A DNA stretch of 64,000 nucleotides. It comes from an uncultured Pseudobdellovibrionaceae bacterium. GTDB taxonomy: Bacteria; Bdellovibrionota; Bdellovibrionia; Bdellovibrionales; UBA1609. Position 1 is the stretch's first letter, and each line of letters begins with the position of its first letter. The notes below the pieces were generated by a model, which ran no database searches, was not told the DNA's origin, and saw only the letters and a list, made by a program, of their open reading frames with translations. A program made the position numbers and the translations under genes. The stretch is taken from the NCBI GenBank assembly GCA_963803705.1, contig CAWDNU010000001.1:429836-493835 (forward strand). The letters are read 5' to 3'. Positions 1 through 64,000 of this stretch are shown piece by piece.

Positions 1-38
1 AAGCTAAGATAGACAAAATACCCTCTGGTCGAAATACG

Positions 39-935
39 ATGCCAAAGCCGTCTTGGATTAAGATGCGTCCTCCTGCAGGCGAAAAATATCTTGAATTAAA
101 AAAAATGTTTAAAGAGCTTAATTTAGCCACTGTTTGCCAAGAGGCTCAGTGTCCTAATGTTGCAGAATGTTGGTCCGGTGGAACAGCGACAATTATGTTA
201 ATGGGTGACACTTGCACCCGTGGCTGTAGATTTTGTGATGTTAAAACAGGCAATCCAAAAGGTGAGATCGATACAGATGAACCCCAAAAGGTAAGTTATG
301 CCATTTCTAAAATGGGTTTAGATTATGTTGTTTTAACAAGTGTTGATCGTGATGATTTGCCAGACGAGGGCTCGGGACACTTTGCAGAAACCATCGAGTT
401 GATTAAAATGCTAGATCCGGACTTAATTGTGGAAGTTTTAACACCTGACTTCAAAGGTAATAAAGATTTTGTTAAAAAGATAGTTGATTCGAAACCAGAT
501 GTTTTTGCGCATAATATCGAGACTGTAAAAAGGCTTACTCCGGCAGTCAGAGATCCAAGAGCTGGCTATCAACAAAGCATGGACGTTTTAAAAATGGTTA
601 AAGATATAGATCCGAAGCGATATACAAAATCCTCTATAATGTTGGGATTGGGCGAGACTGATGCCGAAGTCCAAGAGTGTCTTGAAGATTTAAGATCAGT
701 TGGTTGTGATGTGATTACATTCGGCCAGTATTTGCAGCCCCAGAAACGCCACTTGCAAGTTCAAAATTATATAACTCCAGAAAAATTTAAACAATGGCAG
801 ACTGTTGCTGAGCAAATGGGATTTTTATATGTAGCCAGCGGCCCTTTAGTTAGAAGTTCTTACCGTGCAGGTGAGTTTTTTATGAAAGGAATTATTGAAA
901 AGCAAAAGCAAAATGAAAAGCAAAATAAAATTTAG
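39..935 (+). CDS. lipA: lipoyl synthase
   Basis: 298-aa ORF with radical-SAM motif CTRGCRFC and auxiliary cluster motif CQEAQCPNVAEC typical of LipA. Confidence 0.95.
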   Translation: MPKPSWIKMRPPAGEKYLELKKMFKELNLATVCQEAQCPNVAECWSGGTATIMLMGDTCTRGCRFCDVKTGNPKGEIDTDEPQKVSYAISKMGLDYVVLTSVDRDDLPDEGSGHFAETIELIKMLDPDLIVEVLTPDFKGNKDFVKKIVDSKPDVFAHNIETVKRLTPAVRDPRAGYQQSMDVLKMVKDIDPKRYTKSSIMLGLGETDAEVQECLEDLRSVGCDVITFGQYLQPQKRHLQVQNYITPEKFKQWQTVAEQMGFLYVASGPLVRSSYRAGEFFMKGIIEKQKQNEKQNKI

Positions 936-996
936 ATTTACGCAAATTTTTTTGTAAAAAGGTTAATATAATTAAATTATTTAGATAGGAGTTTAA

Positions 997-2399
997 ATGT
1001 CTCAAATTGAAGTAGCGTTACCAGATGTAGGCGAAGGCGTCACAGAGGGTGAAATGGTGAAGTGGCTAGTAAGCATAGGTGATTCTGTTGAAGCAGATCA
1101 ACCCATTGCCGAAGTTATGACAGATAAAGCTACCGTTGAAGTTCCGACTGCTCAAGCTGGCGTCGTCAAAGAGTTTAAGGTGAACGAAGGCGACGTAGTT
1201 CCAATCGGTAAAGTGATGTTGGTTTTAGATTCTTCCGCTGAGAGTTCAACTGGCTCAGCAAAAGATGATCAAAAAGCCAAGAGCGATGGTCAAGAAACGC
1301 AAAGCTAAAGACGATGCTGACGATGCTAAAGGCAAAGAAGTTGAAGCAGGTGATTCAAAAAAAGTTGATCAACAAGATTCAAAGAAAAACTCTAAGTCGT
1401 CAATTGTGAGACCAGAAAAAGAGTCTTCTACTGAATCAGATGTGGTGCCTCCGGCAGCTGAATCAAAGGTTTTAGCCACACCGTCAACTAGACGTTTGGC
1501 ACGTGAAATGTCCATCGATATAAACGATCTACAAGGCTCGGGATTAGCAGGTCGAGTGACGAGAGAAGACGTGATGTCTACTTCTAGCGGAAATGCATCT
1601 GATCAAGGAAACGTTCAGCCCTTAAGCTCACCGTCCAAAGCTAAACCGACACTAAAAGATATTCCTAAAGCCGGCTTTTCAAACATTCTCCTCTGGTCAG
1701 GAGGAAAGAGTCGCTATCCGCGGCGTTCGTAAAAAAATTGCTGCAAATATGCAAATGGCTAAGCATGTGATTCCGCATTTTACTTTAATGGATGAGGCCA
1801 ATGTGACTGAACTAGTTAAATTTAGAGAGTCCGCAAAAGCTGTGGGCCAAAAGTATGGGGTGAAAATTACTTATTTGCCTTTTGTTATGAAAGCTTTGAT
1901 TGCAACGTCGAAAGAATTTCCAATGTTCAATGCAAGTATCGATGATCAAGCTGAAGAGATCGTATATAAAAAATACTTTAATCTTGGTTTTGCAGCAGAT
2001 ACGCCAAATGGATTGATGGTTCCGGTTATCCATGATGCCGACCACAAAACTATTCTCCAATTGAGTTCTGAAATCATAGATTTAGCAAATCGTGCTAGGG
2101 ACGGTAAACTTAAGCTAGAAGAGATGAAAGGTGCTACTATTACTATTACAAATATTGGAAGTATCGGGGGCAACTACGCTACTCCAATTATTAACCACCC
2201 TGAAGTCGCTATATTGGGAATGTACAAGATAACCGATAAACCGCTAATGATTAACGGCAAATTTAGACCAGCTAAAGTTATGAATTTAACAGTCACTGCA
2301 GATCACAGATTGATTGATGGCGCAGTAGCTGCAAACTTCTTAGCCTCTTTCATCAAAAAGTTGGAAAACCCAAGCGAGTTAATGTTGAATATGGTGTGA
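997..2399 (+). pseudogene. dihydrolipoamide acyltransferase (E2 of a 2-oxoacid dehydrogenase complex), split into three ORFs by two frame changes
   Basis: ORFs 997-1308, 1265-1732 and 1749-2399 lie in three successive frames. In order they encode a lipoyl domain (EVMTDKATVEVP), a charged linker plus E3-binding domain (ATPSTRRLAREMSIDINDLQGSGLAGRVTREDV), and the catalytic domain (EERVAIRGVRKKIAANM read upstream of 1749, then TVTADHRLIDGA). Frame changes map to 1229-1308 and 1653-1749. Confidence 0.8.
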
Positions 2400-2584
2400 T
2401 GAAGATATTGAAGAAGTGCGGTGTCGACATCAGTAAATTATGCCGTTGCTGCGCAGCTGGATGACCAGTTAAGGTAGTTTTGACAAGCATTTGAATGCTT
2501 GTGAACCAAACAGGTTATGACCGGCGCACGACTGAAAGATGCTAATTGCCTCGAGCCTTTGGAAATTTATTTAGGAGATGTATA

Positions 2585-4060
2585 ATGTCTGTTCAAACAA
2601 AAGATGGTTATGATGTGTGTGTAATAGGTGCTGGGCCAGGTGGCTATGTGGCTGCTATCAGAAGCGCACAATTAGGATTAAAAACTTGTATCATTGAAAG
2701 GGAGTTTTTAGGCGGCGTTTGCTTAAATGTCGGCTGTATACCTTCTAAGGCGATGATTTCAGCAGCAGAATTTTTACACCAAACCCAACACCAAAGCGCA
2801 GCCATGGGTATCATGGTGGGTAATGTTAGACTTGATATGAAAAAATTGAAAGGCTGGAAAGAATCAGTTTCACAAAAGATGTCAGGTGGCGTTTCGCAAT
2901 TATTAAAAGGAAATAAAGTCGAAATTATTAAGGGTGAAGCCAAATTCAAAAGTGCGACAACTTTAAAAGTTAAGTCTGAAAATGGTGAGGACTTAGAAAT
3001 AAATTCGAAGAACTTTATTGTAGCTACAGGCTCAAGACCTATAGAAATACCAGGATTCAAATTTGATGAAAAAACTGTTTTAAGTTCAACAGGTGCATTA
3101 GATTTAGATCAGGTTCCTAAAAAACTTATTGTCATTGGTGGCGGCTATATTGGCTTAGAGATTGGCGGTTATTTAAATAAGCTGGGCTCTGAAGTTACGG
3201 TTTTAGAAGCAGCAGACAAATTGCTTTCAGGTGTGGTGGAGCCCGACCTTGTCGCAGTCGTTGAAAGAAAGCTAAAAAAAGAAGGCGTAAATATTAAATA
3301 CAAAGCCTTAGCAAAAGTTTTTGAGAAAAAAGGATCTAAAATCGTCGTAAAGGCCGAAGTTGCTGGCAAAGTTGAAAGCTTCGAATGTGATAAGATTATT
3401 GTCACAGTCGGAAGAAAACCTAATTCTGACGAGATGGGTTTAAAAGAATTAAAAATGGCTATTGATGAAAAGGGTTTCGTCCTGGTCGATGCTAAAAGAC
3501 GTACTAATATACCTGGCATATATGCTATTGGCGATATTGCTGGTCAACCTATGTTGGCCCATAAAGCTAGCCACGAAGGTGTGTTAGTCGCTGAAAATAT
3601 ATCCGGCAAAAACAGAGCTTACGACGCTAAAACCGTACCTGCCGTCATCTTTACAGATCCTGAAATTGCGTCTGCTGGTATGACTGAAAGCGAATGTCGT
3701 GAGGCCGGTTATAGTAGTCTTAAAATTGGTAAATTTCCTTTTGCAGCTAATGGCAAAGCTGTGTCACTTCAGGCCACAGACGGCTTCGTAAAAATTATTG
3801 CAGATGAAGCTACTAAAATAGTTCTAGGTGTTCATATTGTAGGACCCCAAGCATCCAACTTGATTTCTGAAGCTGTGCTTGCCATTGAAATGGGTGCAAC
3901 ACTAGAGGACATAGCATTATCGATTCACCCTCATCCAACTTTAGGTGAAACTATGATGGAGGCTGCAGAGGCAACTCTTGGACATGCTATTCATATCATT
4001 CAAAAGCCACTTTCTAAGGCCGCCACGTCAGCTCAGGCTGAAAACACGACCAGACATTAA
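2585..4060 (+). CDS. lpdA: dihydrolipoyl dehydrogenase (E3)
   Basis: FAD motif GAGPGGY, redox-active CLNVGCIPSK, C-terminal HPHPTLGE. Start moved from TTG 2546 to ATG 2585, which follows TAGGAG. Confidence 0.93.
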   Translation: MSVQTKDGYDVCVIGAGPGGYVAAIRSAQLGLKTCIIEREFLGGVCLNVGCIPSKAMISAAEFLHQTQHQSAAMGIMVGNVRLDMKKLKGWKESVSQKMSGGVSQLLKGNKVEIIKGEAKFKSATTLKVKSENGEDLEINSKNFIVATGSRPIEIPGFKFDEKTVLSSTGALDLDQVPKKLIVIGGGYIGLEIGGYLNKLGSEVTVLEAADKLLSGVVEPDLVAVVERKLKKEGVNIKYKALAKVFEKKGSKIVVKAEVAGKVESFECDKIIVTVGRKPNSDEMGLKELKMAIDEKGFVLVDAKRRTNIPGIYAIGDIAGQPMLAHKASHEGVLVAENISGKNRAYDAKTVPAVIFTDPEIASAGMTESECREAGYSSLKIGKFPFAANGKAVSLQATDGFVKIIADEATKIVLGVHIVGPQASNLISEAVLAIEMGATLEDIALSIHPHPTLGETMMEAAEATLGHAIHIIQKPLSKAATSAQAENTTRH

Positions 4061-4063
4061 ACC

Positions 4064-4714
4064 TTGGATTTTATAGACTTAGGTTTGGTTGATTTCAAAA
4101 AGGCCTTAACTCTTCAAGAAGGCTTAGTTGAAAAACGTTATGCCAACATCATATCTGATACGATAATAATTTGTAGCCATCCGCCGGTGGTCACATTAGG
4201 GCGATCTACAAAAAAATCAGACTTGCAAGGTTGGAAAGGTGACACGTTTGAGGTTCGCAGGGGCGGTCGTGCAACCTATCACGGACCCAAACAACTTGTT
4301 GTTTATCCAATAGTGAATTTGAACCAACAGAATTTTATAAACCTTAAAATTAAAGACGTGATGTGTTTTCTTAAGTTATTTGAACAAGCTATTCTTAGCA
4401 GTTTGAAGCTGACCGGTTATGACAAAATGGTCCTAAAAGAAGATGTGGATTTTGATGAAAACGGAAAACAGTTGCTTAATCGTGGCATCTGGTGCGATGG
4501 CAAAAAGACAGTAGCATTTGGGATCGCTGTACGAAAATGGGTCACCTATCACGGCTGTGCGATCAATCTGTATGCAGATGAAAAAAGTTTTCAGGGCATC
4601 CAGCCTTGTGGTTACAGTTCGAAAGTCATTGGTAGTTTAGATAAAATACAGAACTTTGATTTGAAGCTGTTGAAGAAAAATTTAAAAACTGAGCTCGCTA
4701 ACTATTTAATCTAG
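4064..4714 (+). CDS. lipB: octanoyltransferase (lipoate-protein ligase B)
   Basis: 216-aa ORF with the RGGRATYHGPKQLVVYPI motif characteristic of LipB. TTG start 3 nt after the lpdA stop. Confidence 0.85.
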   Translation: MDFIDLGLVDFKKALTLQEGLVEKRYANIISDTIIICSHPPVVTLGRSTKKSDLQGWKGDTFEVRRGGRATYHGPKQLVVYPIVNLNQQNFINLKIKDVMCFLKLFEQAILSSLKLTGYDKMVLKEDVDFDENGKQLLNRGIWCDGKKTVAFGIAVRKWVTYHGCAINLYADEKSFQGIQPCGYSSKVIGSLDKIQNFDLKLLKKNLKTELANYLI

Positions 4715-4953
4715 GGCCTGTGGAAGATTCATCTAGGTTTTACATGCTTTAGATTCAATTGAGGTTGTTTTAAGCGCAGACTGAGGTTTTTGAAGTGTAG
4801 CGCCCAGCAGGTCAGTGCGAGTCTTATTTCGAAGGTCTGTAGCAACATTTGTCTTAAAAATTAAACATTTGAAGATCCAAGGGGGAATTTTGCGGTGAAG
4901 ATTTCAAATATAATAATGTCAAATGTTGAAAAAATATATTAAAGGAGATTTGA

Positions 4954-5274
4954 ATGAAAGAAAGATCGAGTAATGAAATAATTAATGTTGAAAACCGTGA
5001 GCTAGTCTCGCAACCGAACTCAGAACAGATATTGCCAAGTAATCTGAAGGCCAAGTTCCAGGAAGCCAAACATTGGGCTTTGGATAATCCGATACAAGCT
5101 ACAGGTCTGACCCTAGTAAGCTTGTTATTTTTAAGAACTCGCCTGACTCGCAAAGCACTATACTGGGCAGCGACGACTGTAGCATCTTCAGAGCTCCTAG
5201 GGGTTTTGGGCAATAGCTTTAAGGACGAAGTAGCGAAAAGTAAAAACCTAGACGAAACATCTGAGTTACATTGA
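4954..5274 (+). CDS. hypothetical protein (106 aa, one predicted hydrophobic segment)
   Basis: ATG preceded by AAAGGAG at good spacing. No family recognised. The antisense ORF 4854-5213 lacks an RBS. Confidence 0.45.
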   Translation: MKERSSNEIINVENRELVSQPNSEQILPSNLKAKFQEAKHWALDNPIQATGLTLVSLLFLRTRLTRKALYWAATTVASSELLGVLGNSFKDEVAKSKNLDETSELH

Positions 5275-5315
5275 TTTTATGGATGGTACGCTGGTTTAAA
5301 GCTTGAAACCTAAGT

Positions 5316-5440
5316 GGGCCTGTTGAAAAAGCATCATCTTCGTTGTTGCCTTCGCTTAAATCTCATTCGACGTAGATAAACTACGACTCATTCGATCTTA
5401 AGCTTGGACGCCTAGAATCTAATACTTTTTCAACAGGCCC
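5316..5440. repeat. nested inverted-repeat element (16-bp perfect outer arms, inner stems and a 9-nt direct repeat)
   Basis: gggcctgttgaaaaag at 5316-5331 is the reverse complement of ctttttcaacaggccc at 5425-5440. Inner pairs are gcttaa 5354-5359 with ttaagc 5398-5403, and cgtag 5371-5375 with ctacg 5381-5385. The direct repeat ctcattcga occurs at 5362-5370 and 5387-5395. Confidence 0.7.
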
Positions 5441-5595
5441 AAGTGATACTTCCAAAACATTATAAAAACAGATAATCGTAAATCTTATATTAGATTGACC
5501 CGTGTTAGCAGCTTCAGAATTGACACAATTTGGCTCAAATTAGTTTAGACAGGATATTGGTCATCACTGTTTTTAATTTCTGATATAACTTTGGA

Positions 5596-6333
5596 ATGAC
5601 TAAAAACTTTGATAAAATTTTAGTATTCACAGATGGAGCTTGTTCAGGCAATCCTGGGCCGGGTGGCTATGGAACTGTCCTAGTTTATCCGGAAGGTAGG
5701 ATTGAAGAGCTTGGCGGAGGCGAAAAGAATACCACTAATAATCGTATGGAAATGTTGGCTACAATTCGTGGCCTAGGAAAAGTTTCAGGTTCGAAGATCA
5801 TAGTGTTGGTGTTAACGGATTCAACGTACGTGATTCGAGGTATAAGCCAGTGGATCTTCGGTTGGAAACGAAAAGGCTGGAAGACTGCTGCGGGAAAGGA
5901 AGTTTCTAATAAGGACTTGTGGCAAAGGTTAGATCAGTTAGTTTCTGACTTAAAAAGCACCACTACTATCGAGTGGGGCTACGTAAGAGGCCATCAGGGC
6001 ATTCCTGGAAACGAAAGATGCGATGAAATCGCTGTGGCTTTTTCAAAAGGAAAATATATTGAGCTTTACCAAGGAGACTTATTTAACTACCAGTATGCTA
6101 TTCATGATATTCCAGAAGACATTTCAATTCCAGCTAGTAAAGGCACAGATTCAGAAGTCGGACACAAGGTCAAAAAGAAAGCTTATTCTTACGTCAGTCT
6201 AGTTGATGGGAAAATCTACGTAGATAAAACTTGGTCAGAGTGTGAAGCCAGAGTTAAAGGGCGTTCTGGCGTAAAATTTAAAAAGTCGACGTCTGGCGAC
6301 GACGAAAAACAAATTATAAAAAAGTGGTCATAA
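5596..6333 (+). CDS. rnhA: ribonuclease HI with C-terminal hybrid-binding (Cauli_VI-like) domain
   Basis: N-terminal RNase H fold motifs (FTDGACSGNPGPGGYG, NNRMEMLA, LTDSTYV, GHQGIPGNERCDEIA). C-terminal AYSYVSLVDGKIYVDKTWSECEARVKGRSGVKFKKS resembles the RNase H1 HBD. Confidence 0.85.
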   Translation: MTKNFDKILVFTDGACSGNPGPGGYGTVLVYPEGRIEELGGGEKNTTNNRMEMLATIRGLGKVSGSKIIVLVLTDSTYVIRGISQWIFGWKRKGWKTAAGKEVSNKDLWQRLDQLVSDLKSTTTIEWGYVRGHQGIPGNERCDEIAVAFSKGKYIELYQGDLFNYQYAIHDIPEDISIPASKGTDSEVGHKVKKKAYSYVSLVDGKIYVDKTWSECEARVKGRSGVKFKKSTSGDDEKQIIKKWS

Positions 6334-6342
6334 CATTTTTCG

Positions 6343-6750
6343 TTATTGGTTTCTGATGCTTAAGCCAAGTTTCTTAACGCCACCCAACTTAATCTGATCT
6401 AATATCGATATTACATCTCCGTGTGAAACGTTTTCATCAGCGGATATTACGGCCTGTCCAGCTGGATTCTCAGAGATAAACCCTGCAGCTAAAGCTTTTA
6501 AATTTTCGAATTGGATAGGTTCGCCATTTAAAGTAATTTCTTCCTTCGATGAAACCATTAGTTGAAAAGGAGTAAACTTTGTTTTGTCACCCGTGGTAGC
6601 CTCGGGCAGTTGAATTTTTAGGGAAGGTCTCATCACAACTGGTGCTGTTACCATAAAGATTATCAATATAACTAATAATATATCTACAAATGGTACTATA
6701 TTTATATCCGAGATTAGATCATCATCGTCGTTCTTTGCTCTTTGTCCCAT
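6343..6750 (-). CDS. ExbD/TolR-family biopolymer transport protein
   Basis: 135 aa with a single N-terminal TM (INIVPFVDILLVILIIFMV) and a periplasmic domain typical of ExbD/TolR. Confidence 0.8.
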   Translation of the reverse strand: MGQRAKNDDDDLISDINIVPFVDILLVILIIFMVTAPVVMRPSLKIQLPEATTGDKTKFTPFQLMVSSKEEITLNGEPIQFENLKALAAGFISENPAGQAVISADENVSHGDVISILDQIKLGGVKKLGLSIRNQ

Positions 6751-6777
6751 CTTAAAACCTTTTGTTAAACCAGCAGA

Positions 6778-7413
6778 TTAAATTTTCTTTTTGTGCGCCA
6801 CACACAAGTCACGAATAGTATCAATGTGATTTAGCACGGATTTTGATTTTTTATTAAAAGTGTTGAAAGCAAAAGTGGCGGGTATGGCGACAAATAATCC
6901 GATCGCTGTGGCCATCAACGCTTTCGAAATTCCAATCATTACAAGACCTGGGTCACCTTGATTTGTTGCTAGACTCTGAAAGGCCTCCATCACTCCAAAT
7001 ACTGTACCTAGTAAGCCTATGAAAGGCGCATTTGATCCAATAGAAGCAAGTGGGCTTAAAAATTTATCTAGGGTGGGTCGAATATTTTGTTTATAGCTGT
7101 CCAGGTATTCTTGCAGTCCATCAGTTCCTGCATCTTTGATATAGTTGAAACCTAACTTTATAGCCTCTGCCTCGTATCCTGTATTCATATCAGTGAACGA
7201 TCTTAAAGAGCTTAAATCATTCTGATAAACCGAGTCGTGAGAAGCCTTTCTAAACTGGTCCTGAGTTTTTTTAATTTTGTTAAAAAATAAAATTCGCTCT
7301 ATAATAAAACTCACGCTTACAATACTTAGAACGATTAACAAATAAAGAGTCAAATTGTGTCCAAATTGAGCAATTATAAAAAACTGTGCAGTAAAAAAAT
7401 CCAAATTTTGCAT
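6778..7413 (-). CDS. MotA/TolQ/ExbB-family proton channel
   Basis: 211 aa, three TM segments, conserved GLLGTVFGVMEAF block; directly upstream of the ExbD-like gene. Confidence 0.8.
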   Translation of the reverse strand: MQNLDFFTAQFFIIAQFGHNLTLYLLIVLSIVSVSFIIERILFFNKIKKTQDQFRKASHDSVYQNDLSSLRSFTDMNTGYEAEAIKLGFNYIKDAGTDGLQEYLDSYKQNIRPTLDKFLSPLASIGSNAPFIGLLGTVFGVMEAFQSLATNQGDPGLVMIGISKALMATAIGLFVAIPATFAFNTFNKKSKSVLNHIDTIRDLCVAHKKKI

Positions 7414-9198
7414 GTAAAACCTCTGTTATCGAAATCAATAGTAAAGCTTACTTTAAACTTTACTCTTATCGCAACTTCTACTCTAAGTCTTTTTAGTTGT
7501 TTTTCAAACACCAAGGGCTCGCCATCATACGTCATAGTGGCAATTGATAGATTCGGAGCAGGAACCGTTTCCTGCCCGGAATATCTAGAAAAAGGAGATG
7601 GTGGATTTTTTATATTATGTAATGATTTTGTTCGAATGGCTAACGCTTACACCACATCATTACAGTCGCCAGCAGCCCTAGCAAGTCTCGTGACTGGTGA
7701 GTACCCCTTGAATCATGAGCTTAGACATCCAGATAGTTTTCTGTCCTTTAAGAACCCAACCCTAGCCCAAATATTACTGACTGAAGATTATAGGACTGGT
7801 TTTTTTTCAGAAGGCGATCCAGTTAAAAGCTACCAGGGTTTGAACAGGGGTTTTGAAACTTTCTACGATTTTTCAACTTCAACGGGTCAGGACGGCTTAA
7901 AGCAGGTTTTCAAATCAGCAACAAATTTTATCATGGAAAATAAAACGCAGCATCTTTCTTTGATCTATGTATCATCTTTAAAAAAATTAGAAGATGGCGG
8001 TGATGTTGTCGATGCATTAGAAATTCATCTGAGCGAATTATTTGATAAGCTTAAAAAAAACAAGAAGTGGCACAACACCCATATATTGATAGTTGGGTTG
8101 CAAGGATCGTTGAAACAATCTGTAGGAAATAAATGGCCAATAGTTAATTTAAATGAAAAAAACATCAAAGTGGAAGCGTTTTATAAACCTGCCACAAAAC
8201 CCAGAGACAGCGAGCTGAGTTTTCAGATAGATCGCAACATCACACTTGCGGATTTAGGCCACACACTTATTAATTCTGCCGACCCTAACCTTGCAAAAAA
8301 AGGATACAATCAAAAATTACCAGAGTTAACTTCGCCAAAATCACTAGAGTCTTACTTTAAGAAAAAAAGTGAAACAACAATGAATTCAAGTCCAGTTATG
8401 ATCGAAAGCTCTTGGCCAGACTGGCGGTACGGTTACGCGCCAATATATTCAATACTTGATGATCAATACCGGGTTTTTTTAAATAAGGATATTAAGGTTT
8501 TCAACACTTTACTAAATCAGGAAATGCCTCTTGCAGAAAGTGACCAAATAACTGATGAAAGGAAGTATTTTTATTTGGCAACCGCTTCAAAACTTAACTC
8601 TGAAGGTAAAGATCAATTCAAAGACTCTGACATTGATAAGTTTGCTTTAGGATATAAAATCTGGGGCGTTAAAGATTACAAGTACCCCGATATCTTAACA
8701 GAGCTAGAAGCTGTAACTAAATCTGAATTAGAAAGCTCTTTTGAGATTGATAATTGGATGGCTAAGCTAAGCGTATTGCACCAAGACTGTAAAAAATTGC
8801 TAGAATTAGCAGTTCGAAATAAGAATAAAAAATGGGAGCTAGCAGCCAAATCATGCTTGAATATCAAAACAAGCTTTACTAATGATTATAGAATAGGTTG
8901 TTTAAGAGTTTTTTTTAAAAAGATTAAGACTTGGTCAAATCAATGTCAAAACGATCTTCTATATCACGCATGGAAATATATTAGTTTTGAACAATCTGAT
9001 GCTCAATTTAATAATTTCAAAACCTACTATAAACAATACGCGATTAATAACGATCGGATACAAAATAATTGGAAAACTTTTTTATCCAGCGCTTTGGCCT
9101 ATGAAACTGCGATAGAGCCTACAGATTTTGAACTATACTACCTTCAGCTTTCTGATCGTCAGAAAAACTTAATCGACCAAGCCAAGAGCCCTCACTAG
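7408..9198 (+). CDS. putative lipoprotein with N-terminal sulfatase/alkaline-phosphatase-superfamily-like region
   Basis: Lipobox-like LSLFSC. The block AYTTSLQSPAALASLVTGEYPLNH resembles PF00884-type enzymes. Start uncertain (TTG 7408 or ORF-track 7357, which would overlap divergent exbB). Confidence 0.5.
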   Translation: MHVKPLLSKSIVKLTLNFTLIATSTLSLFSCFSNTKGSPSYVIVAIDRFGAGTVSCPEYLEKGDGGFFILCNDFVRMANAYTTSLQSPAALASLVTGEYPLNHELRHPDSFLSFKNPTLAQILLTEDYRTGFFSEGDPVKSYQGLNRGFETFYDFSTSTGQDGLKQVFKSATNFIMENKTQHLSLIYVSSLKKLEDGGDVVDALEIHLSELFDKLKKNKKWHNTHILIVGLQGSLKQSVGNKWPIVNLNEKNIKVEAFYKPATKPRDSELSFQIDRNITLADLGHTLINSADPNLAKKGYNQKLPELTSPKSLESYFKKKSETTMNSSPVMIESSWPDWRYGYAPIYSILDDQYRVFLNKDIKVFNTLLNQEMPLAESDQITDERKYFYLATASKLNSEGKDQFKDSDIDKFALGYKIWGVKDYKYPDILTELEAVTKSELESSFEIDNWMAKLSVLHQDCKKLLELAVRNKNKKWELAAKSCLNIKTSFTNDYRIGCLRVFFKKIKTWSNQCQNDLLYHAWKYISFEQSDAQFNNFKTYYKQYAINNDRIQNNWKTFLSSALAYETAIEPTDFELYYLQLSDRQKNLIDQAKSPH

Positions 9199-9823
9199 GT
9201 CTGCTCTTAAAGATACTTCTAATCAAACTCTCGTTATCACTACTCTTTGGATGGTAAAAGCTTTGGGGAAGTGTTTCGCTTTTTACGAATAATAACTCTT
9301 CATCTTTTTTCAAATTTGAACTTTCAACTCTAAAATTTAAACTGTTTTCCACACCCAAAAGCGCATGTGGGAGGGTCGGTGCGCCTTTAGATTTAAAAGA
9401 TCTTTGACCCATGCTATGATCTAAACCAGAAATTCCGCTTTTGGCTATTATAAATATGTGAGGCCAACCGATCTGAACCCAATATATTTTCTGATTTACT
9501 TTTTGTAACATTAAAAATTCAAATCCCTCTGAATATGAAGTTTTATTATAATTGCTGTAGATCATGTCGTTTAGGAATAATGTGGTGGTGTAGATGCGAT
9601 TTGCCATACCGCTTAAGCAAGTCAGTTTTGGAAACGGAGAGGTGACATCAAAATCTTGATTTGCAGCTAAGTATTCATTTTCACACTCGTCAAAAATTTT
9701 TTCTGTGAGTGAAGGGTCCCCGTAGCTGGTGGCCATCATAAAGAAGTTAGATTCAGCTACAAGTCGATGAGCAGGAGCAATCTGAACAAAATCCCCCCTG
9801 TAACCAATTTCAGTAAACTTCAT
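9119..9823 (-). CDS. hypothetical protein, last gene of the FHA operon (possible degenerate PP2C-like fold)
   Basis: 234-aa ORF 12 nt downstream of the preceding FHA gene; no confident family. Its 3' end overlaps the convergent gene by 80 nt. Confidence 0.5.
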   Translation of the reverse strand: MKFTEIGYRGDFVQIAPAHRLVAESNFFMMATSYGDPSLTEKIFDECENEYLAANQDFDVTSPFPKLTCLSGMANRIYTTTLFLNDMIYSNYNKTSYSEGFEFLMLQKVNQKIYWVQIGWPHIFIIAKSGISGLDHSMGQRSFKSKGAPTLPHALLGVENSLNFRVESSNLKKDEELLFVKSETLPQSFYHPKSSDNESLIRSIFKSRPSEGSWLGRLSFSDDQKAEGSIVQNL

Positions 9824-9835
9824 AAATTTTTCCTG

Positions 9836-11731
9836 TTAAATTTCTGTTTCATAGCTTTTTAATTTACTTTCGGCTTTCTGAAAATATTCTTCTTCTGGGA
9901 TGTCTCGCTCTACAATCTGTTTCCATTTTGATATAGCAGTGTGGATCTTACCTAAGTCCTCCATTAAAATGCTGTCTTGATACAAGGATCTTATTTCTAT
10001 GCGCAATAGACCTCTCGCCTCAGATTCTATTTTCACAAGTTGGGCATCAAATTCGTCAATCTTTAATCCTTTTCGTGCTGCAAGGACTGCCTCTCTGTAA
10101 TTTTCTTTCGCAAACTGTAGTTTTGATTCATCAAGAGCTTTTTTTAAAGTGCTTTCTAGGGCCGATTTGATCGAAGCTATTTCCCTAGAGGCCTTAACCC
10201 TATCATTTCCTTTGGGATCAGGGTATTTACCTTTTAAATACATACCGTACCACTTAAGAGCATCTTCCCAGTACTGCTGTTCTTTAAATTTATCACCTTT
10301 TCTTATAAGGGCTCGTCCTCGGTTAAGTCGGTCAGCGTATTTCTGCTGTCTAAGCCTAATCTCATCATTTTTTCTGTCGACTGCGTCTGCTTGATCGAAG
10401 AGCTTCGCGATCTCTTCATTTTCTGGTGAAAGTTCAATCGCTGGCTGTAAGCATAATTTTATGACATCACTTCCTTCTGTAACCTTGTCTTTGCAAGACT
10501 CTATAATTGCACTCACTTTTTCTATAATAGCCAAGCGATCTCTTTCTTGAGCTTCCATTTGGCTCTGTCTTTCCAACATCTCTAGTGCTGTTTGACATTT
10601 AACTCCGATTTCAGCAGCGTCTTGGTCATCAGGTCGTAAATCTTGGATGCGCTGGACTTCCGATAAACATAGTGACCACCTAGCCTCACCAATATATTGG
10701 ATAGCAGCAACTTTTGCGTTATCTATAATTTTGTTCTCTTCCGCACGCTGCCTCAAAGCTGCTATTTCCCTTTGAGCAGCTGATTTGTTGGAAGTTCCTG
10801 CTGGCATAAATGCAAATAGGGCAGCCAACAGAATAAAACCCGCTGTTATGCCGACTCTGACTTTCTTTTGAGGACTCCATTCGTTTAGATTAACCCAACC
10901 GTCTTTGACTTTTTTGACACCCATACCGCTATTAGTAATAGGACCATTAGCAAGATGTCCCATATCAATCGGCTTGTAGTTTTCTGGAAGATTATAAATT
11001 TGTTTTTCAACGATACTATCTTTGATTTCAAATAGTAACTTGTAGTCGTGAATTGAAATGATATCACCAGATTTGAGTTCAATTTCATTATTGGCAGGTA
11101 GTTGGTGACCATTTAAAAATGTACCATTCGAGCTTCCCAAGTCTTTAATTAAAAATTTATCATTAAGCTTGTAGACTTCGAAATGCTGTCTACTTGATTT
11201 ATCGTGATCGATAAATACATCACACGTCTTTGCTCGACCAAAAGTCCATTTATGGGCATCCATCTTGAGCTCATCAACTACACTGCCGAATTCAATTTTT
11301 TTAAAAGTTGCGACTAAATCTTGAGTACTCAAAGAAGTTTTTTCGAAATTTCCAGCATAAGTTTCTTCGGGCTGAAACTCATTAACCTGATCGTTGTCAT
11401 CTTCTTCATTTTCCAACGACTGTATTTCTATATCTTCAATTTCTTGAAGAACTTCAAAATTGTAGGGCGGTATCGAAAAGTGACCTTGCCCGATGACCTC
11501 GATGGACTTTTCACTTAGGCCGTTTACCACTAGCTTTCCTGCTTGTGATAAACGCTCCACTAGAAGCTTGTCACCCAAGTGAACTATTTTTAAATGCTGC
11601 CTAGAAATGCCGGGGAAAGATTCTAGTTTAACGTCACAAGAATCATCTCTTCCGATAACAATTTCATCACCGCTGGTAATTTTTAATTCTTGATGTGTTT
11701 CACCATCAATAAAACATTTGAGCTGAAACAT
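9836..11731 (-). CDS. membrane protein with two N-terminal FHA domains and a long C-terminal helical/TPR-like region
   Basis: FHA signatures IVIGRDDSCDVKL..SRQHLKIV and WTFGRAKTCDVFI..SSRQHFEV..DLGSSNGTFLNG. TM segment VRVGITAGFILLAALFAF. Confidence 0.8.
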   Translation of the reverse strand: MFQLKCFIDGETHQELKITSGDEIVIGRDDSCDVKLESFPGISRQHLKIVHLGDKLLVERLSQAGKLVVNGLSEKSIEVIGQGHFSIPPYNFEVLQEIEDIEIQSLENEEDDNDQVNEFQPEETYAGNFEKTSLSTQDLVATFKKIEFGSVVDELKMDAHKWTFGRAKTCDVFIDHDKSSRQHFEVYKLNDKFLIKDLGSSNGTFLNGHQLPANNEIELKSGDIISIHDYKLLFEIKDSIVEKQIYNLPENYKPIDMGHLANGPITNSGMGVKKVKDGWVNLNEWSPQKKVRVGITAGFILLAALFAFMPAGTSNKSAAQREIAALRQRAEENKIIDNAKVAAIQYIGEARWSLCLSEVQRIQDLRPDDQDAAEIGVKCQTALEMLERQSQMEAQERDRLAIIEKVSAIIESCKDKVTEGSDVIKLCLQPAIELSPENEEIAKLFDQADAVDRKNDEIRLRQQKYADRLNRGRALIRKGDKFKEQQYWEDALKWYGMYLKGKYPDPKGNDRVKASREIASIKSALESTLKKALDESKLQFAKENYREAVLAARKGLKIDEFDAQLVKIESEARGLLRIEIRSLYQDSILMEDLGKIHTAISKWKQIVERDIPEEEYFQKAESKLKSYETEI

Positions 11732-12681
11732 TAGAAGTTACCTCGTTTTTTTAAATCACATTCTAGCAGCACTTTCTTTGCTTCTCTGTAGCGCGCATTG
11801 GTCGGATCATTAAGTAGATTCATAATATTTTTCATTGATGACTTGCACACCTCAAACCGACCAGCCTGTTTATTTGCTAGCCCTCCTTTAAATTGTTTTT
11901 CCAACAGATCGTCTGAAAATTGTAAAGAAAGCCTAAGTAGTCTTCTTGCCTCTGAATGTGCAGGTTCGATTGACAAGACAGCCACAAATGCATCTCTAGC
12001 ATAGAAAAACTGCCCCCGGTCAAAGTCTCTGCGTCCTTGCACAAAAATTGATTGAGCATTACGCCCATTTTCAGTCGAAAAAATAGAGTCTTTATATTTT
12101 CTATCTAATTCTTTTATAATATCTTCAATACTGTTGATTCTTCGCTCGCTTTTCTCATTATTATCAAACGACTCGATTTTCACGCTACTACTCTTTTTTT
12201 TCACAGGCGGGGTAGTAAAGTAGTAGCCAGAACCCATAACCACTATAAACAATAGTACGTATCTGAGCCTATTTGTACCTGGTCGCAAATTATTGTCTTT
12301 CAGCTTAGGCGCTGCTTTAGGACCGTTTTCAACAAACTGCAAAACGTGATCGCCAATTTGGATCACTTCATTTTTTTTTAGCTCTACTTGCTTTGTTTTT
12401 ATCCCATTCACAAGAATAAAGTTATTTTTAGTTAGATCTTGAATAATATAAGATTGGTCTTGAAAAATTAATCGCACATGCTGTCGACTAACTTTAGAGT
12501 CATTTTTTAGTTGGATATGGTTTGATGGGTCTCTTCCAATTAAAACTTCACTAGATGATATTTGAAAAACTGCACCTCGCTCATATCCTTTATTAATTTT
12601 GATAAAGAATCGTTTTTCACTGTTATTTTGAACAATGGTGTTATTGTTTAGCTCTGAGTTTTTATGGCTTATGTTGTTCAA
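11731..12681 (-). CDS. FHA-domain membrane protein
   Basis: VLIGRDPSNHIQL..VSRQHVRLIF..DLTKNNFILVNG; TM segment LRYVLLFIVVMGSGYYF; 1-nt and 4-nt overlaps with neighbours. Confidence 0.8.
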   Translation of the reverse strand: MNNISHKNSELNNNTIVQNNSEKRFFIKINKGYERGAVFQISSSEVLIGRDPSNHIQLKNDSKVSRQHVRLIFQDQSYIIQDLTKNNFILVNGIKTKQVELKKNEVIQIGDHVLQFVENGPKAAPKLKDNNLRPGTNRLRYVLLFIVVMGSGYYFTTPPVKKKSSSVKIESFDNNEKSERRINSIEDIIKELDRKYKDSIFSTENGRNAQSIFVQGRRDFDRGQFFYARDAFVAVLSIEPAHSEARRLLRLSLQFSDDLLEKQFKGGLANKQAGRFEVCKSSMKNIMNLLNDPTNARYREAKKVLLECDLKKRGNF

Positions 12682-14249
12682 GCGTCATGCTCCACGGGGA
12701 TAAACGAAACTATATAATATGCTACTTCATGACTTCCATAAACGGCTTGCATCGCCAACTCGAAGGTGTCCCCAGAAAAATCTAGTTGATTTGATATAAT
12801 TTGGTCAGGACTCAACTTAAGTTGATCTATTAGGTCTCTTAAACTCATTTTTAAAGACTGGTCTGAAATTTGAAAAACTGTTGTTCCCTGGATATTTATT
12901 AAACCTGTACGCTCTTCGAAACCAGCATTAAATGCAGTGATTGTTTCATCGTTAGCTCGAATTGCGACTGCGGGGTAGCCAATGAGTTCGACCATATTTT
13001 GCATTTCAAAATTACGGTCTCGCTCGAAAACCTCTTCCTGTGCGGTGTCACCAACTTGTCTGTTTAAGGCGCTATTTAGGTTTGAATACAACTTTTGTAA
13101 AACAGGAAACTTAAGTTTTGTTTCCAGTTGTGCTGTTCCATTTCTTAAGTATAGGTCGACTTGTCTATTTAAAACTCGAATTGGGTAGCTTATTAATCTA
13201 GAAACAAAGAAATAAAGAATCAGTGCTACTATTAAAGACAAAGCTAGGGTTTGAACAAATAAACTTAAAGTTCTGTTAAAATCCATCATACGAGTGTCTA
13301 CGTCGTATAATACCACACCGTAATATCTAGTAGACTCAATTGATTTTTTTGGATCGTAATACTTAAAAGCTTCTATAGCTAAAATGTTCTTACTACTTAT
13401 GAATTCGATAAAAGTTTTATTATCAGCTATTTGCCGCCCTTTATGAAAGCCTTTAATTTTCGGCATCTGTCCAGCCATTCGTGCTGGAGCTACAATTTCG
13501 CCTCGAATATCCGTTATATAAGCCTGAATAACTCCCGGTTTTTGGTAAGTTGAATCAAGGTCAATTGCAGAGAAAAGACGCTTAAATAGAGGATCTTTAT
13601 TTTGGGTAATTACTTCATGAACGATATTTTGAACGTTTCTTAAACTAGACTCTTCTATACTTTCCCTTAGAATTTTCAATAAAGGTATTACAGATAGGCT
13701 TGTCGACAATACCACTACCAGTATAAAAAATAGTCCAACCACCCATTGAAAATCCATATACTCTGTCATTTTATAGATGCCTGGTAGAACGGTATTTTCA
13801 AAGTAATGATTTGTTTTTTTCTTAAAAATTTCTACTGGCGGGTCATAGGGCTGGATAATATCTGCATCATCTATATGTAGAGCTAAATCCGATACAACTT
13901 CTTCTGAATGGGTTGCTAGTTCATTTTTACCTTGAAAAAGCGCCAGCCCACCGCTCTTAGCATTTTGATCAACAACTTCTGTAACTGTATCATGAAAGCT
14001 TAACTTATCGCCGGTGTAGACTTTTGATTCGGCTATTTTAACACCGTTGATGTAGCTTCCATTTGTAGATTTTAAATCTTTCAAAATTAGCAGGTCGCCT
14101 TTTTTTTCAAGGCTTGCATGTTTCTTCGACACATTGTTGTTAGCGATAATAATATCACACTCTGGCGAGCGGCCAAGTACCGAAAGACCATCTTTTAATT
14201 GGATGACTTTACCCATTTGCTGTCCAGTTAAGATTTTAAGCGCTAACAC
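12678..14249 (-). CDS. FHA-domain sensor-like membrane protein (FHA, TM, extracytoplasmic region, TM/HAMP-like, PAS-like; no output domain)
   Basis: LSVLGRSPECDIII..VSKKHASL..DLKSTNGSYINGV; two hydrophobic segments; the C-terminal ~110 aa are PAS-like by pattern only. Confidence 0.75.
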   Translation of the reverse strand: MLALKILTGQQMGKVIQLKDGLSVLGRSPECDIIIANNNVSKKHASLEKKGDLLILKDLKSTNGSYINGVKIAESKVYTGDKLSFHDTVTEVVDQNAKSGGLALFQGKNELATHSEEVVSDLALHIDDADIIQPYDPPVEIFKKKTNHYFENTVLPGIYKMTEYMDFQWVVGLFFILVVVLSTSLSVIPLLKILRESIEESSLRNVQNIVHEVITQNKDPLFKRLFSAIDLDSTYQKPGVIQAYITDIRGEIVAPARMAGQMPKIKGFHKGRQIADNKTFIEFISSKNILAIEAFKYYDPKKSIESTRYYGVVLYDVDTRMMDFNRTLSLFVQTLALSLIVALILYFFVSRLISYPIRVLNRQVDLYLRNGTAQLETKLKFPVLQKLYSNLNSALNRQVGDTAQEEVFERDRNFEMQNMVELIGYPAVAIRANDETITAFNAGFEERTGLINIQGTTVFQISDQSLKMSLRDLIDQLKLSPDQIISNQLDFSGDTFELAMQAVYGSHEVAYYIVSFIPVEHDA

Positions 14250-14595
14250 GTAACAGATCTCCTACTTCCAAATCACCTGCTAATGATTCGGATTTAAATT
14301 CGAAGCAAGATTTAGATGTAAAACCACCCCAATTTAGTTTCCAGGGTTGAATGTTTCTCTGAATACTGGTTACTTTCAAATTTTTGTCTACGTATAAAAT
14401 ATCAATTGCAAACCTCATAAAAAAAGTGTGCACACTGTTACACCTATGAATCCATAAGCACTGATTTTTTTCTAAACTAGATCTACCAAGTAGACCTTTA
14501 GATCTTTTATAAAAAGACTTTGCGATTTCAACTTGGCTCGAAATAACACAATTCTTACTTATATTAAAAAGCGAAGCATCGGAATTCAAAGTCAC
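14236..14595 (-). CDS. DUF192 family protein
   Basis: 119 aa; CLWIHRCNSVHTFFMRFAIDILYVDKNLKV..IQPW matches the DUF192 (COG1430) pattern. Confidence 0.7.
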   Translation of the reverse strand: MTLNSDASLFNISKNCVISSQVEIAKSFYKRSKGLLGRSSLEKNQCLWIHRCNSVHTFFMRFAIDILYVDKNLKVTSIQRNIQPWKLNWGGFTSKSCFEFKSESLAGDLEVGDLLRVSA

Positions 14596-15504
14596 TTAAC
14601 CTCCACTCGAGAAACTAAGTGCTACTGGTGCAAGCACCATGATGAAAACTGCAGGCACAATAAATAGCATAATTGGAATAAGTAGGGCCTGCGATGCTTG
14701 TGCTCCTGCTTTTTCTGCCCTTACAAATCTTTCAAGTCTCATCTGAATTGACTGATCTTTTAGAACTTTTGCTATCGAAATTCCTGATTGGTCAGCGTCA
14801 GTAATAACAGCCACAAAACTTGTAATTTCTGTCAGATCAATTCTATTAGCTAAACCTTTTAGAGCATCTGATCTTGAACTTCCTAAATTGATATCTCGTA
14901 GAACAACTTGAAGTTCCATAGCTAAAATGCTTCCTTTAGCTTTTTCAGATATTCTTTGAATTGCACCAATGAAGTCCAAACCTGCTTCTGTACATAAGGC
15001 AAGAAGATCTATGAAAAATGGTAAATCCAATTGGACAGCCATATTTCTTTTCTTCTTTTCAGAGCTTGCATAAAGATGAGGAAACATAGCGCCAAAAGCT
15101 ACAACAAAGATAGCGCTGTAAAAGGGCAGTCCTAAGGCCAAAGCGAAATTTAGAGCCATTACTAAAATTGGAAAGAAGATGCCCCAGAAGATTTGAAGTC
15201 CTATAAACTCTTCGACGGTCAGCTCGTCTGCTAAACCTGAGGTGATTAATTTTTTTTCAATATTTTTTCTGTAGTTTTCGCTTTTAATTTTTTTTGTATG
15301 TTGCATAGCAAAGCTATGCACTAAGGGGCGCGAAAAATTAATAAGTGGTGATTTAGAAACTTTTGGTTCATCACCAGAGGCCCAGGCTAATGAAGAGCTC
15401 TGATCATCTGTTTTTAGAATAGTTCTGACAATAAGGTAAACACTGAAGCCAGCTAACAGTAGACCCAATATAAGAAATATGAGATTCATTGATAAACCAT
15501 CCAT
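14596..15504 (-). CDS. TadB/TadC-like type II secretion system F-domain protein
   Basis: 302 aa. N-terminal TM, central TM pair, T2SSF-like block (LDLPFFIDLLALCTEAGLDF..ISIAKVLKDQS) and C-terminal TM. No tadA or tadB neighbour. Confidence 0.75.
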   Translation of the reverse strand: MDGLSMNLIFLILGLLLAGFSVYLIVRTILKTDDQSSSLAWASGDEPKVSKSPLINFSRPLVHSFAMQHTKKIKSENYRKNIEKKLITSGLADELTVEEFIGLQIFWGIFFPILVMALNFALALGLPFYSAIFVVAFGAMFPHLYASSEKKKRNMAVQLDLPFFIDLLALCTEAGLDFIGAIQRISEKAKGSILAMELQVVLRDINLGSSRSDALKGLANRIDLTEITSFVAVITDADQSGISIAKVLKDQSIQMRLERFVRAEKAGAQASQALLIPIMLFIVPAVFIMVLAPVALSFSSGG

Positions 15505-15519
15505 AAAAGTAAGGTCCCC

Positions 15520-16137
15520 ATGCAGCTAGTTCTTGTTTCTGCTTCACCAAGACGAAGAAAAATCTTAGACAGTGCAGGTCTTAGTTTTCATACTGAGACA
15601 GTAGAAATATCGGAAATTGTTGATGAAAACCTGAATTGGGAAGACGCAGTGTCTCGAATTGCTACGGATAAACTTCAAACTTTTTTAGTTTCAGATAAGT
15701 CGTTGAAATACATAGAGTATTTGGCAATTACAGCGGACACTATGGTGTTAGTAGACAAGCAGATCTTAGGCAAACCGCAGTCTGTTCAGCAAGCCAAGGA
15801 TTTTTTAGGTCTTTTGTCTGGTCGAGAACACACGGTTATAACCGCGCTTAGCCTATATAATTCAAGATTAAAGTCTATTGATCAAATCCTTGAAAAAACA
15901 AAAGTGACTTTTTATCCCTTAAGTGACGAAGTGGTCGATACCTATATCTCTTCTGGTCAACCAATGGACAAAGCTGGGGCCTATGGGCTTCAAGATTCAG
16001 ATCACGACTTTGTTCAAAAAGTAGAGGGGTCTATCAGCAATGTAATTGGTTTTCCTATTGAAACTTTTTTAGTTTACTTAGAAAAACGTGGATTACTGCC
16101 ACTTTTCAAAAAGGATCAAGTTGGAATTAAAAAATAG
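15520..16137 (+). CDS. maf: Maf-like nucleoside triphosphate pyrophosphatase
   Basis: VLVSASPRRRKIL N-terminus and KAGAYGLQD block typical of Maf. Confidence 0.9.
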   Translation: MQLVLVSASPRRRKILDSAGLSFHTETVEISEIVDENLNWEDAVSRIATDKLQTFLVSDKSLKYIEYLAITADTMVLVDKQILGKPQSVQQAKDFLGLLSGREHTVITALSLYNSRLKSIDQILEKTKVTFYPLSDEVVDTYISSGQPMDKAGAYGLQDSDHDFVQKVEGSISNVIGFPIETFLVYLEKRGLLPLFKKDQVGIKK

Positions 16138-16813
16138 ATATGAAAAAGTGAAAGGCGAATTGGAAAAAACTTGCTCTGAAATGGCTTGTGTTAATCATAC
16201 CGATACTAAATTAATTGCGGTTTCAAAAAAGTTTTCAACTGAGAAAATTGAAGAACTTTTTAATTTTGGACAAATTAATTTTGCTGAAAACTACGTGAAT
16301 GAATTTACTGAAAAAGTTGAAAAATTAAAACACTTAGGAATAGCGTGGCATTTTATCGGCCACTTACAAACAAATAAAGTTAACAAGGTTGTGGGTTTAG
16401 CGGATTACATTCATTCTGTAGATAGTGAAAAGCTGCTGAAAAAGATTATCAGCGAATGTAAAAAAAAAGTGGTGCAACAGAAAGTGCTCTTGCAGGTAAA
16501 ATTTGGAGATGAGGAAAGCAAGCGAGGTTTTGAAATAGACCAAATTGAAAACATAATTTCTGAGTATATAAGTGATAGTAGAGTTTCAATATGTGGACTT
16601 ATGTGTATTCTTCCACTGAACATAAATGATCTAGAGAAAAAAAAATTTTTTTTACTTTTACAGAAAAAGTTTGAAACACTAAAGCTAAATTTAAATCTAC
16701 CAACTCAATTCAGAGAGCTCTCAATGGGAATGTCAGATGATTTTAGGTTGGCCATATCGGCCGGTTCGACTATGATACGTGTGGGAACTGCTATATTTGG
16801 AGCAAGACAATGA
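16121..16813 (+). CDS. yggS: YggS-family pyridoxal phosphate homeostasis protein
   Basis: LIAVSKKF (PLP lysine), HFIGHLQTNK, LSMGMSDD, RVGTAIFG motifs. Start uncertain (TTG 16121 or GTG 16088). Confidence 0.8.
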   Translation: MELKNRYEKVKGELEKTCSEMACVNHTDTKLIAVSKKFSTEKIEELFNFGQINFAENYVNEFTEKVEKLKHLGIAWHFIGHLQTNKVNKVVGLADYIHSVDSEKLLKKIISECKKKVVQQKVLLQVKFGDEESKRGFEIDQIENIISEYISDSRVSICGLMCILPLNINDLEKKKFFLLLQKKFETLKLNLNLPTQFRELSMGMSDDFRLAISAGSTMIRVGTAIFGARQ

Positions 16814-17676
16814 TCAGTGAGGTACGCGCTAAGGTGACTATCAGCCCCTTTTTGAATTCAAAAAGATTAGGCTTTATAGGGGCAGGAAATATGACTTCGG
16901 CAGTAATCTCTGGATTAACGGCTTTGGGTAAAATTTCACCTGGAAAGGTGTTAGTTGCTAGTCGCACTCAGGGTAAAGTTACGGCATTAGAAAAAAAACT
17001 AAAAATTATCGGCTGTTCGAATGTAGATGAAGTAACAGACACTGCAGATATAATCTTTCTGTCCGTTAAGCCTCAAGACTTAGGTAGCTTGCTCGACAAT
17101 ATCGGCAAAAGTATAGACGAAACACAAACAGTGGTAAGCTTCGCGGCTGGATTTAATGTTAAACTTTTAAGAAGTTACATACCGCGAGCAGGTTCAATCA
17201 TTAGAGTGATGCCGACCACAGCTGCCAAAATCAATCAAGGAATTTTAGGTTATACTTTTGAAACCAGTGAGGGACAGGTTAAGCACGAGTCTATGATTCG
17301 GGAGATCCTTTCAGTATTGGGAACGCCAATTTACGCAGCTGATGAAGAATTATTCGACGCGTTAATGGTTGGGTGTAGTAGCGGTATCGGTTTTATTTTG
17401 GAATTTATGCAAATCTGGTCTGAGTGGTTAGAAGAAAAAGGATTTTCATCGGAAGAGTCAGCTATTATGACTTCAGAAACTTTTTTAGCAACGTCCATGT
17501 TAGCAAGCTCTTCACCTGAAACCTTTGCTAAGCTTCAAAACCAAGTGTCATCAAAAAAGGGGGTAACTGGTCAGGGGCTAGAGTCTTTTAGGGAAATGGA
17601 CCTAGACCGAACACTTAGGATCGGCTTTGAAAACGCCTTGCTTAGAAGTGCAAAGCTTACTCAAAAACCTAAATAG
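16810..17676 (+). CDS. proC: pyrroline-5-carboxylate reductase
   Basis: GFIGAGNMTSAV Rossmann motif, VKPQD, and the C-terminal SKKGVTGQGLE block typical of ProC. Confidence 0.85.
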   Translation: MISEVRAKVTISPFLNSKRLGFIGAGNMTSAVISGLTALGKISPGKVLVASRTQGKVTALEKKLKIIGCSNVDEVTDTADIIFLSVKPQDLGSLLDNIGKSIDETQTVVSFAAGFNVKLLRSYIPRAGSIIRVMPTTAAKINQGILGYTFETSEGQVKHESMIREILSVLGTPIYAADEELFDALMVGCSSGIGFILEFMQIWSEWLEEKGFSSEESAIMTSETFLATSMLASSSPETFAKLQNQVSSKKGVTGQGLESFREMDLDRTLRIGFENALLRSAKLTQKPK

Positions 17677-17843
17677 ACCTCAAGTTTTATTGCAAGCGCT
17701 AGTGATGTGATTTGCTCTATTGAATCAAAGTTTATTAGTTAAAAAAATCTTTACAGTTCATAGCGCTGACTTTACGATAGTAATAGGGACACTTGATAAT
17801 TTATTTAGGTAATTTATCAGCATCTACCATAGGTTGGTCACAT

Positions 17844-18413
17844 ATGAGATTTAATTCTGTTGATATAAACGAGAAAACTTTCAGAAAAAAGATGTTTGGA
17901 CTTGATCCTGACCAAATTTTTGATTTCCTAAGAAAACTATCTGTTGAAATGGATTTAATCACCAAAGATAAAGCGGATTTAAAAAAGCAGTGTAAAAAGC
18001 TTGAGACCGATCTTGATGAGTACCGACAGCGTGATGAGTTACTTAAAAATACGATTGCTAATGCGACCAAAATGTCTGATCGAATCAGATCGGACTCCGA
18101 CCGCGAGGCTAAGTTAATAATTAATGATGCTCACCAAAAAGCCGAAATGATTATAAGGGACGCAAAAGATTCTTTAAAAAATATTTATCATGATGTGGCA
18201 GATTTGAAGCGTGTACGCATGCAGTTTGAAAATAATTTGCGGGCGCTTATTCAATCTCATATCGCTATGCTTGAGCAAGGCAAACAAATGATGCCAGATC
18301 CCCAAGTGGACGCAGAATCTTTAAGAGCTAGAATGAGCAGCGTTGGGATGAACACTAAATCTCTGTCATCAGAAGCAGGTCAAATTATTAAAAATCATAA
18401 TTTAGACCTCTGA
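17844..18413 (+). CDS. divIVA: DivIVA-family protein
   Basis: MRFNSVDINEKTFRKKMFGLDPDQIFDFL matches the DivIVA N-terminal lipid-binding domain and is followed by coiled coil. Start moved to ATG 17844. Confidence 0.8.
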   Translation: MRFNSVDINEKTFRKKMFGLDPDQIFDFLRKLSVEMDLITKDKADLKKQCKKLETDLDEYRQRDELLKNTIANATKMSDRIRSDSDREAKLIINDAHQKAEMIIRDAKDSLKNIYHDVADLKRVRMQFENNLRALIQSHIAMLEQGKQMMPDPQVDAESLRARMSSVGMNTKSLSSEAGQIIKNHNLDL

Positions 18414-18416
18414 TAT

Positions 18417-18467
18417 CTAGGTACCAGGTTCTCTAGGTGCCAGGTTCTGCTCTAGGTGCCAGGTTCC
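18417..18467. repeat. three tandem direct repeats CTAGGTRCCAGGTTC
   Basis: ctaggtaccaggttct 18417-18432, ctaggtgccaggttct 18433-18448, ctaggtgccaggttcc 18452-18467. Confidence 0.85.
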
Positions 18468-18592
18468 GAACGCTGGTCACGCTGTGTCTATTAGAGTTAG
18501 ATTCTTAGTTTTAACTTGGTCGCTGACTAATTAGTATTTCAAATGATCAACGCTTATGCAATGAACACGTAAAAAATAAGGCCTACCCGTAT

Positions 18593-18994
18593 ATGAAGAA
18601 TGTAGCTTATGTGGTTTTTTTTGATGGCTTCTGCGGGTTGTGTAGTGGAGCAGTTGATTTCTTAATTGCAAGAGACACACAAAAAAAGTTTAAATATAGT
18701 CCTCTTCAGGGTGAGTATATAAAAGCCTTAAATGTAAATATTGATACCAATAACTTAGACACTTTATACGTGTATGATGGTTTCAAAATTTTTGAGAAAA
18801 CCAAAGCCTGGACACTTCTAGCTTACGAGCTTGGTGGATTTTGGAAGTTCTTATCCATTTGCTCAAAGATCGTTCCTGTTTTTATCTTAGACTTTTTTTA
18901 TGATTTAATAGCCAGATATAGATACAAGATTTTTGGGAAGAAAGAAACCTGTCGTTTACCGAGTCCAGAACAACGCGACCTATTTTTAGATTGA
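18593..18994 (+). CDS. DCC1-like thiol-disulfide oxidoreductase (DUF393)
   Basis: N-terminal FFDGFCGLCSGAVDFL motif (FDGxCxxC) typical of the family. Confidence 0.75.
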   Translation: MKNVAYVVFFDGFCGLCSGAVDFLIARDTQKKFKYSPLQGEYIKALNVNIDTNNLDTLYVYDGFKIFEKTKAWTLLAYELGGFWKFLSICSKIVPVFILDFFYDLIARYRYKIFGKKETCRLPSPEQRDLFLD

Positions 18995-19016
18995 CTCAGT
19001 AAACTAAAATTTATTT

Positions 19017-19298
19017 TTAAAGCGCTCTGCAATTGGTTGGCTTAGTAAATGGAAAACGATCTTCACACAAATCTTTAAAGTTAGACTCTGCGGTTCCAGT
19101 CACTTGGCCGTCAATAAACCCAGCAAAGTGTCTACAATTACATACAACACTTTTAAATGAATCCTCTTGGTCGCCTCTACATATAACTAATATACTTTTA
19201 TCTTCTAATCCAGCCATACTTGTTACATATGTGGAATATCTAAAATTAAACACAAGGATTATTACTGAATAGAAAATATAGTTTTTTTTCTGAAACAA
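19017..19298 (-). CDS. hypothetical small Cys-containing protein with N-terminal hydrophobic segment
   Basis: 93-aa ORF; competing antisense ORF 19033-19272; no homology recognised. Confidence 0.3.
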   Translation of the reverse strand: MFQKKNYIFYSVIILVFNFRYSTYVTSMAGLEDKSILVICRGDQEDSFKSVVCNCRHFAGFIDGQVTGTAESNFKDLCEDRFPFTKPTNCRAL

Positions 19299-19345
19299 AT
19301 TATTGGTGCGTTAAATAATTAAGCTCCAATCCTAAATTTATATAA

Positions 19346-20560
19346 TTATCTACTTAAGATTAAATATAAACTAAAAATAGTTAGTAAGCTTGAGATATAA
19401 AAAGGTCCAACGGTAAGTGTGCTGGCGTAGATGCTACCAGCAATAGCTGGGCCAATGATCCGACCTAAAGCGCTTAGTGATTGGGTAACGCCCATAACCT
19501 GGCCCTGGTGGTCTTGGTCCTCGTTTAAACTTATACTTCCCGTTAAGGCTGGAGATAACAAGCCTTGAGCAACACTTAAAATCGTTACTGGAATTATGAA
19601 TAGGACAAGCGTAGGTGCCAAAGGAATAGAGCCTACTCCAAAAGCAAATAGCACTAAAGATGCCTTGATAAGTTTAGCTTCACCATACTTAGGTAGCATT
19701 TTTCTTACCAAAAACCCTTGGGTAAAGACTAAGATTAATCCTATATATGCAAAGCCCATCGAGGCTTGTTCAAGGTTAAGCTCGAACTTGTCTTTAACGT
19801 ATAAAAATAAGCTCACTTCAATTAAAGCCATAGCTAAAGAGTTCAAGCCATAAGTTAAAAGCAAATTTCTTAAATTACTTTTTTTAAAATACTGAAAAAT
19901 AACAAGTATCTTTTTGTGGGCTGGTAAAGGTGTGGTAGTTTTTAGGTTTGGATAAATACCTTTGTTTATAATTTTGGGATTAGTTTCCGGTAAGTAAAAA
20001 ATTGCAAAAACAAAATTCAGAAAACATAAAAAAGCAGCGGCTAGCGCTGCAGTCCACAAACCGAAAGGAGCTTCTAGCGAAATTTTAGCTCCTTGTGAGC
20101 TAATAAAGCCGCCAAAAAAAGGTCCTATTGTAAAGCCCAAACCAAAAGCAGCGCCAATAAGACCCATCCGTTTTGATCTTTCGGACTCTTCGCTAATATC
20201 AGCAACCGATGCCATGGCTGCCGATATATTAGCGGCAAATGTACCTGCAAATAAGCGGGCCATAAACATGGTCCAAAAAGTTGTGCTAAACGCAAATCCT
20301 AGGTGACTAATCGAGGCTCCTAACAGGCTGAGCAAAAGAATAGGTCTTCGCCCATATTTATCACTTAATTGTCCCCAGAAAGGGTTAAAAATAAATTGCA
20401 TTAAAGAGTAGATTGACATCAATATGCCGGCTTTGAAAGCGCTCTCGCCTAAGCTTCTGCCAAGATAGGGAATCAACGGGATTATCATCCCAAAACCAAC
20501 TAAGTCTATAAAAACAGTAAAAAACAGTAGAATTAGAATACGTCTTGGTTTTCGAGTCAT
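19346..20560 (-). CDS. MFS transporter (drug/H+ antiporter-like)
   Basis: 404 aa, ~12 TM segments, GQLSDKYGRRPILL (MFS motif A). Confidence 0.85.
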   Translation of the reverse strand: MTRKPRRILILLFFTVFIDLVGFGMIIPLIPYLGRSLGESAFKAGILMSIYSLMQFIFNPFWGQLSDKYGRRPILLLSLLGASISHLGFAFSTTFWTMFMARLFAGTFAANISAAMASVADISEESERSKRMGLIGAAFGLGFTIGPFFGGFISSQGAKISLEAPFGLWTAALAAAFLCFLNFVFAIFYLPETNPKIINKGIYPNLKTTTPLPAHKKILVIFQYFKKSNLRNLLLTYGLNSLAMALIEVSLFLYVKDKFELNLEQASMGFAYIGLILVFTQGFLVRKMLPKYGEAKLIKASLVLFAFGVGSIPLAPTLVLFIIPVTILSVAQGLLSPALTGSISLNEDQDHQGQVMGVTQSLSALGRIIGPAIAGSIYASTLTVGPFYISSLLTIFSLYLILSR

Positions 20561-20612
20561 GATTTTAATTTACACCTGTTCAATTACAAAATGAATTTAT
20601 ATGATAAATATA

Positions 20613-21671
20613 ATGAAACTTTATATTTTAATTTTTCTAATGCTAGCATTTTATTCATCAAAAGTCTTAGCAGACTTAGCACACAGAAATTTACCATATT
20701 TCAGCCCTCAGAGATTGCAGTTAGGTATTGAGTTTCAAAGCTTTAGTGCTGATTCAAACTTTCTAAGTGACGGCAGTAAAGAGACGCTGCCTGCTGGGTT
20801 TAAATTTTTGACTTATGACATAGTTCTTTCAACAATGTATGACCTAAATGATTTATGGGCTATATCGGCAGACTTAGGTCTTGGATATGCTGAAAGTTTT
20901 GACAATACAGATTTTAGAAATAGCCGCGAAATCAAGGACCTGAAGCTAGGGTTATGGCGCTTATTTGATAAAAAAGAGTACGGAAGATTTACAGTAGACG
21001 GGTTTTATTTATTTAACTTTATTGAGAATAATATATCCAAAGATGAGGTATCCTTAACCGACGGAGTTTCCTGGCTTCAACTTGGAGTCTGGTGGGAGCC
21101 GGATCTAGGTCGCTCACAGGCTAACTACGATAAATATAAAAATCGTTCTGCCAACAAGTATTTAATTCGAACATACTTAGGCTTTAGGACCAGGCCAGGG
21201 TATTCTGATGTCATAATTTATAAAATCCATCCACAGTTTTCATATAAAAAATTTATTTATGGGGCAGAATTAAATGGATTAATCACTGTGATTAAAGAAA
21301 GTGAGGCGGCCCGAATTGATAAAGAAGTGCTAAATGTTGAGTACAATGCATCGGTCTTCAGATACAACGCTTGGAATCCAAACACAGTCGAGGCTATGGC
21401 ATGGGCTGGCTACCAAACCAGCCCCTACAGTCAAATTCGTTTTGGGGCTTCTCAGGTTGTTGGCCTCAAAAATGTAGCAGAGGGTTTTGGCTTCTTTTTT
21501 GAGTGGCAAACGTCTATGACTATTACGCCTTCCGGACTTTTCTTTTCAGATATTTTTGAAAATTCCCAAAAATCGAATCCTAGAAAGAATAATATGGAAA
21601 TTAAGAACTATGGTAAGGATCTTAATGAAGGCACACCAAAAGTTAAACCTTCGAGCCTTCAAGATCTGTGA
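20613..21671 (+). CDS. hypothetical secreted/outer-membrane protein
   Basis: Signal peptide MKLYILIFLMLAFYSSKVLA; aromatic-rich alternating pattern; no family recognised. Confidence 0.5.
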   Translation: MKLYILIFLMLAFYSSKVLADLAHRNLPYFSPQRLQLGIEFQSFSADSNFLSDGSKETLPAGFKFLTYDIVLSTMYDLNDLWAISADLGLGYAESFDNTDFRNSREIKDLKLGLWRLFDKKEYGRFTVDGFYLFNFIENNISKDEVSLTDGVSWLQLGVWWEPDLGRSQANYDKYKNRSANKYLIRTYLGFRTRPGYSDVIIYKIHPQFSYKKFIYGAELNGLITVIKESEAARIDKEVLNVEYNASVFRYNAWNPNTVEAMAWAGYQTSPYSQIRFGASQVVGLKNVAEGFGFFFEWQTSMTITPSGLFFSDIFENSQKSNPRKNNMEIKNYGKDLNEGTPKVKPSSLQDL

Positions 21672-21807
21672 GCCTGACGTCTAAGGCATGAAAATGTCTT
21701 TATTGAGTTTTGCAAGTTCAAGAAGATTAACTAATAAAATTGTTTTAGGCTGATTTTTTGACCGAAGTGTTTTATATCCACTGTACTAGATTAGAAGGGG
21801 AGCAATT

Positions 21808-24513
21808 ATGTTAGAAAGTGTTTCTGAAGTAGATTTTGAAAAACAGTACGATCCTACCCACGTTGAATCCAAAATTTATAAAAAATGGATGGATAAGGGC
21901 TGTTTTCACGCAGAAGACCAGTCCACCAAACCTCCTTTTTCGGTGATTTTACCGCCACCAAATATTACTGGCTTTTTGCATTTAGGGCATGCTTTGGATC
22001 ATACAATCCAGGATGTTTTAGTCAGATGGAAAAGGATGTCTGGTTACAACACTGTCTGGTTACCAGGAATTGATCATGCGGGGATCTCTACTCAAAGTGC
22101 TGTTGAAAAAAATTTAGCTAAAGAATGTTTGTCTAGAATTGAAATGGGCCGAGAAAAATTTGTCGAAAAGGTATGGGACTGGAGACACCAATTTGGAAAT
22201 CGCATTGTTGACCAAATGAAAAGACTTGGAAACTCTTGTGACTGGGATCGTTTAACATTTACGCTTGATGATGGTGTATCTAATGCGGTTCGAAAAGTTT
22301 TTGTAAATCTTTATAAGAAAAAAAGAATTTATAAAGGTATGAAGCTTGTAAATTGGAGCCCAAAACTTGAAACAGCCATTTCTGATATTGAGGTAGAATA
22401 TAAAGAGGTCAAAGGCAAGCTTTACCATTTGGCCTATTCGCTGGAAGATGGTTCTGGAGAGCTTATAGTTGCAACCACCAGACCAGAAACTATGCTAGGT
22501 GACACCGCTGTTGCCGTTCACCCTGATGACAAAAGGTATAAGTCTTGGGTGGGAAAGTCGTTGGTACTACCTTTAACAGGTCGAAAAATTCCTATAATTT
22601 CTGATAGCTATGTTGATCAGGAGTTTGGCTCTGGTGCCGTTAAAATTACACCGGCGCATGATTTCAACGACTATGAGATGGGCTTGCGACACGAGCTTGA
22701 AATGATTAACATTTTGAACTCTGATGGAACTATTGTTGAAGGCTACGGGGACTTATCGGGTTTAAAAGCCCAAGAGGCGCGAAAAAAAATTGTTGAAACA
22801 TTAGAAAAAAACAACGTAATAAAGAATATTGAAAATCACACACATTCGGTGGGTCATTGTAGCAAGACAGGCGCTGTGGCTGAGCCGTTCTTATCAGAGC
22901 AGTGGTTTTTAAAAATGTCAGATTTGGCAATCCCTGCCATTAAAGCCGTAGAAAATGGGACAACAAAGTTTATTCCTGAAAATTGGACGAAAACTTATAT
23001 GCACTGGATGCACAACATAGAAGACTGGTGCATATCCAGGCAGCTTTGGTGGGGACACCAGATACCAGTATGGTATTGTAAAGACTGCGATCAAGTGAAT
23101 GTTTCTGAAAACGATGTAACAAAATGTGAAAAGTGTGGCTCTGACAATATTTTTCAAGATCCAGATGTGCTTGATACTTGGTTTAGCTCTGCCCTATGGC
23201 CTTTTTCGACTTTGGGGTGGCCCGAAGACACTGAAGCTTTAAAAACATTTTATCCTACTAATGTTCTGGTAACCGGCCACGATATTATATTTTTTTGGGT
23301 GGCTAGGATGATGATGCAGGGTTTAGAGTTTCAAAAAGATGTTCCATTTAGAACGGTTTATATTCATGGTTTAGTTCGGGATTCACAAGGACGTAAGCTG
23401 TCTAAGTCTTTAGGCAATTCAACTGATCCTGTCGAGACTATCGATCAAGTAGGGGCGGATGCCTTAAGAATCACTTTAATGTCCCAGCTCAATACAGGTA
23501 AAGACTTAAAGTTTTCCGAGCAACGCTTGGAATCCAATAGAAACTTTATAAACAAAATATGGAATGCAACCCGATTCGCGTTTGGATCCGCAGATTTAAA
23601 ATCTATAGAGCAAAAAGCTTTTTCTGAACTTAGTGCTAAATCCAAGATATCCGTGTTTGACCAATGGATTATATATAAACTTGGAGAAGTTATAAAAAAC
23701 GTAAACGATAATTTGGAAAGTTATAAATTTTCAGAAGCCGTTCAAGACTTGTACTCATTTTTATGGAACGATTTCTGTGACTGGTATTTAGAGTTCTCAA
23801 AACCTAGCCTATATAATAAAGAAGCTAGTTTCGCTAGCGAGCGCGCCGCCACTTCGCTTATTTTATTTCAAACTTTGGGACGGGCTTTGCAGCTGATGCA
23901 TCCCTTCATACCTTTTATTACTGAAGAGCTTTATGAAAAGTTGCCGGTCAAGGATACCGAAATGATCGTGGACTCTGACTTCCCTAATCAAAAAAATAGT
24001 AAAGAATGGTTATCTATGGGAAGCGTAGAAGCTTGGGAAGAGGTTGAGCTTTTAAAAAAAGTAATTACAGCAATAAGAAATATCAGAGGTGAAAACTCTA
24101 TCCCATTAAGCTTAGAAATCGCTGCCTATGTTGTTCCAAAAGACGAGGTTTCACAAAAAATTCTAACTTTTCATTCGGATTTGATACAAAAGTTTTGTAA
24201 ATTATCTAGTATTATCTTTGAAGCCAAAAAGGATCTATCAAAGTGTGCTGTGACACCCGTTCACTTCCAAGGTTCAAGTGTCGATGTGATCATCCCTTTA
24301 GAAGGTATTGTAGACATTGACGAAGAAATAAAACGCTTAAAAAAATCAATCGAAAAAGTAAATAAAGACATATCTATTTTGTCTAAAAAACTGAAAAACG
24401 AAAGTTTTATCAGAAATGCACCCAAGGAATTAGTCGAAACAGATAAAAGCTTGTTAAAAGATGCAGAAATGAAATTTAGGACTCTGCAAGACAGCTTAAA
24501 TCGGTTAAGCTAG
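21808..24513 (+). CDS. valS: valine--tRNA ligase
   Basis: 901 aa; class I HIGH (PPNITGFLHLGHAL) and KMSKS (KLSKSLGN) motifs; C-terminal coiled coil; RBS GGGGAG. Confidence 0.97.
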   Translation: MLESVSEVDFEKQYDPTHVESKIYKKWMDKGCFHAEDQSTKPPFSVILPPPNITGFLHLGHALDHTIQDVLVRWKRMSGYNTVWLPGIDHAGISTQSAVEKNLAKECLSRIEMGREKFVEKVWDWRHQFGNRIVDQMKRLGNSCDWDRLTFTLDDGVSNAVRKVFVNLYKKKRIYKGMKLVNWSPKLETAISDIEVEYKEVKGKLYHLAYSLEDGSGELIVATTRPETMLGDTAVAVHPDDKRYKSWVGKSLVLPLTGRKIPIISDSYVDQEFGSGAVKITPAHDFNDYEMGLRHELEMINILNSDGTIVEGYGDLSGLKAQEARKKIVETLEKNNVIKNIENHTHSVGHCSKTGAVAEPFLSEQWFLKMSDLAIPAIKAVENGTTKFIPENWTKTYMHWMHNIEDWCISRQLWWGHQIPVWYCKDCDQVNVSENDVTKCEKCGSDNIFQDPDVLDTWFSSALWPFSTLGWPEDTEALKTFYPTNVLVTGHDIIFFWVARMMMQGLEFQKDVPFRTVYIHGLVRDSQGRKLSKSLGNSTDPVETIDQVGADALRITLMSQLNTGKDLKFSEQRLESNRNFINKIWNATRFAFGSADLKSIEQKAFSELSAKSKISVFDQWIIYKLGEVIKNVNDNLESYKFSEAVQDLYSFLWNDFCDWYLEFSKPSLYNKEASFASERAATSLILFQTLGRALQLMHPFIPFITEELYEKLPVKDTEMIVDSDFPNQKNSKEWLSMGSVEAWEEVELLKKVITAIRNIRGENSIPLSLEIAAYVVPKDEVSQKILTFHSDLIQKFCKLSSIIFEAKKDLSKCAVTPVHFQGSSVDVIIPLEGIVDIDEEIKRLKKSIEKVNKDISILSKKLKNESFIRNAPKELVETDKSLLKDAEMKFRTLQDSLNRLS

Positions 24514-24518
24514 TAAGA

Positions 24519-26822
24519 ATGAGTTTAAATATATCTAATAAAAATCATGGTTTTATAAAAAGGCACCCGGATGGGTACGCTTTTTTTATTTCAAAAAATG
24601 ATAGTCAAAGTGATGTTTTCATATCAGCTGACGATTTGAATGGAGCTATGTCGAATGACTTGGTTGAAATTCAAATATTTAGCAATTTTAAAGGGGAAAA
24701 GCCCAGAGGGCGTGTTCAAAAAATTATTGAGCACCATTTCACAACTGTTGTTGGTCGCATGGATGCCGACGGAGATCATTATATTTTAAAAGATCTTTCT
24801 TCAGTTTGGGGTGACGATCTGTTAGTGCCAAGTAACCATGTGGGCGTTGCAAAGCCGGGTGAGCTTGTACTGGTTGAAATTCTATCTTATCCGGGTACGA
24901 AGAAAGGTTTTGTCGGAAAAGTTATATCAAGTTTAGGCCAACCAAGTGATCCTGCTGTAGATATTAAGCGGATTGCAATGACCCAAGGTATTCCGATGCA
25001 ATTCCAAAATGCATCTTTGGTAGATGTCGATAAATTTGGAACTGACATACCACAAAGTGAAATAAAGAAAAGAAAAGACTTAAGATCCTTAGAGCTAGTT
25101 ACTATAGACGGAGCGACTGCAAAGGATTTTGATGATGCTGTGTTCGTTGAAAAAAAAGGTAGCAACTTTCGTCTTATTGTAGCAATTGCTGATGTTAGTT
25201 TCTATGTCCAAGAGGGAATGAGCGTAAATACAGAAGCTTATGAACGTGGCACCAGCACTTATTTTCCTAATTTTGTTATTCCTATGCTTCCAGAAGGTTT
25301 ATCAAATGAACTTTGTTCTTTGAAACCAGATGTTGATCGATTGGCAATGGTTGCAGATATGGTCATAGATTCTTCAGGTCGTTTTTTAAATTATGAATTT
25401 TACGAGGCCGTCATAAAGAGCCATGCACGGCTGACTTACGGTGATGTTCAAAGAGTTCTTGATGGCTCAGATGTACCTGAATTAAAACATTTAGAGGATC
25501 GCTTAAAGCTTTCTGAGACCCTAGCAAACATTCTAAAAAAGAAGCGATTTGATGAAGGGTCATTGGATCTAGATATCCCCGAGGTGCTTGTCGAGGTGGA
25601 TGATCAAGGACAAGCCGTTGATATTCATCTGTCTGAACGAATTTTTGCTCATCGTTTGATTGAAGAATTTATGCTGAAAGCCAATATCGCTGTAGCTGAG
25701 TTTATCGATAAAAAAGGAAAAGCTCAGCTTTACAGAGTACATGAAGAACCAGATATTTTAGCCTTAGATACTTTTATGAGATTTTTTAATCAATTTACAA
25801 ATTTTAAGCACCAATCACCTGACCCAAGTGAAATCTGCGCAGTGTTATCTAGCATTGAAGGCAAAGAAAAAAATATTCTACAGACACTTTTTCTAAGGTC
25901 GATGAGACAAGCAAAATACAGCCCAGAAGACATTGGTCATTTCGGTTTAGCTTTTTCTCATTATGCCCATTTTACTTCACCAATTAGACGCTACCCTGAT
26001 CTGATCACACACCGTATTTTAAAAAGCATAGTGAAGGGAACTGGTGCAGTGTCTTATACCGAATCTGAATTGACTGAAAAATCTGAATACTTAAGTCAAT
26101 GTGAACAGCGCTCTGTTAAAGCCGAAAGAAAAGTTAAGTCTATAAAAAAAGCGCGCTTCGCGGAAAAACTGTTAGGTAGCGAATTTGAAGGTTCGATCAC
26201 ATCAGTTGCTCGCTTTGGAATTTTTATCACCCTAGATCAGTATCCACTTGAAGGTATGGTTAGAATCGGTGATCTGGGCTCGGATTACTTTGTCTTTAAT
26301 GAAGAGCAAATTAGTTTAGTTGGGCAGCGCTCGGGTAAGCAGTTTAAATTAGGAGACCGGGTTAAAGTAACATTGGCCCAAGTTAATATTGAAGATGGTT
26401 TTATTGACCTGACTCTTGAAGAACACCAGGGGCGTGCACAATCAAAAGCTATTTCTTCATGGCTGAGTAAAGATGGGGCCAAAAAGAAGAATCCTAAATT
26501 TAAAGGTAAAAGGTCTAGATCAAAGTTCAGTCGAAAGTCTACAGCAAAGTCATCGGATCGCTCTGAAAAGAAAGTCCCCGAGCACCACAAAAAAAGATTT
26601 TTAAATAAACTAGATTCCGAAAGCGAACAGAAAGGCTCGGCTGGCTCTAAGGAAAGATCTGCTAATAAGTTTGCGAAAAAATCAGGATCAAACAGTAGCT
26701 CTAAAAACAATTCTAACAAAGAAGATGAAAGTAGATCTAAAAAAAGCGGTGGCAAAGTTAAAGCTAGTGATCTATTTAGTTCGTCTCATCGACGAATTGG
26801 CTTCGGAAAAAATAAAAAATAA
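24519..26822 (+). CDS. rnr: ribonuclease R
   Basis: RNB domain motifs (TIDGATAKDFDDAV, HFGLAFSHYAHFTSPIRRYPD), S1 domain, lysine/serine-rich C-terminal tail. Confidence 0.93.
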   Translation: MSLNISNKNHGFIKRHPDGYAFFISKNDSQSDVFISADDLNGAMSNDLVEIQIFSNFKGEKPRGRVQKIIEHHFTTVVGRMDADGDHYILKDLSSVWGDDLLVPSNHVGVAKPGELVLVEILSYPGTKKGFVGKVISSLGQPSDPAVDIKRIAMTQGIPMQFQNASLVDVDKFGTDIPQSEIKKRKDLRSLELVTIDGATAKDFDDAVFVEKKGSNFRLIVAIADVSFYVQEGMSVNTEAYERGTSTYFPNFVIPMLPEGLSNELCSLKPDVDRLAMVADMVIDSSGRFLNYEFYEAVIKSHARLTYGDVQRVLDGSDVPELKHLEDRLKLSETLANILKKKRFDEGSLDLDIPEVLVEVDDQGQAVDIHLSERIFAHRLIEEFMLKANIAVAEFIDKKGKAQLYRVHEEPDILALDTFMRFFNQFTNFKHQSPDPSEICAVLSSIEGKEKNILQTLFLRSMRQAKYSPEDIGHFGLAFSHYAHFTSPIRRYPDLITHRILKSIVKGTGAVSYTESELTEKSEYLSQCEQRSVKAERKVKSIKKARFAEKLLGSEFEGSITSVARFGIFITLDQYPLEGMVRIGDLGSDYFVFNEEQISLVGQRSGKQFKLGDRVKVTLAQVNIEDGFIDLTLEEHQGRAQSKAISSWLSKDGAKKKNPKFKGKRSRSKFSRKSTAKSSDRSEKKVPEHHKKRFLNKLDSESEQKGSAGSKERSANKFAKKSGSNSSSKNNSNKEDESRSKKSGGKVKASDLFSSSHRRIGFGKNKK

Positions 26823-26833
26823 CTTCGACAACT

Positions 26834-28114
26834 TTATTTTATTAGATTAGACGCAAAGTCCTTTTGCTCTGGAGACACATAGATACGTTCGATCATTCTT
26901 ATCTTTTCGTAACGGCTGAAGATTTCAGTGGTGTCTTGAATTTTAGTGGGAGCAATAGATTTATCATATTGTTCCAGTACATAAATATTGTAAGCCAAAT
27001 CCTGATTTGTAGCGCCGTGATACTTACTTAGGCGGGCTTCAGAGCTTACGTAGATTAAATCAACGTCTTTGCTCTTCAGCGTTTTTTTAATTTGTTCTAT
27101 TTTTTCACTACCATCGTCGGAATGAGTTTCATATAGCACTTTATAGGGCTCACGATTAGCGATTCGTTTAGCCCATATACTTTTATTTTGCGCTTCATTT
27201 AAATGTTCATACAAAGAATAATCAGTGCATTTTATATATTTGTCCAAAATAGCAGGAAGTTTAAAGGTGCAATCTGGCGAATCTAAATACCTAGTTAACA
27301 TTTCTTCGTAAATAATAGCTTTGTGGTGAAAATAGACCATCAGGTGCATATGGTGTCGGGATAATAAAAAATCATCAAATGTATAAAGAGCCCTACGATT
27401 TATTGCAAGATGCAATTTATCTTTAACCTGAGTGTAGGTCAGATTTGCAATCAACCATGAAAGCTCAATATTTCCATAGTTTGTGCCGCAGAAATAAGCG
27501 TCTCTTAGCAAATAGTCCATACGATCTACGTCTAATTCAGAACTGACAAGTTGACTTAGAATCGGTCTGAAATCAACACCATCAATCACGAAGAAATCAT
27601 CGCCGGCTATGATTTCTGAATCCACGAGTGCAGCTACATGTTCAGGTTCAAATTCTCCGTAGGCTTTTATAATATTGGCAATTTCTGATTCAGTGACAAA
27701 AGCAATTGTGTAATCTTCATGATTAGCTTTTCTATCCTGATTGCGTTTTTGTAAATTAAAAATTTTAATATTCAACTCTGATAACTGCGGCATTACAACT
27801 TCAGTGGTGTGACTAAGCGGACCATGGCCAATATCGTGCAGTAAAGCAGCAAGCTTCACGCACTGTCGAAGACTATCTTTTGTTTTAAAATCCTTAAATG
27901 GATAGTTTCTGAATATTGTGTCAAAAGCGACTCCGGCCAAATGGCTAACCCCTACAGAATGTAGAAATCGATTATGAGTGGCCCCTGGAAAACTAAATTC
28001 AGCAAACCCTAATTGCTTGATGGCTCTTAGACGTTGATATTCTAGGGAATCACAAACTTTAACCTCGATGGGTGTTAGTGCAATTGAGCCATGAATCGGA
28101 TCACGAATTTCCAT
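26834..28114 (-). CDS. HD-domain phosphohydrolase (dNTP triphosphohydrolase-like, COG1078)
   Basis: RFLHSVGVSH and LLHDIGHGPLSH HD motifs; DVDRMDYLLRD block. Confidence 0.85.
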   Translation of the reverse strand: MEIRDPIHGSIALTPIEVKVCDSLEYQRLRAIKQLGFAEFSFPGATHNRFLHSVGVSHLAGVAFDTIFRNYPFKDFKTKDSLRQCVKLAALLHDIGHGPLSHTTEVVMPQLSELNIKIFNLQKRNQDRKANHEDYTIAFVTESEIANIIKAYGEFEPEHVAALVDSEIIAGDDFFVIDGVDFRPILSQLVSSELDVDRMDYLLRDAYFCGTNYGNIELSWLIANLTYTQVKDKLHLAINRRALYTFDDFLLSRHHMHLMVYFHHKAIIYEEMLTRYLDSPDCTFKLPAILDKYIKCTDYSLYEHLNEAQNKSIWAKRIANREPYKVLYETHSDDGSEKIEQIKKTLKSKDVDLIYVSSEARLSKYHGATNQDLAYNIYVLEQYDKSIAPTKIQDTTEIFSRYEKIRMIERIYVSPEQKDFASNLIK

Positions 28115-28223
28115 AGCCTAAGTTTTAGGAAGCGCAGCCCCAAAGGTCAATCTTTAGGCTTTGCATTGCACTGCAAGGCACCTTTTAGGCCAATTTAAGA
28201 AACATTGTTAAATGAATTCCAGG

Positions 28224-28362
28224 AAATATTTGTCTTAATTTATATTCAATGTCAGCATGAAAAGTGAGTTCGGATTGGGACCTTTGGTGTTAGCTAAAAA
28301 AGACCAGCCGTATGTTCGAGCCTTTTCATGCTGACATTGAATATAAATTAAGACAAATATTT
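28224..28362. repeat. long hairpin element: 41-bp perfect inverted arms around a 57-nt spacer
   Basis: aaatatttgtcttaatttatattcaatgtcagcatgaaaag at 28224-28264 is the exact reverse complement of 28322-28362. The spacer ends (tgagttcgg ... gttcgagc) resemble, in reverse orientation, the core ends of the elements at 37301 and 49587. Confidence 0.85.
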
Positions 28363-28407
28363 GCTACAAACTGTTTTAATAACAAGTTTAAAAAATGGAG
28401 ATTTTAT

Positions 28408-29202
28408 ATGAAGTCATATTTAGATCTTATGGAAAAAGTTTATGTCCAAGGGTTGGATCGAAAAGATAGAACCGGCACTGGCACGCGCAGCCTTTTTGGT
28501 CATCAACTTCGTTATGATCTTAAGGAAGGCTTTCCGCTAGTAACGACTAAAAAGGTACATTTGAAGTCGATTATTTATGAGCTTCTTTGGTTCTTAAAAG
28601 GTGACACTAATGTTAAGTATCTTCAAGAAAATGGGGTTCGCATCTGGAATGACTGGGCTGACCAAACCGGAGATCTTGGCCGGGTTTACGGAGCCCAGTG
28701 GCGATCATGGCAAGGACCAAACGGCAAAGTAGTAGATCAAATTACTAATGTAATTGAGTCTATTAAAACTAATCCATCTTCTAGAAGACACTTAGTGGTT
28801 GCTTTTAATCCTGGCGAGATTGACCAAATGGCACTTCCTCCGTGTCATGCGTTTTTCCAGTTCTATGTTGGTGATGGAACCCTTAGTTGTCAGCTTTATC
28901 AAAGAAGTGCTGATATTTTTTTAGGAGTTCCATTTAATATTGCAAGTTATGCCTTACTTACTCTGATGATGGCACAGGTCTGTGATTTAACCCCGGGTGA
29001 CTTTGTTCACACATTTGGAGACGCACATATTTACCACAATCATTTTGATCAGGTTAAAACTCAACTTCAAAGACAGCCTAAGCCACTACCTAGAATGATC
29101 TTAAATCAGTCAGTAAAAGATCTGTTTGAGTTTGATTTTAATGATTTCACCTTGTTGGATTACAAGCCAGATCCAGCAATAAAAGCTTCAGTGTCTATAT
29201 AG
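28408..29202 (+). CDS. thyA: thymidylate synthase
   Basis: [20 protein letters not shown].., [11 protein letters not shown] active-site Cys. Start moved from 28312 because the extension is encoded by the hairpin arm. Confidence 0.95.
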
Positions 29203-29219
29203 GTCGACGGGAATATATA

Positions 29220-29729
29220 ATGATATTAAGTCACATAGTTGCTGTTAGTGAAAATCAAGCCATCGGTGTAAAAAATGGTCTTCCGTGGAATGTACCGGAA
29301 GATTTAAAGTTTTTTAAACAAAAAACTTTGAATTCAATCCTACTTATGGGTCGAAAAACTTTTGATAGTATTGGACGCCCCTTGCCTAAAAGAACCACGA
29401 TAGTTATCTCTAGATCTTCAAAGCCTGATAACTACCCCCAAGACTTGTATTGGGTGTCTTCTATAGAAGCAGCTCTTGAAAAGGCAAACTTGCTTGCTAA
29501 AGAAAAAAATAAACAAGAGATATTTATCGCGGGTGGCGGTGAAATATATAAGCAATCTATGTCTTTAATTAATAAAATTTATCTGACAAAAATACATATA
29601 AGTGTGGACGCAGACGCTTACTACCCTGAGGTTCCAGAAAAAGACTTTAAAATTGTATCTAAAAAATCATCAAGTGATGACAAACACTCTTACACATTCT
29701 ATGAATACGAACGTGAAGTTAAGGTTTAG
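29220..29729 (+). CDS. folA: dihydrofolate reductase
   Basis: GLPWNVPEDLKFFK, LMGRKTFDSIGRPLP, IFIAGGGEIY motifs. Confidence 0.9.
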   Translation: MILSHIVAVSENQAIGVKNGLPWNVPEDLKFFKQKTLNSILLMGRKTFDSIGRPLPKRTTIVISRSSKPDNYPQDLYWVSSIEAALEKANLLAKEKNKQEIFIAGGGEIYKQSMSLINKIYLTKIHISVDADAYYPEVPEKDFKIVSKKSSSDDKHSYTFYEYEREVKV

Positions 29730-29785
29730 TGTGCGTAAGCCATTCTGGACCATACCTTAATATATAATTGAATCGAGGTTCTTTT

Positions 29786-31039
29786 TTGAATGTAGCAATA
29801 TTAGGCTCTGGTGGGCGAGAGCACGCCCTTTTAAAAGCCTTAAGTCAAAGCTCCAAAGTAGAAAAAATTGTGTGCGTACCAGGTTCAGATGGTATCGCCC
29901 TAGAGTTTGAATGTAAGAACATTTCTTTAGAAGCCGAAAACGAGTTGATTGAATTTTTTAACAATGAAAAAGTCGAATTCGTAATTATTGGCCCAGAAGA
30001 TCCTTTGGTTTCTGGTCTTGCAGATACCCTACGAAAAAATGGATTTAAAGTTTTTGGACCAGGGGCAGAGGGTGCACGCCTTGAAGGTAGTAAGATTTAC
30101 TCTAAAAATTTCATGCGAGCAGCAAACATACCGACAGCTGGTTTTGCTATTGCTCGGACAAAACTTGAGTCCATGCAATGCTACAAAAATTTTAAGTTTC
30201 CACTGGTTGTTAAAGCAGATGTCTTAGCCGCTGGTAAAGGTGTTTACATCTGTCAGTCAGAGGCAGAATATTTTGCTGCCATCGAAGTAATCTTTGATCA
30301 AAAAAAATTTGGTGTTTCCGAGGTGTTGATTGAAGAGTATATCTCAGGTTGGGAATTGAGCTACATTTGCATAACTAACGGTTTAGATTATCAAGTTTGC
30401 CCCTTAACACAAGATCATAAAGCATTAAGAGATGCCGGGGTTGGACCCAATACGGGTGGCATGGGTGTTTTTGGTCCTGTGGACATAGGTAAAGAGCTAG
30501 AAGATAAAATTAACAGCACAATTGTAGAGCCAACTTTAAAAGAACTTAGACAGAGAAAAATTGATTTTTCTGGTGCCTTATTTATAGGTCTAATGATTGA
30601 AAACCAAAACCCTTATGTTCTTGAATACAATGTCCGATTTGGTGATCCTGAAACGCAGATCATAATGCCCCTTATAGACGGTGATATTTTCGAGATCTTA
30701 TACTCTAGCGTCGTGGGTCCCCTTATGACCGTCAAAAAGAAGAAAGATGTGTACGCCGCATGTGTTGTGCTCGCAGCCGAAGGTTACCCTGACAACGCGC
30801 TTAAAGGTAGTAAAATAGAGCTTCTTGATCTAAGCCAAAACTTAGAACAATACTTTATTTTTTCTGGCGTAAAATCGCTCGCAAATAAGTTAGTCGTTAA
30901 CGGTGGACGGGTGATGGGCGCTGTGGGCATTGGAAATTCAAAAACAGATGCCATTGATAAGGCTTATGCTCAAAGCGAAAAAGTCATTTGGAAAGGTCTT
31001 CAAAAGCGTTCAGATATTGGTAACTATTTTAAAAAATGA
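29786..31039 (+). CDS. purD: phosphoribosylamine--glycine ligase
   Basis: NVAILGSGGREHAL N-terminus and ATP-grasp blocks. TTG 29786 preferred (GAGG upstream) over TTG 29768. Confidence 0.93.
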   Translation: MNVAILGSGGREHALLKALSQSSKVEKIVCVPGSDGIALEFECKNISLEAENELIEFFNNEKVEFVIIGPEDPLVSGLADTLRKNGFKVFGPGAEGARLEGSKIYSKNFMRAANIPTAGFAIARTKLESMQCYKNFKFPLVVKADVLAAGKGVYICQSEAEYFAAIEVIFDQKKFGVSEVLIEEYISGWELSYICITNGLDYQVCPLTQDHKALRDAGVGPNTGGMGVFGPVDIGKELEDKINSTIVEPTLKELRQRKIDFSGALFIGLMIENQNPYVLEYNVRFGDPETQIIMPLIDGDIFEILYSSVVGPLMTVKKKKDVYAACVVLAAEGYPDNALKGSKIELLDLSQNLEQYFIFSGVKSLANKLVVNGGRVMGAVGIGNSKTDAIDKAYAQSEKVIWKGLQKRSDIGNYFKK

Positions 31040-31058
31040 TATTTATTTGAGTGAAGGT

Positions 31059-32459
31059 CTAACCATTTAAATCGTTGTCCTCTTTTAATCCTTTCTTTTT
31101 AATTTTTTCTACAAGAGTGGTGCGATTTATCTTAAGAAGATGGGCAGCTTTATTTCTATTCCAACCGGTTTTTTCCAAAGCTTTTGTAATAAGTCTATTT
31201 TCGAACTCTAGGACTAAAAGATTATAGTCTACCCCAGAGTCAGGGATCTCTATATCATTATTAGTTCTTTTTACGACTATGTTGGAATATCTAGAAGGTA
31301 GGTCTGATAGCTCAATGACTCCTTCTCCGATAATAATCGTCAGCCGCTCTACTAAGTTTTCAAGCTCCCGTACGTTTCCGGGCCAAGAATAATTTTGTAA
31401 AGCTTCAAAAGCTTCAGCCGAAAAGCCTGAAATTCTTTTTTTCTTTTCCTGATTATACTTTTGGACAAAATAATTCACCAAAATTGGTAGATCAGATTTT
31501 CTATTTTTTAAGGAAGGAATATGAAGGGGTATCACATTTAACCTGAAGAATAGGTCTTCTCTAAATAGACCTTTTTTTATCAGTTGTTCTAGATTTTTAT
31601 GTGTAGCAGCTATCACTCGGGTGTCGATCGTGATGGGTTTGGATGATCCGACACGTTCAATACGTTTTTCTTGCAAAACTCTTAATAATTTTACTTGAAG
31701 CTTAGGACTCATGTCCCCAATCTCATCAAGAAATATGGTGCCATTGTGCGCAAGCTCAAAACGACCTTTTCGCTCTTGGTGAGCCCCGGTAAAAGATCCC
31801 TTTTCATGACCAAATAGCTCGCTTTCCAGCAAATCTTCAGGAATGGCTCCACAGTTGACGGCTATAAAAGATTTTTTAGAGCGATCGGAAGCAAAATGGA
31901 TTCCTTTAGCAACAAGCTCTTTTCCTGTGCCGCTATCACCAGAAATTAGCACTGTGGAATTTGAAGGTGCTATTCTCTCTGCTAAATCAATCACTTGTCT
32001 CATTTCTCTACTTTTACCGATGATCTGATGAAGGCCAAAGTGCTTATTGAGCTCAGATCTAAGGCGCTCATTTTCTTCTTTGATTTCCTTATGGGTTAAG
32101 GCTTTATCAACCAAGGTTATCATTTCACTGAGTTCAAAAGGTTTAGTTAAAAATTGAAAAACCCCTCGGCGAGCTGCTGTTAAAGCCACTTCAATGGTTC
32201 CAAAGCCAGTTAGTATAATAACTTCACAATCTGGTTGTTCATTTTTTATTTCGGTAAGCAGATCTAATCCGCTGCCATCTGGTAGCCTAAGGTCAACTAT
32301 GGCCAAATTAAGTTTCAATTGACTGGCCACTATAGATTCGGCTTCTCTTTTTGTCTGAGCAGTAATCACCATGTGATCATATCGTTGTAAAACTTTAGAT
32401 AAACTCTTTCTAACAATCGAATCGTCATCTACTACAAGAATCTTATAATTACTTTTCAA
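31059..32459 (-). CDS. sigma-54-dependent response regulator (NtrC family)
   Basis: Receiver domain (DLRLPDGSG), AAA+ Walker A GDSGTGKE, GAFTGA variant GSFTGA, C-terminal Fis-type HTH. Confidence 0.9.
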   Translation of the reverse strand: MKSNYKILVVDDDSIVRKSLSKVLQRYDHMVITAQTKREAESIVASQLKLNLAIVDLRLPDGSGLDLLTEIKNEQPDCEVIILTGFGTIEVALTAARRGVFQFLTKPFELSEMITLVDKALTHKEIKEENERLRSELNKHFGLHQIIGKSREMRQVIDLAERIAPSNSTVLISGDSGTGKELVAKGIHFASDRSKKSFIAVNCGAIPEDLLESELFGHEKGSFTGAHQERKGRFELAHNGTIFLDEIGDMSPKLQVKLLRVLQEKRIERVGSSKPITIDTRVIAATHKNLEQLIKKGLFREDLFFRLNVIPLHIPSLKNRKSDLPILVNYFVQKYNQEKKKRISGFSAEAFEALQNYSWPGNVRELENLVERLTIIIGEGVIELSDLPSRYSNIVVKRTNNDIEIPDSGVDYNLLVLEFENRLITKALEKTGWNRNKAAHLLKINRTTLVEKIKKKGLKEDNDLNG

Positions 32460-32570
32460 TAAATCCCCTTACCTTTGCTACTAGAGCCTCTTACACTTCT
32501 AATCATAAAGATTTTAAAAATGTCCGTCAAATTTTTAACAGGACTAAAGTGTAGCGACATAACAACGAAG

Positions 32571-33977
32571 TTATAAATCTAGATTTAAACTTTTATTATT
32601 TCGGACGCTTATTAGAATTGACTCTATGACTTGTTTACAGTCCAGAGCCGCATCTAGAAGATCCTGAATATCAGCAAGAGCGTTTGCTGGGGTGCTATCT
32701 GGCTCACTAAGTATCAGTTGCAAAAAAGTAATAATGCCTGCAAGGGGATTGTTTAGCTCATGAGCCAGACTACCAGCCAAAATACCGAGGTCAGATAATT
32801 TGGCTTTTTCTAGAATCTTTAATTCTATTGATTTTCGTTCAGTGATATTCTCATAGATATTGATAAAAGTATCGTTTCTATGATCATGAGTCTTAATTTT
32901 TTGACTTGTTACACTGATCCATTCTGATTTGTTTTTTAGCTCAAAATTTTTCCCTAGTTGGCAACCTTCGCATGGTCTTTCAGCTTTAAATAGAAGTTCA
33001 TAGCATTTCTTTGGTGCTTCATCCGTATCGAAGTTGCTATTGAGCAAATTAAATTTTGAATCCACAATTGTGACCTGATGCTTGATGGCTTTAAAGGTTT
33101 GCTGCCATTGAGACTGTGTAACCAAAAGGTCAGCGTAATTTGTGACTTGGTTTATTTTAATACTTACAATTTCGCTCAGCTGAAGCAAAAACGATTCCTC
33201 TTTTTTCATAAAATTTGAATTCATTTTAGCGAAGTAAATGTGACCAATACTCTTTTGGCTAAAATGTAATGGAGTTCCAAATATTCTATATTTCTTTTGG
33301 TTTTCTATTATAAATGTTTCGCTATAAACCTCTTTGGATCCAACCAAGATTCTAATCCACTTCGTTTTAAAGTAAGGTTCTAGTTTCAGAGTCAGAAAAT
33401 CTTCAATTTCGGGTATATTCTTTGAATCTTGTACTCCAAGGATACATTCATAAAGTAGGTTTAATTGCTCTTGAATTGAGATAAGCCTATCTTGTGACCT
33501 TCTAAGGCTTTTGTTTTTTATGACAACACGGTCTTCAAGCTCTTTGTTAAGCTCTCTTAGTTTTACACCTTGCTCTTGAAATAATAAATAAAAGTTGTTG
33601 TTTTGCTGGTGATAATCGTACTTTCTTAATGCAGTTAAAATTGATTTTTCTACATCTTGAATATTATAGTTTTCGGTCTCGTAAATCGCGTGGGGATTGA
33701 GAGTAGAAATCAAAGTATTCCTTAATTCAGTTTCAAAATTATCGATTATAACAATAACTTCTGTTTGAAGGGTTTGAACCTCCAGGGATCTAAATAGTAG
33801 CTCTAAATCATCAGCGCTTAGATCTTGAGTATTGATGATCAGAACTTTGGCGATTTGATCATCAAGGTAAGGTAAAACAAACTTTAACTCTAAGTGTTTC
33901 GTAAGCTCAAAATCATTAGATAAATCAAGCTGTTTTCCCCATAGTAAAATATTTGAAAAGCCTCTAGTTTCAGCCAT
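32571..33977 (-). CDS. sensor protein with GAF-like, Cys-motif PAS-like and HisKA (DHp) domains but no HATPase_c domain
   Basis: H-box SLAHELNNPL about 60 aa from the C-terminus. The ORF stops about 55 aa after the H-box. CYELLFKAERPCEGC motif. Confidence 0.7.
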   Translation of the reverse strand: MAETRGFSNILLWGKQLDLSNDFELTKHLELKFVLPYLDDQIAKVLIINTQDLSADDLELLFRSLEVQTLQTEVIVIIDNFETELRNTLISTLNPHAIYETENYNIQDVEKSILTALRKYDYHQQNNNFYLLFQEQGVKLRELNKELEDRVVIKNKSLRRSQDRLISIQEQLNLLYECILGVQDSKNIPEIEDFLTLKLEPYFKTKWIRILVGSKEVYSETFIIENQKKYRIFGTPLHFSQKSIGHIYFAKMNSNFMKKEESFLLQLSEIVSIKINQVTNYADLLVTQSQWQQTFKAIKHQVTIVDSKFNLLNSNFDTDEAPKKCYELLFKAERPCEGCQLGKNFELKNKSEWISVTSQKIKTHDHRNDTFINIYENITERKSIELKILEKAKLSDLGILAGSLAHELNNPLAGIITFLQLILSEPDSTPANALADIQDLLDAALDCKQVIESILISVRNNKSLNLDL

Positions 33978-34119
33978 ATCTTATCTTCCATAAAAACTTC
34001 ATAGAGTTAAATAGCAAATAGACTAGTTTGTTGTGAATTAGCTACAAAAAGTGTTAGATTTGACCGTATATAGCTAGTTGCTAAAGTCGTCACTTACAGT
34101 TTGTCAGGGGAGTTATTCA

Positions 34120-35472
34120 ATGAATTGGGATTCAATTATCTTAGCAGCTGGTGAAGGCACTCGGATGTTATCGAAGACTCCGAAGGTTATGCAAAAAGTT
34201 GCCGGTCAGCCGATGATCGTAAGGATAATAGAGGCCCTGAACTCTGCAGGAACGAAGAACATCCATGTGGTCATTTCAAAGAAGATCGAGAAGGAAATTA
34301 TTCCTTTGAAATCAATTTACAATAATATATTTTATCACATCCAAAAGGAACCCAATGGGACAGCGGATGCGGTAAGTAGTGTAGATTCAGAACTTAGTGA
34401 TTATGTTCTTGTCTGTAATGGTGACCACCCGCTAGTGAATCAACAAGATATAAAGGCTTTTATTCTTGAAGCAGAGTCATCAAATTCAGAGTTCAGTGTA
34501 GCAACATTAGATATCGCAGAGCCTGGGGTATTTGGGCGGGTACTTTTACAAAATAAAAATTTTGCTACAGAAATTATAGAAGCGAAACATTGTAACGAGG
34601 ATCAACTAAAAGTTAAATCAGTTAACTCAGGATTTTACTATGGAAAGTCCAGCCTTTTATCTGATTTTTTAGATACTAACCCCAGTGATGCAACAAAAGA
34701 GTTCTACTTAACAGATATAGTTAAATATTTGACCTTGAAAAATATAAAAGTATCAGCGGTCAAAGTCTCAGAAGATATAGGTTTTGGTGTGAATGATCCC
34801 GTGGCACTAAGCTTAGCGAACCAAAAAGCTTATTTGCAAATAAACCAAACTTTGATGAAAAAAGGCGTAAGGTTTATTAATCCAAGTCTTAGTTTTATTG
34901 ATCAGAATGTCGAAGTAGAAAATGATGTAACAATATTTCCTAATGTTTTTATCAGCGGCGCCTCTAAAATTCAATGCGGGACTACCATAGAAGCCGGTGC
35001 TCATATTATAAATAGTTTGGTTGGCCCTGATTCAGTAATTAAAGCAGGCTGTTACATAGAGCATGCAGAAATTTTGGGTGGATCTAGTATAGGACCTTAC
35101 GCACATCTGCGGAAAGGTAGTACAATTCATCCCAACGTAAAGGTTGGAAACTTTGCCGAAATTAAAAACTCGGTATTGTATCCCGGTGTAAAGGCTGGCC
35201 ATCAATGCTACCTCGGAGATTCAGAAGTCGGAGAAAACACGAACATAGGCGCTGGAACGATCACTTGTAATTTTGCAGCAGACGGTAAAAAGCATAAAAC
35301 TATTATCGGTAAAAACGTGTTTGTGGGTAGTGACACGCAAATAGTTCCCCCGGTCACCTTAGAAGATAACTGTGTGATAGCCGCTGGTTCTACCGTTACT
35401 AAAAATGTTGAAGCAAAAAGTTTGTACGTAACTCGCGCTAAGTCAGTCATCAAATCAAATTATAGGAAGTAG
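34120..35472 (+). CDS. glmU: bifunctional UDP-N-acetylglucosamine pyrophosphorylase / GlcN-1-P acetyltransferase
   Basis: LAAGEGTRM nucleotidyltransferase motif and C-terminal left-handed beta-helix hexapeptide repeats. Start moved to ATG 34120 behind AGGGGAG. Confidence 0.9.
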   Translation: MNWDSIILAAGEGTRMLSKTPKVMQKVAGQPMIVRIIEALNSAGTKNIHVVISKKIEKEIIPLKSIYNNIFYHIQKEPNGTADAVSSVDSELSDYVLVCNGDHPLVNQQDIKAFILEAESSNSEFSVATLDIAEPGVFGRVLLQNKNFATEIIEAKHCNEDQLKVKSVNSGFYYGKSSLLSDFLDTNPSDATKEFYLTDIVKYLTLKNIKVSAVKVSEDIGFGVNDPVALSLANQKAYLQINQTLMKKGVRFINPSLSFIDQNVEVENDVTIFPNVFISGASKIQCGTTIEAGAHIINSLVGPDSVIKAGCYIEHAEILGGSSIGPYAHLRKGSTIHPNVKVGNFAEIKNSVLYPGVKAGHQCYLGDSEVGENTNIGAGTITCNFAADGKKHKTIIGKNVFVGSDTQIVPPVTLEDNCVIAAGSTVTKNVEAKSLYVTRAKSVIKSNYRK

Positions 35473-35474
35473 AT

Positions 35475-37316
35475 ATGTGTGGCATAGTTGGGTACTTAGG
35501 CGCAAAAAGCACTAAGAATATATTGTTCGACGGGTTGAAAGCTTTAGAGTACCGAGGTTATGACAGTTCAGGGCTTTGTATTTTGAATCAGGGTCAGTTT
35601 ATAAAGTTTAGGGCACCAGGTAAAATTGTCGAACTTGAAAAAAAAGTTATTGGTAAAAATCTGGAAGGTCATGTTGGCATAGCGCATACCAGATGGGCAA
35701 CACATGGTCCGGCTGTTGAAAAAAATGCTCATCCTCATGAGGTCGGTGACATATGTATTGTCCACAACGGTATCATTGAAAACTACCATACTATTCGGCA
35801 ACAACTTATTAAGCGCGGGGCCAAGATAAATTCAGACACAGACTCTGAGCTTGTAGCACATCTAATTAACGAACAACTAAAGATAAAGGGCGACTTTTAC
35901 AAAGCAGTGGTTGAGGCGCGCAAAATGCTTGAAGGCGCATTCGCTGTACTCGTGATTTCGAAAAAAAATCCAAATGAGTTGATTGCATTTAAATCGGGTC
36001 CCCCAATGATTTTGGCAAAAGGAGAAGACGATTTTTATATAGCCAGCGATGTTCAGGCGGTTATTAAGTACACTAAAACTGTGTACTATTTAAACGACCA
36101 TGAAATGGTACACATCAAAAATAAAGACGCAAGCGTCACTGATATTCAGGGACAAGAAATACCAATTGAATTTGAAACGATTATTTGGAACGCGGAGCAA
36201 GTCGATAAGAATGGCTTTGCTCATTATATGTTAAAGGAAATTTATGAACAGCCGAATGCCGTAAGCTTGGCTTTATTACCACACATTGATTCCGAAACCC
36301 AAACATTAAAGATAAGTGGATTTTACGATTCACTAGATCAAACTAATGAATTTTTAAAAAAAATAAAACGTATTCAAATTATTGCTTGTGGAACAAGTTT
36401 TTACGCAGGTATGTACGGGGAATACGTTTTTGAAAAGTTGGCCGGAATTAGTGTCGATATCGATATTGCTAGCGAATATCGATATCGAAGTCCAATTATA
36501 GATTCTGACACCTTAGTTATTTTTATATCTCAAAGTGGTGAAACTGCGGATACTTTGGCAGCCCTTCGCTTAGCTAAGTCTGCCGGAGCAAGAACTTTAA
36601 GTGTCTGTAACACTTTCAAATCCAGCATAGACCGTGAAAGTGAATTTTCAATTTATATGAACTCAGGCCCAGAAGTAGGTGTCGCAAGCACAAAAGCTTT
36701 TACGTCTACTTTAGCTATCATGGCAACTTTAGGTGTGGCTATAGCCAAAGCCAGGGGTAAGCTATCAGAGCAAGACGAAAAAAAGTGGGTTGAAAGTTTA
36801 CTTAGCCTGCCATTGAAAATGGAGAATGTGCTGGCTTACGACAAATTTTTTAAAAAGGTCAGTCATTCACTAAAAAGTAAAAAAGGATTTTTATACATGG
36901 GGCGCGGGGTGAATTTTCCAATAGCAATGGAAGGAGCGCTAAAGTTAAAAGAACTTGCATATATGCATGCAGAAGGCTTTGCTGCTGGTGAGTTAAAGCA
37001 TGGGCCCATGGCCCTAATTGATGAAGATATGATGATCGTAATTCTATGTCCTGAAGATGACTTGTACGATAAGACAATGAGCAACTTAGAAGAGGTAAAA
37101 GCTAGGAAGGGCTTGGTAATAGGTTTGGGTGATTTGGGTGACACCAAGCTAGAATCTATGTGTGAACATTACCTAGGATTACCGGCGGCGGACTGGATCA
37201 CCTATCCAATACTGGAAACATTACCCCTTCAACTTTTAGCTTACCACGTAGCCAATAGTTTAGGTCATGACGTTGATCAACCAAGAAATTTAGCCAAATC
37301 CGTAACCGTCGAATAG
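35475..37316 (+). CDS. glmS: glutamine--fructose-6-phosphate aminotransferase
   Basis: MCGIVGY N-terminal nucleophile, two SIS domains, canonical C-terminus NLAKSVTVE. Confidence 0.96.
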   Translation: MCGIVGYLGAKSTKNILFDGLKALEYRGYDSSGLCILNQGQFIKFRAPGKIVELEKKVIGKNLEGHVGIAHTRWATHGPAVEKNAHPHEVGDICIVHNGIIENYHTIRQQLIKRGAKINSDTDSELVAHLINEQLKIKGDFYKAVVEARKMLEGAFAVLVISKKNPNELIAFKSGPPMILAKGEDDFYIASDVQAVIKYTKTVYYLNDHEMVHIKNKDASVTDIQGQEIPIEFETIIWNAEQVDKNGFAHYMLKEIYEQPNAVSLALLPHIDSETQTLKISGFYDSLDQTNEFLKKIKRIQIIACGTSFYAGMYGEYVFEKLAGISVDIDIASEYRYRSPIIDSDTLVIFISQSGETADTLAALRLAKSAGARTLSVCNTFKSSIDRESEFSIYMNSGPEVGVASTKAFTSTLAIMATLGVAIAKARGKLSEQDEKKWVESLLSLPLKMENVLAYDKFFKKVSHSLKSKKGFLYMGRGVNFPIAMEGALKLKELAYMHAEGFAAGELKHGPMALIDEDMMIVILCPEDDLYDKTMSNLEEVKARKGLVIGLGDLGDTKLESMCEHYLGLPAADWITYPILETLPLQLLAYHVANSLGHDVDQPRNLAKSVTVE

Positions 37317-37494
37317 AATTTGTAAGATATGTTTTTTAAATTTAATTGTATCATTTATGTATTAAAAAACTCAAACAAACCTTGTCATTTGCCTTGCATA
37401 CGCAAGGCTTCATGCCAACGAACTCGTTTTTAATACATAGATGATACAATTAAATTTAAAAAACATATCTTACAAATTCTATTCGACGGTTACG
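37301..37494. repeat. long hairpin element: 68-bp arms (67/68) around a conserved 58-nt core
   Basis: Arms 37301-37368 and 37427-37494 are reverse complements with one mismatch. The left arm includes the last 13 coding nt and the TAG of glmS. The core 37369-37426 is ~80% identical to the core at 49643-49704. Confidence 0.9.
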
Positions 37495-37507
37495 ATTGGT
37501 CTTTATT

Positions 37508-38866
37508 TTAAATATTTAGCCATTGGAAAAAGCTCTTTTTGGCGACGGCAAGTTGGGTGTCTTTTCTTAAGCGCTTTAGGTCAGCCTTTTTGATTTTCTT
37601 TGGCTTTACTTTCGCCAGTGACTCTTCGCTTAATTTTGGTAATAAACTAAAATTTATATTCATAGGTTGATAATTTTCTTTTTCTTCGCGAAGAAAATTA
37701 TACAATGATCCAAAGGCAGACGCACGAGGTGGCGAAGAAAACGTTTGGTCGCTTAGTTTTTGATGAATAAATTTCGCAACTAAAAGTCCAATGCAAGTTG
37801 AATCAAAATATCCTTCTACACCAGTGATTTGTCCTGCAAAAAATAAGTTGGAATTTTTTTTAGAAGATAGATCATCGTTCAGTAACTTTGGCGAATTGAT
37901 ATACATATTTCTATGAATGCTGCCAAGTTTAACAAATTCTGCATTTTCAAGTCCTGGGATCATTGAAAAAATTCTTTTTTGTTCTGGGTAAGCCATTTTA
38001 GTCTGAAAGCCAACCATATTGTAAGCAGTGCCTTCCCTATTATCTTGTCGTAATTGTACTACGGCGTAGCATCCGTGATTTGTATGGGGGTTTCTTAGGC
38101 CTTTATAACTTAGGGGACCAAACCTTAATGTGTTATCACCACGCTCGACGATCTCTTCTATAGGCATACAATTTTCAAAGTAAGGGGTGTTTTTTTCAAA
38201 TTCTTTGGGCTCAATCTTTCGCGCTTGTTTTATTTCATCAATAAGCTTCAAGTACTGTTCGCTGTCCAAAGGGCAGTTTATATAATCACCACCTTTTTCG
38301 CCGTCACCCCACCGATCGGCCTTCCAGCATATGTCCATGTTAACGCTATCTGTAGCTATTATTGGTGCAATAGCATCAAAGAAATAAAGTGAATTCAAAC
38401 CGAAATGTTTTTGCAAATTTTTAGCTAAATCTGATTCAGTAAGTGGGCCAGTGCATACAACAGTAATATCTTTCATATCCTCGATATCTGTTACAATTTG
38501 ATCGATACATTCAATGTTTGGGTGTGAAGTCATAATTTTAGTTAACTGCTTGGAAAATTTTTCTCGGTCTACGCTTAACGACATTCCAGCTGGGACGGCG
38601 TAATCTTTAGCTATTTTTAGAATAATAGATCCAGCCTGTTCAGCTTCCCACTTAAGCTGGCCTGAAGCCGAATAGTTGGTTTGACTGCCAAAAGAGTTTG
38701 AACAAACAAGCTCGCCGAAGTCGGCGCTCTTGTGCGCAGGAGTAAGCTTGATTTTGCGCATTTCAAATAGCTTAACCTTGTAGCCTTGCTCGGCTAACTG
38801 GTAAGCGCATTCAGAGCCAGCTAAGCCTGCGCCAACAACATTTATAATAGGTTTTAAATGACTCAT
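37508..38866 (-). CDS. trmFO: methylenetetrahydrofolate--tRNA-(uracil-5-)-methyltransferase
   Basis: VVGAGLAGSECAYQLA FAD motif; full-length Gid/TrmFO pattern, 452 aa. Confidence 0.9.
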   Translation of the reverse strand: MSHLKPIINVVGAGLAGSECAYQLAEQGYKVKLFEMRKIKLTPAHKSADFGELVCSNSFGSQTNYSASGQLKWEAEQAGSIILKIAKDYAVPAGMSLSVDREKFSKQLTKIMTSHPNIECIDQIVTDIEDMKDITVVCTGPLTESDLAKNLQKHFGLNSLYFFDAIAPIIATDSVNMDICWKADRWGDGEKGGDYINCPLDSEQYLKLIDEIKQARKIEPKEFEKNTPYFENCMPIEEIVERGDNTLRFGPLSYKGLRNPHTNHGCYAVVQLRQDNREGTAYNMVGFQTKMAYPEQKRIFSMIPGLENAEFVKLGSIHRNMYINSPKLLNDDLSSKKNSNLFFAGQITGVEGYFDSTCIGLLVAKFIHQKLSDQTFSSPPRASAFGSLYNFLREEKENYQPMNINFSLLPKLSEESLAKVKPKKIKKADLKRLRKDTQLAVAKKSFFQWLNI

Positions 38867-38969
38867 CTGGCCTCATATCTATGTGAATAAACGAACCTAT
38901 TCAAGCTTGTATAGATCTTTTTGTTAAAGACTTTGACAAGGGCCACCCTAACCCTGTTTTAATCTAAGT

Positions 38970-39356
38970 GTGAAAAAAAAACCTAAACTAAGCACTGCAA
39001 CAGAGGTGTTGCAAAGCTTGCTCACTAAAAGCTCGATGCCAATATCTAATGAATATAATCGTTGGCGAGTGATTCAAAATTGGTCGGAAATCATCGGTCC
39101 ACAATTAGCATCTAGAACCTTCCCTATAAAATATTTCAAAGGCCACCTTTACATATGGGCCTCATCATCATCGGGTCTTCAGCAGTTTTATTTTATATCA
39201 GATATCATTCAAAAAAAAATTAACGACTACATGGATAAGAATTGGGTTCACAAAATAACCTGGACCCAGAACAAAGGTTTGCTGGATAAAATATCTGATC
39301 AAGATAAAAAAGTTTTGGACGGGTTAATTAAAGGCAGTGAATCTAAACGTCCCTAA
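38970..39356 (+). CDS. DUF721 (DciA-like) protein
   Basis: 128 aa; W..IIGPQLASRT.P..F..G.L.I block typical of DUF721; GTG start. Confidence 0.6.
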   Translation: MKKKPKLSTATEVLQSLLTKSSMPISNEYNRWRVIQNWSEIIGPQLASRTFPIKYFKGHLYIWASSSSGLQQFYFISDIIQKKINDYMDKNWVHKITWTQNKGLLDKISDQDKKVLDGLIKGSESKRP

Positions 39357-39526
39357 ATTACTTCCAGAAGCAGTTCTTTGCCTTAAGTTTGCAACCGCCA
39401 ACAGACCAAACAACAGACTAAAAAACAGTCGGGTTTCATATCCTGAACTGCATTCCGCAGGATTCAACGCCTTGAACTGTTTTCAGCTCGTTTGCTGTCT
39501 AGCTTCGCTGGCGCTTTTCATTATTT

Positions 39527-40312
39527 TTACTTTTGCTTGTTTTCTTTTGCTTGGATGCTTCGTCTCATTAGAGATTTGATGTAGCTGTCGTCTTTTTCTT
39601 CGCCTAGAAATCTCATAACTTTGGTGTGTAAAGTTGGATCGTAGATAAGTTGGCCTAAAGTTCCCTTGCGATCGTTTATAGCATCAAGAGATTGATTTAG
39701 CCTATCAAGAGTGGGTTTGATTTGAGCTTGAGATTTTATTTGTTTTGCAGCACCTGCAATATTTTCTATGGCTTTGTCAGCGTTTCTTCCCATACGTTCA
39801 AAATCAGCTCCGTTGGAAAACTGTGTGATAATAGTGTCGATTTTTTTAAGTGTTAGACTAACCTGTTCAAAGTCAGAAAGCTTATTACTAATTTGGTCCA
39901 TTAAGTCAGGGGTATCATCAGCTTTGATCACTGATTCATTCGCCAAGGGTTTGCCGCCCTCGCCTTGAGAGATAAATATATACTTATCCCCAAGCGCACC
40001 TTGGGTCTTCATGGAAACCAAACTCTTATCGGTAATTAGGTTTTCATAACCTTTGTTAACTCTGACTTCAATTTTGATCTTACTTTTTTTGTTATCAAAG
40101 GAAATATCTGAAACGTGACCAACATCAATTCCAGAAAAGGACACAATAGATCCGAACATAATACCCTGTGAATTATTCACATACGAATAATAGGTATTTT
40201 TTCTTCTAAATAAAGATTCATCACTAGTTAAGGCTGTAAATGCGATAATAAATAGTGCAAAACCAATTATCACAAAGGCGCCCGACCATAGTTTTTCTTT
40301 ATTTTGTTCCAT
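39527..40312 (-). CDS. mlaD: MCE/MlaD-family lipid transport substrate-binding protein
   Basis: N-terminal TM followed by an MCE domain; downstream of ABC ATPase and permease genes. Confidence 0.75.
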   Translation of the reverse strand: MEQNKEKLWSGAFVIIGFALFIIAFTALTSDESLFRRKNTYYSYVNNSQGIMFGSIVSFSGIDVGHVSDISFDNKKSKIKIEVRVNKGYENLITDKSLVSMKTQGALGDKYIFISQGEGGKPLANESVIKADDTPDLMDQISNKLSDFEQVSLTLKKIDTIITQFSNGADFERMGRNADKAIENIAGAAKQIKSQAQIKPTLDRLNQSLDAINDRKGTLGQLIYDPTLHTKVMRFLGEEKDDSYIKSLMRRSIQAKENKQK

Positions 40313-40326
40313 AAGCTAATCCTTTT

Positions 40327-41064
40327 TTATAATTTAAGTGTACCATCCATAAATTTTCTTAAACTGCTATTAGAGCTTTCTATATCATCGGGCAAAGCCT
40401 CTTCCGCGATGCGACCATCTTTTATTAGTAAAATACGATCGCAAACAGCCAATGCTGTAGGCATATCATGGGATACAAAAACAGAAGTAAATCCTAAGTC
40501 TTTCATCTTCATAATAGTTTTTTGAATATTTAAAGTATTAAACGGATCTAGCCCGGCCGTTGGTTCATCAAACAAAATTATTTCAGGCGAAAAGATAATA
40601 CTTCTAAGTAGGCCAACGCGCTTTTGCATACCTCCAGATAATTCTGCAGGAAATAGCTCTTCAGTATTTTCAAGTCCAATATCTTTTAAAAGTTTGGCAA
40701 TTTTTGCTGTAATCTGTTCTTCAGAAAAGTTAAAGTGTTCCCTTAAGGGGTAAGCCAAGTTTTCTTTAACTGTTAAAGAATCAAACAGAGCACCGTTTTG
40801 GAACACATATGAAATTTTTTTTCGAACTTCAGCCCATTGGTCTTCGTCGTAATCTTGTATTTGAGTGCCGTTGAAGATAATCTGACCTTCATCTAATTTT
40901 TCAAGTCCAATTAGAGCCCTTAAAATTACGCTTTTTCCCGTTCCAGATCCACCTAGAAGTCCTAAGCATTCTCCCTTCAGAAGTCTAAAATTGATATCGT
41001 TATGCACAGCTTTGCCGCTAAAACTTTTCTTTAAATTTTTTACTTCAAGTATTACATCTTTCAT
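40327..41064 (-). CDS. mlaF: ABC transporter ATP-binding protein (MlaF-like)
   Basis: Walker A GGSGTGKS, signature LSGGMQKRVGLL, Walker B ILFDEP. Confidence 0.85.
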   Translation of the reverse strand: MKDVILEVKNLKKSFSGKAVHNDINFRLLKGECLGLLGGSGTGKSVILRALIGLEKLDEGQIIFNGTQIQDYDEDQWAEVRKKISYVFQNGALFDSLTVKENLAYPLREHFNFSEEQITAKIAKLLKDIGLENTEELFPAELSGGMQKRVGLLRSIIFSPEIILFDEPTAGLDPFNTLNIQKTIMKMKDLGFTSVFVSHDMPTALAVCDRILLIKDGRIAEEALPDDIESSNSSLRKFMDGTLKL

Positions 41065-41079
41065 AAATCACACAGGCAG

Positions 41080-41849
41080 TTAGGCGTAGGGATAGATCAT
41101 CCAGTAAATTTTAGTCATAAAATAATCGCTGATAAAAATTAAAATTGAACCAGTTACAACTGACATCGTAGTGGCTTTTCCAACACCTTTAGTGCCTTCA
41201 GTAACATTCATTCCAAAATAACACGCAGGCAATGCAACACAAAGAGCAAAACCAAAAGGTTTTAGAAAGCCCGAGATAAATTCCCACGGGGTGATAGTAG
41301 TTACTATTCTTTGATAGGTAAATAGCCAAGGAAGACCCAGTTCGACGTTGGCTATTACAGAGGTCGCAAGAAGTGCTAAAAAAGAAGTCAGCAGAGTCAA
41401 GATAGGAAAAGAGATTAGACAAGCCATAATTCTGGGTAAATAGATCTTTTGATAAGGTGAAGCCCCTAAAGCCCTTATAGCGTCTATTTGTTGGGTGACT
41501 TTCATAGAGCCGATCTCAGAAGCTACACCAGCGCCAACTCTTGCTGCACACATCAAAGCTGTGAACACAGGGGAGAGCTCTAAAAATATAGCTAATGACA
41601 TAACTTTTGGTACATAAGGCTTACCACCGTACTTTTCTAGGCCTAATCCAAATTGTAAAGTCATTACAAAGCCAGAGCTAAGTGCAGTTATCGCAATCAA
41701 CGGAATTGAACATATGCCTAAGTTGTAAATCTGGGTGTAAACATCTTTAGCTTTTGGTCTTTTTTTTTTAACTCGCGAATGGATTGCGCAAATACCTCGG
41801 CCAGTCCTCCCATCGTTGCCAAAGAAGTCTTAACTATTGGAACTACCAT
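41080..41849 (-). pseudogene. mlaE: MlaE-like ABC permease, apparently frameshifted in a poly-A tract
   Basis: The ORF track gives only the C-terminal 206 aa (41080-41700). Manual translation upstream reads on as PKAKDVYTQIYNLGICSIP. A further N-terminal piece, MVVPIVKTSLATMGGLAEVFAQSIRELKKK, starts at an ATG overlapping the upstream stop (ATGGTAG). The two parts are out of frame across the homopolymer at ~41760-41769. Confidence 0.65.
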
Positions 41850-42328
41850 GCTTTAAAGCCTGTCAAAAACTTATCATAGACAGATAAATCTTTTTCAAAA
41901 TTTGAAGGCTGGGCGGTTAAGACCAGTATATACTGGCAAGAGTTTTTGATAAAACTAGTAACGGCTAGCTTATTTTCGAAACCTTCTAGAGTTGCATCTA
42001 TCTTGCCCCTTAAGGCCTTACGATTATTAAACTTAAAGCGAATTGGATCACTGGTTTCGCTTGCTTTAAAATTAGAAGCTAATTCCATAAACCAATTTTC
42101 AAGATCAAGCTCTATGCTTTTAATGCATTTGGATTTAACGGATATAGTTGAACTGGTAGAGCTTGACAGCCAAGCGTGATCCACAGATTCATTTTTGATT
42201 CTATAAAAATCATTACTAGGATATTCGTATGAGTATCTAGTGGATTTCTTGGCAGTTTGATCTCCGATCTTTACAGACACACAGCCAGACACAAAGTAGA
42301 GAAATACTAAAGCAATCAATTTATCCAT
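41843..42328 (-). CDS. hypothetical lipoprotein, first gene of the mla-like operon
   Basis: Lipobox LYFVSGC; 161 aa; stop overlaps the mlaE start. Confidence 0.55.
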   Translation of the reverse strand: MDKLIALVFLYFVSGCVSVKIGDQTAKKSTRYSYEYPSNDFYRIKNESVDHAWLSSSTSSTISVKSKCIKSIELDLENWFMELASNFKASETSDPIRFKFNNRKALRGKIDATLEGFENKLAVTSFIKNSCQYILVLTAQPSNFEKDLSVYDKFLTGFKAW

Positions 42329-42544
42329 AGAAGTCTATCATACTGACACAGGTTCGAATGACTCACAATAAAAACTCTTCTAAGTCTTTAAGTTAAGCTA
42401 CCCGTAAGTGGCTTGTGTAGAAAGCCACACATCTAGAATTTTCGAAACCACCCGTGCCACAGTTTCACAGATCGGCATTCTGAAGTAAAAAAAAAGGCCA
42501 GCACTTGAGGCCAGCCTTTTTATTTATATAAATTTAAGAACTAA

Positions 42545-42820
42545 CTATTTTTTTAGCATAGATTTAAATTCGCTACCTGGGCGAAATTTTGGATACCAAG
42601 CCGCAGGAATTTTAATTGCTTTTCCTGTTTGTGGGTTTCTTCCTGTTCTAGCTTTTCTTTTTGATTTTGTGAAAGTTCCAAAACCAACTAATTTAACTTC
42701 GTCACCTTTTTTAACTGAAGTTCTTACAGTGTGTATGAAAGCATCAAGTACTCTCTCAGTGTCAGCTTTTGTAAGTTCTACTTCTTTAGACAACTTTTCA
42801 ATTAATTCTGCTTTATTCAT
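42545..42820 (-). CDS. hup: DNA-binding protein HU
   Basis: 91 aa; MNKAELIEKL..GFGTF....RKARTGRNPQTG..I.IPA pattern. Confidence 0.92.
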   Translation of the reverse strand: MNKAELIEKLSKEVELTKADTERVLDAFIHTVRTSVKKGDEVKLVGFGTFTKSKRKARTGRNPQTGKAIKIPAAWYPKFRPGSEFKSMLKK

Positions 42821-42938
42821 TTATATTCCCCCATGGAGTGATCATTTGTTGTTGTACATTTACAATTGAAACTGCATTTCAAATCTGGGTCAATACTTTT
42901 TTAAAAGAAAATTTTAGTGGTCTAAGTTTTCAAGATGA

Positions 42939-42985
42939 AAAAGCTTACTGGTGGCAAGTTTAGTGCTTGATACCAGTAAGCTTTT
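42939..42985 (-). terminator. rho-independent terminator candidate for the 43009-43731 gene
   Basis: 14-bp perfect stem (aaaagcttactggt 42939-42952 with accagtaagctttt 42972-42985) and a 19-nt loop. On the minus strand it is followed by TTTTT. Lies 24 nt downstream of the stop. Confidence 0.6.
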
Positions 42986-43008
42986 ATATGATTTTCAGTT
43001 TATTAAAA

Positions 43009-43731
43009 TCAGTTTTGTAAAATGAAAAAATCAGACTTGCCAATGGAACCGTTTTTGTAAAAGACCTCAGCACGCAGCCTTTCAGAGTTTTTGTTGCCTT
43101 GATAAATGTTAACTCTAAATTGTGAGCCGTAATTAGGTTCAAAGTAGATTACGGTCTTATCAGATTCCCTGCAGTCAATCTCGGCACTTGGTAAACTGAT
43201 GCGTTGCACGTCATAGCACTGACCTTGCAGGCCATCGGGGCATCCAGACATAGTGGCATCAACAACTAAATGTGCCCTATCTGAACTATTTCTTGGAAAG
43301 ATAATCCACAGTTTAAAAAAATCATCCCAATTACTACAGTTAGAAACTCCTCTGGACCAGCTATAAGCGTATTCCCAGCGACCAGTATTTTGGTTGAACT
43401 GCCATTTGAATCCGTCACCATTGTTCGTGCAGAAAGTTGCAAAATCACCAAGAAAGCTTCGATAAATACCTTGAGGACCGCTATTTCGGTCTAACCTAAA
43501 TTCACCTAAGTAGATATGTCTTTGAGCAGAGTCTAAAGCACCTGAAATGGGTGTATAAGAATCACATGACTTGCCTGAACCACTGGTACCTCCGCCGTTT
43601 CCTGGGCGTCCCCCGTTGTATCCATTGTTGTTACCATTGTTGCTATTACCTGAATCGGATTCTGAACAGCCGAAAGCAAAACAGATTAGTAAAGCTGTAA
43701 ATACTTTTCGTATATAAAGTGTGTTTTCCAT
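43009..43731 (-). CDS. hypothetical lipoprotein with Gly/Asn-rich linker and Cys-rich domain
   Basis: Lipobox LICFAFGC; ATG 43731 preceded by GGGGGA; no family recognised. Confidence 0.6.
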   Translation of the reverse strand: MENTLYIRKVFTALLICFAFGCSESDSGNSNNGNNNGYNGGRPGNGGGTSGSGKSCDSYTPISGALDSAQRHIYLGEFRLDRNSGPQGIYRSFLGDFATFCTNNGDGFKWQFNQNTGRWEYAYSWSRGVSNCSNWDDFFKLWIIFPRNSSDRAHLVVDATMSGCPDGLQGQCYDVQRISLPSAEIDCRESDKTVIYFEPNYGSQFRVNIYQGNKNSERLRAEVFYKNGSIGKSDFFILQN

Positions 43732-43804
43732 GTCATCCCCCACAACTACTTATTCACTAAATATGCCACTTTGAGAGCCAAAATAATGACGTTTAACGGT
43801 CTAT

Positions 43805-43827
43805 AACTGTCAACAAAGTTGACAGTT
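43805..43827. promoter_or_regulatory. 23-bp palindrome AACTGTCAAC-AAA-GTTGACAGTT (candidate operator; contains TTGACA on both strands)
   Basis: Perfect 10-bp arms with a 3-nt spacer, ~75 nt upstream of the lipoprotein ATG at 43731. Confidence 0.4.
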
Positions 43828-44285
43828 GTTGATGGCATATAGCTATCTGGTTTTATAAAACTGTGAAAATTTTCAGGACATCATCGGGTCTAGGAGTATA
43901 AAATTGGTGTAATTACAAAGCGATTCTGTGTTTAGTCATTTCCCAAGGCAAACTGACTACAAAGATGTATCCATTTGATACGATCTTGTGTCTTAGATCA
44001 AAATCAGAAGGCGCATCAATCAAAGGTGGGGTTTATTTCAAAAGTAAGCGATCAATTAAAACTTGAGACAATATTTAACTTCTCAAAAGGTGAAATAAGA
44101 AATTTAGATGCAATTCTATATTCAAAGTTTCAGAAAGAGGCGTGAAAATAAATATCTTTAATTACTTCTATTGGAGAGCGAGCTTTACTGAGCGGCTTTG
44201 AGGTAATTAACAGATATCGTTGCGCTCAACAATACCTAGTAGAACGAAAAACTTTTTGATCGATGACTTGTGTTTTGTCCTGCGC

Positions 44286-45038
44286 TCAAACAAGCTTATT
44301 TTTAAGAGCTTTCAATTCACTACGTGTAAGTCCATTTTCTAAAAGCATGTTGTCTATATCTATAGATTCTAAAATTTCATCAAAAATTTGCTGCGTATTT
44401 TTACCTTCATTGAACAGAAGCTTTTCTATCAAAATTTTTTGATCGACTTCCTTTTTACTAGCGTACAGTTTGGAGAGGTTTTTATGACTCAGACTGTGAT
44501 CTTTAGCTGACTCTAATGTAGATACATTAGCTAAACATAAAAGTATGAAAGTGATTAGACCAGTTCTATCTCTGCCAGAGGCGCAGTGGAAAAGAACTGC
44601 TCCGGTAGAACAATTTGCTATTTGAGATAAAACAGATGTTGTGATTTCAGGGAACCTCTCTAGATGCGCCTTATAATACAATGGAGTTGACCACTTACCA
44701 GTTTCTCTCCATTTTTTCCAGAAAGGTGGGTCATGCCCACCATCAAGTGAGATATGCACCGTCTTGATTCGCTCGGGACGAGGAAACAAATCTCCTTTAA
44801 TTTCATGTTTAAAGCGGAGGTCGATAACGGTGCGAACACCATAGTCTTCGATATTTGCCCAGTCATTTTTTGTGAAAGCTTCAACTGAATCCGACCTGAT
44901 GATTCTCTTCATTTTAGTGGGTTGTCCGTTTTGGGTTCGAATGCCACCAAGATCACGAACATTAACAGATCCTTCAAACGTAAGTTCTCGTATAGAGGTT
45001 TTCTCTGAAAGCATAACCCATAATAGGTGTTTGCCCAC
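44286..45038 (-). CDS. protein tyrosine/serine phosphatase (CX5R family)
   Basis: Active-site HCASGRDRTG; NVRDLGG N-terminal block. Start GTG 45038 or ATG 45014. Confidence 0.75.
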   Translation of the reverse strand: MGKHLLWVMLSEKTSIRELTFEGSVNVRDLGGIRTQNGQPTKMKRIIRSDSVEAFTKNDWANIEDYGVRTVIDLRFKHEIKGDLFPRPERIKTVHISLDGGHDPPFWKKWRETGKWSTPLYYKAHLERFPEITTSVLSQIANCSTGAVLFHCASGRDRTGLITFILLCLANVSTLESAKDHSLSHKNLSKLYASKKEVDQKILIEKLLFNEGKNTQQIFDEILESIDIDNMLLENGLTRSELKALKNKLV

Positions 45039-45370
45039 CTAACTGTCATTAACCCAATGCCATAAGCGAGTTAACTCATACTTGAGCATATTAGAACTGA
45101 TTAGCATTTTTTCTCAGGGCCGTAGAATGTCGCTCAAAAAACCTAGCATTTTAAGCAGGGTGCTAGATTCAGTACTAGATTTCCTATTCAATACCAAAAT
45201 AAATGGTTATGATGCCGATAGGCTGACAGAATCATTTGGGACTAATTAGATCAATTTATCCCGGGGTAGAAAGCTTTTAGAAAGCTTGGTTTCAGTGATA
45301 TCTAATTTAGTTTTCAGAAGAATCTAGCTTCATTGCCCGACTTATGAGATGAAGAATAAAGGTGGTTAAA

Positions 45371-46252
45371 ATGACTGTTTTCAAAATTGAAGGCGCTAAA
45401 AACAGTTTTGCTTTAGCTTCATTATTGGACTTGGATTCCACTAAGAACAGTAACCTCAAAAATATGAATAAAAATGATCTGGCCCAATGTGCAATTAAGA
45501 TTTGTCAACATTCAGAGCTAAACGTAGATGGCTGCGTTTTTATATTGCCAAGTAAAAAATTGGACTTTGCTTGGGAGTTTTTTAATTCTGATGGTAGCGA
45601 AGCTCTGATGTGTGGCAATGCAGCCAGGGCCGTCTCATTGTGGTTTAATACTTTCATCAATGCAAAAAAAACTATTTCATTTTTCACCCCAGCCCAAAAT
45701 GTCCGAGCAGAGATAATTGATTCTACGGTTATGGATAAAAACACTGACTTAGATATTCTTGCTACTGGTCGTGTAAAAGTTTGGCTGAAAAAAGTAAAAT
45801 TCGTCGTCAATGAAATGGATTTCAAGATATTTGATTCTGGAGTGCCACACCTGTGCGTGTTCTTGAATGTCCAAGAACATAAAGATAGAGATTTCGTTGA
45901 ACTTGGCGTCCAGTTTTTTGAAATAGCCAAAAGCTTACGTTTTCCTAAAAGCTTAGATGCTAAAGGTACAAATGTTACTTATATTTGGTTAGATTCATCA
46001 TCTACTCAAAAAAAACCCTTGGTGCGAGCGATGAGTTTTGAAAGAGGAATTGAAAATTGGACTGAAGCCTGCGGTACTGGTGCAATGGCCGCGGCCTACT
46101 GTGTAAAAGAAGAGTTAAATTATCAGTTCCCAATCAATGTTCAAATGCCGGGTGGTTTGCTTGAAATTGGTGAGTCAAATTTAGAAGCAGAAGTAACTAC
46201 CACATTATTGGGCCCTGCACTTATTTCAAAAACGGTGGATATATTGATTTAG
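45371..46252 (+). CDS. dapF: diaminopimelate epimerase
   Basis: GAKNSFAL N-terminus, two catalytic Cys blocks (EALMCGNAAR, EACGTGAMAAA). ATG 45371 behind AAGGTGG. Confidence 0.85.
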   Translation: MTVFKIEGAKNSFALASLLDLDSTKNSNLKNMNKNDLAQCAIKICQHSELNVDGCVFILPSKKLDFAWEFFNSDGSEALMCGNAARAVSLWFNTFINAKKTISFFTPAQNVRAEIIDSTVMDKNTDLDILATGRVKVWLKKVKFVVNEMDFKIFDSGVPHLCVFLNVQEHKDRDFVELGVQFFEIAKSLRFPKSLDAKGTNVTYIWLDSSSTQKKPLVRAMSFERGIENWTEACGTGAMAAAYCVKEELNYQFPINVQMPGGLLEIGESNLEAEVTTTLLGPALISKTVDILI

Positions 46253-46335
46253 GGGACAGGACAGTTTAACGCTTGAAAACTTATTGTTTTTTAGGCCATT
46301 AAGCTAGTGAAGTTACAAATAAAAGGAGCAACAAA

Positions 46336-47397
46336 TTGAGTGAATATAAAGTAAAAATAATAGAAAAAAAGATAGTGGCACTAGATTCAGTTTCGCTAAG
46401 ATTTGAAATTCCTAAAAAAGCTAAGTCTGCCTTCCAGTATAAGGCCGGCCAATTCATTGGAATCCAAGCTGAAGTTAAAAAAGAAAAAGTAGTGCGCAGT
46501 TACTCTTTAAGTTCTAGCCCCGAGCAAGAGGACTTTATTGAAGTGACTTTGAAAAAAGTTTTAGAGGGTAAAATGTCAAGTTTCTTGGTTGACGAAATTC
46601 AAGAAGGTGATGATTTGATTATCACCCCTCCGGTAGGGCAATTTGTTTGTGCTCCGTTGCAACACCATCATATTTTATTTGCTGCTGGTAGTGGCATAAC
46701 GCCAATTTATTCGATGATAAAAAGCCTGCTTTCCAGAGAAGCCTCGAAAGTAACTTTAGTATATTCAAATAAAAATTTGGCCACCACGATTTTTTCTGAT
46801 GAACTAAAAAAACTTCAGGAAGATCATTCGCAATTTACTGTGAAATGGATTTTTACCCAGGAGGCCCCAGACTGGGAAGACGTCTCAGAGGGAAGACTTT
46901 CTTCAATCTTACTTAAAAGTCTTCATTTGCTTTGGCAAAGCGCCCATGATCCCGTATTTTACATGTGCGGTCCCGAAGGGTTTATGGAATCTATAGAGGC
47001 ATTCTTAGGTCAAAATGGCTACGACAGTTCACAAATTAAAAAAGAGAGCTTTGTAACTTCAGTTGCTAGCTTAGACGCCGATGAAGTTATTGTGGGCGAG
47101 TTCAACGGAAAAGTTGAACCATGTCAGGAAATAGTAGCCGAGATTGATTTTGCAGATTGCACAGTTGTCCCTAATGATGGTGAAACAATTGTCGAGGCTT
47201 TATTACGAGACGGTTTTGATCCCCCGTATTCATGTCTAGATGGAAATTGCTTAGCTTGCCAGTGTGTGTTGAAAGAAGGCGCGGTGCAAGTTCGCGATAC
47301 GGGAATCTTAAATTCTGATGACTACAAAGAGGGCCGATTGCTATCTTGCCAGGCGAAGCCCTTGACCAAGAAAATTAAAGTAGTTTATGAATTTTAA
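46336..47397 (+). CDS. ferredoxin-NAD(P)+ reductase-type oxidoreductase with C-terminal 2Fe-2S ferredoxin domain
   Basis: RSYSLSS FAD-binding motif, GSGITP NAD-binding motif, C-terminal CLDGNCLACQC..C cluster motif. Confidence 0.85.
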   Translation: MSEYKVKIIEKKIVALDSVSLRFEIPKKAKSAFQYKAGQFIGIQAEVKKEKVVRSYSLSSSPEQEDFIEVTLKKVLEGKMSSFLVDEIQEGDDLIITPPVGQFVCAPLQHHHILFAAGSGITPIYSMIKSLLSREASKVTLVYSNKNLATTIFSDELKKLQEDHSQFTVKWIFTQEAPDWEDVSEGRLSSILLKSLHLLWQSAHDPVFYMCGPEGFMESIEAFLGQNGYDSSQIKKESFVTSVASLDADEVIVGEFNGKVEPCQEIVAEIDFADCTVVPNDGETIVEALLRDGFDPPYSCLDGNCLACQCVLKEGAVQVRDTGILNSDDYKEGRLLSCQAKPLTKKIKVVYEF

Positions 47398-47439
47398 ATT
47401 TATTACTTGCAGCCTTGTTCAGATCCAATTTCTAGGTTT

Positions 47440-48141
47440 TTAATTATTAGGGACTCTTTCTAAACTTTTTAGAAAATCTTTGCACTTTGTTAGAATTTCT
47501 ACTGGGATTTCATGACCTCCGTTGAATAGGTGAAGCTCATGACTTTTTGATTGGGTCAAAGAGCGAAAGTGTTTAGCCCCCTGTGCAGGCAGCACAGGAT
47601 CTTTATCGCCATGAGATTGAAAAATTTTTAAATCTTTAAGCATATTAGATTCAATCCATTTATGCTGTCGTATGACAGTGCCTGACATAAAGATTAATGC
47701 TCTGGGTTTGTACTTGGCCGAGCAAATAAAGTCCGTGCAGACCATTGCCCCTTGACTGAACCCTGCTAAAATAACGTCCTTCTGGTCAAGTTTCATCGAA
47801 TCTAAAAATAGACTGATTTTTTTATGAAGCAAATCAATATTTTCTGGTTCTCTAGAATAATATTCTTTGAATTTATTTTCAGCCACAAGACGCTGAAAAT
47901 GTTCTATATCTACATTGAACCAGGCCCGACCTCCAAATGCAGCAATCTGTGGGGGGGCCTCTGCACCCTCTAAAAATAACCAGTTATAATTCAAACCTTT
48001 GATTGAGACCAGTTCAGAAATCGAGTAAAGGTCTGCGGCGTTTGCTCCATACCCATGAAAAATAACTACGGTAGGTTTATCTGGGTTACCTGGGTTAAAC
48101 ATATATTTTAGGCCAGACTTTTTATCAGTTTGTAATTTCAC
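47440..48141 (-). CDS. alpha/beta hydrolase (phospholipase/carboxylesterase family)
   Basis: GFSQGA nucleophile elbow; HGDKDPV and GGHEI blocks. Confidence 0.8.
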   Translation of the reverse strand: MKLQTDKKSGLKYMFNPGNPDKPTVVIFHGYGANAADLYSISELVSIKGLNYNWLFLEGAEAPPQIAAFGGRAWFNVDIEHFQRLVAENKFKEYYSREPENIDLLHKKISLFLDSMKLDQKDVILAGFSQGAMVCTDFICSAKYKPRALIFMSGTVIRQHKWIESNMLKDLKIFQSHGDKDPVLPAQGAKHFRSLTQSKSHELHLFNGGHEIPVEILTKCKDFLKSLERVPNN

Positions 48142-48142
48142 T

Positions 48143-49060
48143 TTAGTAAATCTCCTTCGCTGCTTTTTTAAGTCGATTCAGAATTGCAGACCAATTTGGA
48201 TCATCAGCATCTTTATCCCACTCAATAATTAGAACATCAAAATTTTTCGAATTTTCAATTAGATTTTTATACAGAAACCGTGAAGCTATCTGAGGGTCAG
48301 GATTTAATTTTATCTCTTTGAATCTGGTGTCTTGAAACAAATTATAATCAATTTTACAGGATTGAAAAAGATGAAGAGGAGCATTTGGCTGATAGTGATC
48401 TTTCATGGAGCCTGGACCAGATAGGTCAAAGTTTTCAACAACTTCAAAAATTAGGCCTTGAGCTTTCAGAAACTTTCTCAGCTCGGCACAAGATATTTGA
48501 CCAGGACGAAGCACTTCTAATTTTTTATTACTTATTCTAACAATCGTGGACTCTAAACCCACTTTGCAGGGCCCGCCGTCAACAATATCTAGATAAGGAA
48601 AATATGTTCTTACGTGGATCGCATCTGTTGGACTTGTCTTTTTAAATGGGTTAGCGCTGGGGGCTGCAATAGGAACTTTGATTATAGTAATAATATCTTG
48701 AAGGACAGGGTGATCCGCCCATCTTATGGCCACCGTATCAGCACCAGCGGTGACTAGATCAGAAACAGAGTTAGGGTTCTTTTGAAAAACGATTGTCAGA
48801 GGACCTGGCCAAAATTTTTTAGCTAACGCTAGCAACAATGGGTCTGGCTTTGAAATATAATTATTTATCATTTCAATAGAATTGACATGGACGATCAACG
48901 GATCAAATAAAGGACGATCTTTTGTTTCAAAAACTTTTTTTAAACCGATTTCACTGTTAATTTTCGCAGCTAAACCATAAACAGTTTCAGTTGGTACTGC
49001 AACAACTCCACCGGCATTGAGAACATCAGTGGCTTGGTGGGTAGTTATAAAATCTTTCAT
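48143..49060 (-). CDS. tsaC: L-threonylcarbamoyladenylate synthase (YrdC domain plus Sua5 C-terminal domain)
   Basis: GGVVAVPTETVYGLA, KDRPLFDPLIVHV, SANPF blocks; 305 aa. Confidence 0.9.
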   Translation of the reverse strand: MKDFITTHQATDVLNAGGVVAVPTETVYGLAAKINSEIGLKKVFETKDRPLFDPLIVHVNSIEMINNYISKPDPLLLALAKKFWPGPLTIVFQKNPNSVSDLVTAGADTVAIRWADHPVLQDIITIIKVPIAAPSANPFKKTSPTDAIHVRTYFPYLDIVDGGPCKVGLESTIVRISNKKLEVLRPGQISCAELRKFLKAQGLIFEVVENFDLSGPGSMKDHYQPNAPLHLFQSCKIDYNLFQDTRFKEIKLNPDPQIASRFLYKNLIENSKNFDVLIIEWDKDADDPNWSAILNRLKKAAKEIY

Positions 49061-49122
49061 TGCTCTGCCTTGATCTGCACAGTGGGTGACAGAAGGGGAG
49101 TTATATATGTAAAGTTAAGCTT

Positions 49123-49602
49123 ATGAAAGTTTTATTTGTTTGTTTAGGAAATATTTGCAGGTCACCTACTGCTGAAGCGGTTCTTAAATTTAAAATTGCA
49201 GAGAAAGACATGGGTGATTTAGTTCAGTGTGATTCTGCTGGGACCTCTGCATTCCACGAAGGGTCTAAAGCAGATATTAGGTCCTCTAATCACGCCAAAC
49301 TAAGGGGATACAACTTAACAAGTGTATCTAGACAGTTACAAACTGATGATTTTTTTGAGTACGATCTAATATTTACAATGGATGATTCTAATTTTGATAA
49401 TGTTCGTGAGCTTGGTGATTCGATCAAAGCCGATCTTTCAAAAGTTAAAAAGTTAACAGATTTTTGCGTTAAGCATGAAATAAACCATGTGCCCGATCCC
49501 TACAAGATGGGTGACGAAGGGTTCGAACAAGTTTTGGATATTATAGAAGATGCTTGTGAACAGATCCTGAAAACAGTGATATTGCCAAACTTTAAAAATT
49601 AA
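49123..49602 (+). CDS. low-molecular-weight protein tyrosine phosphatase
   Basis: VCLGNICRSP P-loop and DPY motif. Confidence 0.88.
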   Translation: MKVLFVCLGNICRSPTAEAVLKFKIAEKDMGDLVQCDSAGTSAFHEGSKADIRSSNHAKLRGYNLTSVSRQLQTDDFFEYDLIFTMDDSNFDNVRELGDSIKADLSKVKKLTDFCVKHEINHVPDPYKMGDEGFEQVLDIIEDACEQILKTVILPNFKN

Positions 49603-49760
49603 TTGTTACATTTTATGTTCAAATAGATATACATCTTAATAGGCTCAAACAAGCATTGGCATTTGACCTGCAAAATAAGGCAGGCCTTCATGCCAAAGAA
49701 CTCGCTATTAAGATGTATATCTATTTGAACATAAAATGTAACAATTAATTTTTAAAGTTT
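49587..49760. repeat. long hairpin element: 56-bp perfect arms around a conserved 62-nt core
   Basis: Arms 49587-49642 and 49705-49760 are exact reverse complements. The left arm includes the last 13 coding nt and the TAA of the LMW-PTP gene. The core 49643-49704 is homologous to 37369-37426. Confidence 0.9.
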
Positions 49761-49767
49761 AGCGATA

Positions 49768-50562
49768 CTATTTTTGACAATTTGGACAGTAGTAAGTCGA
49801 TCTGCCCGCGATTGTTTTATTTAAGATTAATGTTTTGCAATCAAAACAAGGTTTACCAGCTCTAGCGTAAACTCGCCAGAAGATTTGCATTCCGCCAGAT
49901 TTGCCATCAACATTTTTATAATCTTTCAATGTGCTGCCTTTTAAGGTGATTGCTTGATTTAAAACTTTAGTAATTTCAGTAAAAATTTTTATCCAATGAC
50001 TTAGCTTTAGTCTATTGACGACCTTAGATGGTTTGAGGCCAGCTCTAAACAAGATCTCTGAAGCATAAATATTGCCTATTCCAAGAATATTGTTCTGGTT
50101 CATTAAAAAGTTTTTGATATTGGTTTTTGAGTGCTTATGTTTTCGAAAAAAATCAGAAACATCAATTCGATCTTCGATTGGATCGGGACCAAACTTTTCA
50201 AAAATTTTTGATGTATAATCCAAAATATAGCCAAAGCGTCTTGGATCGTTATAAATCAGTTTCTTGTCAGTCCAGGAAAATACTAAATGGTCGTGTTTTA
50301 CAGGCTTGTATTCACTTTCAAAACGCCAGTGTCCGGTCATACCCAAGTGGGATATAAAGCTTAGTCCAGTGGTTTCAAATATTAAAAATTTACCGCGCCT
50401 TTTAACAGATATGAAAGACATACTTTCTATCGCCTTCAAAGTTTTGACGGGCATTAGAAATCGCAGGTCTTTTCTATTAAGTTTAACGTCAATAACTTTG
50501 GACTTGGACAAACCTTTTGTAAGTCCTCGCCTGACTGTCTCTACTTCTGGTAATTCGGGCAT
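49768..50562 (-). CDS. mutM: formamidopyrimidine-DNA glycosylase
   Basis: MPELPEVETVRRGL N-terminus and C-terminal zinc finger CFDC..CPNC. Confidence 0.92.
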   Translation of the reverse strand: MPELPEVETVRRGLTKGLSKSKVIDVKLNRKDLRFLMPVKTLKAIESMSFISVKRRGKFLIFETTGLSFISHLGMTGHWRFESEYKPVKHDHLVFSWTDKKLIYNDPRRFGYILDYTSKIFEKFGPDPIEDRIDVSDFFRKHKHSKTNIKNFLMNQNNILGIGNIYASEILFRAGLKPSKVVNRLKLSHWIKIFTEITKVLNQAITLKGSTLKDYKNVDGKSGGMQIFWRVYARAGKPCFDCKTLILNKTIAGRSTYYCPNCQK

Positions 50563-50650
50563 AAGTTCAATCCAGGTATAAGATCAACTTCTAGCTCTTT
50601 TAAGCAAACTAGTCAGGTAGTTTATTAGCACTGACCATTAGATATATGAT

Positions 50651-50872
50651 TTAATCTTCAAACAGATGATACTGCTGATCTAAAGAATCAAAATATAATT
50701 TAACGTTTTTTCCGTTTCTACTTTGAACTCGGATTATATTACGCCCTCTGGTAGAATCCCATGGGTCAAAGGCTGAATTATCAAAGCCAGAATTAGACCT
50801 TTGATTAGAAGAGTCTTCATAAAAAAGATCAATCTGATCGTAGTTATAGGCTTGAATTTTATTTTTATTCAT
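50651..50872 (-). CDS. hypothetical 73-aa protein co-oriented between lexA and mutM
   Basis: ATG 18 nt after the lexA stop, preceded by AGAGGAG; no family recognised. Confidence 0.5.
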   Translation of the reverse strand: MNKNKIQAYNYDQIDLFYEDSSNQRSNSGFDNSAFDPWDSTRGRNIIRVQSRNGKNVKLYFDSLDQQYHLFED

Positions 50873-50890
50873 AAATCTCCTCTTTGTTTT

Positions 50891-51541
50891 TTAAGATCTC
50901 GAGTAAGTTCGAATTAGACCGACTACTAATCCTTGTAAAGTAATTTGATGAGGCTCATACCACATTGATTCCATCTCTGAATTAGCAGGTCGAAGTTCAA
51001 CTTGACCTTTTTTATAAAAAATACGCTTAACAGTGGCAGACTCGTCGTCTGTCGAAATGACTGCAAGACTGCCATCGGGCGCAAAGGATCTTTTTTCGAT
51101 AATAACAAGATCCCCACTGTTGATGCCTTCGTCGATCATAGATTCACCTTCCACTCTAAGCACAAAGCTTTCTTTTGGCTTGTGAACTAAGTTCATTGGA
51201 ACTTCGACCCATTGATCAAAGTTTTTTTCTTCCAAAGGGAGGCCGGCCGCCACCTTCCCAAGCAAAGGAAGAGTGACGGCTACGGAGGGTTTCTCCATCA
51301 GATCTGCGAGATAATCTGATGAAGTCTTCAAAAGTTTTAGTGATCTTTTTTCGTTAGCTTGGCCTTTTTTTACGTAGCCTTTTAGTTCCAACTGCTGAAT
51401 GTAGCGCTGGACAGAATTGATACTTGCAAATCCAAAATTATTTTGGATCTCTGTAAAAGTTGGCGAAATACCATGATTTTTAACATAGGACTCAATATAT
51501 TCTAGAGTCGCTTTTTCTTTCGAGGTGAGTGATCTGGCCAT
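50891..51541 (-). CDS. lexA: LexA repressor
   Basis: N-terminal winged HTH (SPTFTEIQNNFGFASINSVQRYI), cleavage site VAAGLP, S24 peptidase Ser (GESM) and Lys (VKR) blocks. Confidence 0.93.
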   Translation of the reverse strand: MARSLTSKEKATLEYIESYVKNHGISPTFTEIQNNFGFASINSVQRYIQQLELKGYVKKGQANEKRSLKLLKTSSDYLADLMEKPSVAVTLPLLGKVAAGLPLEEKNFDQWVEVPMNLVHKPKESFVLRVEGESMIDEGINSGDLVIIEKRSFAPDGSLAVISTDDESATVKRIFYKKGQVELRPANSEMESMWYEPHQITLQGLVVGLIRTYSRS

Positions 51542-51569
51542 CCTTAAAGTCCTTTTTTCTTAAATTCAT

Positions 51570-51612
51570 TATGTGTAAGTTTGATTGGTATATATGTAAG
51601 TTATATGTAAGT
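51570..51612 (-). promoter_or_regulatory. three direct repeats ACTTACAYATA in the lexA leader (candidate operator/promoter)
   Basis: Plus-strand TATRTGTAAGT at 51570-51580, 51591-51601 and 51602-51612. Spacing is 21 and 11 nt. Located 29-71 nt upstream of the lexA ATG. Confidence 0.4.
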
Positions 51613-51846
51613 TTAGAAATTGGGAAGAACTTTCTGACATGGGTAACACTTTGGGCCAGGGACATAGGTAATTGCTATAATTCAGGGTTTTTGAGGAACC
51701 GGTGCCTTGGAAGGGTGTTTAAGCAAAGTGCCAGCTCGATTGTTTTACTTAGTGTAATACATAAGTAGCGATCCGCTGATTTCAGGATCTGAATTGATAT
51801 CAACTCTTTGAAAGGATCCTGTAAGTTGTAAGCTTGTTGAAAGAGT

Positions 51847-52155
51847 TTATGCACCAGTATTTGTTTCGCAGGCGTTTCTAGCTGGCCCAGCATTTACCTT
51901 ATCAATGCAATCATAAATACTAACAAAGCTTTGTTTGAAATCTGAAGCCAAAAAACTACCGATACTTTCAAAGATTTGCTCTCCTATACCCAGAGAAGAC
52001 ATATCCACTGTTGTTTGAAGGTGGAGAGGTCCCACGGTCATTACAGCTTTCTTACACTCACTGACTCTACGTGGGGGCAATGGCTGCATAACATTGAGAA
52101 TATAAGGAGTAAGTTGGCTCACGTTTGCAAAATTTGTCACATCAAGATTAAGCAT
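51847..52155 (-). CDS. hypothetical protein (102 aa), doubtful
   Basis: Longest ORF in the 736-bp gap between lexA and ung; no obvious RBS; no homology recognised. Confidence 0.25.
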   Translation of the reverse strand: MLNLDVTNFANVSQLTPYILNVMQPLPPRRVSECKKAVMTVGPLHLQTTVDMSSLGIGEQIFESIGSFLASDFKQSFVSIYDCIDKVNAGPARNACETNTGA

Positions 52156-52277
52156 TGAAGCGAAAGTAATAATTACTTTAGGGCAGCCCTAATTTTTGCA
52201 CCATGGAAGGAACAACAATTGATCTTCTCTAGAATTTAATGAAGACAAAAAACTAGATAAGTATTAGGGTCTTTTCC

Positions 52278-53030
52278 ATGAGTCAGGACTTAACTGCGCA
52301 AGATCAAATAGACTTATTTAAATCTCAAAATAAAGCTATAAACTTTATTAAAACTTTATTTGGAGCATCTGAACTATGGTTTAAAAAACTCAGAACTGAG
52401 TTCGACAAACCTTACTTCCTAAAATTACAAGATTTTTTGAAAACCGAACGAACCAAAGGTACAAAAATTTATCCAGATTCAAAGAATTATTTTGAAGCTT
52501 TTAGGCTTTGTTCTTTCGACTCGACTAAAGTTATCATCTTGGGTCAAGACCCTTATCATGGACCAGGTCAAGCCCATGGACTTAGTTTTTCAGTTCCAAA
52601 AGGACTAAAAATTCCCCCTTCTTTAGTAAACATTTTTAAAGAGCTTTCCTCTGATTTGAACGTCACTATCCCAAAGTCTGGGAACTTATCTAGTTGGGCA
52701 TCAAGCGGCGTTTTGCTTTTAAACACAGTTTTGACTGTAGAGGCACATAAGCCGGCTTCACATAAAAATCTAGGTTGGCAGTTATTTACTGACAAAGCTA
52801 TAAGACTTTTAGTCGAAGATAACCGTCCTAAGGTTTTTATTCTTTGGGGATCTCATGCACAAAACAAGAAAAAAACTATAGATTTCAAAAACCATTTAAT
52901 ACTTGAAGCTCCGCACCCATCGCCGTTATCAAGCTACAGAGGTTTTTTTGGCAGTCGGCCATTTTCAAAAGCCAATGAGTATCTTGTTCAGTCCAATAAA
53001 AAACCTATTGATTGGGACTTGGCTGACTGA
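52278..53030 (+). CDS. ung: uracil-DNA glycosylase
   Basis: GQDPYHGPGQAHGLSF and HPSPLS motifs. Confidence 0.93.
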   Translation: MSQDLTAQDQIDLFKSQNKAINFIKTLFGASELWFKKLRTEFDKPYFLKLQDFLKTERTKGTKIYPDSKNYFEAFRLCSFDSTKVIILGQDPYHGPGQAHGLSFSVPKGLKIPPSLVNIFKELSSDLNVTIPKSGNLSSWASSGVLLLNTVLTVEAHKPASHKNLGWQLFTDKAIRLLVEDNRPKVFILWGSHAQNKKKTIDFKNHLILEAPHPSPLSSYRGFFGSRPFSKANEYLVQSNKKPIDWDLAD

Positions 53031-53083
53031 AATTAAAAAGGACTACTCGCAAGCGCTGAATCAATCTATAGTAGCATCTAAGC

Positions 53084-54112
53084 ATGATAAAGAAATTCTT
53101 AGGTCCATTCAAAGAAAAAATTCTTATTGTTGATCACCTTAAGCCTAGCCTTTTTGAATCAAAACACAGTTTGCTTTTTATTGATGAAAATTTAAAGAAT
53201 TTTGACGAGATCAAAAGATTGAAAGCAAAACATCAGATCTTCTGGTTAAAAGCCGGGGAAGATCTAAAGTCAATCGACGCTTTGAAATCTGTATTATCCT
53301 CTATTGAACCTTCATTGAATAAGCTTCAACCTCCTTACTGCTTTGTTGCCATTGGCGGAGGAAGTCTTGGCGATTTTTGCGGATTTTTAGCAAGCGTCTA
53401 CCACAGAGGTGTGGATTTTGTTCAGTGTCCAAGCACGTGGCTTGCCGCTATAGATTCGTCTCATGGCGGGAAGACGGCTTTAAATGTCTTGAATTTCAAA
53501 AATCAGATCGGAACATTTTATCCAGCAAAACAGATTATCGTTTCGAAATCCTTATTGGCTAACCAAAGCCCTTCTGAAGCTATGGGCGAAATCACGAAAA
53601 CTATTTTATTATCTAGCCAAAACTCAAAGTTAAGAAATTTTGTAAAAAAAGCTTGGCAGACTGATACTGATAATGTCTGGGCGTCTATTACGGATTTTAT
53701 TAAAGTTAAAAATTCTTACGTTAAAAAAGACCCCACAGAAACAAAAAAAGAACGCTTTAAATTGAACTTGGGTCACACTGTGGGCCATGCTTTAGAAAAG
53801 GTATATGGCTTATCTCACTCAGAAGCCGTTCTTAGAGGAGTGATTTTTGCTGTCACCTGGAGCGTTAAAAAAAAATACTCACACAGCAGAATTTTGCAGG
53901 TGCTTATACATTTTATAGAGGCCAACCATTTTTTTCTTAAATCTTTGCCCCAAAAACCCATGGCTATTTTTGAACAAGCATTGTTGAAGGATAAAAAAAG
54001 AGCAGGCCAAGATATTAATTTTGTCTTTTTAAAGAACTTTAAAGCCGTGGTAAAAAAAGTTAAAGTGAATGATATAATCAAAGAGATGAAAAATCAGGAC
54101 CTAATTAAATAA
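53084..54112 (+). CDS. aroB: 3-dehydroquinate synthase
   Basis: GGGSLGDFCGFLAS nucleotide-binding block and metal ligands in GHTVGHALE. Confidence 0.85.
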   Translation: MIKKFLGPFKEKILIVDHLKPSLFESKHSLLFIDENLKNFDEIKRLKAKHQIFWLKAGEDLKSIDALKSVLSSIEPSLNKLQPPYCFVAIGGGSLGDFCGFLASVYHRGVDFVQCPSTWLAAIDSSHGGKTALNVLNFKNQIGTFYPAKQIIVSKSLLANQSPSEAMGEITKTILLSSQNSKLRNFVKKAWQTDTDNVWASITDFIKVKNSYVKKDPTETKKERFKLNLGHTVGHALEKVYGLSHSEAVLRGVIFAVTWSVKKKYSHSRILQVLIHFIEANHFFLKSLPQKPMAIFEQALLKDKKRAGQDINFVFLKNFKAVVKKVKVNDIIKEMKNQDLIK

Positions 54113-55521
54113 TGAACTCAACTGGTGCGTTTCGATACTCGGGTCCTCTAGAAAGCTCGAAGTCTATTGTTAACCGAGCATTAATACTGCAGGCCATACA
54201 TCCATCGCTTGAAATAAAATATTCAAGCCACGCACAAGATGTACTTGACCTGAAAAAAGCGGTTGAAAATTTTAAAAATTTTCAAAATAAGAAACCTGAC
54301 ACTGACATTACTATTTGTTTTGACGCTGGAAGCGGCGGGACTACTTTTAGGTTTTTCGTGATTTACTTGTCAAAATATCTAGGTCGATGGTCTGTCAAAT
54401 TATCAGAGTCTTTAAAAAAAAGACCCATGGAAGACTTAATACAGCTTTTAGAGCAGCTAGGCTCAACTGTGTCGCCATGTTTTCTTATGAACAAAAATAC
54501 AGATGTTAAAATAAATCAGAATATTGAAATAAAGGATATATCAAAAACAGGTCCATCATTTTTTCAATTTCAATCAAATTTTTGGAACACTCAAGAGGTA
54601 TCGGTAGATTTTTCAAAGTCGTCACAATTTTTTTCAGCTTTAGCATTGGCGGCCTCAGACTCAACCTCTACCTTTCTAATTAAGTGTCTAAATAGAGATC
54701 AAAGTTCGGGTTACGAAAACATAACTCTAGAGCTATTAAAAAAAGTTGGGGTTGATGTAAAAGATAACATAGACACAGTAGAGATCCGAAAAAATTCTGA
54801 CCAACCCGCAGTAGAATTAGATTCAAAACATAGACAGATTTATGAACCAGCCCATAAGTCAATTATTGAATCAATTCGTGAACCCAAACGTAAACCCGCT
54901 CATATTAAAACGATAGACGTTGGTGCAGATTGGTCTTCCATTATATATCTGCTTAGTTTTTGTTTTTCAGGATCTACGATTGAAATTACAAATGTCGACC
55001 TTGATTCCAAAGAGCCTGATCTAAAGGGTCTTAAATTTTTAAAGGACCTGGGTCTAAATTATAAGATAAAAAAATCTAGTTTGTTTTCAGTTTTAAGCTG
55101 TGAACCAAGCTGTTTAAAGCCGGATATTCTAAGCTTTAATTTAAAAAAGAATCCTGATCTATTTCCAGTGATAGTTGTTTTATTAAGCCAGTTGTCGTTG
55201 CAATATTCTAAAGAAGTCTTCATAGAGTACCCAGAGCAGCTGATATTTAAAGAATCTGATCGCCTAAACACCATGGTTTCAGCCTTGAAAAAACTAGGTT
55301 TCACCATTAAAGCTAAAGATTCTAAACTATCCCTTATAGCTGGCACATCTGATCAAGAAATAACAAAAGCAACAGATTATATTCTTGATTCCAAACTGGA
55401 TCATAGAATTATTATGGCCTACGAGCTGTTAAAATCTTTCGGTTACAAGATAAAGTACGAAAACAAAAAGGAAGTTCAAAAGAGTTTTTCAAACTTTTTT
55501 GCAATTATTAATGGATCCTAA
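54112..55521 (+). CDS. aroA: 3-phosphoshikimate 1-carboxyvinyltransferase (EPSP synthase)
   Basis: SSKSIVNRALIL, GSGGTTFRF, RPMEDLIQLLEQLG, DHRIIMAY blocks. The ATG overlaps the aroB stop (TAATG). Confidence 0.85.
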   Translation: MNSTGAFRYSGPLESSKSIVNRALILQAIHPSLEIKYSSHAQDVLDLKKAVENFKNFQNKKPDTDITICFDAGSGGTTFRFFVIYLSKYLGRWSVKLSESLKKRPMEDLIQLLEQLGSTVSPCFLMNKNTDVKINQNIEIKDISKTGPSFFQFQSNFWNTQEVSVDFSKSSQFFSALALAASDSTSTFLIKCLNRDQSSGYENITLELLKKVGVDVKDNIDTVEIRKNSDQPAVELDSKHRQIYEPAHKSIIESIREPKRKPAHIKTIDVGADWSSIIYLLSFCFSGSTIEITNVDLDSKEPDLKGLKFLKDLGLNYKIKKSSLFSVLSCEPSCLKPDILSFNLKKNPDLFPVIVVLLSQLSLQYSKEVFIEYPEQLIFKESDRLNTMVSALKKLGFTIKAKDSKLSLIAGTSDQEITKATDYILDSKLDHRIIMAYELLKSFGYKIKYENKKEVQKSFSNFFAIINGS

Positions 55522-57460
55522 TACTAACAAGTTTCTTATTATAGGGCACAGGGGGGTTGGCAAAAGTTCAATCATTAAGGACCTGAAAGCAAGCCAGAAG
55601 AGCTACCTATGTTACGACTTAGACGAGCAAGTAGAGCTGCGTAGGAAAGTTAAAATTCAAGAACTTTTTCGAGATGGAAAAATTAAAGAATTTCGAAAAT
55701 TAGAACACGAAATTTTAAATGAGATAATCTCACAGTTCGAGCAAGATACTTCATCTAAAGAAAAAAATAGAATTAAATTTAAAAAATTATTTGTTGCACT
55801 AGGCGCTGGATTTGAAATAGAGAAACTAAATAAACCAGATGATTCGTCTATCTTATGGGTGCGACGCAAAACCGATGAAGCAGGCCGAATATTCTTTGAT
55901 AGACCAAGCTTGACTGGAAACTTAAATCCGCTGAAAGAGTGGGCCGAAATTTTCTATAAAAGACAAAAAAAATATTCTGACTTTTCCACAGCACAATTTT
56001 ACATACCCGAAAACTTAGAATCAGTATTAGAATTCTTTTTAAAGTTTTTAGAACCAAGAAAAATAAAAACTGGCTACGTGACATATATACCCAATGAAAA
56101 TGACTTTATCATTCACAGCGGCAGGCACAATATAGAGCTTCGAACTGATCTGGTGCCTTTTGACAAAATACTAAATATTTTAGGTTCAAAATTAAATAAT
56201 AATTTTAATATAACTTATATTTTAGCCATTAGGGGTCGCGATCAGGTTGCCAAACTGTTAAAAGCTTTGAAAACTAAGCTCAATAATCGAAGTACCAAAT
56301 TGCTAGTTGATTGGGATATGTCGCTGGACTACCCACCTTCAGCTATAGGTAAAATTATAGATATTTATTCGTCTCATAGCCAAACCCCGGTAGCAGATGT
56401 GCTTAATTTTCAGCATCATTTAACTGAAAAATTTAAGTCAAAAAACAAAAAAAAAGTCCACTATAAACTTTGCCCAAAGGTTGCTAGCCACGAAGCCGCT
56501 GTAGAATTGGACTTAGAATTAGAAGACCTTCTGGTCGACTTCAGCTACTCATTTTTGCCTAGGTCTGAAGTTGGATTTAATCTGTCATACTTTAGACAGC
56601 TTAAGTCTTACCGACAAAAAATTGGATTTTACCGATTTGGTGATGGATCTTCATCCGACCAACCCCTGTGGTTTGAATGGCCAGATCGCAAACCCAAAGG
56701 CTTTTATGGCATATACGGCAATAATATTAGTCACAGCTTAACACCGGCTTATCACTTTAAATTTTTTAAGTCTAAAAGTTTGTGGCCAATTTCGATAGAC
56801 GGATTTGATCGTTTTTTTGACTATGTGCCTTACTTTAAAAACCTGGACTTAAAGACTTTAGCCGTCACTTCGCCTTACAAGAAAACAGCTTATCTAAACA
56901 CAGTCTTTAAAGACAAAGCAAAATTAAAAAAAGAAGTAGATTTTAATCTTAGTTCAGGATCGAGAGGTACTTTAGGACTGAAAAATCCAAGCCATTTGAA
57001 AGATTTTAAATCTGCCAATACTGTTGTTTTAAACATCGAGACCGAGTCTTTTAACACCGACTATATGGGGCTTTGCTTATTTTTGAAAAGGTCTTTGACA
57101 AAAAACCTACCAATTCTAGTTTGGGGTGGGGGATCGCTCTTGGAACAATTAAAAGATCTGCATCCACAAGCATTTTTTTATTCTGCTCGCACAGGCAAAC
57201 CAAGAGATTCTAGCAGCGAAATCAAAACAACAGCTGGAACAGACATTCAAATAATTTGGGCAAGTGGTGAAAGGGGTCTAGACCCGTGCGTACTGCAAAA
57301 TAAAATTAATATCAAAAAAATTATAGATCTAGATTATCGAAAAAATTCCAAGGCTAGGCTTTACAGCTTTTTAAATTCCATTGACTATACAAGTGGTTAC
57401 AATTTTTTTACCGAACAAGCGCTACTACAGCAAAAGGTATGGGACACTTATGAGTTTTAA
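55511..57460 (+). CDS. trifunctional shikimate kinase / type I 3-dehydroquinate dehydratase-like / shikimate dehydrogenase fusion
   Basis: N-terminal GHRGVGKSS Walker A plus FRKLEHEIL. Middle IELRTD, YSSHSQTP and HYKLCPKVAS (type I DHQase-like His and Lys blocks). C-terminal GIYGNNISHSLTPAYH, AVTSPYKK, SANTVV and VWGGGS (AroE). Confidence 0.78.
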   Translation: MDPNTNKFLIIGHRGVGKSSIIKDLKASQKSYLCYDLDEQVELRRKVKIQELFRDGKIKEFRKLEHEILNEIISQFEQDTSSKEKNRIKFKKLFVALGAGFEIEKLNKPDDSSILWVRRKTDEAGRIFFDRPSLTGNLNPLKEWAEIFYKRQKKYSDFSTAQFYIPENLESVLEFFLKFLEPRKIKTGYVTYIPNENDFIIHSGRHNIELRTDLVPFDKILNILGSKLNNNFNITYILAIRGRDQVAKLLKALKTKLNNRSTKLLVDWDMSLDYPPSAIGKIIDIYSSHSQTPVADVLNFQHHLTEKFKSKNKKKVHYKLCPKVASHEAAVELDLELEDLLVDFSYSFLPRSEVGFNLSYFRQLKSYRQKIGFYRFGDGSSSDQPLWFEWPDRKPKGFYGIYGNNISHSLTPAYHFKFFKSKSLWPISIDGFDRFFDYVPYFKNLDLKTLAVTSPYKKTAYLNTVFKDKAKLKKEVDFNLSSGSRGTLGLKNPSHLKDFKSANTVVLNIETESFNTDYMGLCLFLKRSLTKNLPILVWGGGSLLEQLKDLHPQAFFYSARTGKPRDSSSEIKTTAGTDIQIIWASGERGLDPCVLQNKINIKKIIDLDYRKNSKARLYSFLNSIDYTSGYNFFTEQALLQQKVWDTYEF

Positions 57461-58466
57461 AAATACATTTGGTGCACTTTTCAGGGTGCATAGTTTTGGT
57501 GAAAGCCACGGTCCATCAATAGGAGTTGTGATAGACGGCTGTCCAGCAGGGCTTGTCTTAGATGAAAAAAAAATCAACAAATTTCTTGAACGTCGTCGTC
57601 CTGGTCAAAATGAATTTGTGACTTCAAGAAATGAGCCTGATCAATTTAAGATCTTAAGCGGACTGTTCGAAAATACAACTTTAGGAACACCGCTGGCGTT
57701 TGAAGTTTTAAACTTAGATAAGCAATCTAAAGATTACGATAATTCAAAACCTAGAAAAGGGCATGCAGACTCTGTATGGAAGCTTAAATTTGGACTGGCT
57801 GATCATAGGGGCGGCGGAAGGTCTTCTGGCAGAGAAACCCTAAGCCGTGTTTTAGCTGGTGCAGTTGCACGCATGCTTCTTGAAAAACTTTGTCCAAAGC
57901 TGTCAGTGATGGTTTGGATTGACAGTGTGGGTCCAATAAAAAACAGCTTAGAGTTTTCTGATTTCAGATCCACTTTTAAGATTTATGAAGGGTTAGCTGC
58001 GGATTTGGGATTTCCAGATTGTTTAAGAACTAATGATCTAAAAGCTTTATTAAAAGATGCCAAAGAAAATGGTGAAAGCTACGGTGGGGTAATCAAGGTA
58101 AAAGTTCAAAACTTATTGCCTGGTTTAGGTCAGCCTGTTTTTTCTAAGCTAAAATCCGATCTTGCGTCAGCTATTTTTTCAATCGGAGCTGTGCAGGGAA
58201 TGAGCTTAGGTGAAAAAAATGTCAATTTGAAAGGCACAGAATTTCACAGCCTTGATGCTCCATATGGAGGTATTCAGGGTGGCATATCAACAGGTGCAGA
58301 TATTGATCTTGAAATATTGTTGAAACCAACATCTAGTATACTGGACACTGCTAAACTCGGCCGACATGACCCTTGTATTCTACCGCGCGCGCTAGTGGTG
58401 ATAGAATCCATGATTTGCCTTGTTTTAGCTGACCATTTGCTTTTGTCCCGCGTTGATCGCATTTGA
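57450..58466 (+). CDS. aroC: chorismate synthase
   Basis: [50 protein letters not shown] blocks. Start moved to ATG 57450. Confidence 0.93.
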   Translation: [338 protein letters not shown]

Positions 58467-58473
58467 GGGTTTA

Positions 58474-59850
58474 ATGAAATGCTTCTTAGTCTTATGTTGC
58501 TTTAGTCTATCCAGCTGCGCTTTCTTTTCTTCTGATTTAAATAAAATTAAAAATGACCATAAGGTCGAGTTGCTTCGGCATCAAGAAAAAGATCTTCATC
58601 CATTTGCTATAATTCAGGGGCTAACAACTGAGTCATCAACAGAAATCAAGGTTATTGCTAAAACAGTAAAAGAAATAAGTTTTAAGCTTTTTTACAACGA
58701 AAAAGAAATTAAAACGATAAAAGTGGTAGATACCGAAGCCGGCAAAACTGGATATACAATCTACAACTTAATTATTTCAAGCTTAAAAATCGACACCAAC
58801 TACACATTGCAGGTTATAGAAAAAAATATGATTGCAGATCAGCGTAATTTTCAAACTGTAAATTTGGAAATGGTGCATCCTAACATTGGTGTTGTGTCTT
58901 GCATGCATGACAAATATAAAACGACCCAGTTTAAAATGTGGAATGATTATCTAAAACAAAATCCAACTTATACCTTTATGATTGGTGATAACGTTTATGC
59001 GGACACACTTATTCGGTCGGGCCAAAAAAAGTTTATTTTTAAATATGCAACGGAAGCAAATTTGTGGAAAAGATATATTCAGACCTTTAAAACATTGTCT
59101 TACTACCGTGCATCCAGATTAGTGCCAACTTTAGGCATTTGGGACGATCATGATTACGGGTACAATAATGGAGACGAGTCTTATCCATACAAAGCAGAAT
59201 CTTTAAAAGTCTTTCAAGCTTTCTATGGCTTCAGCTCAGAGGCCTTAAAGTCTAAAAAACCCGTGGTGAGTCCACTTGAAGGTGCTGGATACGTTTTTAA
59301 AGCTTTCGGTCAAAATTTTGTTTTTATAGACAATAGAACATTTAGATCCAAGTCTTTAAAAACTGAAAAAAAGAATGAGACTCATCTTGGCCCAAAACAA
59401 ACTGCAGAAATAATAAATATTTTGAAATCAAAGATACCTACCTGGCTTATTAAGGGTGATCAGTTTTTCGGAGCTTATCATAGATTTGAATCATTTGAAG
59501 GCGATCATCCTAATGACTTTTCAAATTTCTTGAGCGCGATCAAAAAAAGCTCTTCCAGGGTGCTATTTGTAAGTGGAGATCGCCACTTAAACGAGTTGAT
59601 GAAAATTGAAGAAGAGCTTTTGGGATACGAGACCTTCGAACTTACTTCAAGCGCCATACACGCGGCTATTTTTCCAAACGCTTGGAAAAAAAACCCAAAC
59701 AGCAGGCAAGTTCAGGGTTTTTCTGGAATTCACAATTACTCTGTTGTCAAAATACAAAGTGTTTCCCCCTGGGCGCTTACTGTGACTTCATATGGTCCTG
59801 ATCTAAAAGTATTATTTCAAGAAAATTTAGAAATAGGACAAAAAAAATAG
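58474..59850 (+). CDS. PhoD-like phosphatase/metallophosphoesterase lipoprotein
   Basis: Lipobox LSSC; GDNVYAD, WDDHDYGYNNGD and SGDRHLNE metallophosphatase blocks. Confidence 0.8.
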   Translation: MKCFLVLCCFSLSSCAFFSSDLNKIKNDHKVELLRHQEKDLHPFAIIQGLTTESSTEIKVIAKTVKEISFKLFYNEKEIKTIKVVDTEAGKTGYTIYNLIISSLKIDTNYTLQVIEKNMIADQRNFQTVNLEMVHPNIGVVSCMHDKYKTTQFKMWNDYLKQNPTYTFMIGDNVYADTLIRSGQKKFIFKYATEANLWKRYIQTFKTLSYYRASRLVPTLGIWDDHDYGYNNGDESYPYKAESLKVFQAFYGFSSEALKSKKPVVSPLEGAGYVFKAFGQNFVFIDNRTFRSKSLKTEKKNETHLGPKQTAEIINILKSKIPTWLIKGDQFFGAYHRFESFEGDHPNDFSNFLSAIKKSSSRVLFVSGDRHLNELMKIEEELLGYETFELTSSAIHAAIFPNAWKKNPNSRQVQGFSGIHNYSVVKIQSVSPWALTVTSYGPDLKVLFQENLEIGQKK

Positions 59851-59873
59851 TTTTATTTTTTCTGCCCTATTTC
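59830..59873 (+). terminator. AT-rich hairpin terminator candidate overlapping the PhoD-like stop codon
   Basis: gaaataggacaaaaaaaa at 59830-59847 pairs 16/18 with ttttttctgccctatttc at 59856-59873. The loop tagtttta contains the TAG stop. Confidence 0.45.
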
Positions 59874-59936
59874 GTTGTTGGAAATGAAATTTTATTCTAA
59901 CATTAAAATTTGCTCACTTAAAGGCAGGTTATTTCT

Positions 59937-60332
59937 ATGGAAAGTGTGTTTACTAAAATTTTAAACAATGAGCTTCCATCTTTTAAAGTCTTCGAAGATG
60001 AACATACATTTGCGATCCTGGCTTTAAACCAAATCCAGCTTGGGCACACTCTGGTGATATCTAAGCGGCAAGAAGACCATTTTTTTGAACTAAACGATGA
60101 AGAGTACATTGCCTTAATGAGAACTACAAAAAAGTTAGCTATTGCCATAAAGAAGGCAACAGGTTGTCATCGTGTCTGCACTTTTTTTCAAGGTTTTGAA
60201 GTTCAACATGCTCATCACCATCTAGTTCCAACTCAATCGGCAAAGGATTTTAATTTGTCGATGCAGACTCAAAGGTCGACTGAGGATATGAAATTTATTC
60301 AAGCTAAAATTATCTCGGCTCTGGAAAATTGA
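59937..60332 (+). CDS. HIT-family nucleotide hydrolase
   Basis: Histidine triad HAHHHLVP; GHTLVISKR block. Confidence 0.85.
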   Translation: MESVFTKILNNELPSFKVFEDEHTFAILALNQIQLGHTLVISKRQEDHFFELNDEEYIALMRTTKKLAIAIKKATGCHRVCTFFQGFEVQHAHHHLVPTQSAKDFNLSMQTQRSTEDMKFIQAKIISALEN

Positions 60333-60336
60333 TCTG

Positions 60337-60801
60337 ATGAGGTCAGCTGTAATCCTTAGTTTTTTGGTAATCTGTTCTACATCGCTTGCAGGAATCGTAG
60401 TCAGACCATCTTTTGGAATAAGCGCTGGGGAATATCAAGAACAAACTTTTAGTGAGATTAAAATTGGTGGTGCGATTCATTTTATTCAAGCGCCTTTTGC
60501 AATTCAACTTCACGGCTTTAGAAGATTTGCCAGGCAAGCTGATGATTTTTACGGTTTAGAATTAGACTTGAAAATTAAAAGGCAGTTTAAGGTTTCGAAC
60601 GATTATTTATTTGGAACTTATTTTGGTCCCGGATATAGGTACGTTAGCCGAGATCTTGATGCCCCAACTTTGGATTTCTCCTTTGTATTATCTAAAGCTA
60701 AAATATATAGTATATTCTTGGGCTACAAAGTGATTATGTTAGACTGGATGAGCAATGATTTCCAAAATGACAGTCTAGTATATTTGGGCGTCCAGCTTTA
60801 A
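60337..60801 (+). CDS. hypothetical secreted protein
   Basis: Signal peptide-like MRSAVILSFLVICSTSLAG; no family recognised. Confidence 0.45.
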   Translation: MRSAVILSFLVICSTSLAGIVVRPSFGISAGEYQEQTFSEIKIGGAIHFIQAPFAIQLHGFRRFARQADDFYGLELDLKIKRQFKVSNDYLFGTYFGPGYRYVSRDLDAPTLDFSFVLSKAKIYSIFLGYKVIMLDWMSNDFQNDSLVYLGVQL

Positions 60802-60814
60802 GCAGGAGAATTAA

Positions 60815-61366
60815 ATGATCCATATTATAGTAGGCACTGATAGACCTGGTTCAAACTCTTTAAAGGTGGCCCAGATAGCTAAGAAAAGATTTTCAGATTT
60901 GAATATCAAAACTGATATTGTTGAGTTAGAAAAACTACCCTTGAATGAGCTATCTGGTTCAATGTATGGCTCTAAAGACAAATACCCGAAGGCTGTTGCC
61001 AATGTAATCGATTCTTTAAACGAGAGCGACGGTTTTTACATCATTTGTCCCGAATATAATGGGTCGATGCCTGGCGTTCTAAAGCATTTCATTGATTTTT
61101 GGGAGTATCCAAAAACATTCGAGAATAGACCAGTTGCTTTTGTAGGCTTAGGTGGCCGTTTTGGCGGACTAAGGCCTGTGGAACATTTACAGCAAGTATT
61201 TGGTTACAGAAATGCTTATATTTTTCCCGAAAGAATTTTTATTAGCAATGTTTGGGAAGGTCTAAATCCTGAGGGTTTGTTAGATGAAGTGGTAGACAAA
61301 TTGTGGCTTACACAGATCAAAAGATTTTCTAAATTTGTCGGTGTGGGCAAACTGGTTGATTTTTAA
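60815..61366 (+). CDS. NAD(P)H-dependent FMN reductase-like flavoprotein
   Basis: IVGTDRPGSNS and PEYNGSMPGVLKHFID blocks of the flavodoxin-like FMN_red family. Confidence 0.75.
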   Translation: MIHIIVGTDRPGSNSLKVAQIAKKRFSDLNIKTDIVELEKLPLNELSGSMYGSKDKYPKAVANVIDSLNESDGFYIICPEYNGSMPGVLKHFIDFWEYPKTFENRPVAFVGLGGRFGGLRPVEHLQQVFGYRNAYIFPERIFISNVWEGLNPEGLLDEVVDKLWLTQIKRFSKFVGVGKLVDF

Positions 61367-61383
61367 TTAGTAGGAGAAAAAAA

Positions 61384-62184
61384 ATGGATACTAAAAATTT
61401 TTTTGATCAAATCTGGAAACAGTATATCAGTTTAAACCCTGACGCTTTAAAAATTCATCAATTGTTAGAGGCTAAGGGTGAAGATGTCATAAACGATCAT
61501 GTTGCTTACAGAACTTTAAAACATGACAAACTAGGTATTGGGTCCTTGTCAAAATTTTTTGAAGACCGCGGCTACGAACAGAAATCAGACTATCATTTTG
61601 AATTAAAGAAACTTTACGCCATCCACATGGAGCACAAAACAGACCCCACCTTACCTAAAGTTTTTATTAGTGAACTGTTGTTGGAAAAATTTTCAGATGA
61701 ATTGCAAGCTATCCTCACAAACGCGGTAGATCAAATACCATCCAATCTTATTCAAAATGAGTCTTTGTGCATAGCAGGGCGTCCTTGGACCGCTAATTTT
61801 AAGACTTACGAGAAGCTTTACGACGAAAGTGAATATGCTGCTTGGTTTTACGCTTATGGGTTCTGTGCTAATCATTTTACTGTAAATGTTAATAGTTTAA
61901 AATCCTTTCAGAACATCAATCAGCTTAACGAGTTTCTGATAAAAAGTGGATTTTCTATGAACAGCAGCGGAGGGCTTATTAAGGGTTCTCAACAGGATTA
62001 CCTGGAGCAAAGTTCAACAATGGCATTTGAAAAAGAAGTCTTATTTTCGGATGGGGCACACACAGTGCCATCATGCTATTACGAATTTGCCAAAAGATAT
62101 AAGATGGATAATGGTCAGATTTATCAAGGTTTTGTGGCTAAATCTGCCGATAAGATTTTTGAGAGTACTAACAAGAGAAACTAA
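61384..62184 (+). CDS. DUF1338 (HglS-like 2-oxoadipate dioxygenase/decarboxylase family) protein
   Basis: NDHVAYRTL metal-binding block and overall length typical of DUF1338. Confidence 0.65.
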   Translation: MDTKNFFDQIWKQYISLNPDALKIHQLLEAKGEDVINDHVAYRTLKHDKLGIGSLSKFFEDRGYEQKSDYHFELKKLYAIHMEHKTDPTLPKVFISELLLEKFSDELQAILTNAVDQIPSNLIQNESLCIAGRPWTANFKTYEKLYDESEYAAWFYAYGFCANHFTVNVNSLKSFQNINQLNEFLIKSGFSMNSSGGLIKGSQQDYLEQSSTMAFEKEVLFSDGAHTVPSCYYEFAKRYKMDNGQIYQGFVAKSADKIFESTNKRN

Positions 62185-62271
62185 ACCTGTTGTGCGATTA
62201 AATTTTAATTTCACGAAGACCGAATATAACAAAATTAGATTAAAAAAATAGATAGAAAAAGGAATCTTTTA

Positions 62272-62967
62272 ATGAAAAAAATTGCTGTTATTATCACCTT
62301 AATAAATCTAATGTTATTTTCTCAAAAGGCTATGGCCCTTGCAGAATTTGGCACCCTTCATTCTTCTGATCCTGGAACTGTTGTAATCACTGTGGATGAC
62401 GGTAACCCGATAAAACGTTACTGCATCATAGAATTAACTGTAAATGACAAAAAGATAAAGTGGATAAGTCATCCCCTAAGTGAAGCCTTCGTAAAGCGAA
62501 CTCCTAAATTTATATATAACTTCAATGATAAAAAACTGTTAATCGGATCTACTGGTAAAGATAAAAAAGACAACACCAATGCTCAGTTGCATATTTACAC
62601 AAAAGAAGAACAAACCTTAGATATGATAGCCGGTACACCGTGTACGGATAGAGCTGAAATTACTGTTGAAAACAAATTTGCTAAGTTTTCCTGTGCGGAT
62701 AAATTAAAAACAGTTAAATTTAAAACTTCAATTAGCGACAAAGTAGGAGTGCCATTTCCACCTGAGGCTATAAAGTTTGTTGATCGGGTTTTTGAGTCAA
62801 AAAATGATGATTGGCGTTTTGAAATAGCTGAAACAGATGATTACTTTAAAGATCGATTGCTTATAGTAGAAAAAAATCAAGTTTTAAAAGAGTACAAAGC
62901 AAAGGATTTTATGCGCTGTTTTGAGTATGAAACTTTAAAAGGGTCTCAAAATAAGTTTTCAGAATAA
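62272..62967 (+). CDS. hypothetical secreted protein
   Basis: Signal peptide MKKIAVIITLINLMLFSQKAMA; RBS AAAGGAA; no family recognised. Confidence 0.5.
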   Translation: MKKIAVIITLINLMLFSQKAMALAEFGTLHSSDPGTVVITVDDGNPIKRYCIIELTVNDKKIKWISHPLSEAFVKRTPKFIYNFNDKKLLIGSTGKDKKDNTNAQLHIYTKEEQTLDMIAGTPCTDRAEITVENKFAKFSCADKLKTVKFKTSISDKVGVPFPPEAIKFVDRVFESKNDDWRFEIAETDDYFKDRLLIVEKNQVLKEYKAKDFMRCFEYETLKGSQNKFSE

Positions 62968-62970
62968 CTA

Positions 62971-63005
62971 GTTTTGACAGTATCAAAACAGGTCCGAAAA
63001 TCGGA
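62971..63005. terminator. two small hairpins between convergent genes (terminator candidates)
   Basis: gttttga-cagta-tcaaaac at 62971-62989 and tccga-aaa-tcgga at 62993-63005. Confidence 0.4.
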
Positions 63006-63039
63006 TTTGAGATTTAAATTTTTAGGCGAAATTAGAAAC

Positions 63040-63531
63040 TTACTTCCAAATAGAAAGCTTGTGCGGCCACAGTCTTGGGACTGTGCTCATATATTCTATA
63101 TACTTTTGACCGAACTGTTTTTTTAAAAAGTGTTCTTCAAATTTAATTTTTACTATAAGAATCATAAGCAATGTTAGGCCTAATGAAAAAGCTAAAATTG
63201 AATCGAAAAATAATGCCCAGCCCGAGGTTAGAACAAACCCAGACAAATACATTGGATTTCTGACCATTGAAAAAGGCCAGTTGGTTACTAATCTTGAAGA
63301 TTTCCGTTGTTCAGCCCTAATTTCAAAATTTGATTTCATAGTAAAAATCGATGATAAAAATAAATGCGCGCCAAAACCACAGATAGCGGCACCTAAAAGC
63401 TGAGAATAAGTCAAAGACCAAAAATTAATTTTTAAATATGATCCGTTATATATTGGAAGATAAAAGATAAGTCCAATTAGAAGCAACTGAACACATAAAA
63501 TTGTATGAGCTAATGTTCTTTTAATCTTCAA
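63040..63531 (-). CDS. isoprenylcysteine carboxyl methyltransferase (ICMT)/phospholipid methyltransferase-family membrane protein
   Basis: 163 aa, 4-5 TM segments, LVTNWPFSMVRNPMYL block typical of the family. Confidence 0.7.
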   Translation of the reverse strand: MKIKRTLAHTILCVQLLLIGLIFYLPIYNGSYLKINFWSLTYSQLLGAAICGFGAHLFLSSIFTMKSNFEIRAEQRKSSRLVTNWPFSMVRNPMYLSGFVLTSGWALFFDSILAFSLGLTLLMILIVKIKFEEHFLKKQFGQKYIEYMSTVPRLWPHKLSIWK

Positions 63532-64000
63532 TAGAATACTCGAACGGGTAATCCATTCTTGGAATCATTGCCTGTTTAACTTCCGAAAACCATTGCTTTT
63601 TCTGAGGATCCCAGCGGAAACCAATTCTGCGGGCTTTGTCTCTGTCATCATAGCCTACATGAGCAAGAACTCTTACCAAGGGTGATTTTTGTAAAGAGAC
63701 TATTTCATCTATATCGTAGCTTGCCAGCAGCTTTAATGTCGTTAAAACATCAAAAAGTGCTCTGTGTGAAAAGGGATTAATAAATCCGTGTTCAGCAGCT
63801 AGGTAAGATAGCTTTCTTGTTTTAATATCCTGAGCATATGGAACATCTGTCATAGTATCAATCCATGGTTTTTTAATTTTAGACATTTGATAACTTGCGT
63901 AGGCTTGGCTTAAAAACTCAGAGTCAAAATTAACAGCATTGTGTCCAACTAAATATTCGGCTTGCACTACAAGCTCGTTTAAAATTTTAAGAGCGTCACT
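63521..64000 (-). CDS. DEDDh 3'-5' exonuclease (DnaQ-like), 5' end beyond the window
   Basis: LVGHNAVNFDSEFL (Exo II) and SHRALFDV (Exo III with His). The reading frame stays open to position 64000. Confidence 0.7.
   Translation of the reverse strand, partial: SDALKILNELVVQAEYLVGHNAVNFDSEFLSQAYASYQMSKIKKPWIDTMTDVPYAQDIKTRKLSYLAAEHGFINPFSHRALFDVLTTLKLLASYDIDEIVSLQKSPLVRVLAHVGYDDRDKARRIGFRWDPQKKQWFSEVKQAMIPRMDYPFEYSIED

Follow-up and report, generated by a model that had tools for sequence, protein, structure and literature searches.

A Bdellovibrionota tadC–DUF192–FHA operon that probably corresponds to Bd0470–Bd0475 of Bdellovibrio bacteriovorus and serves the Tad platform as a regulatory scaffold

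The genes Bd0470 (tadC) to Bd0475 of Bdellovibrio bacteriovorus HD100 form a published operon (Duncan et al. 2019, PMC6561027; PMC12034629), which constitutes the separately encoded tadC locus of a dispersed Tad/Kil-like predation pilus (bioRxiv 10.64898/2026.07.08.737194; PMC8460266 supplementary file 2). Bd0470 is the TadC of HD100 and its KilH orthologue (PMC8460266 supplementary file 2; PMC6561027). Within this Tad machine (type IVc, Kil-like), whose genes are dispersed, TadC partners TadB as platform protein of the inner membrane, and the ATPase, TadB, secretin and pilins are encoded at other loci; in B. bacteriovorus the tadC gene lies apart from tadB and beside signalling genes, and tad locus 1 has no TadC of its own. 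The protein is found at the invasive pole, where TadC-mCherry co-localises with the RcpA secretin and RomR, and a tadC deletion was unobtainable, as were those of rcpA, tadZA and tadB. Tn-seq in HD100 showed that all six operon genes are needed for predation, with full-screen fitness values of 0.002–0.03. Phenotypes have been published for transposon mutants of Bd0470 and Bd0474, the latter attaching to prey and neither killing nor rounding it. The published architecture of Bd0474 comprises FHA domains at residues 2–100 and 134–241 and an extracytoplasmic TPR domain at 363–673 (PMC12034629), and this periplasmic TPR domain binds the TPR protein Bd0075. Candidates for predation-essential Ser/Thr kinases, such as Bd3148, are encoded at other HD100 loci.

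The window analysed here, a 64-kb stretch of DNA, carries six tightly packed minus-strand ORFs at 9119–15504 (Table 1), with coordinates exactly as in an earlier reading of the same DNA (the sequence-only reading). The junctions from tadC onward (0 nt, overlaps of 14, 4 and 1 nt, and a 12-nt gap) agree with its description of genes that overlap slightly or are separated by 12 nt or less, and Pfam matches were obtained for each of the T2SSF, DUF192 and four FHA domains that it had named. The domain architecture of the block is supported by both Pfam and NCBIfam. Upstream, maf (Pfam Maf, 1e-46) starts at 15520, divergently from the tadC ATG at 15504, as the sequence-only reading had reported; the gap becomes 30 bp if Met6 is the tadC start instead, and the median divergent gap between tadC and maf is about 30 bp in 31 genomes. 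In the spacer (AAAAGTAAGGTCCCC), AAGG precedes the maf ATG and, on the opposite strand, GGGGA precedes the tadC ATG. A scan with the sigma-70 consensus gave no match above chance. Essentially all other sizeable ORFs of the window were scanned with Pfam and proved to be housekeeping or unrelated genes; no Pkinase, T2SSE ATPase, pilin, secretin or prepilin peptidase was detected among them, which bears out the earlier statement that the window has no Hanks kinase and that the operon comes without an ATPase, a pilin or a secretin.

Table 1. Features of the tadC operon and of its divergent spacer (positions in the window)
Feature	Coordinates	Strand	Remarks
tadC, TadC/KilH-type inner-membrane platform protein	14596..15504	-	302 aa; T2SSF; Bd0470 counterpart
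DUF192 protein	14236..14595	-	119 aa; Bd0471 counterpart
FHA–TM–periplasmic PDC/Cache-like–TM–HAMP-like–PAS-like protein without kinase core	12678..14249	-	523 aa; Bd0472 counterpart
FHA–probable TM–periplasmic TPR protein	11731..12681	-	316 aa; Bd0473 counterpart
2xFHA protein with a single TM segment before a long TPR/helical domain in the periplasm	9836..11731	-	631 aa; Bd0474 counterpart
PP2C-fold protein without catalytic aspartates, probable pseudophosphatase	9119..9823	-	234 aa; Bd0475 counterpart
Divergent tadC/maf spacer, 15 bp	15505..15519	.	both putative ribosome-binding sites lie inside

The order tadC–DUF192–FHA523–FHA316–2xFHA–234aa, on one strand and tightly packed, was recovered in about 45 species-level Bdellovibrionota genomes, among them Bdellovibrio sp. 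qaytius and members of Pseudobdellovibrio and Bacteriovoracaceae; neither the 316-aa nor the 234-aa gene had a match in the three Bacteriovoracaceae loci. The flanks proC–yggS–maf and sulfatase-like–exbB–exbD are common to most of the loci. The repetition of this order in about 45 independent genomes argues that the six-gene arrangement is not a matter of chance. The HD100 operon agrees with the block in all six genes, in their order and in their domains (TadC, "uncharacterised conserved", FHA, FHA, 2xFHA plus TPR, hypothetical), and the lengths compare as 316 and 386 aa, 631 and 674 aa, and 234 and 228 aa for the window and HD100, respectively. In both, the tadC operon is separate from the main tad locus and a DivIVA gene is close by (Bd0464 in HD100; 17793–18413 in the window). 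The window comes from a different, uncultured lineage of Bdellovibrionales, and identity to the Bdellovibrio-genus orthologues is only about 20–30% for the accessory proteins, as against about 54% for TadC. Orthology to HD100 was drawn from synteny, architecture, lengths and family membership in Bdellovibrio-genus genomes rather than from direct sequence comparison; 5 of the 12 published Bd0474 interface residues were matched by position in the nearest available Bdellovibrio genome, which we count against orthology. Taken together, we are fairly confident that the block represents the tadC operon of Bdellovibrionota, corresponding to Bd0470(tadC)–Bd0475, and that it acts as a regulatory scaffold of the Tad platform. 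The gene-for-gene match to the published operon (PMC6561027; PMC12034629) overturns the earlier view that the combination could not be assigned to a described system, and it comes close to what that reading had named as its refutation, a displaced part of a tad locus with known roles.

The 302-aa protein has a single T2SSF/GspF domain (Pfam T2SSF, 4e-16) and, by hydrophobicity scan, hydrophobic segments at 8–26, 97–126 and 273–291; its near homologues are labelled "tight adherence protein C" by JGI. It is the best-conserved member of the operon (median identity 54%) and is encoded by the first gene in about 45 genomes. TadB- and TadC-type proteins contain a single GspF domain apiece, and the two are believed to act as a pair. 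The operon tadC was in no case (0 of about 45 genomes) within 10 kb of tadA, tadB, pilin or secretin genes, and its flanks are housekeeping genes; this isolation would suit a true orphan, in which the TadC-like and FHA proteins make up a membrane module of their own, for signalling or secretion, apart from the Tad pilus. We consider such independence highly improbable, given that Bd0470 has been reported as the TadC of the B. bacteriovorus Tad machine, whose tad locus 1 lacks one, that it is the reciprocal best hit of both KilH and Caulobacter CC_2940, that the polar localisation and undeletability of TadC follow those of other Tad components, and that a one-domain platform protein is expected to have a partner. 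The operon is thus not the orphan it had been taken for, since it corresponds to the tadC locus of the dispersed predation pilus. The DUF192 gene (Pfam DUF192, 2e-16) directly follows tadC in every conserved locus. Neither a signal peptide nor a TM segment was found in the 119-aa product, which is therefore probably cytoplasmic; its 43 relatives likewise lack a signal peptide, none of them (0/43) having a hydrophobic N-terminus, whereas a signal peptide is noted for Bd0471. A sequence search of the PDB returned a sole, weak match, to the uncharacterised protein 3m7a.

FHA domains were matched in the 523-aa protein (4e-15), in the 316-aa protein (3e-14) and in two stretches of the 631-aa protein (2e-29). 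Hydrophobic segments follow the FHA domains at 170–188 and 335–353 of the first and at 293–311 of the third (hydrophobicity scan), while a weaker stretch at about 139–157 of the 316-aa protein falls under the scan threshold and was found by eye; with this qualification, the placement of the FHA domains in the cytoplasm and N-terminal to a TM segment holds. The AF2 model of the 523-aa protein (pLDDT 78.6) has the layout FHA–TM–PDC/Cache–TM–HAMP–PAS, in support of the HAMP/PAS-like guess made earlier, and its best Foldseek match, over 412 columns, is WalK (9a5d_A, E 6e-12). The TM–extracytoplasmic PAS/Cache–TM–HAMP–PAS layout is common to this protein and the WalK-type sensor histidine kinases, but the former ends after the PAS-like domain, without the DHp and catalytic ATPase domains, and has an N-terminal FHA domain instead. 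As modelled, then, the protein joins an FHA domain to the sensor half of a WalK-like protein and has no kinase core, and its full-length relatives are confined to Bdellovibrionota. TPR_2 matches occur downstream of the hydrophobic segment in 15 of 19 orthologues of the 316-aa protein, and TPR matches in 8 of 20 orthologues of the 631-aa protein.

Across 38–44 orthologues, each of the four FHA domains keeps its phosphate-contacting Arg and Ser almost without exception, these being R27/S41 in the 523-aa protein, R50/S65 in the 316-aa protein (R50 in 38 of 39 sequences and S65 in 39 of 39), and R28/S43 and R166/S180 in the 631-aa protein (window numbering), beside an overall identity of just 24–29% or so. 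The 44 sequences of the 523-aa family show no variation at G26, R27, S41, H44, S61, N63 and G64. In the N-terminal FHA domain of the 631-aa protein another residue replaces the canonical Asn of the peptide-binding loop, and in the 316-aa family this loop varies at its Ser/Thr/Gly positions. By Foldseek, the FHA fold is nearest to phosphothreonine-binding FHA domains, including the phosphopeptide-bound DgcB of B. bacteriovorus, and the 523-aa FHA part matched those of GarA, OdhI, FhaA and DgcB. All three FHA proteins of the operon also score above the gathering threshold of Pfam Yop-YscD_cpl (53–66 bits, with the cut-off at 33.2), so a phospho-independent structural role has to be weighed, in which the FHA–TM–periplasmic proteins build an SctD (YscD/PrgH)-like inner-membrane ring or cage around TadB/TadC with no need of a kinase. 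Its topology of cytoplasmic FHA fold, single TM segment and periplasmic domain recurs in the operon proteins, YscD (4a0e) and a second T3SS protein (4d9v) are among the fold matches, the window has no kinase, and Seef et al. reported an HHpred match to PrgH for MXAN_4649, an FHA protein adjoining kilH. We nevertheless regard a ring of this kind as unlikely. Near-invariance of Arg and Ser in such divergent proteins would be unexpected if phosphate binding were dispensable, and, to our knowledge, SctD FHA-like domains do not have these residues. Furthermore, the GarA, OdhI, FhaA and DgcB domains outrank the T3SS proteins among the fold matches, and the periplasmic parts are TPR or PDC/Cache-like, unlike the ring-building motifs of SctD. 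T3SS genes are absent near the operon.

The 234-aa product, previously listed as unknown, matched no Pfam family, but its AF2 model (pLDDT 75.8, pTM 0.77) has a PP2C fold: the best 50 Foldseek matches in the PDB are all PP2C/PPM phosphatases or PP2C-like domains, including tPphA (E 4e-11), PstP, PppA (6jkv, E 8e-9), SpoIIE and the RssB C-terminal domain, and tPphA also gave the top PDB match of the family profile (E 0.002). The claim that no output domain was in sight was in this respect only partly true. These matches, the weak Pfam hits among its relatives (SpoIIE in 10 of 47; SpoIIE/PP2C in 13 of 47), the co-transcription with four FHA domains and the annotation of Bd0475 as "serine phosphatase" by Phyre2 (Data Set S4 of Duncan 2019) could be accommodated by a threonine phosphorylation switch in the style of the T6SS, with the protein as a working phosphatase that resets an FHA-dependent assembly signal. 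An active eraser is, in our judgement, improbable, because the family has no invariant aspartate; the metal-binding aspartates are not conserved, the positions aligned to tPphA D119 and D193 are non-acidic, and DGxGG is replaced by T/S-P/x-W-G (read by eye). A PP2C fold with none of the metal-binding aspartates makes the protein probably a pseudophosphatase.

We conclude that the operon most likely provides the Tad platform with a regulatory scaffold of the inner membrane that depends on phosphothreonine, the kinases being encoded elsewhere; the near-invariant FHA residues, the phosphothreonine-FHA fold matches and the present literature agree with the earlier suggestion that a phospho-dependent scaffold in the membrane is coupled to a platform protein of pilus type. 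The ATPase (tadA), TadB, secretin, pilins and kinases of the window organism are assumed, from its relatives, to be encoded at other loci, and the lack of a kinase gene ceases to be anomalous in view of the HD100 candidates. The five co-transcribed partners of TadC would form the scaffold around the TadB/TadC platform, the periplasmic modules of the three membrane proteins (one PDC/Cache-like, two TPR) may report contact with prey or the envelope, and the four cytoplasmic FHA domains may dock phosphothreonine sites made by Bd3148-like or other Ser/Thr kinases. Candidate docking sites are Thr132 in the inter-FHA linker of the 631-aa protein (38 of 38 sequences) and Thr61 of the PP2C-fold protein, likewise invariant and in a low-confidence loop of the model. 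The PP2C-fold protein, which lacks catalytic residues, would be a phospho-site binder or adaptor and probably not an eraser, and the assembled scaffold could gate recruitment or activity of the Tad motor between attachment and invasion. The locus is thus real, but it belongs to a known pilus system and is not a new one; what is new are the FHA–WalK-like fusion, the PP2C fold of a probable pseudophosphatase, the near-invariant FHA Arg/Ser and the two invariant threonines in flexible segments.

The proposed scaffold resembles the TagQRST–PpkA–PppA–Fha1 pathway of the Pseudomonas aeruginosa T6SS, where an FHA protein and a partner with a PP2C fold couple the sensing of envelope contact to the building of a trans-envelope machine, and PppA is itself among the structural matches described above. 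The operon differs in having no kinase and no catalytic aspartates in its PP2C-fold protein, in the membrane tethering of its FHA domains, and in the machine, which is a Tad pilus. Another comparable system is Kil cluster 2 of Myxococcus xanthus (MXAN_4648–4651; Seef et al. 2021, PMC8460266), likewise an FHA-rich, Tad-derived predation machine, where the FHA plus TPR protein MXAN_4648 and the FHA protein MXAN_4649 directly adjoin the TadC-type gene kilH; these are likened to the operon proteins through their FHA domains. Unlike the window tadC, kilH still lies beside kilG (tadB), pilins and kilB, and the Kil ATPase itself has an FHA domain, whereas the cluster 2 listing contains no DUF192 gene, FHA–Cache–HAMP–PAS sensor or PP2C-fold gene.

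The six minus-strand genes between 9119 and 15504 constitute a new member, from an uncultured lineage, of the published and experimentally studied Tad/Kil-like predation operon of Bdellovibrio, and the locus itself is not novel. A sequence-only reading had described the genes as a TadC-like/DUF192/FHA block without a kinase or the rest of a pilus machine. All six ORFs lie exactly where they had been placed, every one of the T2SSF, DUF192 and four FHA domain calls was confirmed by Pfam, and Pfam scans of essentially all sizeable ORFs detected no Hanks kinase, T2SSE ATPase, pilin or secretin in the 64-kb window, the remaining ORFs being housekeeping or unrelated genes. Nor were tadA/tadZA, tadB, flp or rcpA found inside the 64-kb window. 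Proceeding in operon order, the junctions are 0 nt, overlaps of 14, 4 and 1 nt, and a gap of 12 nt.

Coordinates of the tadC operon, its surroundings and other genes assigned in the window
Feature	Coordinates	Strand	Remarks
tadC, T2SSF platform protein	14596–15504	-	302 aa; Pfam T2SSF 4e-16
DUF192 protein	14236–14595	-	119 aa; Pfam DUF192 2e-16
FHA sensor protein	12678–14249	-	523 aa; one Pfam FHA
FHA protein	11731–12681	-	316 aa; one Pfam FHA
Double-FHA protein	9836–11731	-	631 aa; two Pfam FHA
PP2C-fold protein	9119–9823	-	234 aa; no Pfam match
maf	15520–16137	+	Pfam
YggS + P5CR (proC)	16088–17676	+	Pfam
DivIVA	17793–18413	+	Pfam
Sulfatase-like gene	7357–9198		convergent with the PP2C-fold gene
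ExbB/MotA–ExbD pair	6343–7413	-	just past the sulfatase-like gene
2-Oxoacid dehydrogenase E2, first piece	997–1308	+	
2-Oxoacid dehydrogenase E2, second piece	1265–1732	+	E3-binding domain
2-Oxoacid dehydrogenase E2, third piece	1749–2399	+	catalytic domain, from profile position 20
Sigma-54 response regulator + adjoining HisKA protein	31059–33977	-	Pfam; regulator REC–AAA–HTH_8
Shikimate kinase/shikimate dehydrogenase ORF	55499–57460	+	653 aa; aro cluster
Lipoate and 2-oxoacid dehydrogenase genes	in window		Pfam
ValRS, RNase R-type protein (OB_RNB/RNB/S1)	elsewhere in window		Pfam
thyA, folA, purD	elsewhere in window		Pfam
glmU, glmS, Mla, fpg, lexA, aro genes	in window		Pfam

Three observations concern the unrelated genes. 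The 2-oxoacid dehydrogenase E2 gene (997–2399) appears to be broken into three ORFs, each in a different frame, which suggests two frameshifts, whether in a pseudogene or through assembly indel errors. In the 653-aa ORF of the aro cluster, shikimate kinase matches residues 18–79 and the shikimate dehydrogenase N-terminal domain residues 405–465, so that it may encode a fusion protein. The 468-aa protein next to the sigma-54-dependent regulator has HisKA as the sole domain detected, with no HATPase_c at E ≤ 0.001.

The block corresponds to Bd0470–Bd0475 of B. bacteriovorus HD100 in gene order, domain content, co-direction and tight spacing. Protein lengths are 316/631/234 aa in the window versus 386/674/228 aa in HD100, and the DivIVA gene that follows maf in the window has its counterpart in Bd0464. 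Because order, domains, lengths and the nearby DivIVA gene all match, we read the block as the orthologous operon of another Bdellovibrionales lineage, an assignment that rests on synteny and architecture. The idea of an orphan system that could not be assigned is thus not supported. When the 12 published interface residues of Bd0474 were compared by position, the best agreement was 5 of 12, in the locus of the nearest Bdellovibrio genome compared (L037), which means that the orthologues compared included none from a near-identical genome. One difference concerns the DUF192 protein: Bd0471 was noted as 'has signal sequence' (Duncan et al., PMC6561027), whereas neither the window protein nor any of 43 DUF192 orthologues, with start codons as chosen, has a hydrophobic N-terminus or signal peptide. 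A PDB sequence search with the DUF192 protein gave one weak uncharacterised match only, and nothing relevant was found in the literature on DUF192 together with pili.

The HD100 genes Bd0473, Bd0475, Bd0470, Bd0471, Bd0472 and Bd0474 were reported to form one operon (PMC12034629), and all six had predation fitness values of 0.002–0.03 in a full Tn-seq screen (Data Set S4, PMC6561027), where the annotation reads TadC for the first gene, uncharacterised conserved protein for the second, FHA protein for the next three and hypothetical protein for the last. All six genes are accordingly needed for predation, a requirement published for HD100/109J only (Tn-seq, PMC6561027). The Bd0470::tn mutant showed no prey attachment, killing or rounding, and the Bd0474::tn mutant kept attachment and lost killing and rounding of prey (Duncan et al. 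2019, PMC6561027); Bd0474 thus acts after attachment. This 674-aa protein has two cytoplasmic FHA domains and an extracytoplasmic TPR domain; two-hybrid analysis showed it to bind Bd0075, itself a TPR protein, the contact being made by the TPR domain of Bd0474, and a Bd0473–Bd0475 contact was predicted by AlphaFold-Multimer (PMC12034629).

The product of the first gene is probably a TadC protein. PF00482 (T2SSF) covers residues 164–291 of 302 as a single domain, hydrophobic segments at 8–26, 97–126 and 273–291 indicate a polytopic topology of about three TM helices, and JGI names close homologues 'tight adherence protein C'; a PDB sequence search with this protein gave no match. Within the genus Bdellovibrio, genomes carry this gene at the head of the operon to which Bd0470 belongs. 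Bd0470 is the reciprocal best hit of the Myxococcus Kil platform protein KilH and of Caulobacter CC_2940, TadB/KilG is Bd0110, inside the main tad locus, and kilH is directly flanked in Myxococcus by MXAN_4648 (FHA+TPR) and MXAN_4649 (FHA, PrgH-like by HHpred) (Seef et al. 2021, PMC8460266). A July 2026 preprint shows that B. bacteriovorus has all parts of the Tad machine at dispersed loci, TadC being "encoded separately (tadC locus)" beside signalling genes; a tadC deletion was not obtainable, and TadC-mCherry localised to the invasive pole together with RomR and the RcpA secretin (bioRxiv 10.64898/2026.07.08.737194). TadC is the platform subunit of a Tad pilus on which attachment to prey and its invasion depend. 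One could envisage a module that works independently of the Tad pilus, and the window does hold tadC apart from all other tad genes; given the polar co-localization with the secretin and RomR, the unobtainable tadC deletion and the reciprocal best hits of Bd0470, we rank this reading below that of a phosphothreonine-dependent regulatory scaffold on the TadB/TadC platform in the inner membrane.

The arrangement is widespread among homologous Bdellovibrionota loci, which were retrieved, subjected to ORF calling and then searched with the window proteins. The order tadC–DUF192–FHA523–FHA316–2xFHA–234aa, on one strand, was found in 44 loci and in one divergent groundwater "Deltaproteobacteria" MAG; the 316-aa and 234-aa genes had no match in three Bacteriovoracaceae loci (L042, L044 and L047). 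The neighbourhood co-occurrence analysis proposed with the sequence-only reading thus shows a T2SSF+DUF192+FHA block recurring in about 45 loci, usually with the same flanks, which in most loci are a divergent upstream proC–yggS–maf group and, downstream, a sulfatase-like gene followed by exbB–exbD. Median junctions among the related loci are 2, −11, 6, 2 and 2 bp. Conservation is by far the highest in TadC, whose median identity to the window protein is 54%, the accessory proteins showing 23–39%. The nearest locus (L004), from a Bdellovibrionales MAG, has 79% identity. None of the tadA, tadB, pilin or secretin genes occurs within 10 kb of tadC in any of the approximately 45 genomes, so the separation of tadC from the other tad genes extends to all lineages of the phylum that were sampled. 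For the 523-aa protein, about 40 full-length homologue clusters were obtained, with identities down to 27%. A scan of one genome per species, built on an 8-sequence alignment (a 17-sequence alignment contained no block conserved enough), placed its full-length relatives in Bdellovibrionota only; carriers include Bdellovibrionales MAGs, Pseudobdellovibrio, Bdellovibrio sp. qaytius (complete genome) and Bacteriovoracaceae.

On the downstream side, an ExbB/MotA–ExbD pair stands beside the tadC operon in most of the Bdellovibrionota loci examined and might conceivably be linked to it in function, for instance as a Tol/Agl-type motor. The PP2C-fold gene converges on the sulfatase-like gene, which has a possible lipoprotein signal (…LFSC, by eye), and their 3' ends share 80 nt (9119–9198); a convergent overlap of 25–75 nt was found again in several related loci.

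On the upstream side, the sequence-only reading had put the tadC start 15 bp from divergent maf, and this was confirmed. The spacer (15505–15519, AAAAGTAAGGTCCCC) carries both plausible ribosome-binding sites, two Shine-Dalgarno-like motifs back to back. Across 31 genomes, maf and tadC diverge at a median distance of about 30 bp. Given that only 15–30 bp separate the two starts, both promoters must sit inside neighbouring coding sequence; a consensus scan for promoters and terminators across the operon gave counts not above those of shuffles and no usable tadC promoter. The DivIVA/proC/yggS/maf side of the neighbourhood is conserved. In the window, maf is followed by a division-associated cluster (16088–18413, +) of yggS-like (Ala_racemase_N), proC and DivIVA genes.

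The four FHA stretches in the three membrane proteins all score above the curated Pfam threshold, and NCBIfam contributes sub-threshold FHA-type matches only. A segment scan placed hydrophobic segments C-terminal to the FHA domains; the 316-aa protein has a single, weaker candidate TM segment at about 139–157, seen by eye and under the scan threshold. In the AlphaFold2 model of the 523-aa protein (pLDDT 78.6), an FHA domain (1–95) is followed by a disordered linker, TM1, a long helix with a periplasmic alpha/beta PDC/Cache-like module, TM2, a HAMP-like helical hairpin and a C-terminal PAS-like domain. The best PDB match of this model, over 412 columns, was the sensor kinase WalK (E 6e-12). HisKA and HATPase_c had no Pfam match in the 523-aa protein, which ends after the PAS-like domain. 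As modelled, the protein is a sensor half bearing an FHA domain instead of a kinase core. The region after the TM segment matched TPR_2 in 15 of 19 orthologues of the 316-aa family and in 8 of 20 of the 631-aa family.

The Arg and Ser that contact the phosphate are essentially invariant throughout the four FHA domains, each in at least 37/38 sequences (38–44 orthologues). In the 523-aa protein, every residue of the canonical set (Gly-Arg, Ser-x-x-His, Asn-Gly) is invariant. In the 631-aa protein, the C-terminal domain has the Asn in 36/38 sequences and Gln in place of His in 22/38, and the loop Asn of the N-terminal domain is replaced; in the 316-aa family the loop Asn is present in 32/39. The main rival to the phosphothreonine-dependent scaffold is a phospho-independent ring of the SctD type. 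Pfam Yop-YscD_cpl matches favour it, but the conserved phosphate-binding residues weaken this reading, as do the periplasmic parts, which are TPR or PDC/Cache-like and not of the SctD kind, and we rank it below the scaffold. In fold comparisons, the phosphothreonine-binding GarA/OdhI, FhaA and B. bacteriovorus DgcB with phosphopeptide rank ahead of T3SS YscD.

The 234-aa protein has a confident model (pTM 0.77) with the alpha-beta-beta-alpha sandwich of PP2C; its top 50 Foldseek PDB matches, with TM scores of 0.62–0.65, were all PP2C/PPM phosphatases or PP2C-like domains. The best was tPphA (E 4e-11), and the others include PstP, MspP, Stp1, the T6SS regulator PppA, RsbX, SpoIIE and the RssB C-terminal domain. 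At the sequence level the agreement is weak: the family profile has tPphA as its top PDB match (E 0.002), and Pfam SpoIIE matched 10 of 47 relatives weakly (best 8e-5), the window protein being without a Pfam match. A word-indexed homologue search found relatives of at least 53% identity only. The matches listed in an exhaustive HMMER search (263 clusters) were stand-alone proteins, mostly of about 215–235 aa, with no longer or recognisably canonical PP2C among them. A serine phosphatase likeness of Bd0475 had been recorded by Duncan et al. (PMC6561027), as a Phyre2 match in a supplementary table, and is unmentioned in the main texts of PMC12034629 and bioRxiv 10.64898/2026.07.08.737194. The fold could be taken to mean that the protein is an active PP2C eraser of phosphorylation marks. 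The metal site was judged by tPphA D18, D34, D193 and D231 and the motifs RxxxED, DGxGG, SDG and DN; no invariant aspartate was found in 29 or in 47 family members, and tPphA D119 and D193 align to non-acidic residues. The 234-aa protein is therefore probably a pseudophosphatase. We did not classify it as an active phosphatase, since the metal-coordinating aspartates are not conserved in the family, and the eraser reading ranks below the phosphothreonine-dependent scaffold.

Two threonines stand out in flexible regions of these otherwise divergent proteins. Thr61 of the 234-aa protein is invariant (29/29) in a loop with pLDDT <50 (motif [DE]-x-[DE]-[VA]-T-[ST]-P-F), and in the 631-aa protein Thr132, on the linker joining the two FHA domains, is invariant as well (38/38; motif E-N-E-[RK]-T-V-[IM]-G). 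Both are candidate phosphothreonine ligand sites of the FHA domains.

The idea of a phospho-dependent scaffold on a pilus platform, put forward in the sequence-only reading, was a reasonable intuition, given that the FHA Arg and Ser are retained; the part that made it an unassignable system is unsupported. We propose that the three FHA membrane proteins, together with the DUF192 and PP2C-fold proteins, most likely assemble into a regulatory scaffold on the TadB/TadC platform. The periplasmic PDC/Cache and TPR modules would sense or relay contact with prey or envelope, and the cytoplasmic FHA domains would bind phosphothreonine marks placed by kinases encoded elsewhere, with Thr61 and Thr132 as the best candidate docking sites; the scaffold would then gate the recruitment or activity of the motor. 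Among the predation-essential kinase candidates of HD100 is the PknG-like Bd3148 (fitness 0.003; Data Set S4, PMC6561027).

A more specific version, which we consider unlikely, is that the operon is a self-contained phospho-switch cassette for the pilus platform. A distant Hanks kinase would mark Thr132 and Thr61, the latter in the loop of a dead PP2C fold; the membrane-tethered FHA domains would read the marks and build a ring around TadB/TadC; and the kinase-less WalK-like sensor, with the periplasmic TPR arms, would license assembly only on prey contact. To our knowledge, no pseudophosphatase has been described as a phosphorylated FHA docking adaptor in a type IV filament machine.

Since the locus is not a new system, the practical value of the analysis lies in correct annotation: where a Bdellovibrionota genome shows an "orphan" T2SSF gene with DUF192 and FHA genes downstream, the group should be annotated as the tadC operon of the predation Tad pilus. 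Comparison of the loci also offers handles on how predators link contact with prey to the passage from attachment to invasion, namely the arrangement conserved in about 45 species, the phosphate-binding residues kept by all four FHA domains, the kinase-less WalK-like sensor, the PP2C-fold protein lacking catalytic aspartates and the two invariant threonines. These features indicate specific residues for mutation in the genetically tractable B. bacteriovorus, and make it testable which kinase and which FHA ligands are involved and what DUF192 and the pseudophosphatase do.

Compared with known systems, the likeness of the 523-aa protein to WalK is limited to the sensor half, DHp and HATPase_c being absent. 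The FHA proteins differ from T3SS SctD (YscD/PrgH) in that both the ring-building-motif periplasmic domains and the T3SS gene context are absent, with no T3SS genes in the window. Pkinase and T6SS genes are likewise absent from the entire 64-kb window; the closest functional analogy of the locus is the T6SS PpkA–PppA–Fha1 pathway.

Follow-up and report, generated by a model that had tools for sequence, protein, structure and literature searches.

Composite hairpin elements with a repeated core and locus-specific arms in an uncultured Pseudobdellovibrionaceae genome

We analyzed a 64-kb stretch of DNA (the window) from the genome of an uncultured Pseudobdellovibrionaceae bacterium, in which three composite hairpin elements, named E1, E2 and E3, were located (Table 1). 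E1 lies at the junction of the convergent genes glmS and trmFO. Its arms had been recognized as reverse complements in a preliminary description of this DNA, and a repeat search of the window returned the same pair, with 67 of 68 positions paired (99% complementary) across a 58-nt spacer. Arm pairing in all three elements is Watson-Crick, save for one transition mismatch in E1. The outer end of the left arm (37301-37316) consists of the final 13 nt of glmS plus its TAG stop codon. This sequence recurs in inverted form as the outer 16 nt of the right arm (37479-37494, CTATTCGACGGTTACG), and the trmFO stop codon is a further 13 nt away. Since the 15 nt at the 3' end of glmS (CGTAACCGTCGAATA) are identical in relatives L002, L003 and L115, the outer end of the left arm is native sequence, as the preliminary description had held, and the right-hand copy is therefore the derived one.

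Table 1 Features of the three elements and their flanking genes (window coordinates)
Feature	Position	Strand	Details
E3 arm, HD-hydrolase side	28221-28264	.	44 nt, inner 41 perfect
E3 core	28265-28321	-	57 nt, 47% GC; opposite orientation to the E1 and E2 cores
E3 arm, thyA side	28322-28365	.	thyA start at 28408
glmS	35475-37316	+	NCBIfam TIGR01135, E 1.4e-231
E1 left arm	37301-37368	.	68 nt, 21% GC; repeat search of the window
E1 core	37369-37426	+	58 nt, 47% GC; ACTCAAACAA..CGAACTCG
E1 right arm	37427-37494	.	outer 30 nt also in independent Logan contig L001
trmFO	37508-38866	-	NCBIfam NF003739, E 2.6e-175; convergent with glmS
LMW phosphotyrosine phosphatase ORF	49123-49602		
E2 left arm	49580-49642	.	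63 nt; perfect from 49587
E2 core	49643-49704	+	62 nt, 47% GC; lower stem TTGGCAT/ATGCCAA, apical stem CCTGC/GCAGG
E2 right arm	49705-49767	.	flush with the mutM/fpg stop codon
mutM/fpg stop codon	49768-49770	-	

The spacer of E1 had been reported to recur at about 80% identity within a second element. This element, E2, is confirmed, with an identity of 77% (48/62) between the two cores. The arms of E2 are 97% complementary over 63 nt, with the inner 56 nt perfect, and enclose a 62-nt spacer; the left arm starts 23 nt within the ORF of a LMW phosphotyrosine phosphatase. A third member, E3 (28221-28365), was overlooked in the preliminary description. It is situated between divergent genes, upstream of thyA, and its 44-nt arms (98% complementary) surround a 57-nt core that has only the termini GCTCGAACA...CCGAACTCA in common with those of E1 and E2. 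The pair of termini CTCRAAC...GAACTC occurs three times in the window against an expectation of 0.1, with flanks that pair at 29-30 of 30 positions at all three sites, and the right block CTTCATGCCAANGAACTCG occurs twice against an expectation of 0.01. The three copies thus make up a small family of composite hairpins whose repeated unit is the 57-62-nt core.

The core is GC-richer than its surroundings and is bounded by conserved, single-stranded termini, RCTCRAACA ... GAACTCR. The E3 core is about 60% identical to the other two (63% and 59%). The intact cores of E1 and E2 fold as an imperfect two-tier inner hairpin of ~37 nt, and the core therefore resembles a REP-like module. In E1, the lower stem is formed by 37382-37388 and 37412-37418, and the apical stem by 37391-37397 and 37402-37408 around an ATAC loop. 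Conserved blocks of the core that had been taken for unpaired sequence are in fact largely paired, with TTGKCAT and ATGCCAA forming the lower stem beneath the apical stem. The co-variation of the apical stem proposed from the same comparison is present, but amounts to a single compensatory change among the 12 pairs shared by E1 and E2. The inner hairpin of E3 is decayed, with 6 of the 7 apical pairs broken, yet its arms are still near-perfect. Read in the antisense direction, the intact core gives an interrupted stem-loop followed by UUUGAG(U)n that faces trmFO and mutM, with the U-rich tails UUUGAGUUUUUU in E1 and UUUGAGCCUAUU in E2. Micro-ORFs within the core share only MK(P/A)C or MP(T/K)NS and have no ATG in E3; beyond these residues they change frame or enter the locus-specific arms, and they were rejected as coding.

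Across the family, the arms are 97-100% self-complementary, with 0-1 mismatches over 41-68 nt. Significant matches to the arms were limited to the partner arm, contig L001 and, in relatives, the native end of glmS, and no further copies of the arms were found in the 64 kb or in the relatives' loci searched. The E3 arms have no similarity to those of E1 and E2 (p 0.14-0.41), whereas the E1 and E2 arms share a segment of borderline significance, identical at 27 of 34 positions (p 0.018-0.03; p 0.001 versus all genome windows and 0.018 against equally AT-rich windows), that sits at differing distances from the two cores. Neither conserved outer termini nor target-site duplications were found among the three copies, the outer bases being aaatc/attgg in E1, tattgcc/agcgata in E2 and ttccagg/gctacaa in E3. 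This agrees with the earlier view that the arms are not transposon-borne terminal repeats, as they are unique to their loci and those of E3 are unrelated to the others. When the cores are removed, the arms abut as an exact zero-spacer palindrome at all three loci. Direct reading of the junctions showed, in every copy, a CTC trinucleotide 1 nt inward of either junction and no microhomology at the core/arm junctions able to prime fold-back. The arm that holds a gene 3' end is found to the CTCAAAC side of the core in both E1 and E2. Within 73 kb of this genome (the window plus Logan contig L169, 8.95 kb, which holds no element), each of the three long hairpins carries the core, and there are no coreless perfect hairpins with arms of at least 18 nt.

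The preliminary description had proposed looking for empty sites among orthologous glmS-trmFO spacers, and one relative provides such a site: in L006, which is rather distant (79% TrmFO identity), the glmS and trmFO stop codons are 1 nt apart and both arms are absent. Because of this 1-nt spacing, the inner 52 nt of each E1 arm may be inserted DNA. The claim that the E1 right arm is an inverted copy of pre-existing local DNA thus stands for its outer 16 nt, the native glmS end, but is doubtful for the inner 52 nt. The closest relative found in the databases searched has 82% TrmFO identity, and the element is absent from the relatives at 79-82%; it therefore lacks conservation. With only three copies and no relative above 82% TrmFO identity, the ancestral state of none of the arms can be reconstructed. 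In other relatives, the junction is taken up by additional genes or by a REP/RAYT palindrome unlike the present one. In L002 it holds a RAYT-like gene flanked by GGTGCCAGGTTCCG..GGTCACA, a repeat other than the core. Palindromic doublets of the lineage's REP/RAYT system were found in L115, L118 and L006, and the REP of this lineage is also present in the window at 18420-18485. In addition, some relatives have long, locus-specific perfect palindromes without the core (L005 9483-9517, L005 20736-20842 and L118 5106-5149), some of these palindromes overlapping ORF ends. A palindrome in L005 with 45-nt arms starts 12 nt within one ORF and shares 2 nt with the purD stop codon. This lineage makes such palindromes without the core of E1-E3. 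The elements also mark the glmS/trmFO junction as a hotspot, occupied in relatives by perfect palindromes, by REP/RAYT elements or by additional genes.

Searches for further copies of the core were carried out in several collections. In 185,579 species-representative genomes, CTTCATGCCAANGAACTC occurred at 108 loci, all at chance level and none with arms; at two of them (L025 and L081) a CTCRAAC motif lies upstream, again without arms. The sole match to CTCAAACAAN{25,50}CATGCCAANGAACTC in JGI metagenomes (L119) is in a GC-rich coding region without arms and was attributed to chance. The 49 matches in viral contigs belong nearly all to one conserved coding region, and none has arms or the left block. 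Plasmid and phage collections contained no core match. Searching the relatives' loci with the E1/E2 core using nhmmer gave weak matches only, among them a 16-nt identity of the E2 core with the conserved FAGQI-coding motif of trmFO in L002, which was judged to be chance. A likeness of the E3 core to sequence upstream of thyA in L002 was not significant (p >= 0.06). Within the window, an exact copy of the 12-mer GCTCAAACAAGC at 44284 is at an ORF 3' end with neither arms nor a right block, and was likewise treated as chance.

No Rfam family matched any part of the window at gathering thresholds; matches at E<1 were confined to generic long hairpins (plant miRNA), such as MIR7993, which scored 61.6 bits where the threshold is 100. 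No repeat family with this layout, and no such recurring "seed", was described in the literature searched, which is in keeping with the earlier statement that the architecture does not belong to a recognized family. The 64-kb window contains no transposase or recombinase genes. No homologue of the RAYT-like gene of L002 was found in it by tblastn, and the only tblastn match to a Y1 transposase (E 0.003) falls in an esterase gene and was rejected. Promoter and terminator scans of the element regions gave nothing above shuffled controls, and a consensus terminator scan found 0 sites in all three regions.

Several known systems share parts of this architecture. Like REP, BIME and REPIN sequences, which are associated with RAYT (Y1 HUH) transposases, the cores are repeated at gene 3' boundaries as small imperfect hairpins that are GC-richer and bear conserved tails of single-stranded sequence, and the same lineage has a bona fide REP/RAYT system at the same glmS/trmFO junction. 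However, in REPINs the arms are the conserved repeat and the loop is variable, whereas here the center is conserved and the arms are locus-specific. The REP of this lineage has no sequence similarity to the core, no RAYT is present in the window, and REP stems are far shorter than the 41-68-nt arms found here (PMC3116915, PMC2817692, PMC3333891). REPs are imperfect palindromes of 20-40 nt with a conserved tail and occur in many copies; the core, with its inner hairpin of ~37 nt and conserved tails, occurs three times in 73 kb and was absent from the relatives' loci searched. Bacterial MITEs (DDE-transposase derived; e.g. Correia/NEMIS, ERIC, RUP and RPE; reviewed in PMC10969869 and PMC3184786) are also short, non-coding, hairpin-forming intergenic repeats that can supply terminators or RNase III sites and sometimes overlap gene ends, but they have terminal inverted repeats conserved across copies and target-site duplications, neither of which is found in E1-E3. 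A conserved sequence exactly at the center of a palindrome is seen with IS1397/ISKpn1 and with the IS110-family element ISPpu9 (PMC1525189, PMC12288879). Those elements are 1-2 kb in length, encode a transposase and enter a repeated palindrome family; the insert here is a non-coding sequence of 58 nt, and no two palindromes are alike.

Eukaryotic foldback elements likewise have long inverted arms around a short asymmetric center, and fold-back priming is accepted as a way to duplicate a flank in inverted orientation (PMC3907307), but such events have been described for eukaryotic chromosomes at kilobase to megabase scale and the arms of foldback transposons are element-borne repeats. In integron attC sites, complementary outer boxes (R'' RYYYAAC and R' GTTRRRY) enclose a variable center; here the conserved part is central, and RCTCRAAC and GAACTCR are not mutually complementary. 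Invertons, which are phase-variable invertible segments, show both orientations in reads and have an invertase nearby; no recombinase gene lies in the window. An intrinsic (Rho-independent) terminator has a GC-rich stem with a 3-8-nt loop and, directly after it, a T/U run; the consensus scan found none at the elements, and in antisense orientation the interrupted core hairpin is followed by the U-rich tails given above. A further comparison is with template switching at quasipalindromes, a process documented in E. coli and phage T4 and, by inference, across whole genomes (PMC5941160, PMC7202029, PMC10710096). The likeness lies in one arm being the exact reverse complement of adjacent pre-existing sequence and in arms that are kept perfect as neighboring sequence diverges (concerted evolution). 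The published cases consulted differ in being short inverted repeats or single hairpins, as opposed to 41-68-nt arms around a 57-62-nt spacer that is itself repeated and conserved.

Our tentatively preferred explanation is that E1-E3 derive from a small repeated hairpin module whose flanks are made into, and kept as, perfect inverted repeats by replication template switching. The arms would not be part of the repeated unit, but would be built from local sequence by template switching across the core hairpin: by folding back or by crossing over the fork, the nascent strand would take the flank that it has just made as template and copy it in reverse complement. Repeated switching would then maintain identical arms through concerted evolution, and the palindrome would grow outward until it met sequence under protective selection. 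By analogy, the core itself may spread via a single-strand DNA transposase or recombinase encoded elsewhere. Template switching is reported both to perfect inverted-repeat arms in bacteria (PMC5941160) and to create whole perfect hairpins in a single event (PMC10710096). It would account for the flipped glmS stop region at the end of the E1 right arm, which is the reverse complement of pre-existing sequence over its outer 16 nt, for an E2 arm that stops exactly at the mutM stop codon, and for arms that are 97-100% paired despite cores that have diverged by 23-40%. The Watson-Crick pairing of the arms fits DNA-level homogenization better than RNA-level selection. Also in favor are the locus-specific arms, the derived state of the right-hand glmS copy, the perfect arms of E3 around its decayed core hairpin, and the palindromes that L005 and L118 have without the core, with the 45-nt-arm palindrome of L005 likewise reaching a stop codon. 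Against template switching, there are only three copies, the core/arm junctions offer no priming microhomology, and a generic host process might leave coreless hairpins, of which there are none in the 73 kb. Moreover, with an L006-like ancestor the inner 52 nt of the E1 arms would be inserted DNA and not copied flank, and the likeness of the E1 and E2 arms (27/34, p about 0.02) hints at arms that are element-borne.

If correct, this would mean that a short hairpin "seed" repeatedly nucleates very long, perfect, locus-specific palindromes via template switching, a parallel in bacteria to the de novo birth of hairpins that has been described for primate miRNAs, and a one-step route to terminators or dsRNA structures at gene ends. 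The large hairpin might block read-through and thereby act in termination or insulation at gene boundaries. The blank consensus scan weighs against such a role, which is also hard to apply to E3. The preliminary description had considered a bidirectional terminator for convergent genes, but this could at most be part of the explanation, given that E3 is situated between divergent genes.

An unlikely competitor, listed first in the preliminary description, is a foldback-type mobile element, in which the core inserts and the insertion itself leaves one flank duplicated in inverted orientation over 40-70 nt. This could proceed through self-priming of a hairpin at a nicked fork or a break, with the core and the second arm produced in a single event. 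Such an element would suit the presence of the core in all three long hairpins of the 73 kb, the shared side of the gene-3'-end arm in E1 and E2, near-perfect arms as expected of young insertions, the lack of common terminal inverted repeats and of target-site duplications, and a site that is wholly empty in L006. However, perfect arms around cores that differ by 23-40% would call for three recently active, already diverged master copies, and the decayed, non-folding core of E3 still has perfect arms. Coreless long palindromes overlap gene ends in relatives, and the window holds no candidate enzyme gene. Nor is any mechanism of transposition in bacteria known to us to leave inverted target duplications of 40-70 nt, which counts against a foldback element. 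Were it nevertheless true, the transposition outcome would be undescribed in bacteria and would represent a new kind of mobile or self-propagating DNA. With every new copy, a giant hairpin specific to its locus, and hence a further terminator or dsRNA, would arise at once at a gene boundary, and even the final codons of essential genes such as glmS would be copied.

We consider it improbable that the core is a small mobile sequence that inserted at the center or loop of pre-existing, locus-specific palindromic terminators, with the inverted glmS end being the older feature. Removal of the cores does leave exact zero-spacer palindromes, relatives L005 and L118 have locus-specific perfect palindromes at gene junctions, the targeting of REP palindromes by IS elements is documented (PMC1525189, PMC12288879), and the CTC inside both junctions in all copies could be a short target duplication. 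Such insertion would nonetheless have had to occupy all three long palindromes in the 73 kb and leave none empty, and three unrelated palindromes would each have needed an RCTCR center. The pre-insertion palindromes would have been 82-136 bp long with nearly no spacer. Long spacerless palindromes of this kind are poorly tolerated in bacteria owing to SbcCD cleavage.

Still more doubtful is a palindromic MITE-like element with its own AT-rich inverted repeats, which would have diverged between copies while remaining self-complementary, the outermost 16-23 nt alone being a secondary extension into the flank. As L006 is without a glmS-trmFO spacer, all 191 nt of it in the window could be inserted DNA, and the E1 and E2 arms have the 27/34 segment in common (p 0.001; 0.018 versus AT-rich windows). 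That segment is at different distances from the two cores, however, and the E3 arms are unlike the others, conserved outer termini and target-site duplications are lacking, and the outer part of the E1 arm can be shown to derive from the host.

Selection for a structured RNA, a giant 3'-UTR or intergenic hairpin in which RNase III-cleavable dsRNA and an apical protein- or RNA-binding module control mRNA stability or termination of the flanking genes, is in our estimation quite improbable. In its favor, two of the three copies directly follow the stop codons at which convergent genes end, the hairpin of the core has been conserved and shows one compensatory change, and a U-rich tract follows the antisense core. 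Set against this, no Rfam family reaches its gathering threshold and the sub-threshold matches are generic long hairpins, E3 is between divergent genes and has lost the core fold, the element is absent from relatives at 79-82% TrmFO identity, and the arms, with their perfect Watson-Crick pairing and no G-U pairs, suggest a process at the level of DNA.

Inverted repeats of this class, with long arms and a ~60-nt spacer, break short-read assemblies. Logan contig L001, an independent assembly, is 100% identical to window positions 37465-42754 and includes the inverted glmS end beside trmFO. It ends 30 nt into the E1 right arm, presumably where a k=31 graph branches at the inverted repeat. Elsewhere, the window has a few probable consensus errors. 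That the palindromes are assembly or amplification chimeras of the metagenome-assembled genome is scarcely credible: inverted repeats are hard for short-read assemblers, the Logan contig breaks there and the window carries those errors, but the same architecture with homologous cores recurs at three independent loci within a syntenic stretch of a 710-kb contig, and L001 independently joins the sequence downstream of trmFO to 30 nt of the right arm at 100% identity. The largest recent survey of perfect inverted repeats covered only spacers of 8 nt or less (PMC13155455) and would therefore miss this class.

Three hairpin elements (E1, E2 and E3) were present in the window, each consisting of a core held between long inverted-repeat arms. 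The preliminary description had claimed the first two; the E1 hairpin was recovered by repeat search and in the sequence, E2 is equally real, and E3 had been overlooked. The left arm of E1 begins 13 nt ahead of the glmS TAG, and its right arm ends 13 nt short of the trmFO stop. E2 is located between the convergent genes for an LMW phosphotyrosine phosphatase and mutM, with its left arm beginning 23 nt within the phosphatase ORF and the right one lying flush with the mutM stop codon. E3 is located between the divergent HD-hydrolase gene and thyA. The GC content is 47% in all three cores and 19-25% in the arms. No transposase, recombinase or reverse transcriptase occurs among the annotated ORFs of the window. 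Just 5' of the HD-hydrolase gene lies a conserved stretch, possibly a leader or a regulatory element; the remainder of that spacer is unalignable with the relative L006.

Coordinates of hairpin elements, flanking genes and other features in the window and in relatives' loci (L numbers)
Feature	Position	Description
Imperfect inverted repeat	5315-5441	27-nt arms at 85%, 17-nt perfect core, spacer 73-93 nt, without E-type termini
Three FHA-domain protein genes	9836-14249	in a row (631, 316 and 523 aa)
GGTGCCAGGTTCCG-N-GGTCAC repeat	18420-18485; L002 11347-11373, 12068-12098; L006 13270-13550; L115 12277-12348; L118 9491-9543	
AAGTTTTAGGAAGC..GCCCCAAAGGTCAA..	28115-28190; L006 16240-16313	conserved directly 5' of HD-hydrolase gene (L006, 79% relative)
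E3	28221-28365	arms 44 nt (41 perfect), spacer 57 nt, spacer orientation opposite to E1/E2
glmS	35475-37316	flanks E1, convergent with trmFO
E1 arms	37301-37368 / 37427-37494	68 nt, 99% complementary, 58-nt gap (inverted-repeat search)
trmFO	37508-38866	opposite strand to glmS, convergent
GCTCAAACAAGC	44284-44295	exact 12-mer of core left end, 3' end of Y_phosphatase3 gene
E2 arms	49580-49642 / 49705-49767	inner 56 nt perfect, spacer 62 nt
Coreless giant hairpin	L005 20736-20842	45-nt perfect arms, 17-nt loop GTCTCAATTTGTATAAT
Smaller locus-specific perfect palindromes	L005 9483-9517; L118 5106-5149	

The 64 kb contain exactly three instances of the pattern CTCRAAC-(25-70 nt)-GAACTC, against 0.1 expected from shuffles, and 29-30 of 30 flanking bases are paired at each of them. 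The right block common to the E1 and E2 spacers occurs twice in the window (0.01 expected). Core identity is 77% for E1/E2, 63% for E1/E3 and 59% for E2/E3, and E3 has only the two termini in common with the others (GCTCGAACA...CCGAACTCA versus RCTCAAACA...GAACTCG). The E1/E2 core is more structured than had been described, as TTGKCAT pairs with ATGCCAA in a lower stem beneath the apical one, and RCTCAAACAAnnn and nGAACTCG remain as an asymmetric internal loop joining the inner hairpin to the giant stem. RNAalifold found 12 pairs in common, one of them compensatory. The inner fold is lost in E3, with 6 of 7 apical pairs disrupted and a folding z-score of -0.6 to -0.7. Exact-pattern scans for further core copies gave no true match in 185,579 species-representative genomes, JGI metagenomes, IMG/VR, plasmids or phages, no Rfam family matched, and the 8.95 kb beyond the window on the Logan assembly contig L169 held no element. 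The 12-mer GCTCAAACAAGC, around which arms and right block are absent, is a chance match or else the remnant of a solo copy. The 16-nt centre of the E2 core (ATTTGACCTGCAAAAT, 49664-49679) is the reverse complement of a conserved FAGQI-coding motif in trmFO of L002 (11022-11051); the window's own trmFO resembles it less closely (37823-37841), and we judge the identity to be probably chance.

Among the sequences compared, each arm matches solely its partner, the native glmS end and a Logan contig. The proposal that the right arm of E1 is an inverted copy of native DNA holds for its outer part: the 15 nt of the glmS 3' end (CGTAACCGTCGAATA) are identical in the relatives L002, L003 and L115, and the flipped copy beside trmFO is therefore derived. 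The inner 52 nt of each E1 arm may instead be inserted DNA, the trmFO and glmS stop codons being one base apart in L006 (GCA_041740515.1). The arms are mostly not element-borne. Those of E3 are unrelated to those of E1 and E2, which have a single 27/34 segment in common, at different distances from the core and of borderline significance (p 0.03 from shuffles and 0.018 when genomic windows just as AT-rich serve as the background).

The window belongs to an uncultured MAG of Bdellovibrionota/Oligoflexia-like affiliation. Its closest relatives have 79-82% identical TrmFO; the closest taxon-named relative among the matches listed is a Pseudobdellovibrio MAG (~61%). The E-type core is in none of the relatives' loci compared, and the glmS/trmFO junction is a hotspot for insertions. 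In L002/L003 it holds a RAYT-like Y1 transposase gene inside a 29-bp inverted repeat, in L118 a 53-bp perfect palindrome of the same GGTGCCAGG repeat, in L115 a REP-like palindrome with an acetyltransferase gene, and in L005 and L117 two to five additional genes. A second, REP/REPIN-like repeat family (GGTGCCAGGTTCCG-N-GGTCAC), unrelated to the core, has three tandem partial copies and one full copy after a DivIVA-domain gene in the window. Relatives carry this repeat on the flanks of a RAYT-like Y1 transposase (NCBIfam REP_Tyr_transpos, E 8e-18) and, as perfect palindromes, exactly at the stop of glmS.

The most informative observation is the contrast in divergence between cores (23-40%, one without a fold) and arms (0-1 mismatches in 41-68 nt, all Watson-Crick). 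Either the copies are very young offspring of masters that had diverged before, or homogenization at the DNA level acts on the arms all the time. For the latter a mechanism is documented: in bacteria, the arms of inverted repeats are corrected and lengthened by intra- or inter-strand template switching (PMC5941160, PMC7202029), and a complete perfect hairpin can arise from one template-switch event (PMC10710096). We tentatively favor a composite element in which a small, repeated REP-like hairpin module would seed the palindrome, and template switching would make the arms and then keep them homogeneous; all conclusions rest on n = 3 copies in one MAG, too few to tell mechanisms apart. Template switching fits the direction of copying, in which the constrained glmS end is the source and the unconstrained side holds the copy; it also fits arm ends that abut protected sequence such as the mutM stop, and locus-specific perfect palindromes elsewhere in the lineage that lack this core. 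The giant hairpin of L005 fits likewise, its left arm starting 12 nt within a hypothetical ORF and its right arm sharing 2 nt with the purD stop codon. A terminator or insulator effect of the elements is plausible but weak. Antisense, the intact core forms a three-tier stem with UUUGAG(U)6 behind it, directed towards trmFO and mutM; a consensus terminator scan gave no sites at the elements, and E3 is at no gene 3' end.

A one-step foldback insertion that duplicated the flank in the act would account for a core in every long hairpin of this genome (~73 kb examined), but the unequal divergence of cores and arms, together with E3, makes it unlikely. For a core that inserted into existing palindromes there is precedent in IS elements that target REPs (PMC1525189, PMC12288879); this reading would require that every palindrome be occupied and that very long palindromes with no spacer came first, and is rather improbable. 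A MITE with long arms of its own would agree with L006, where the site is empty, and with the likeness between E1 and E2 arms. However, E1, E2 and E3 show neither conserved outer termini nor target-site duplications and so lack the defining MITE features, and with E3 and a host-derived outer arm also against it, this origin is improbable. Less credible again is a selected RNA structure. An assembly artefact has a negligible chance, because the architecture is common to three loci and an independent Logan contig (L001), 100% identical to 37465-42754, includes the inverted glmS end and stops exactly 30 nt into the E1 right arm, which is where a genuine inverted repeat would be expected to interrupt a k=31 graph.

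The elements could not be assigned to MITEs, REPINs, attC sites or any Rfam family, and are closest in behavior to a REP-type module together with quasipalindrome template switching. In the literature we found no account of a conserved centre within locus-specific giant arms; the largest survey of perfect inverted repeats covered spacers of <=8 nt only (PMC13155455), and the E-type class is therefore invisible to it. The observation is solid and unusual, and we regard these elements as a variant on known kinds.

L169 and the window are 99.9% identical over 4,740 bp. Within 997-2399 they differ at 1299, 1460, 1670 and 1805, ~500 bp in which the window shows two insertions of a single G and two changes to G. 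Because of these, a 466-aa lipoyl-domain 2-oxoacid dehydrogenase E2 gene is broken up and reads as three ORFs; the differences are probably MAG consensus errors, or else mark a pseudogene. The FHA-domain genes adjoin a T2SS-F-like gene and a DUF192 gene.

Follow-up and report, generated by a model that had tools for sequence, protein, structure and literature searches.

A dispersed hairpin core flanked by long, locus-specific inverted repeats in an uncultured Pseudobdellovibrionaceae bacterium

The junction between a low-molecular-weight protein-tyrosine phosphatase gene (PTP) and mutM raises the question of how a long and nearly perfect palindrome can come to include the last codons of one gene and to end at the stop codon of the next, and whether it is a terminator, a mobile element or a product of local copying. 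An earlier look at the bare letters (the sequence-only reading) had described this hairpin as the second copy of a repeated element at convergent gene junctions. We examined it within the window, that is, the whole stretch of 64,000 nucleotides (64 kb) that was analysed, which belongs to a compact chromosome of 37% GC. The nearest named homologues are found in MAGs labelled Bdellovibrionaceae or Pseudobdellovibrio.

Three inverted repeats and their cores

The hairpin between PTP and mutM (copy 2 of three; Table 1) comprises 188 bases of the window, with Sua5, PTP, mutM, a 73-aa protein and LexA as neighbour genes. A repeat search returned arms of 63 nt that are 97% complementary and 62 nt apart. 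Reading base by base outward from the core gave 56 perfect pairs, which confirms the hairpin at 49587-49760, with its 56-bp perfect arms and 62-nt core, as the sequence-only reading had drawn it. Outside the perfect arms, 5 of the next 7 positions pair, and the two mismatches are both transitions. Pairing beyond the 63-nt arm (7 of 17 positions) is not distinguishable from background, as about 30% is expected in this AT-rich DNA. The suggestion that this outer zone reflects an older duplication eroding under coding constraint is not supported, since the two transition mismatches behind it may equally mark the front of an expanding arm. As had been noted, the left arm starts inside the phosphatase gene and duplicates the region of its stop codon (49600-49602), while the last base of the right arm lies directly before the mutM stop codon (49768-49770); the gap to that codon is 7 nt from the perfect arm and 0 nt from the 63-nt arm. 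The fold is extreme for RNA (-98.2 kcal/mol versus -31.1 +/- 3.7 for shuffles, z = -17.9) and for DNA (-66.9 kcal/mol, z = -16.7).

Table 1. Positions of the three hairpins, their cores and the genes next to copy 2 (numbering of the window)
Feature	Position	Strand	Remarks
Left arm, copy 3	28221-28264	+	41 nt perfect; 44 nt at 98%
Core, copy 3	28265-28321	-	57 nt; orientation opposite to copies 1 and 2; termini GCTCGAACA ... GAACTCA
Right arm, copy 3	28322-28365	+	42 nt upstream of thyA start (28408)
Left arm, copy 1	37301-37368	+	first 16 nt are the glmS end (..SVTVE, stop 37314-37316)
Core, copy 1	37369-37426	+	58 nt; same orientation as copy 2 core
Right arm, copy 1	37427-37494	+	has reverse complement of glmS end; 13 nt short of trmFO stop (37508-37510)
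PTP gene	49123-49602	+	LMW protein-tyrosine phosphatase; 3' end inside copy 2 left arm
Left arm, copy 2	49580-49642	+	last ~7 PTP codons, TAA stop 49600-49602, 40 nt of downstream DNA; perfect part 49587-49642
Core, copy 2	49643-49704	+	62 nt; 5' terminus GCTCAAACA (49643-49651); 3' terminus GAACTCG (49698-49704)
Stems in core, copy 2	outer 49656-49662 / 49690-49696; inner 49665-49671 / 49680-49686	+	
Right arm, copy 2	49705-49767	+	reverse complement of left arm; perfect part 49705-49760
mutM (Fpg) gene	49768-50562	-	convergent with PTP gene; stop codon abuts copy 2 right arm

The three strongest inverted repeats of the 64-kb window are copies 1, 2 and 3, with spacers of 58, 62 and 57 nt, respectively. 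The next-best repeats reach merely 27-32 nt at 75-85% complementarity, so that, within the window, long perfect arms are confined to these cores. The copy reported earlier at 37301-37494 was recovered, with 68-nt arms that are 99% complementary around a 58-nt core. Its position and that of copy 2 between convergent genes likewise stand, at distances to the downstream stop codon of 13 nt (trmFO) and 7 nt (mutM, perfect arm). The same setting does not extend to a third copy that had escaped notice (28221-28365), which lies between a divergently transcribed HD-domain gene and thyA.

Homology between the copies resides in the cores, in agreement with the idea of a repeated element. In a 62-column alignment, cores 1 and 2 agree at 47 of the 58 columns without gaps (81-88% identity), and both nhmmer (E = 3.5e-18 and 1.5e-15) and a covariance model (92 and 83 bits) recognise them as homologous. 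A 3' motif with 18 specified bases (19 nt with one N) and a 22-nt 5' motif occur exactly twice each in the window, where 0.01-0.06 occurrences are expected. Core 3 resembles cores 1 and 2 solely in its termini and general layout, and the termini are the most conserved part of the core even in this diverged copy. Scanning the 64 kb with the pattern CTC[AG]AACA-N30-55-GAACTC[AG] gives exactly three matches, all of them the spacers of the copies, against a shuffle mean of 0.015. The family is thus marked by a core of 57-62 nt, by the termini RCTCRAACA and GAACTCR and by long flanking arms. Neither nhmmer nor the covariance model, both built on cores 1 and 2, detected further copies in the window, and copy 3 escaped them as well. 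A 16-nt identity between core 2 and the antisense of the trmFO codons FFAGQIT (nhmmer E = 0.15-1.7) and the 12-mer GCTCAAACAAGC at 44284 (covariance-model E = 0.5) were treated as chance.

Cores 1 and 2 form a two-tier stem-loop with an outer stem TTGGCAT/ATGCCAA and an inner stem of seven pairs, and both fold better than shuffled sequences on either strand (z = -2.3 to -3.9). The inner stem shows one compensatory change between the two cores (C-G versus T-A); each copy also has one mismatched pair. The fold of core 3 is weak. The termini of the core are not complementary to each other; both strands read GCTCAA going away from the stem. As the bases next to the arms do not pair, the junction of arm and core is an obligatory bubble.

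Origin of the arms

Between copies, the arms are unrelated in pairwise alignments (p = 0.2-0.86) except for 28 nt in copies 1 and 2, of which 23 are identical (82%) with one gap. Its distance to the core is 8 nt in copy 1 and 24 nt in copy 2, where it spans the PTP stop codon. Comparison with mononucleotide shuffles gives p = 0.004 for its score, which is equalled in 3 of 214 genomic windows of matched AT content. A block shared by the arms of these two copies, which had been suspected by eye, therefore exists but stands only marginally above background. The arms of copy 3 match neither those of copy 1 nor those of copy 2. A local segmental duplication, named by the sequence-only reading as the finding that would speak against a repeated element, does not account for the two loci, given that their flanking genes and arms differ.

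The source of the arms is clearest in copy 1, whose right arm contains the exact reverse complement of the last 16 nt of glmS, located in the left flank. The C-terminus of GlmS (..SVTVE) is conserved across GlmS proteins. Because the left arm carries this conserved glmS end, including the stop codon, the right arm must have been copied at least in part from the left flank. The outer parts of the arms, at least, are inverted copies of adjacent host DNA that include the 3' ends of glmS and PTP. The template arm in copies 1 and 2 is most likely the one on the 5' side of the core, which is certain for copy 1 alone. The left arm of copy 2 was probably the template too, since its core has the same orientation as that of copy 1; the polarity of copying is less secure here because the PTP tail, although of normal length, is not conserved among homologues.

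The bases just outside the two arms differ (CAGTGA / CTATTT, AAATC / ATTGG and GAATTCC / ACAAAC), and no direct target-site duplication was found outside the arms of the three copies. The last bases of the left flanks (AAAAA, AATAG and AAAAG) reveal no clear target motif in common, and the arms vary in length (44, 63 and 68 nt). Counts of promoters in the arms were not above those in shuffles.

An independent short-k assembly (k = 31) of run ERR12040027 matched the window with 0 mismatches. At four of the five arm boundaries checked (49616, 37330, 28253 and 28333), its unitigs ended exactly 30 nt inside the perfect arm; they cover the flank and the first 30 nt of arm to the left of copies 1 and 2 and to either side of copy 3. 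Breaks 30 nt into the arms are what is expected at k = 31, which argues that the inverted repeats are genuine in the reads. At the fifth boundary, the mutM-side unitig starts at 49769 where 49731 was expected; this start would be compatible with a polymorphism at 49768 or with a structural variant whose end coincides with the edge of the arm. An artefact of assembly or amplification, such as a fold-back chimera, was also weighed. The reads of ERR12040027 may be those behind the source assembly, and an E2 acyltransferase gene (997-2399) broken across three frames suggests that some sequence errors exist. Several points speak against an artefact: one conserved core recurs in three copies, all of them internal to a 710-kb contig and situated between intact genes; the unitigs reach from the flank into the arm without mismatch; and the outer zone of imperfect pairing is unlike the product of a chimera. 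We regard an artefact as extremely improbable.

Relatives and known repeat families

Synteny around the PTP/mutM and glmS/trmFO loci is conserved in relatives, and the elements are absent from the same junctions in the relatives compared. In L048 (GCA_041740515.1; PTP 63% identical), PTP and mutM are convergent with a spacer of 9 nt, versus 165 nt in the window; in L050, a ribosome-hibernation gene sits between them. No long inverted repeat was found in 35 kb of syntenic DNA from relatives. The orthologous PTP/mutM junction of L048 thus displays a state without the repeat, as fits a repeat made by template switching, and approximates the ancestral state as far as the distance of this relative allows. 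Convergent spacers elsewhere in the window range from overlap up to 170 nt, after exclusion of a listed gap of 637 nt that is filled by a gene; those that hold the elements measure 165 and 191 nt. Subtraction of the core and one arm leaves 40 and 65 nt, which are typical spacer lengths.

The glmS/trmFO junction of the closest relative (JGI contigs L064-L068; TrmFO 82% identical) is occupied by a gene for a 212-aa protein that matches Pfam Y1_Tnp at 29.2 bits (threshold 23) and the NCBIfam model for REP-associated tyrosine transposases (RAYT) at E = 8e-18, under that model's cut-off. The gene is flanked on both sides by perfect inverted repeats of 29 nt that touch both stop codons, and the spacer in L064 is about 3 nt once this element is discounted. 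The repeat, GGTGCCAGGTTCCGAATCCTGGTCACA, is different from the cores. A copy of this REP occurs in the window at 18455-18481 (24/27), together with three partial tandem copies, the whole stretch being 18416-18481. Homologues of the RAYT-like protein are widespread in Bdellovibrio-like MAGs. These matches offer a lead, in that Y1 single-strand transposases and hairpin substrates appear to be active in the lineage, one of them at the very junction of copy 1. The possibility that the cores are a remnant of the relative's RAYT element, suggested by eye from ATGCCAA at the start of its gene, was rejected on local alignment (p = 0.18-0.66).

Searches for further members and for known families returned little. 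Rfam gave no match at gathering thresholds across the whole window; in permissive mode, only generic plant MIR long-hairpin models appeared, far below threshold. An exact-motif scan of the GTDB representatives with CTTCATGCCAANGAACTCG yielded 45 matches, all single, in unrelated taxa and without the 5' core motif. The sole match in Bacteriovoracales lies inside a pseudouridine synthase gene, and the scan of this collection did not return the window's own copies. Scanning JGI metagenomes with both termini gave four matches, none with inverted flanks, and exact-motif scans of IMG/VR gave no real match. As exact motifs were used, these scans are insensitive to diverged copies. In blastn of the core against phages and plasmids, all matches were at most 31 nt (E >= 2). 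A Pfam scan of 40 ORFs of the window detected neither a transposase nor an integrase nor a reverse transcriptase; for the rest of the genes, products or syntenic loci point to housekeeping functions.

We could not match a conserved centre with locus-specific, flank-built arms to any of the known bacterial repeat families compared, because REP/REPIN sequences, MITEs, IS200/IS605 derivatives, attC sites, retrons and terminators each fail in at least one defining feature. REP/REPIN-RAYT systems are alike in being short intergenic hairpin repeats, often at gene ends, with no signature of terminal inverted repeats (TIRs) or target-site duplication. In a REPIN, however, conservation lies in the arms and the spacer is variable, whereas the present elements are conserved at their centre and have arms copied from the flank of each locus. 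The repeated unit of such systems is a conserved REP palindrome of 20-40 nt, two inverted copies of which make up a REPIN and which copies 1-3 lack; the lineage's own REP has no sequence in common with the cores, and in the DNA analysed no cognate transposase was linked to a core. Bacterial MITEs (Correia/NEMIS, ERIC, RPE, Nezha) resemble the elements in size (~145-195 nt), in intergenic location and in transcripts that fold into long stems, but they possess TIRs that are conserved between copies and direct target-site duplications, neither of which was found in copies 1-3. Transcripts of Correia elements serve as substrates for RNase III and influence adjacent mRNA. The IS200/IS605-derived PATE also lacks TIRs and target duplications, and the conserved hairpin with single-stranded flanks seen here resembles a substrate of a Y1 transposase. 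PATE differs in having two different subterminal hairpins rather than one two-tier hairpin, in inserting 3' of a fixed tetra- or pentanucleotide, for which there is no counterpart in the flanks here, and in being without an inverted flank duplication.

Intrinsic (bidirectional) terminators are similar in lying between convergent genes, with T-runs after the stem on both strands. Their stem is short and GC-rich with a loop of 3-8 nt and a direct U-tract, in contrast to the 63-bp AT-rich stem and 62-nt structured interior of copy 2. Integron attC sites have complementary terminal boxes (R''/R') and a variable centre; here GCTCAAAC and GAACTCG are non-complementary and the centre is conserved. 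A retron ncRNA has a reverse transcriptase gene adjacent to it, and copy 2 has no such neighbour. The arms also resemble inverted repeats made by replication template switching (quasipalindrome correction), in which one arm is an exact inverted copy of neighbouring sequence, the arms are near-perfect and the spacer is asymmetric. Reported events of this kind are mostly short (a few to ~30 nt) and take place at arbitrary quasipalindromes; arms of 44-68 nt that are present solely around one conserved dispersed core imply a specific nucleating element. Four papers describe template switching that homogenises and expands the arms of inverted repeats and creates RNA hairpins (PMC8604942, PMC13100816, PMC8794818, PMC5941160).

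Template switching, insertion or selection

The account that we favour, and hold tentatively, is that of a lineage-restricted, dispersed and structured non-coding core, present in at least three copies, whose arms fold-back template switching would create, lengthen and maintain without mismatches. The hairpin of the core would nucleate intramolecular switching during replication or repair, such that one flank serves as the template and the opposite side is written or overwritten in reverse. The same copying would lengthen the arms and keep both complementary, and their growth would halt where a neighbouring gene would suffer, as at the mutM stop codon (0 nt) and 13 nt before the trmFO stop codon. 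As a side effect at convergent junctions, the two mRNAs would each have a stem of 63-68 bp at the 3' end, which could block read-through and 3' exonucleases and would be a substrate for RNase III. For ordinary template switching, the end of the primer has to pair over a few bases. Given that the termini of the core face like with like and cannot prime copying, the first short arm must have had another origin. If the spacers of 9 nt and ~3 nt seen in relatives represent the ancestral state, each arm consists largely of inserted DNA, which a purely length-neutral expansion does not explain. Because of the non-priming termini, the short spacers of relatives and the typical residues of 40 and 65 nt, a mechanism coupled to insertion keeps substantial weight. 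It also counts against the template-switch account that the copies examined number three, all within 64 kb.

Such a coupling is explicit if the core belongs to a novel class of mobile element that has no inverted repeats of its own and would, on insertion, generate the inverted duplication of 44-68 nt of target flank. A dedicated enzyme that recognises the RCTCRAACA / GAACTCR termini and the hairpin would transfer the core, either by cut-and-paste or by copying, and the joining step would copy the 5' flank in reverse. One candidate is a Y1 HUH transposase (IS200/RAYT-type) that acts on single-stranded DNA and would be encoded elsewhere in the genome. The strong conservation of the termini, even in copy 3, fits recognition or cleavage sites, and the lack of TIRs and direct target duplications is as in single-strand transposons. 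The spacer lengths fit a net gain of core plus arm in a short spacer, and the mutM-side unitig starts at the outer edge of the putative copied arm rather than 30 nt inside it. RAYT-type Y1 transposases occur in the lineage, one at the glmS/trmFO junction of the closest relative, and the REP of that family is present in the window. We nevertheless consider this origin unlikely, while granting it a distinct chance: we know of no precedent for an inverted target duplication by a bacterial transposase, and a literature phrase search for such duplications in bacteria gave nothing relevant. The cores have no sequence similarity to the relative's RAYT element, no transposase, integrase or reverse transcriptase was seen among the 40 ORFs scanned or the other identified genes of the window, the left flanks share no clear target motif, and the arm length is inconstant. 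Alternatively, the copies could be a conventional miniature transposon with long TIRs, in which the arms drifted between copies while evolving in concert within each, and the outer 16-23 nt are a later extension into host DNA. The identity of the 28-nt arm block (82%) is indeed near that of the cores (81-88%). With spacers as short as 9 nt in L048 and, around the RAYT element, ~3 nt in L064, the DNA between stop codon and core (40-52 nt) may for the most part be imported. However, the block stands at different distances from the core and runs across the PTP stop codon in copy 2, reaches only about the 1% level among AT-matched genomic windows and has no counterpart in copy 3. Direct target-site duplications are missing, and the glmS-derived part would still require a local copying step, which together make a long-TIR transposon quite unlikely.

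A role for the host was also considered, in which the hairpin is selected as RNA, be it as a bidirectional terminator, a stabiliser of mRNA 3' ends or an RNase III site at convergent gene pairs, with the core as a functional RNA or a protein-binding module. Two of the three copies fill convergent junctions with arms that abut both stop codons, the stem is extremely stable, T-runs follow it on both strands, and the stems of the core are conserved in part, including one compensatory change. Yet a consensus scan found no terminator-like site in any of the three copies, there is no Rfam family, with the plant miRNA long-hairpin models below their thresholds, and the T-run after the right arm is simply the Gln-Lys-stop codons of mutM read backwards. 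Copy 3, just upstream of thyA, is flanked by divergent genes, a setting in which a terminator would serve no purpose, and the element is missing at the same junctions in relatives. The terminator reading finds no backing in these results, and selection on the RNA is an improbable origin, with a slight chance of being correct. A stem of 63-68 bp with T-runs should impede read-through and exonucleases and attract RNase III, by analogy with REP and Correia sequences. In view of the missing consensus terminator and Rfam match, the divergent setting of copy 3 and the absence in relatives, we regard any role in termination or RNA stability as a probable by-product and not as the reason for the element.

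What sets the family apart is the source of its pairing arms. REP/REPIN, MITEs, Correia and ERIC elements carry their own, while here the arms are built from the neighbours of the core, including the last codons of essential genes. At the 3' end of both convergent mRNAs, a double-stranded RNA stem of 60 bp is predicted to change stability and read-through. If an enzyme is involved, inverted target duplication would be a new outcome of transposition. If the arrangement is general across the genome, it would account for breaks in assemblies at such sites in this lineage, and would provide a natural system in which to follow the emergence and growth of long perfect palindromes and the way in which a compact chromosome tolerates them.

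The third hairpin copy and its neighbourhood

Inspection of the window adds a third copy to the hairpin family, one that the sequence-only reading had not mentioned (see the table). Its 57-nt core has only the termini in common with the other family cores. The earlier proposal that strong copies sit between convergent genes holds for the two copies on which it was based, but does not extend to this one, which lies between the divergently transcribed HD-domain gene and thyA. Adjoining the third copy, upstream of the HD-domain gene, positions 28125-28195 carry three spaced copies of TTTAGG together with the small palindromes CCTAAgttTTAGG and TTGCAttgcacTGCAA. This region may be an operator.

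Coordinates of hairpin, REP-like and RAYT-like features and of short core matches
Feature	Location	Setting or detail
Hairpin family, third member	window 28221-28365	core on minus strand; 44-nt arms (41 perfect)
Core/trmFO antisense matches	window 37815-37848; L064 11022-11048; L050 340-374	core of the copy between the LMW-PTP gene and mutM; L050, locus of another relative
REP-like hairpin cluster	window 18416-18481	between DivIVA gene and DCC1-like gene
RAYT-like Y1 transposase gene, 212 aa	L064 11346-12098 (also L065, L067, L068)	glmS/trmFO junction, closest relative (JGI contigs)

Short matches to the core and the edge of the second copy

Two short strings recur outside the 62-nt core of the copy between the LMW-PTP gene and mutM. 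This core contains the 16-nt string ATTTGACCTGCAAAAT, which relatives carry without mismatch antisense to their conserved trmFO FFAGQIT codons; between the core and the window's own trmFO the match is gapped. A relation between core and trmFO through this string was rejected and the resemblance treated as chance (nhmmer E of 0.15-1.7). A 12-mer, GCTCAAACAAGC, reproduces the core's 5' end without mismatch at 44284-44295, where it overlaps the Y_phosphatase3 stop codon; with a covariance-model E of 0.5, this is probably a chance match.

On the mutM side of the same copy, an independently assembled Logan unitig (L047) ends at window position 49769, which coincides exactly with the right arm's outer edge. 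The repeat alone would be expected to cause a break 30 nt inside the arm instead. A polymorphism at 49768, or a structural variant within the population that was sampled, may explain where the unitig stops.

Other features of the window

A weaker inverted repeat at 5315-5441 (27 nt, 85%, 73-nt spacer) has no match in Rfam and is unrelated to the core family. Its spacer contains a small hairpin with the direct repeat CTCATTCGA at either side. Separately, the 2-oxoacid dehydrogenase E2 gene (997-2399) is divided into three ORFs in three frames, encoding the lipoyl, E3-binding and catalytic domains; it is either a pseudogene or the product of indel errors in the linker regions.

REP-like and RAYT-like elements

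The REP-like cluster comprises one full copy, GGTGCCAGGTTCCGAACGCTGGTCACG, and three partial tandem copies with a 19-nt period. The full copy is identical at 24 of 27 positions to the repeats flanking the RAYT gene of the closest relative. That RAYT-like gene is bounded by 29-nt perfect inverted repeats, GGTGCCAGGTTCCGAATCCTGGTCACA, which reach both stop codons. The glmS/trmFO junction is occupied by the first hairpin copy in the window and by the RAYT-like gene in the closest relative.
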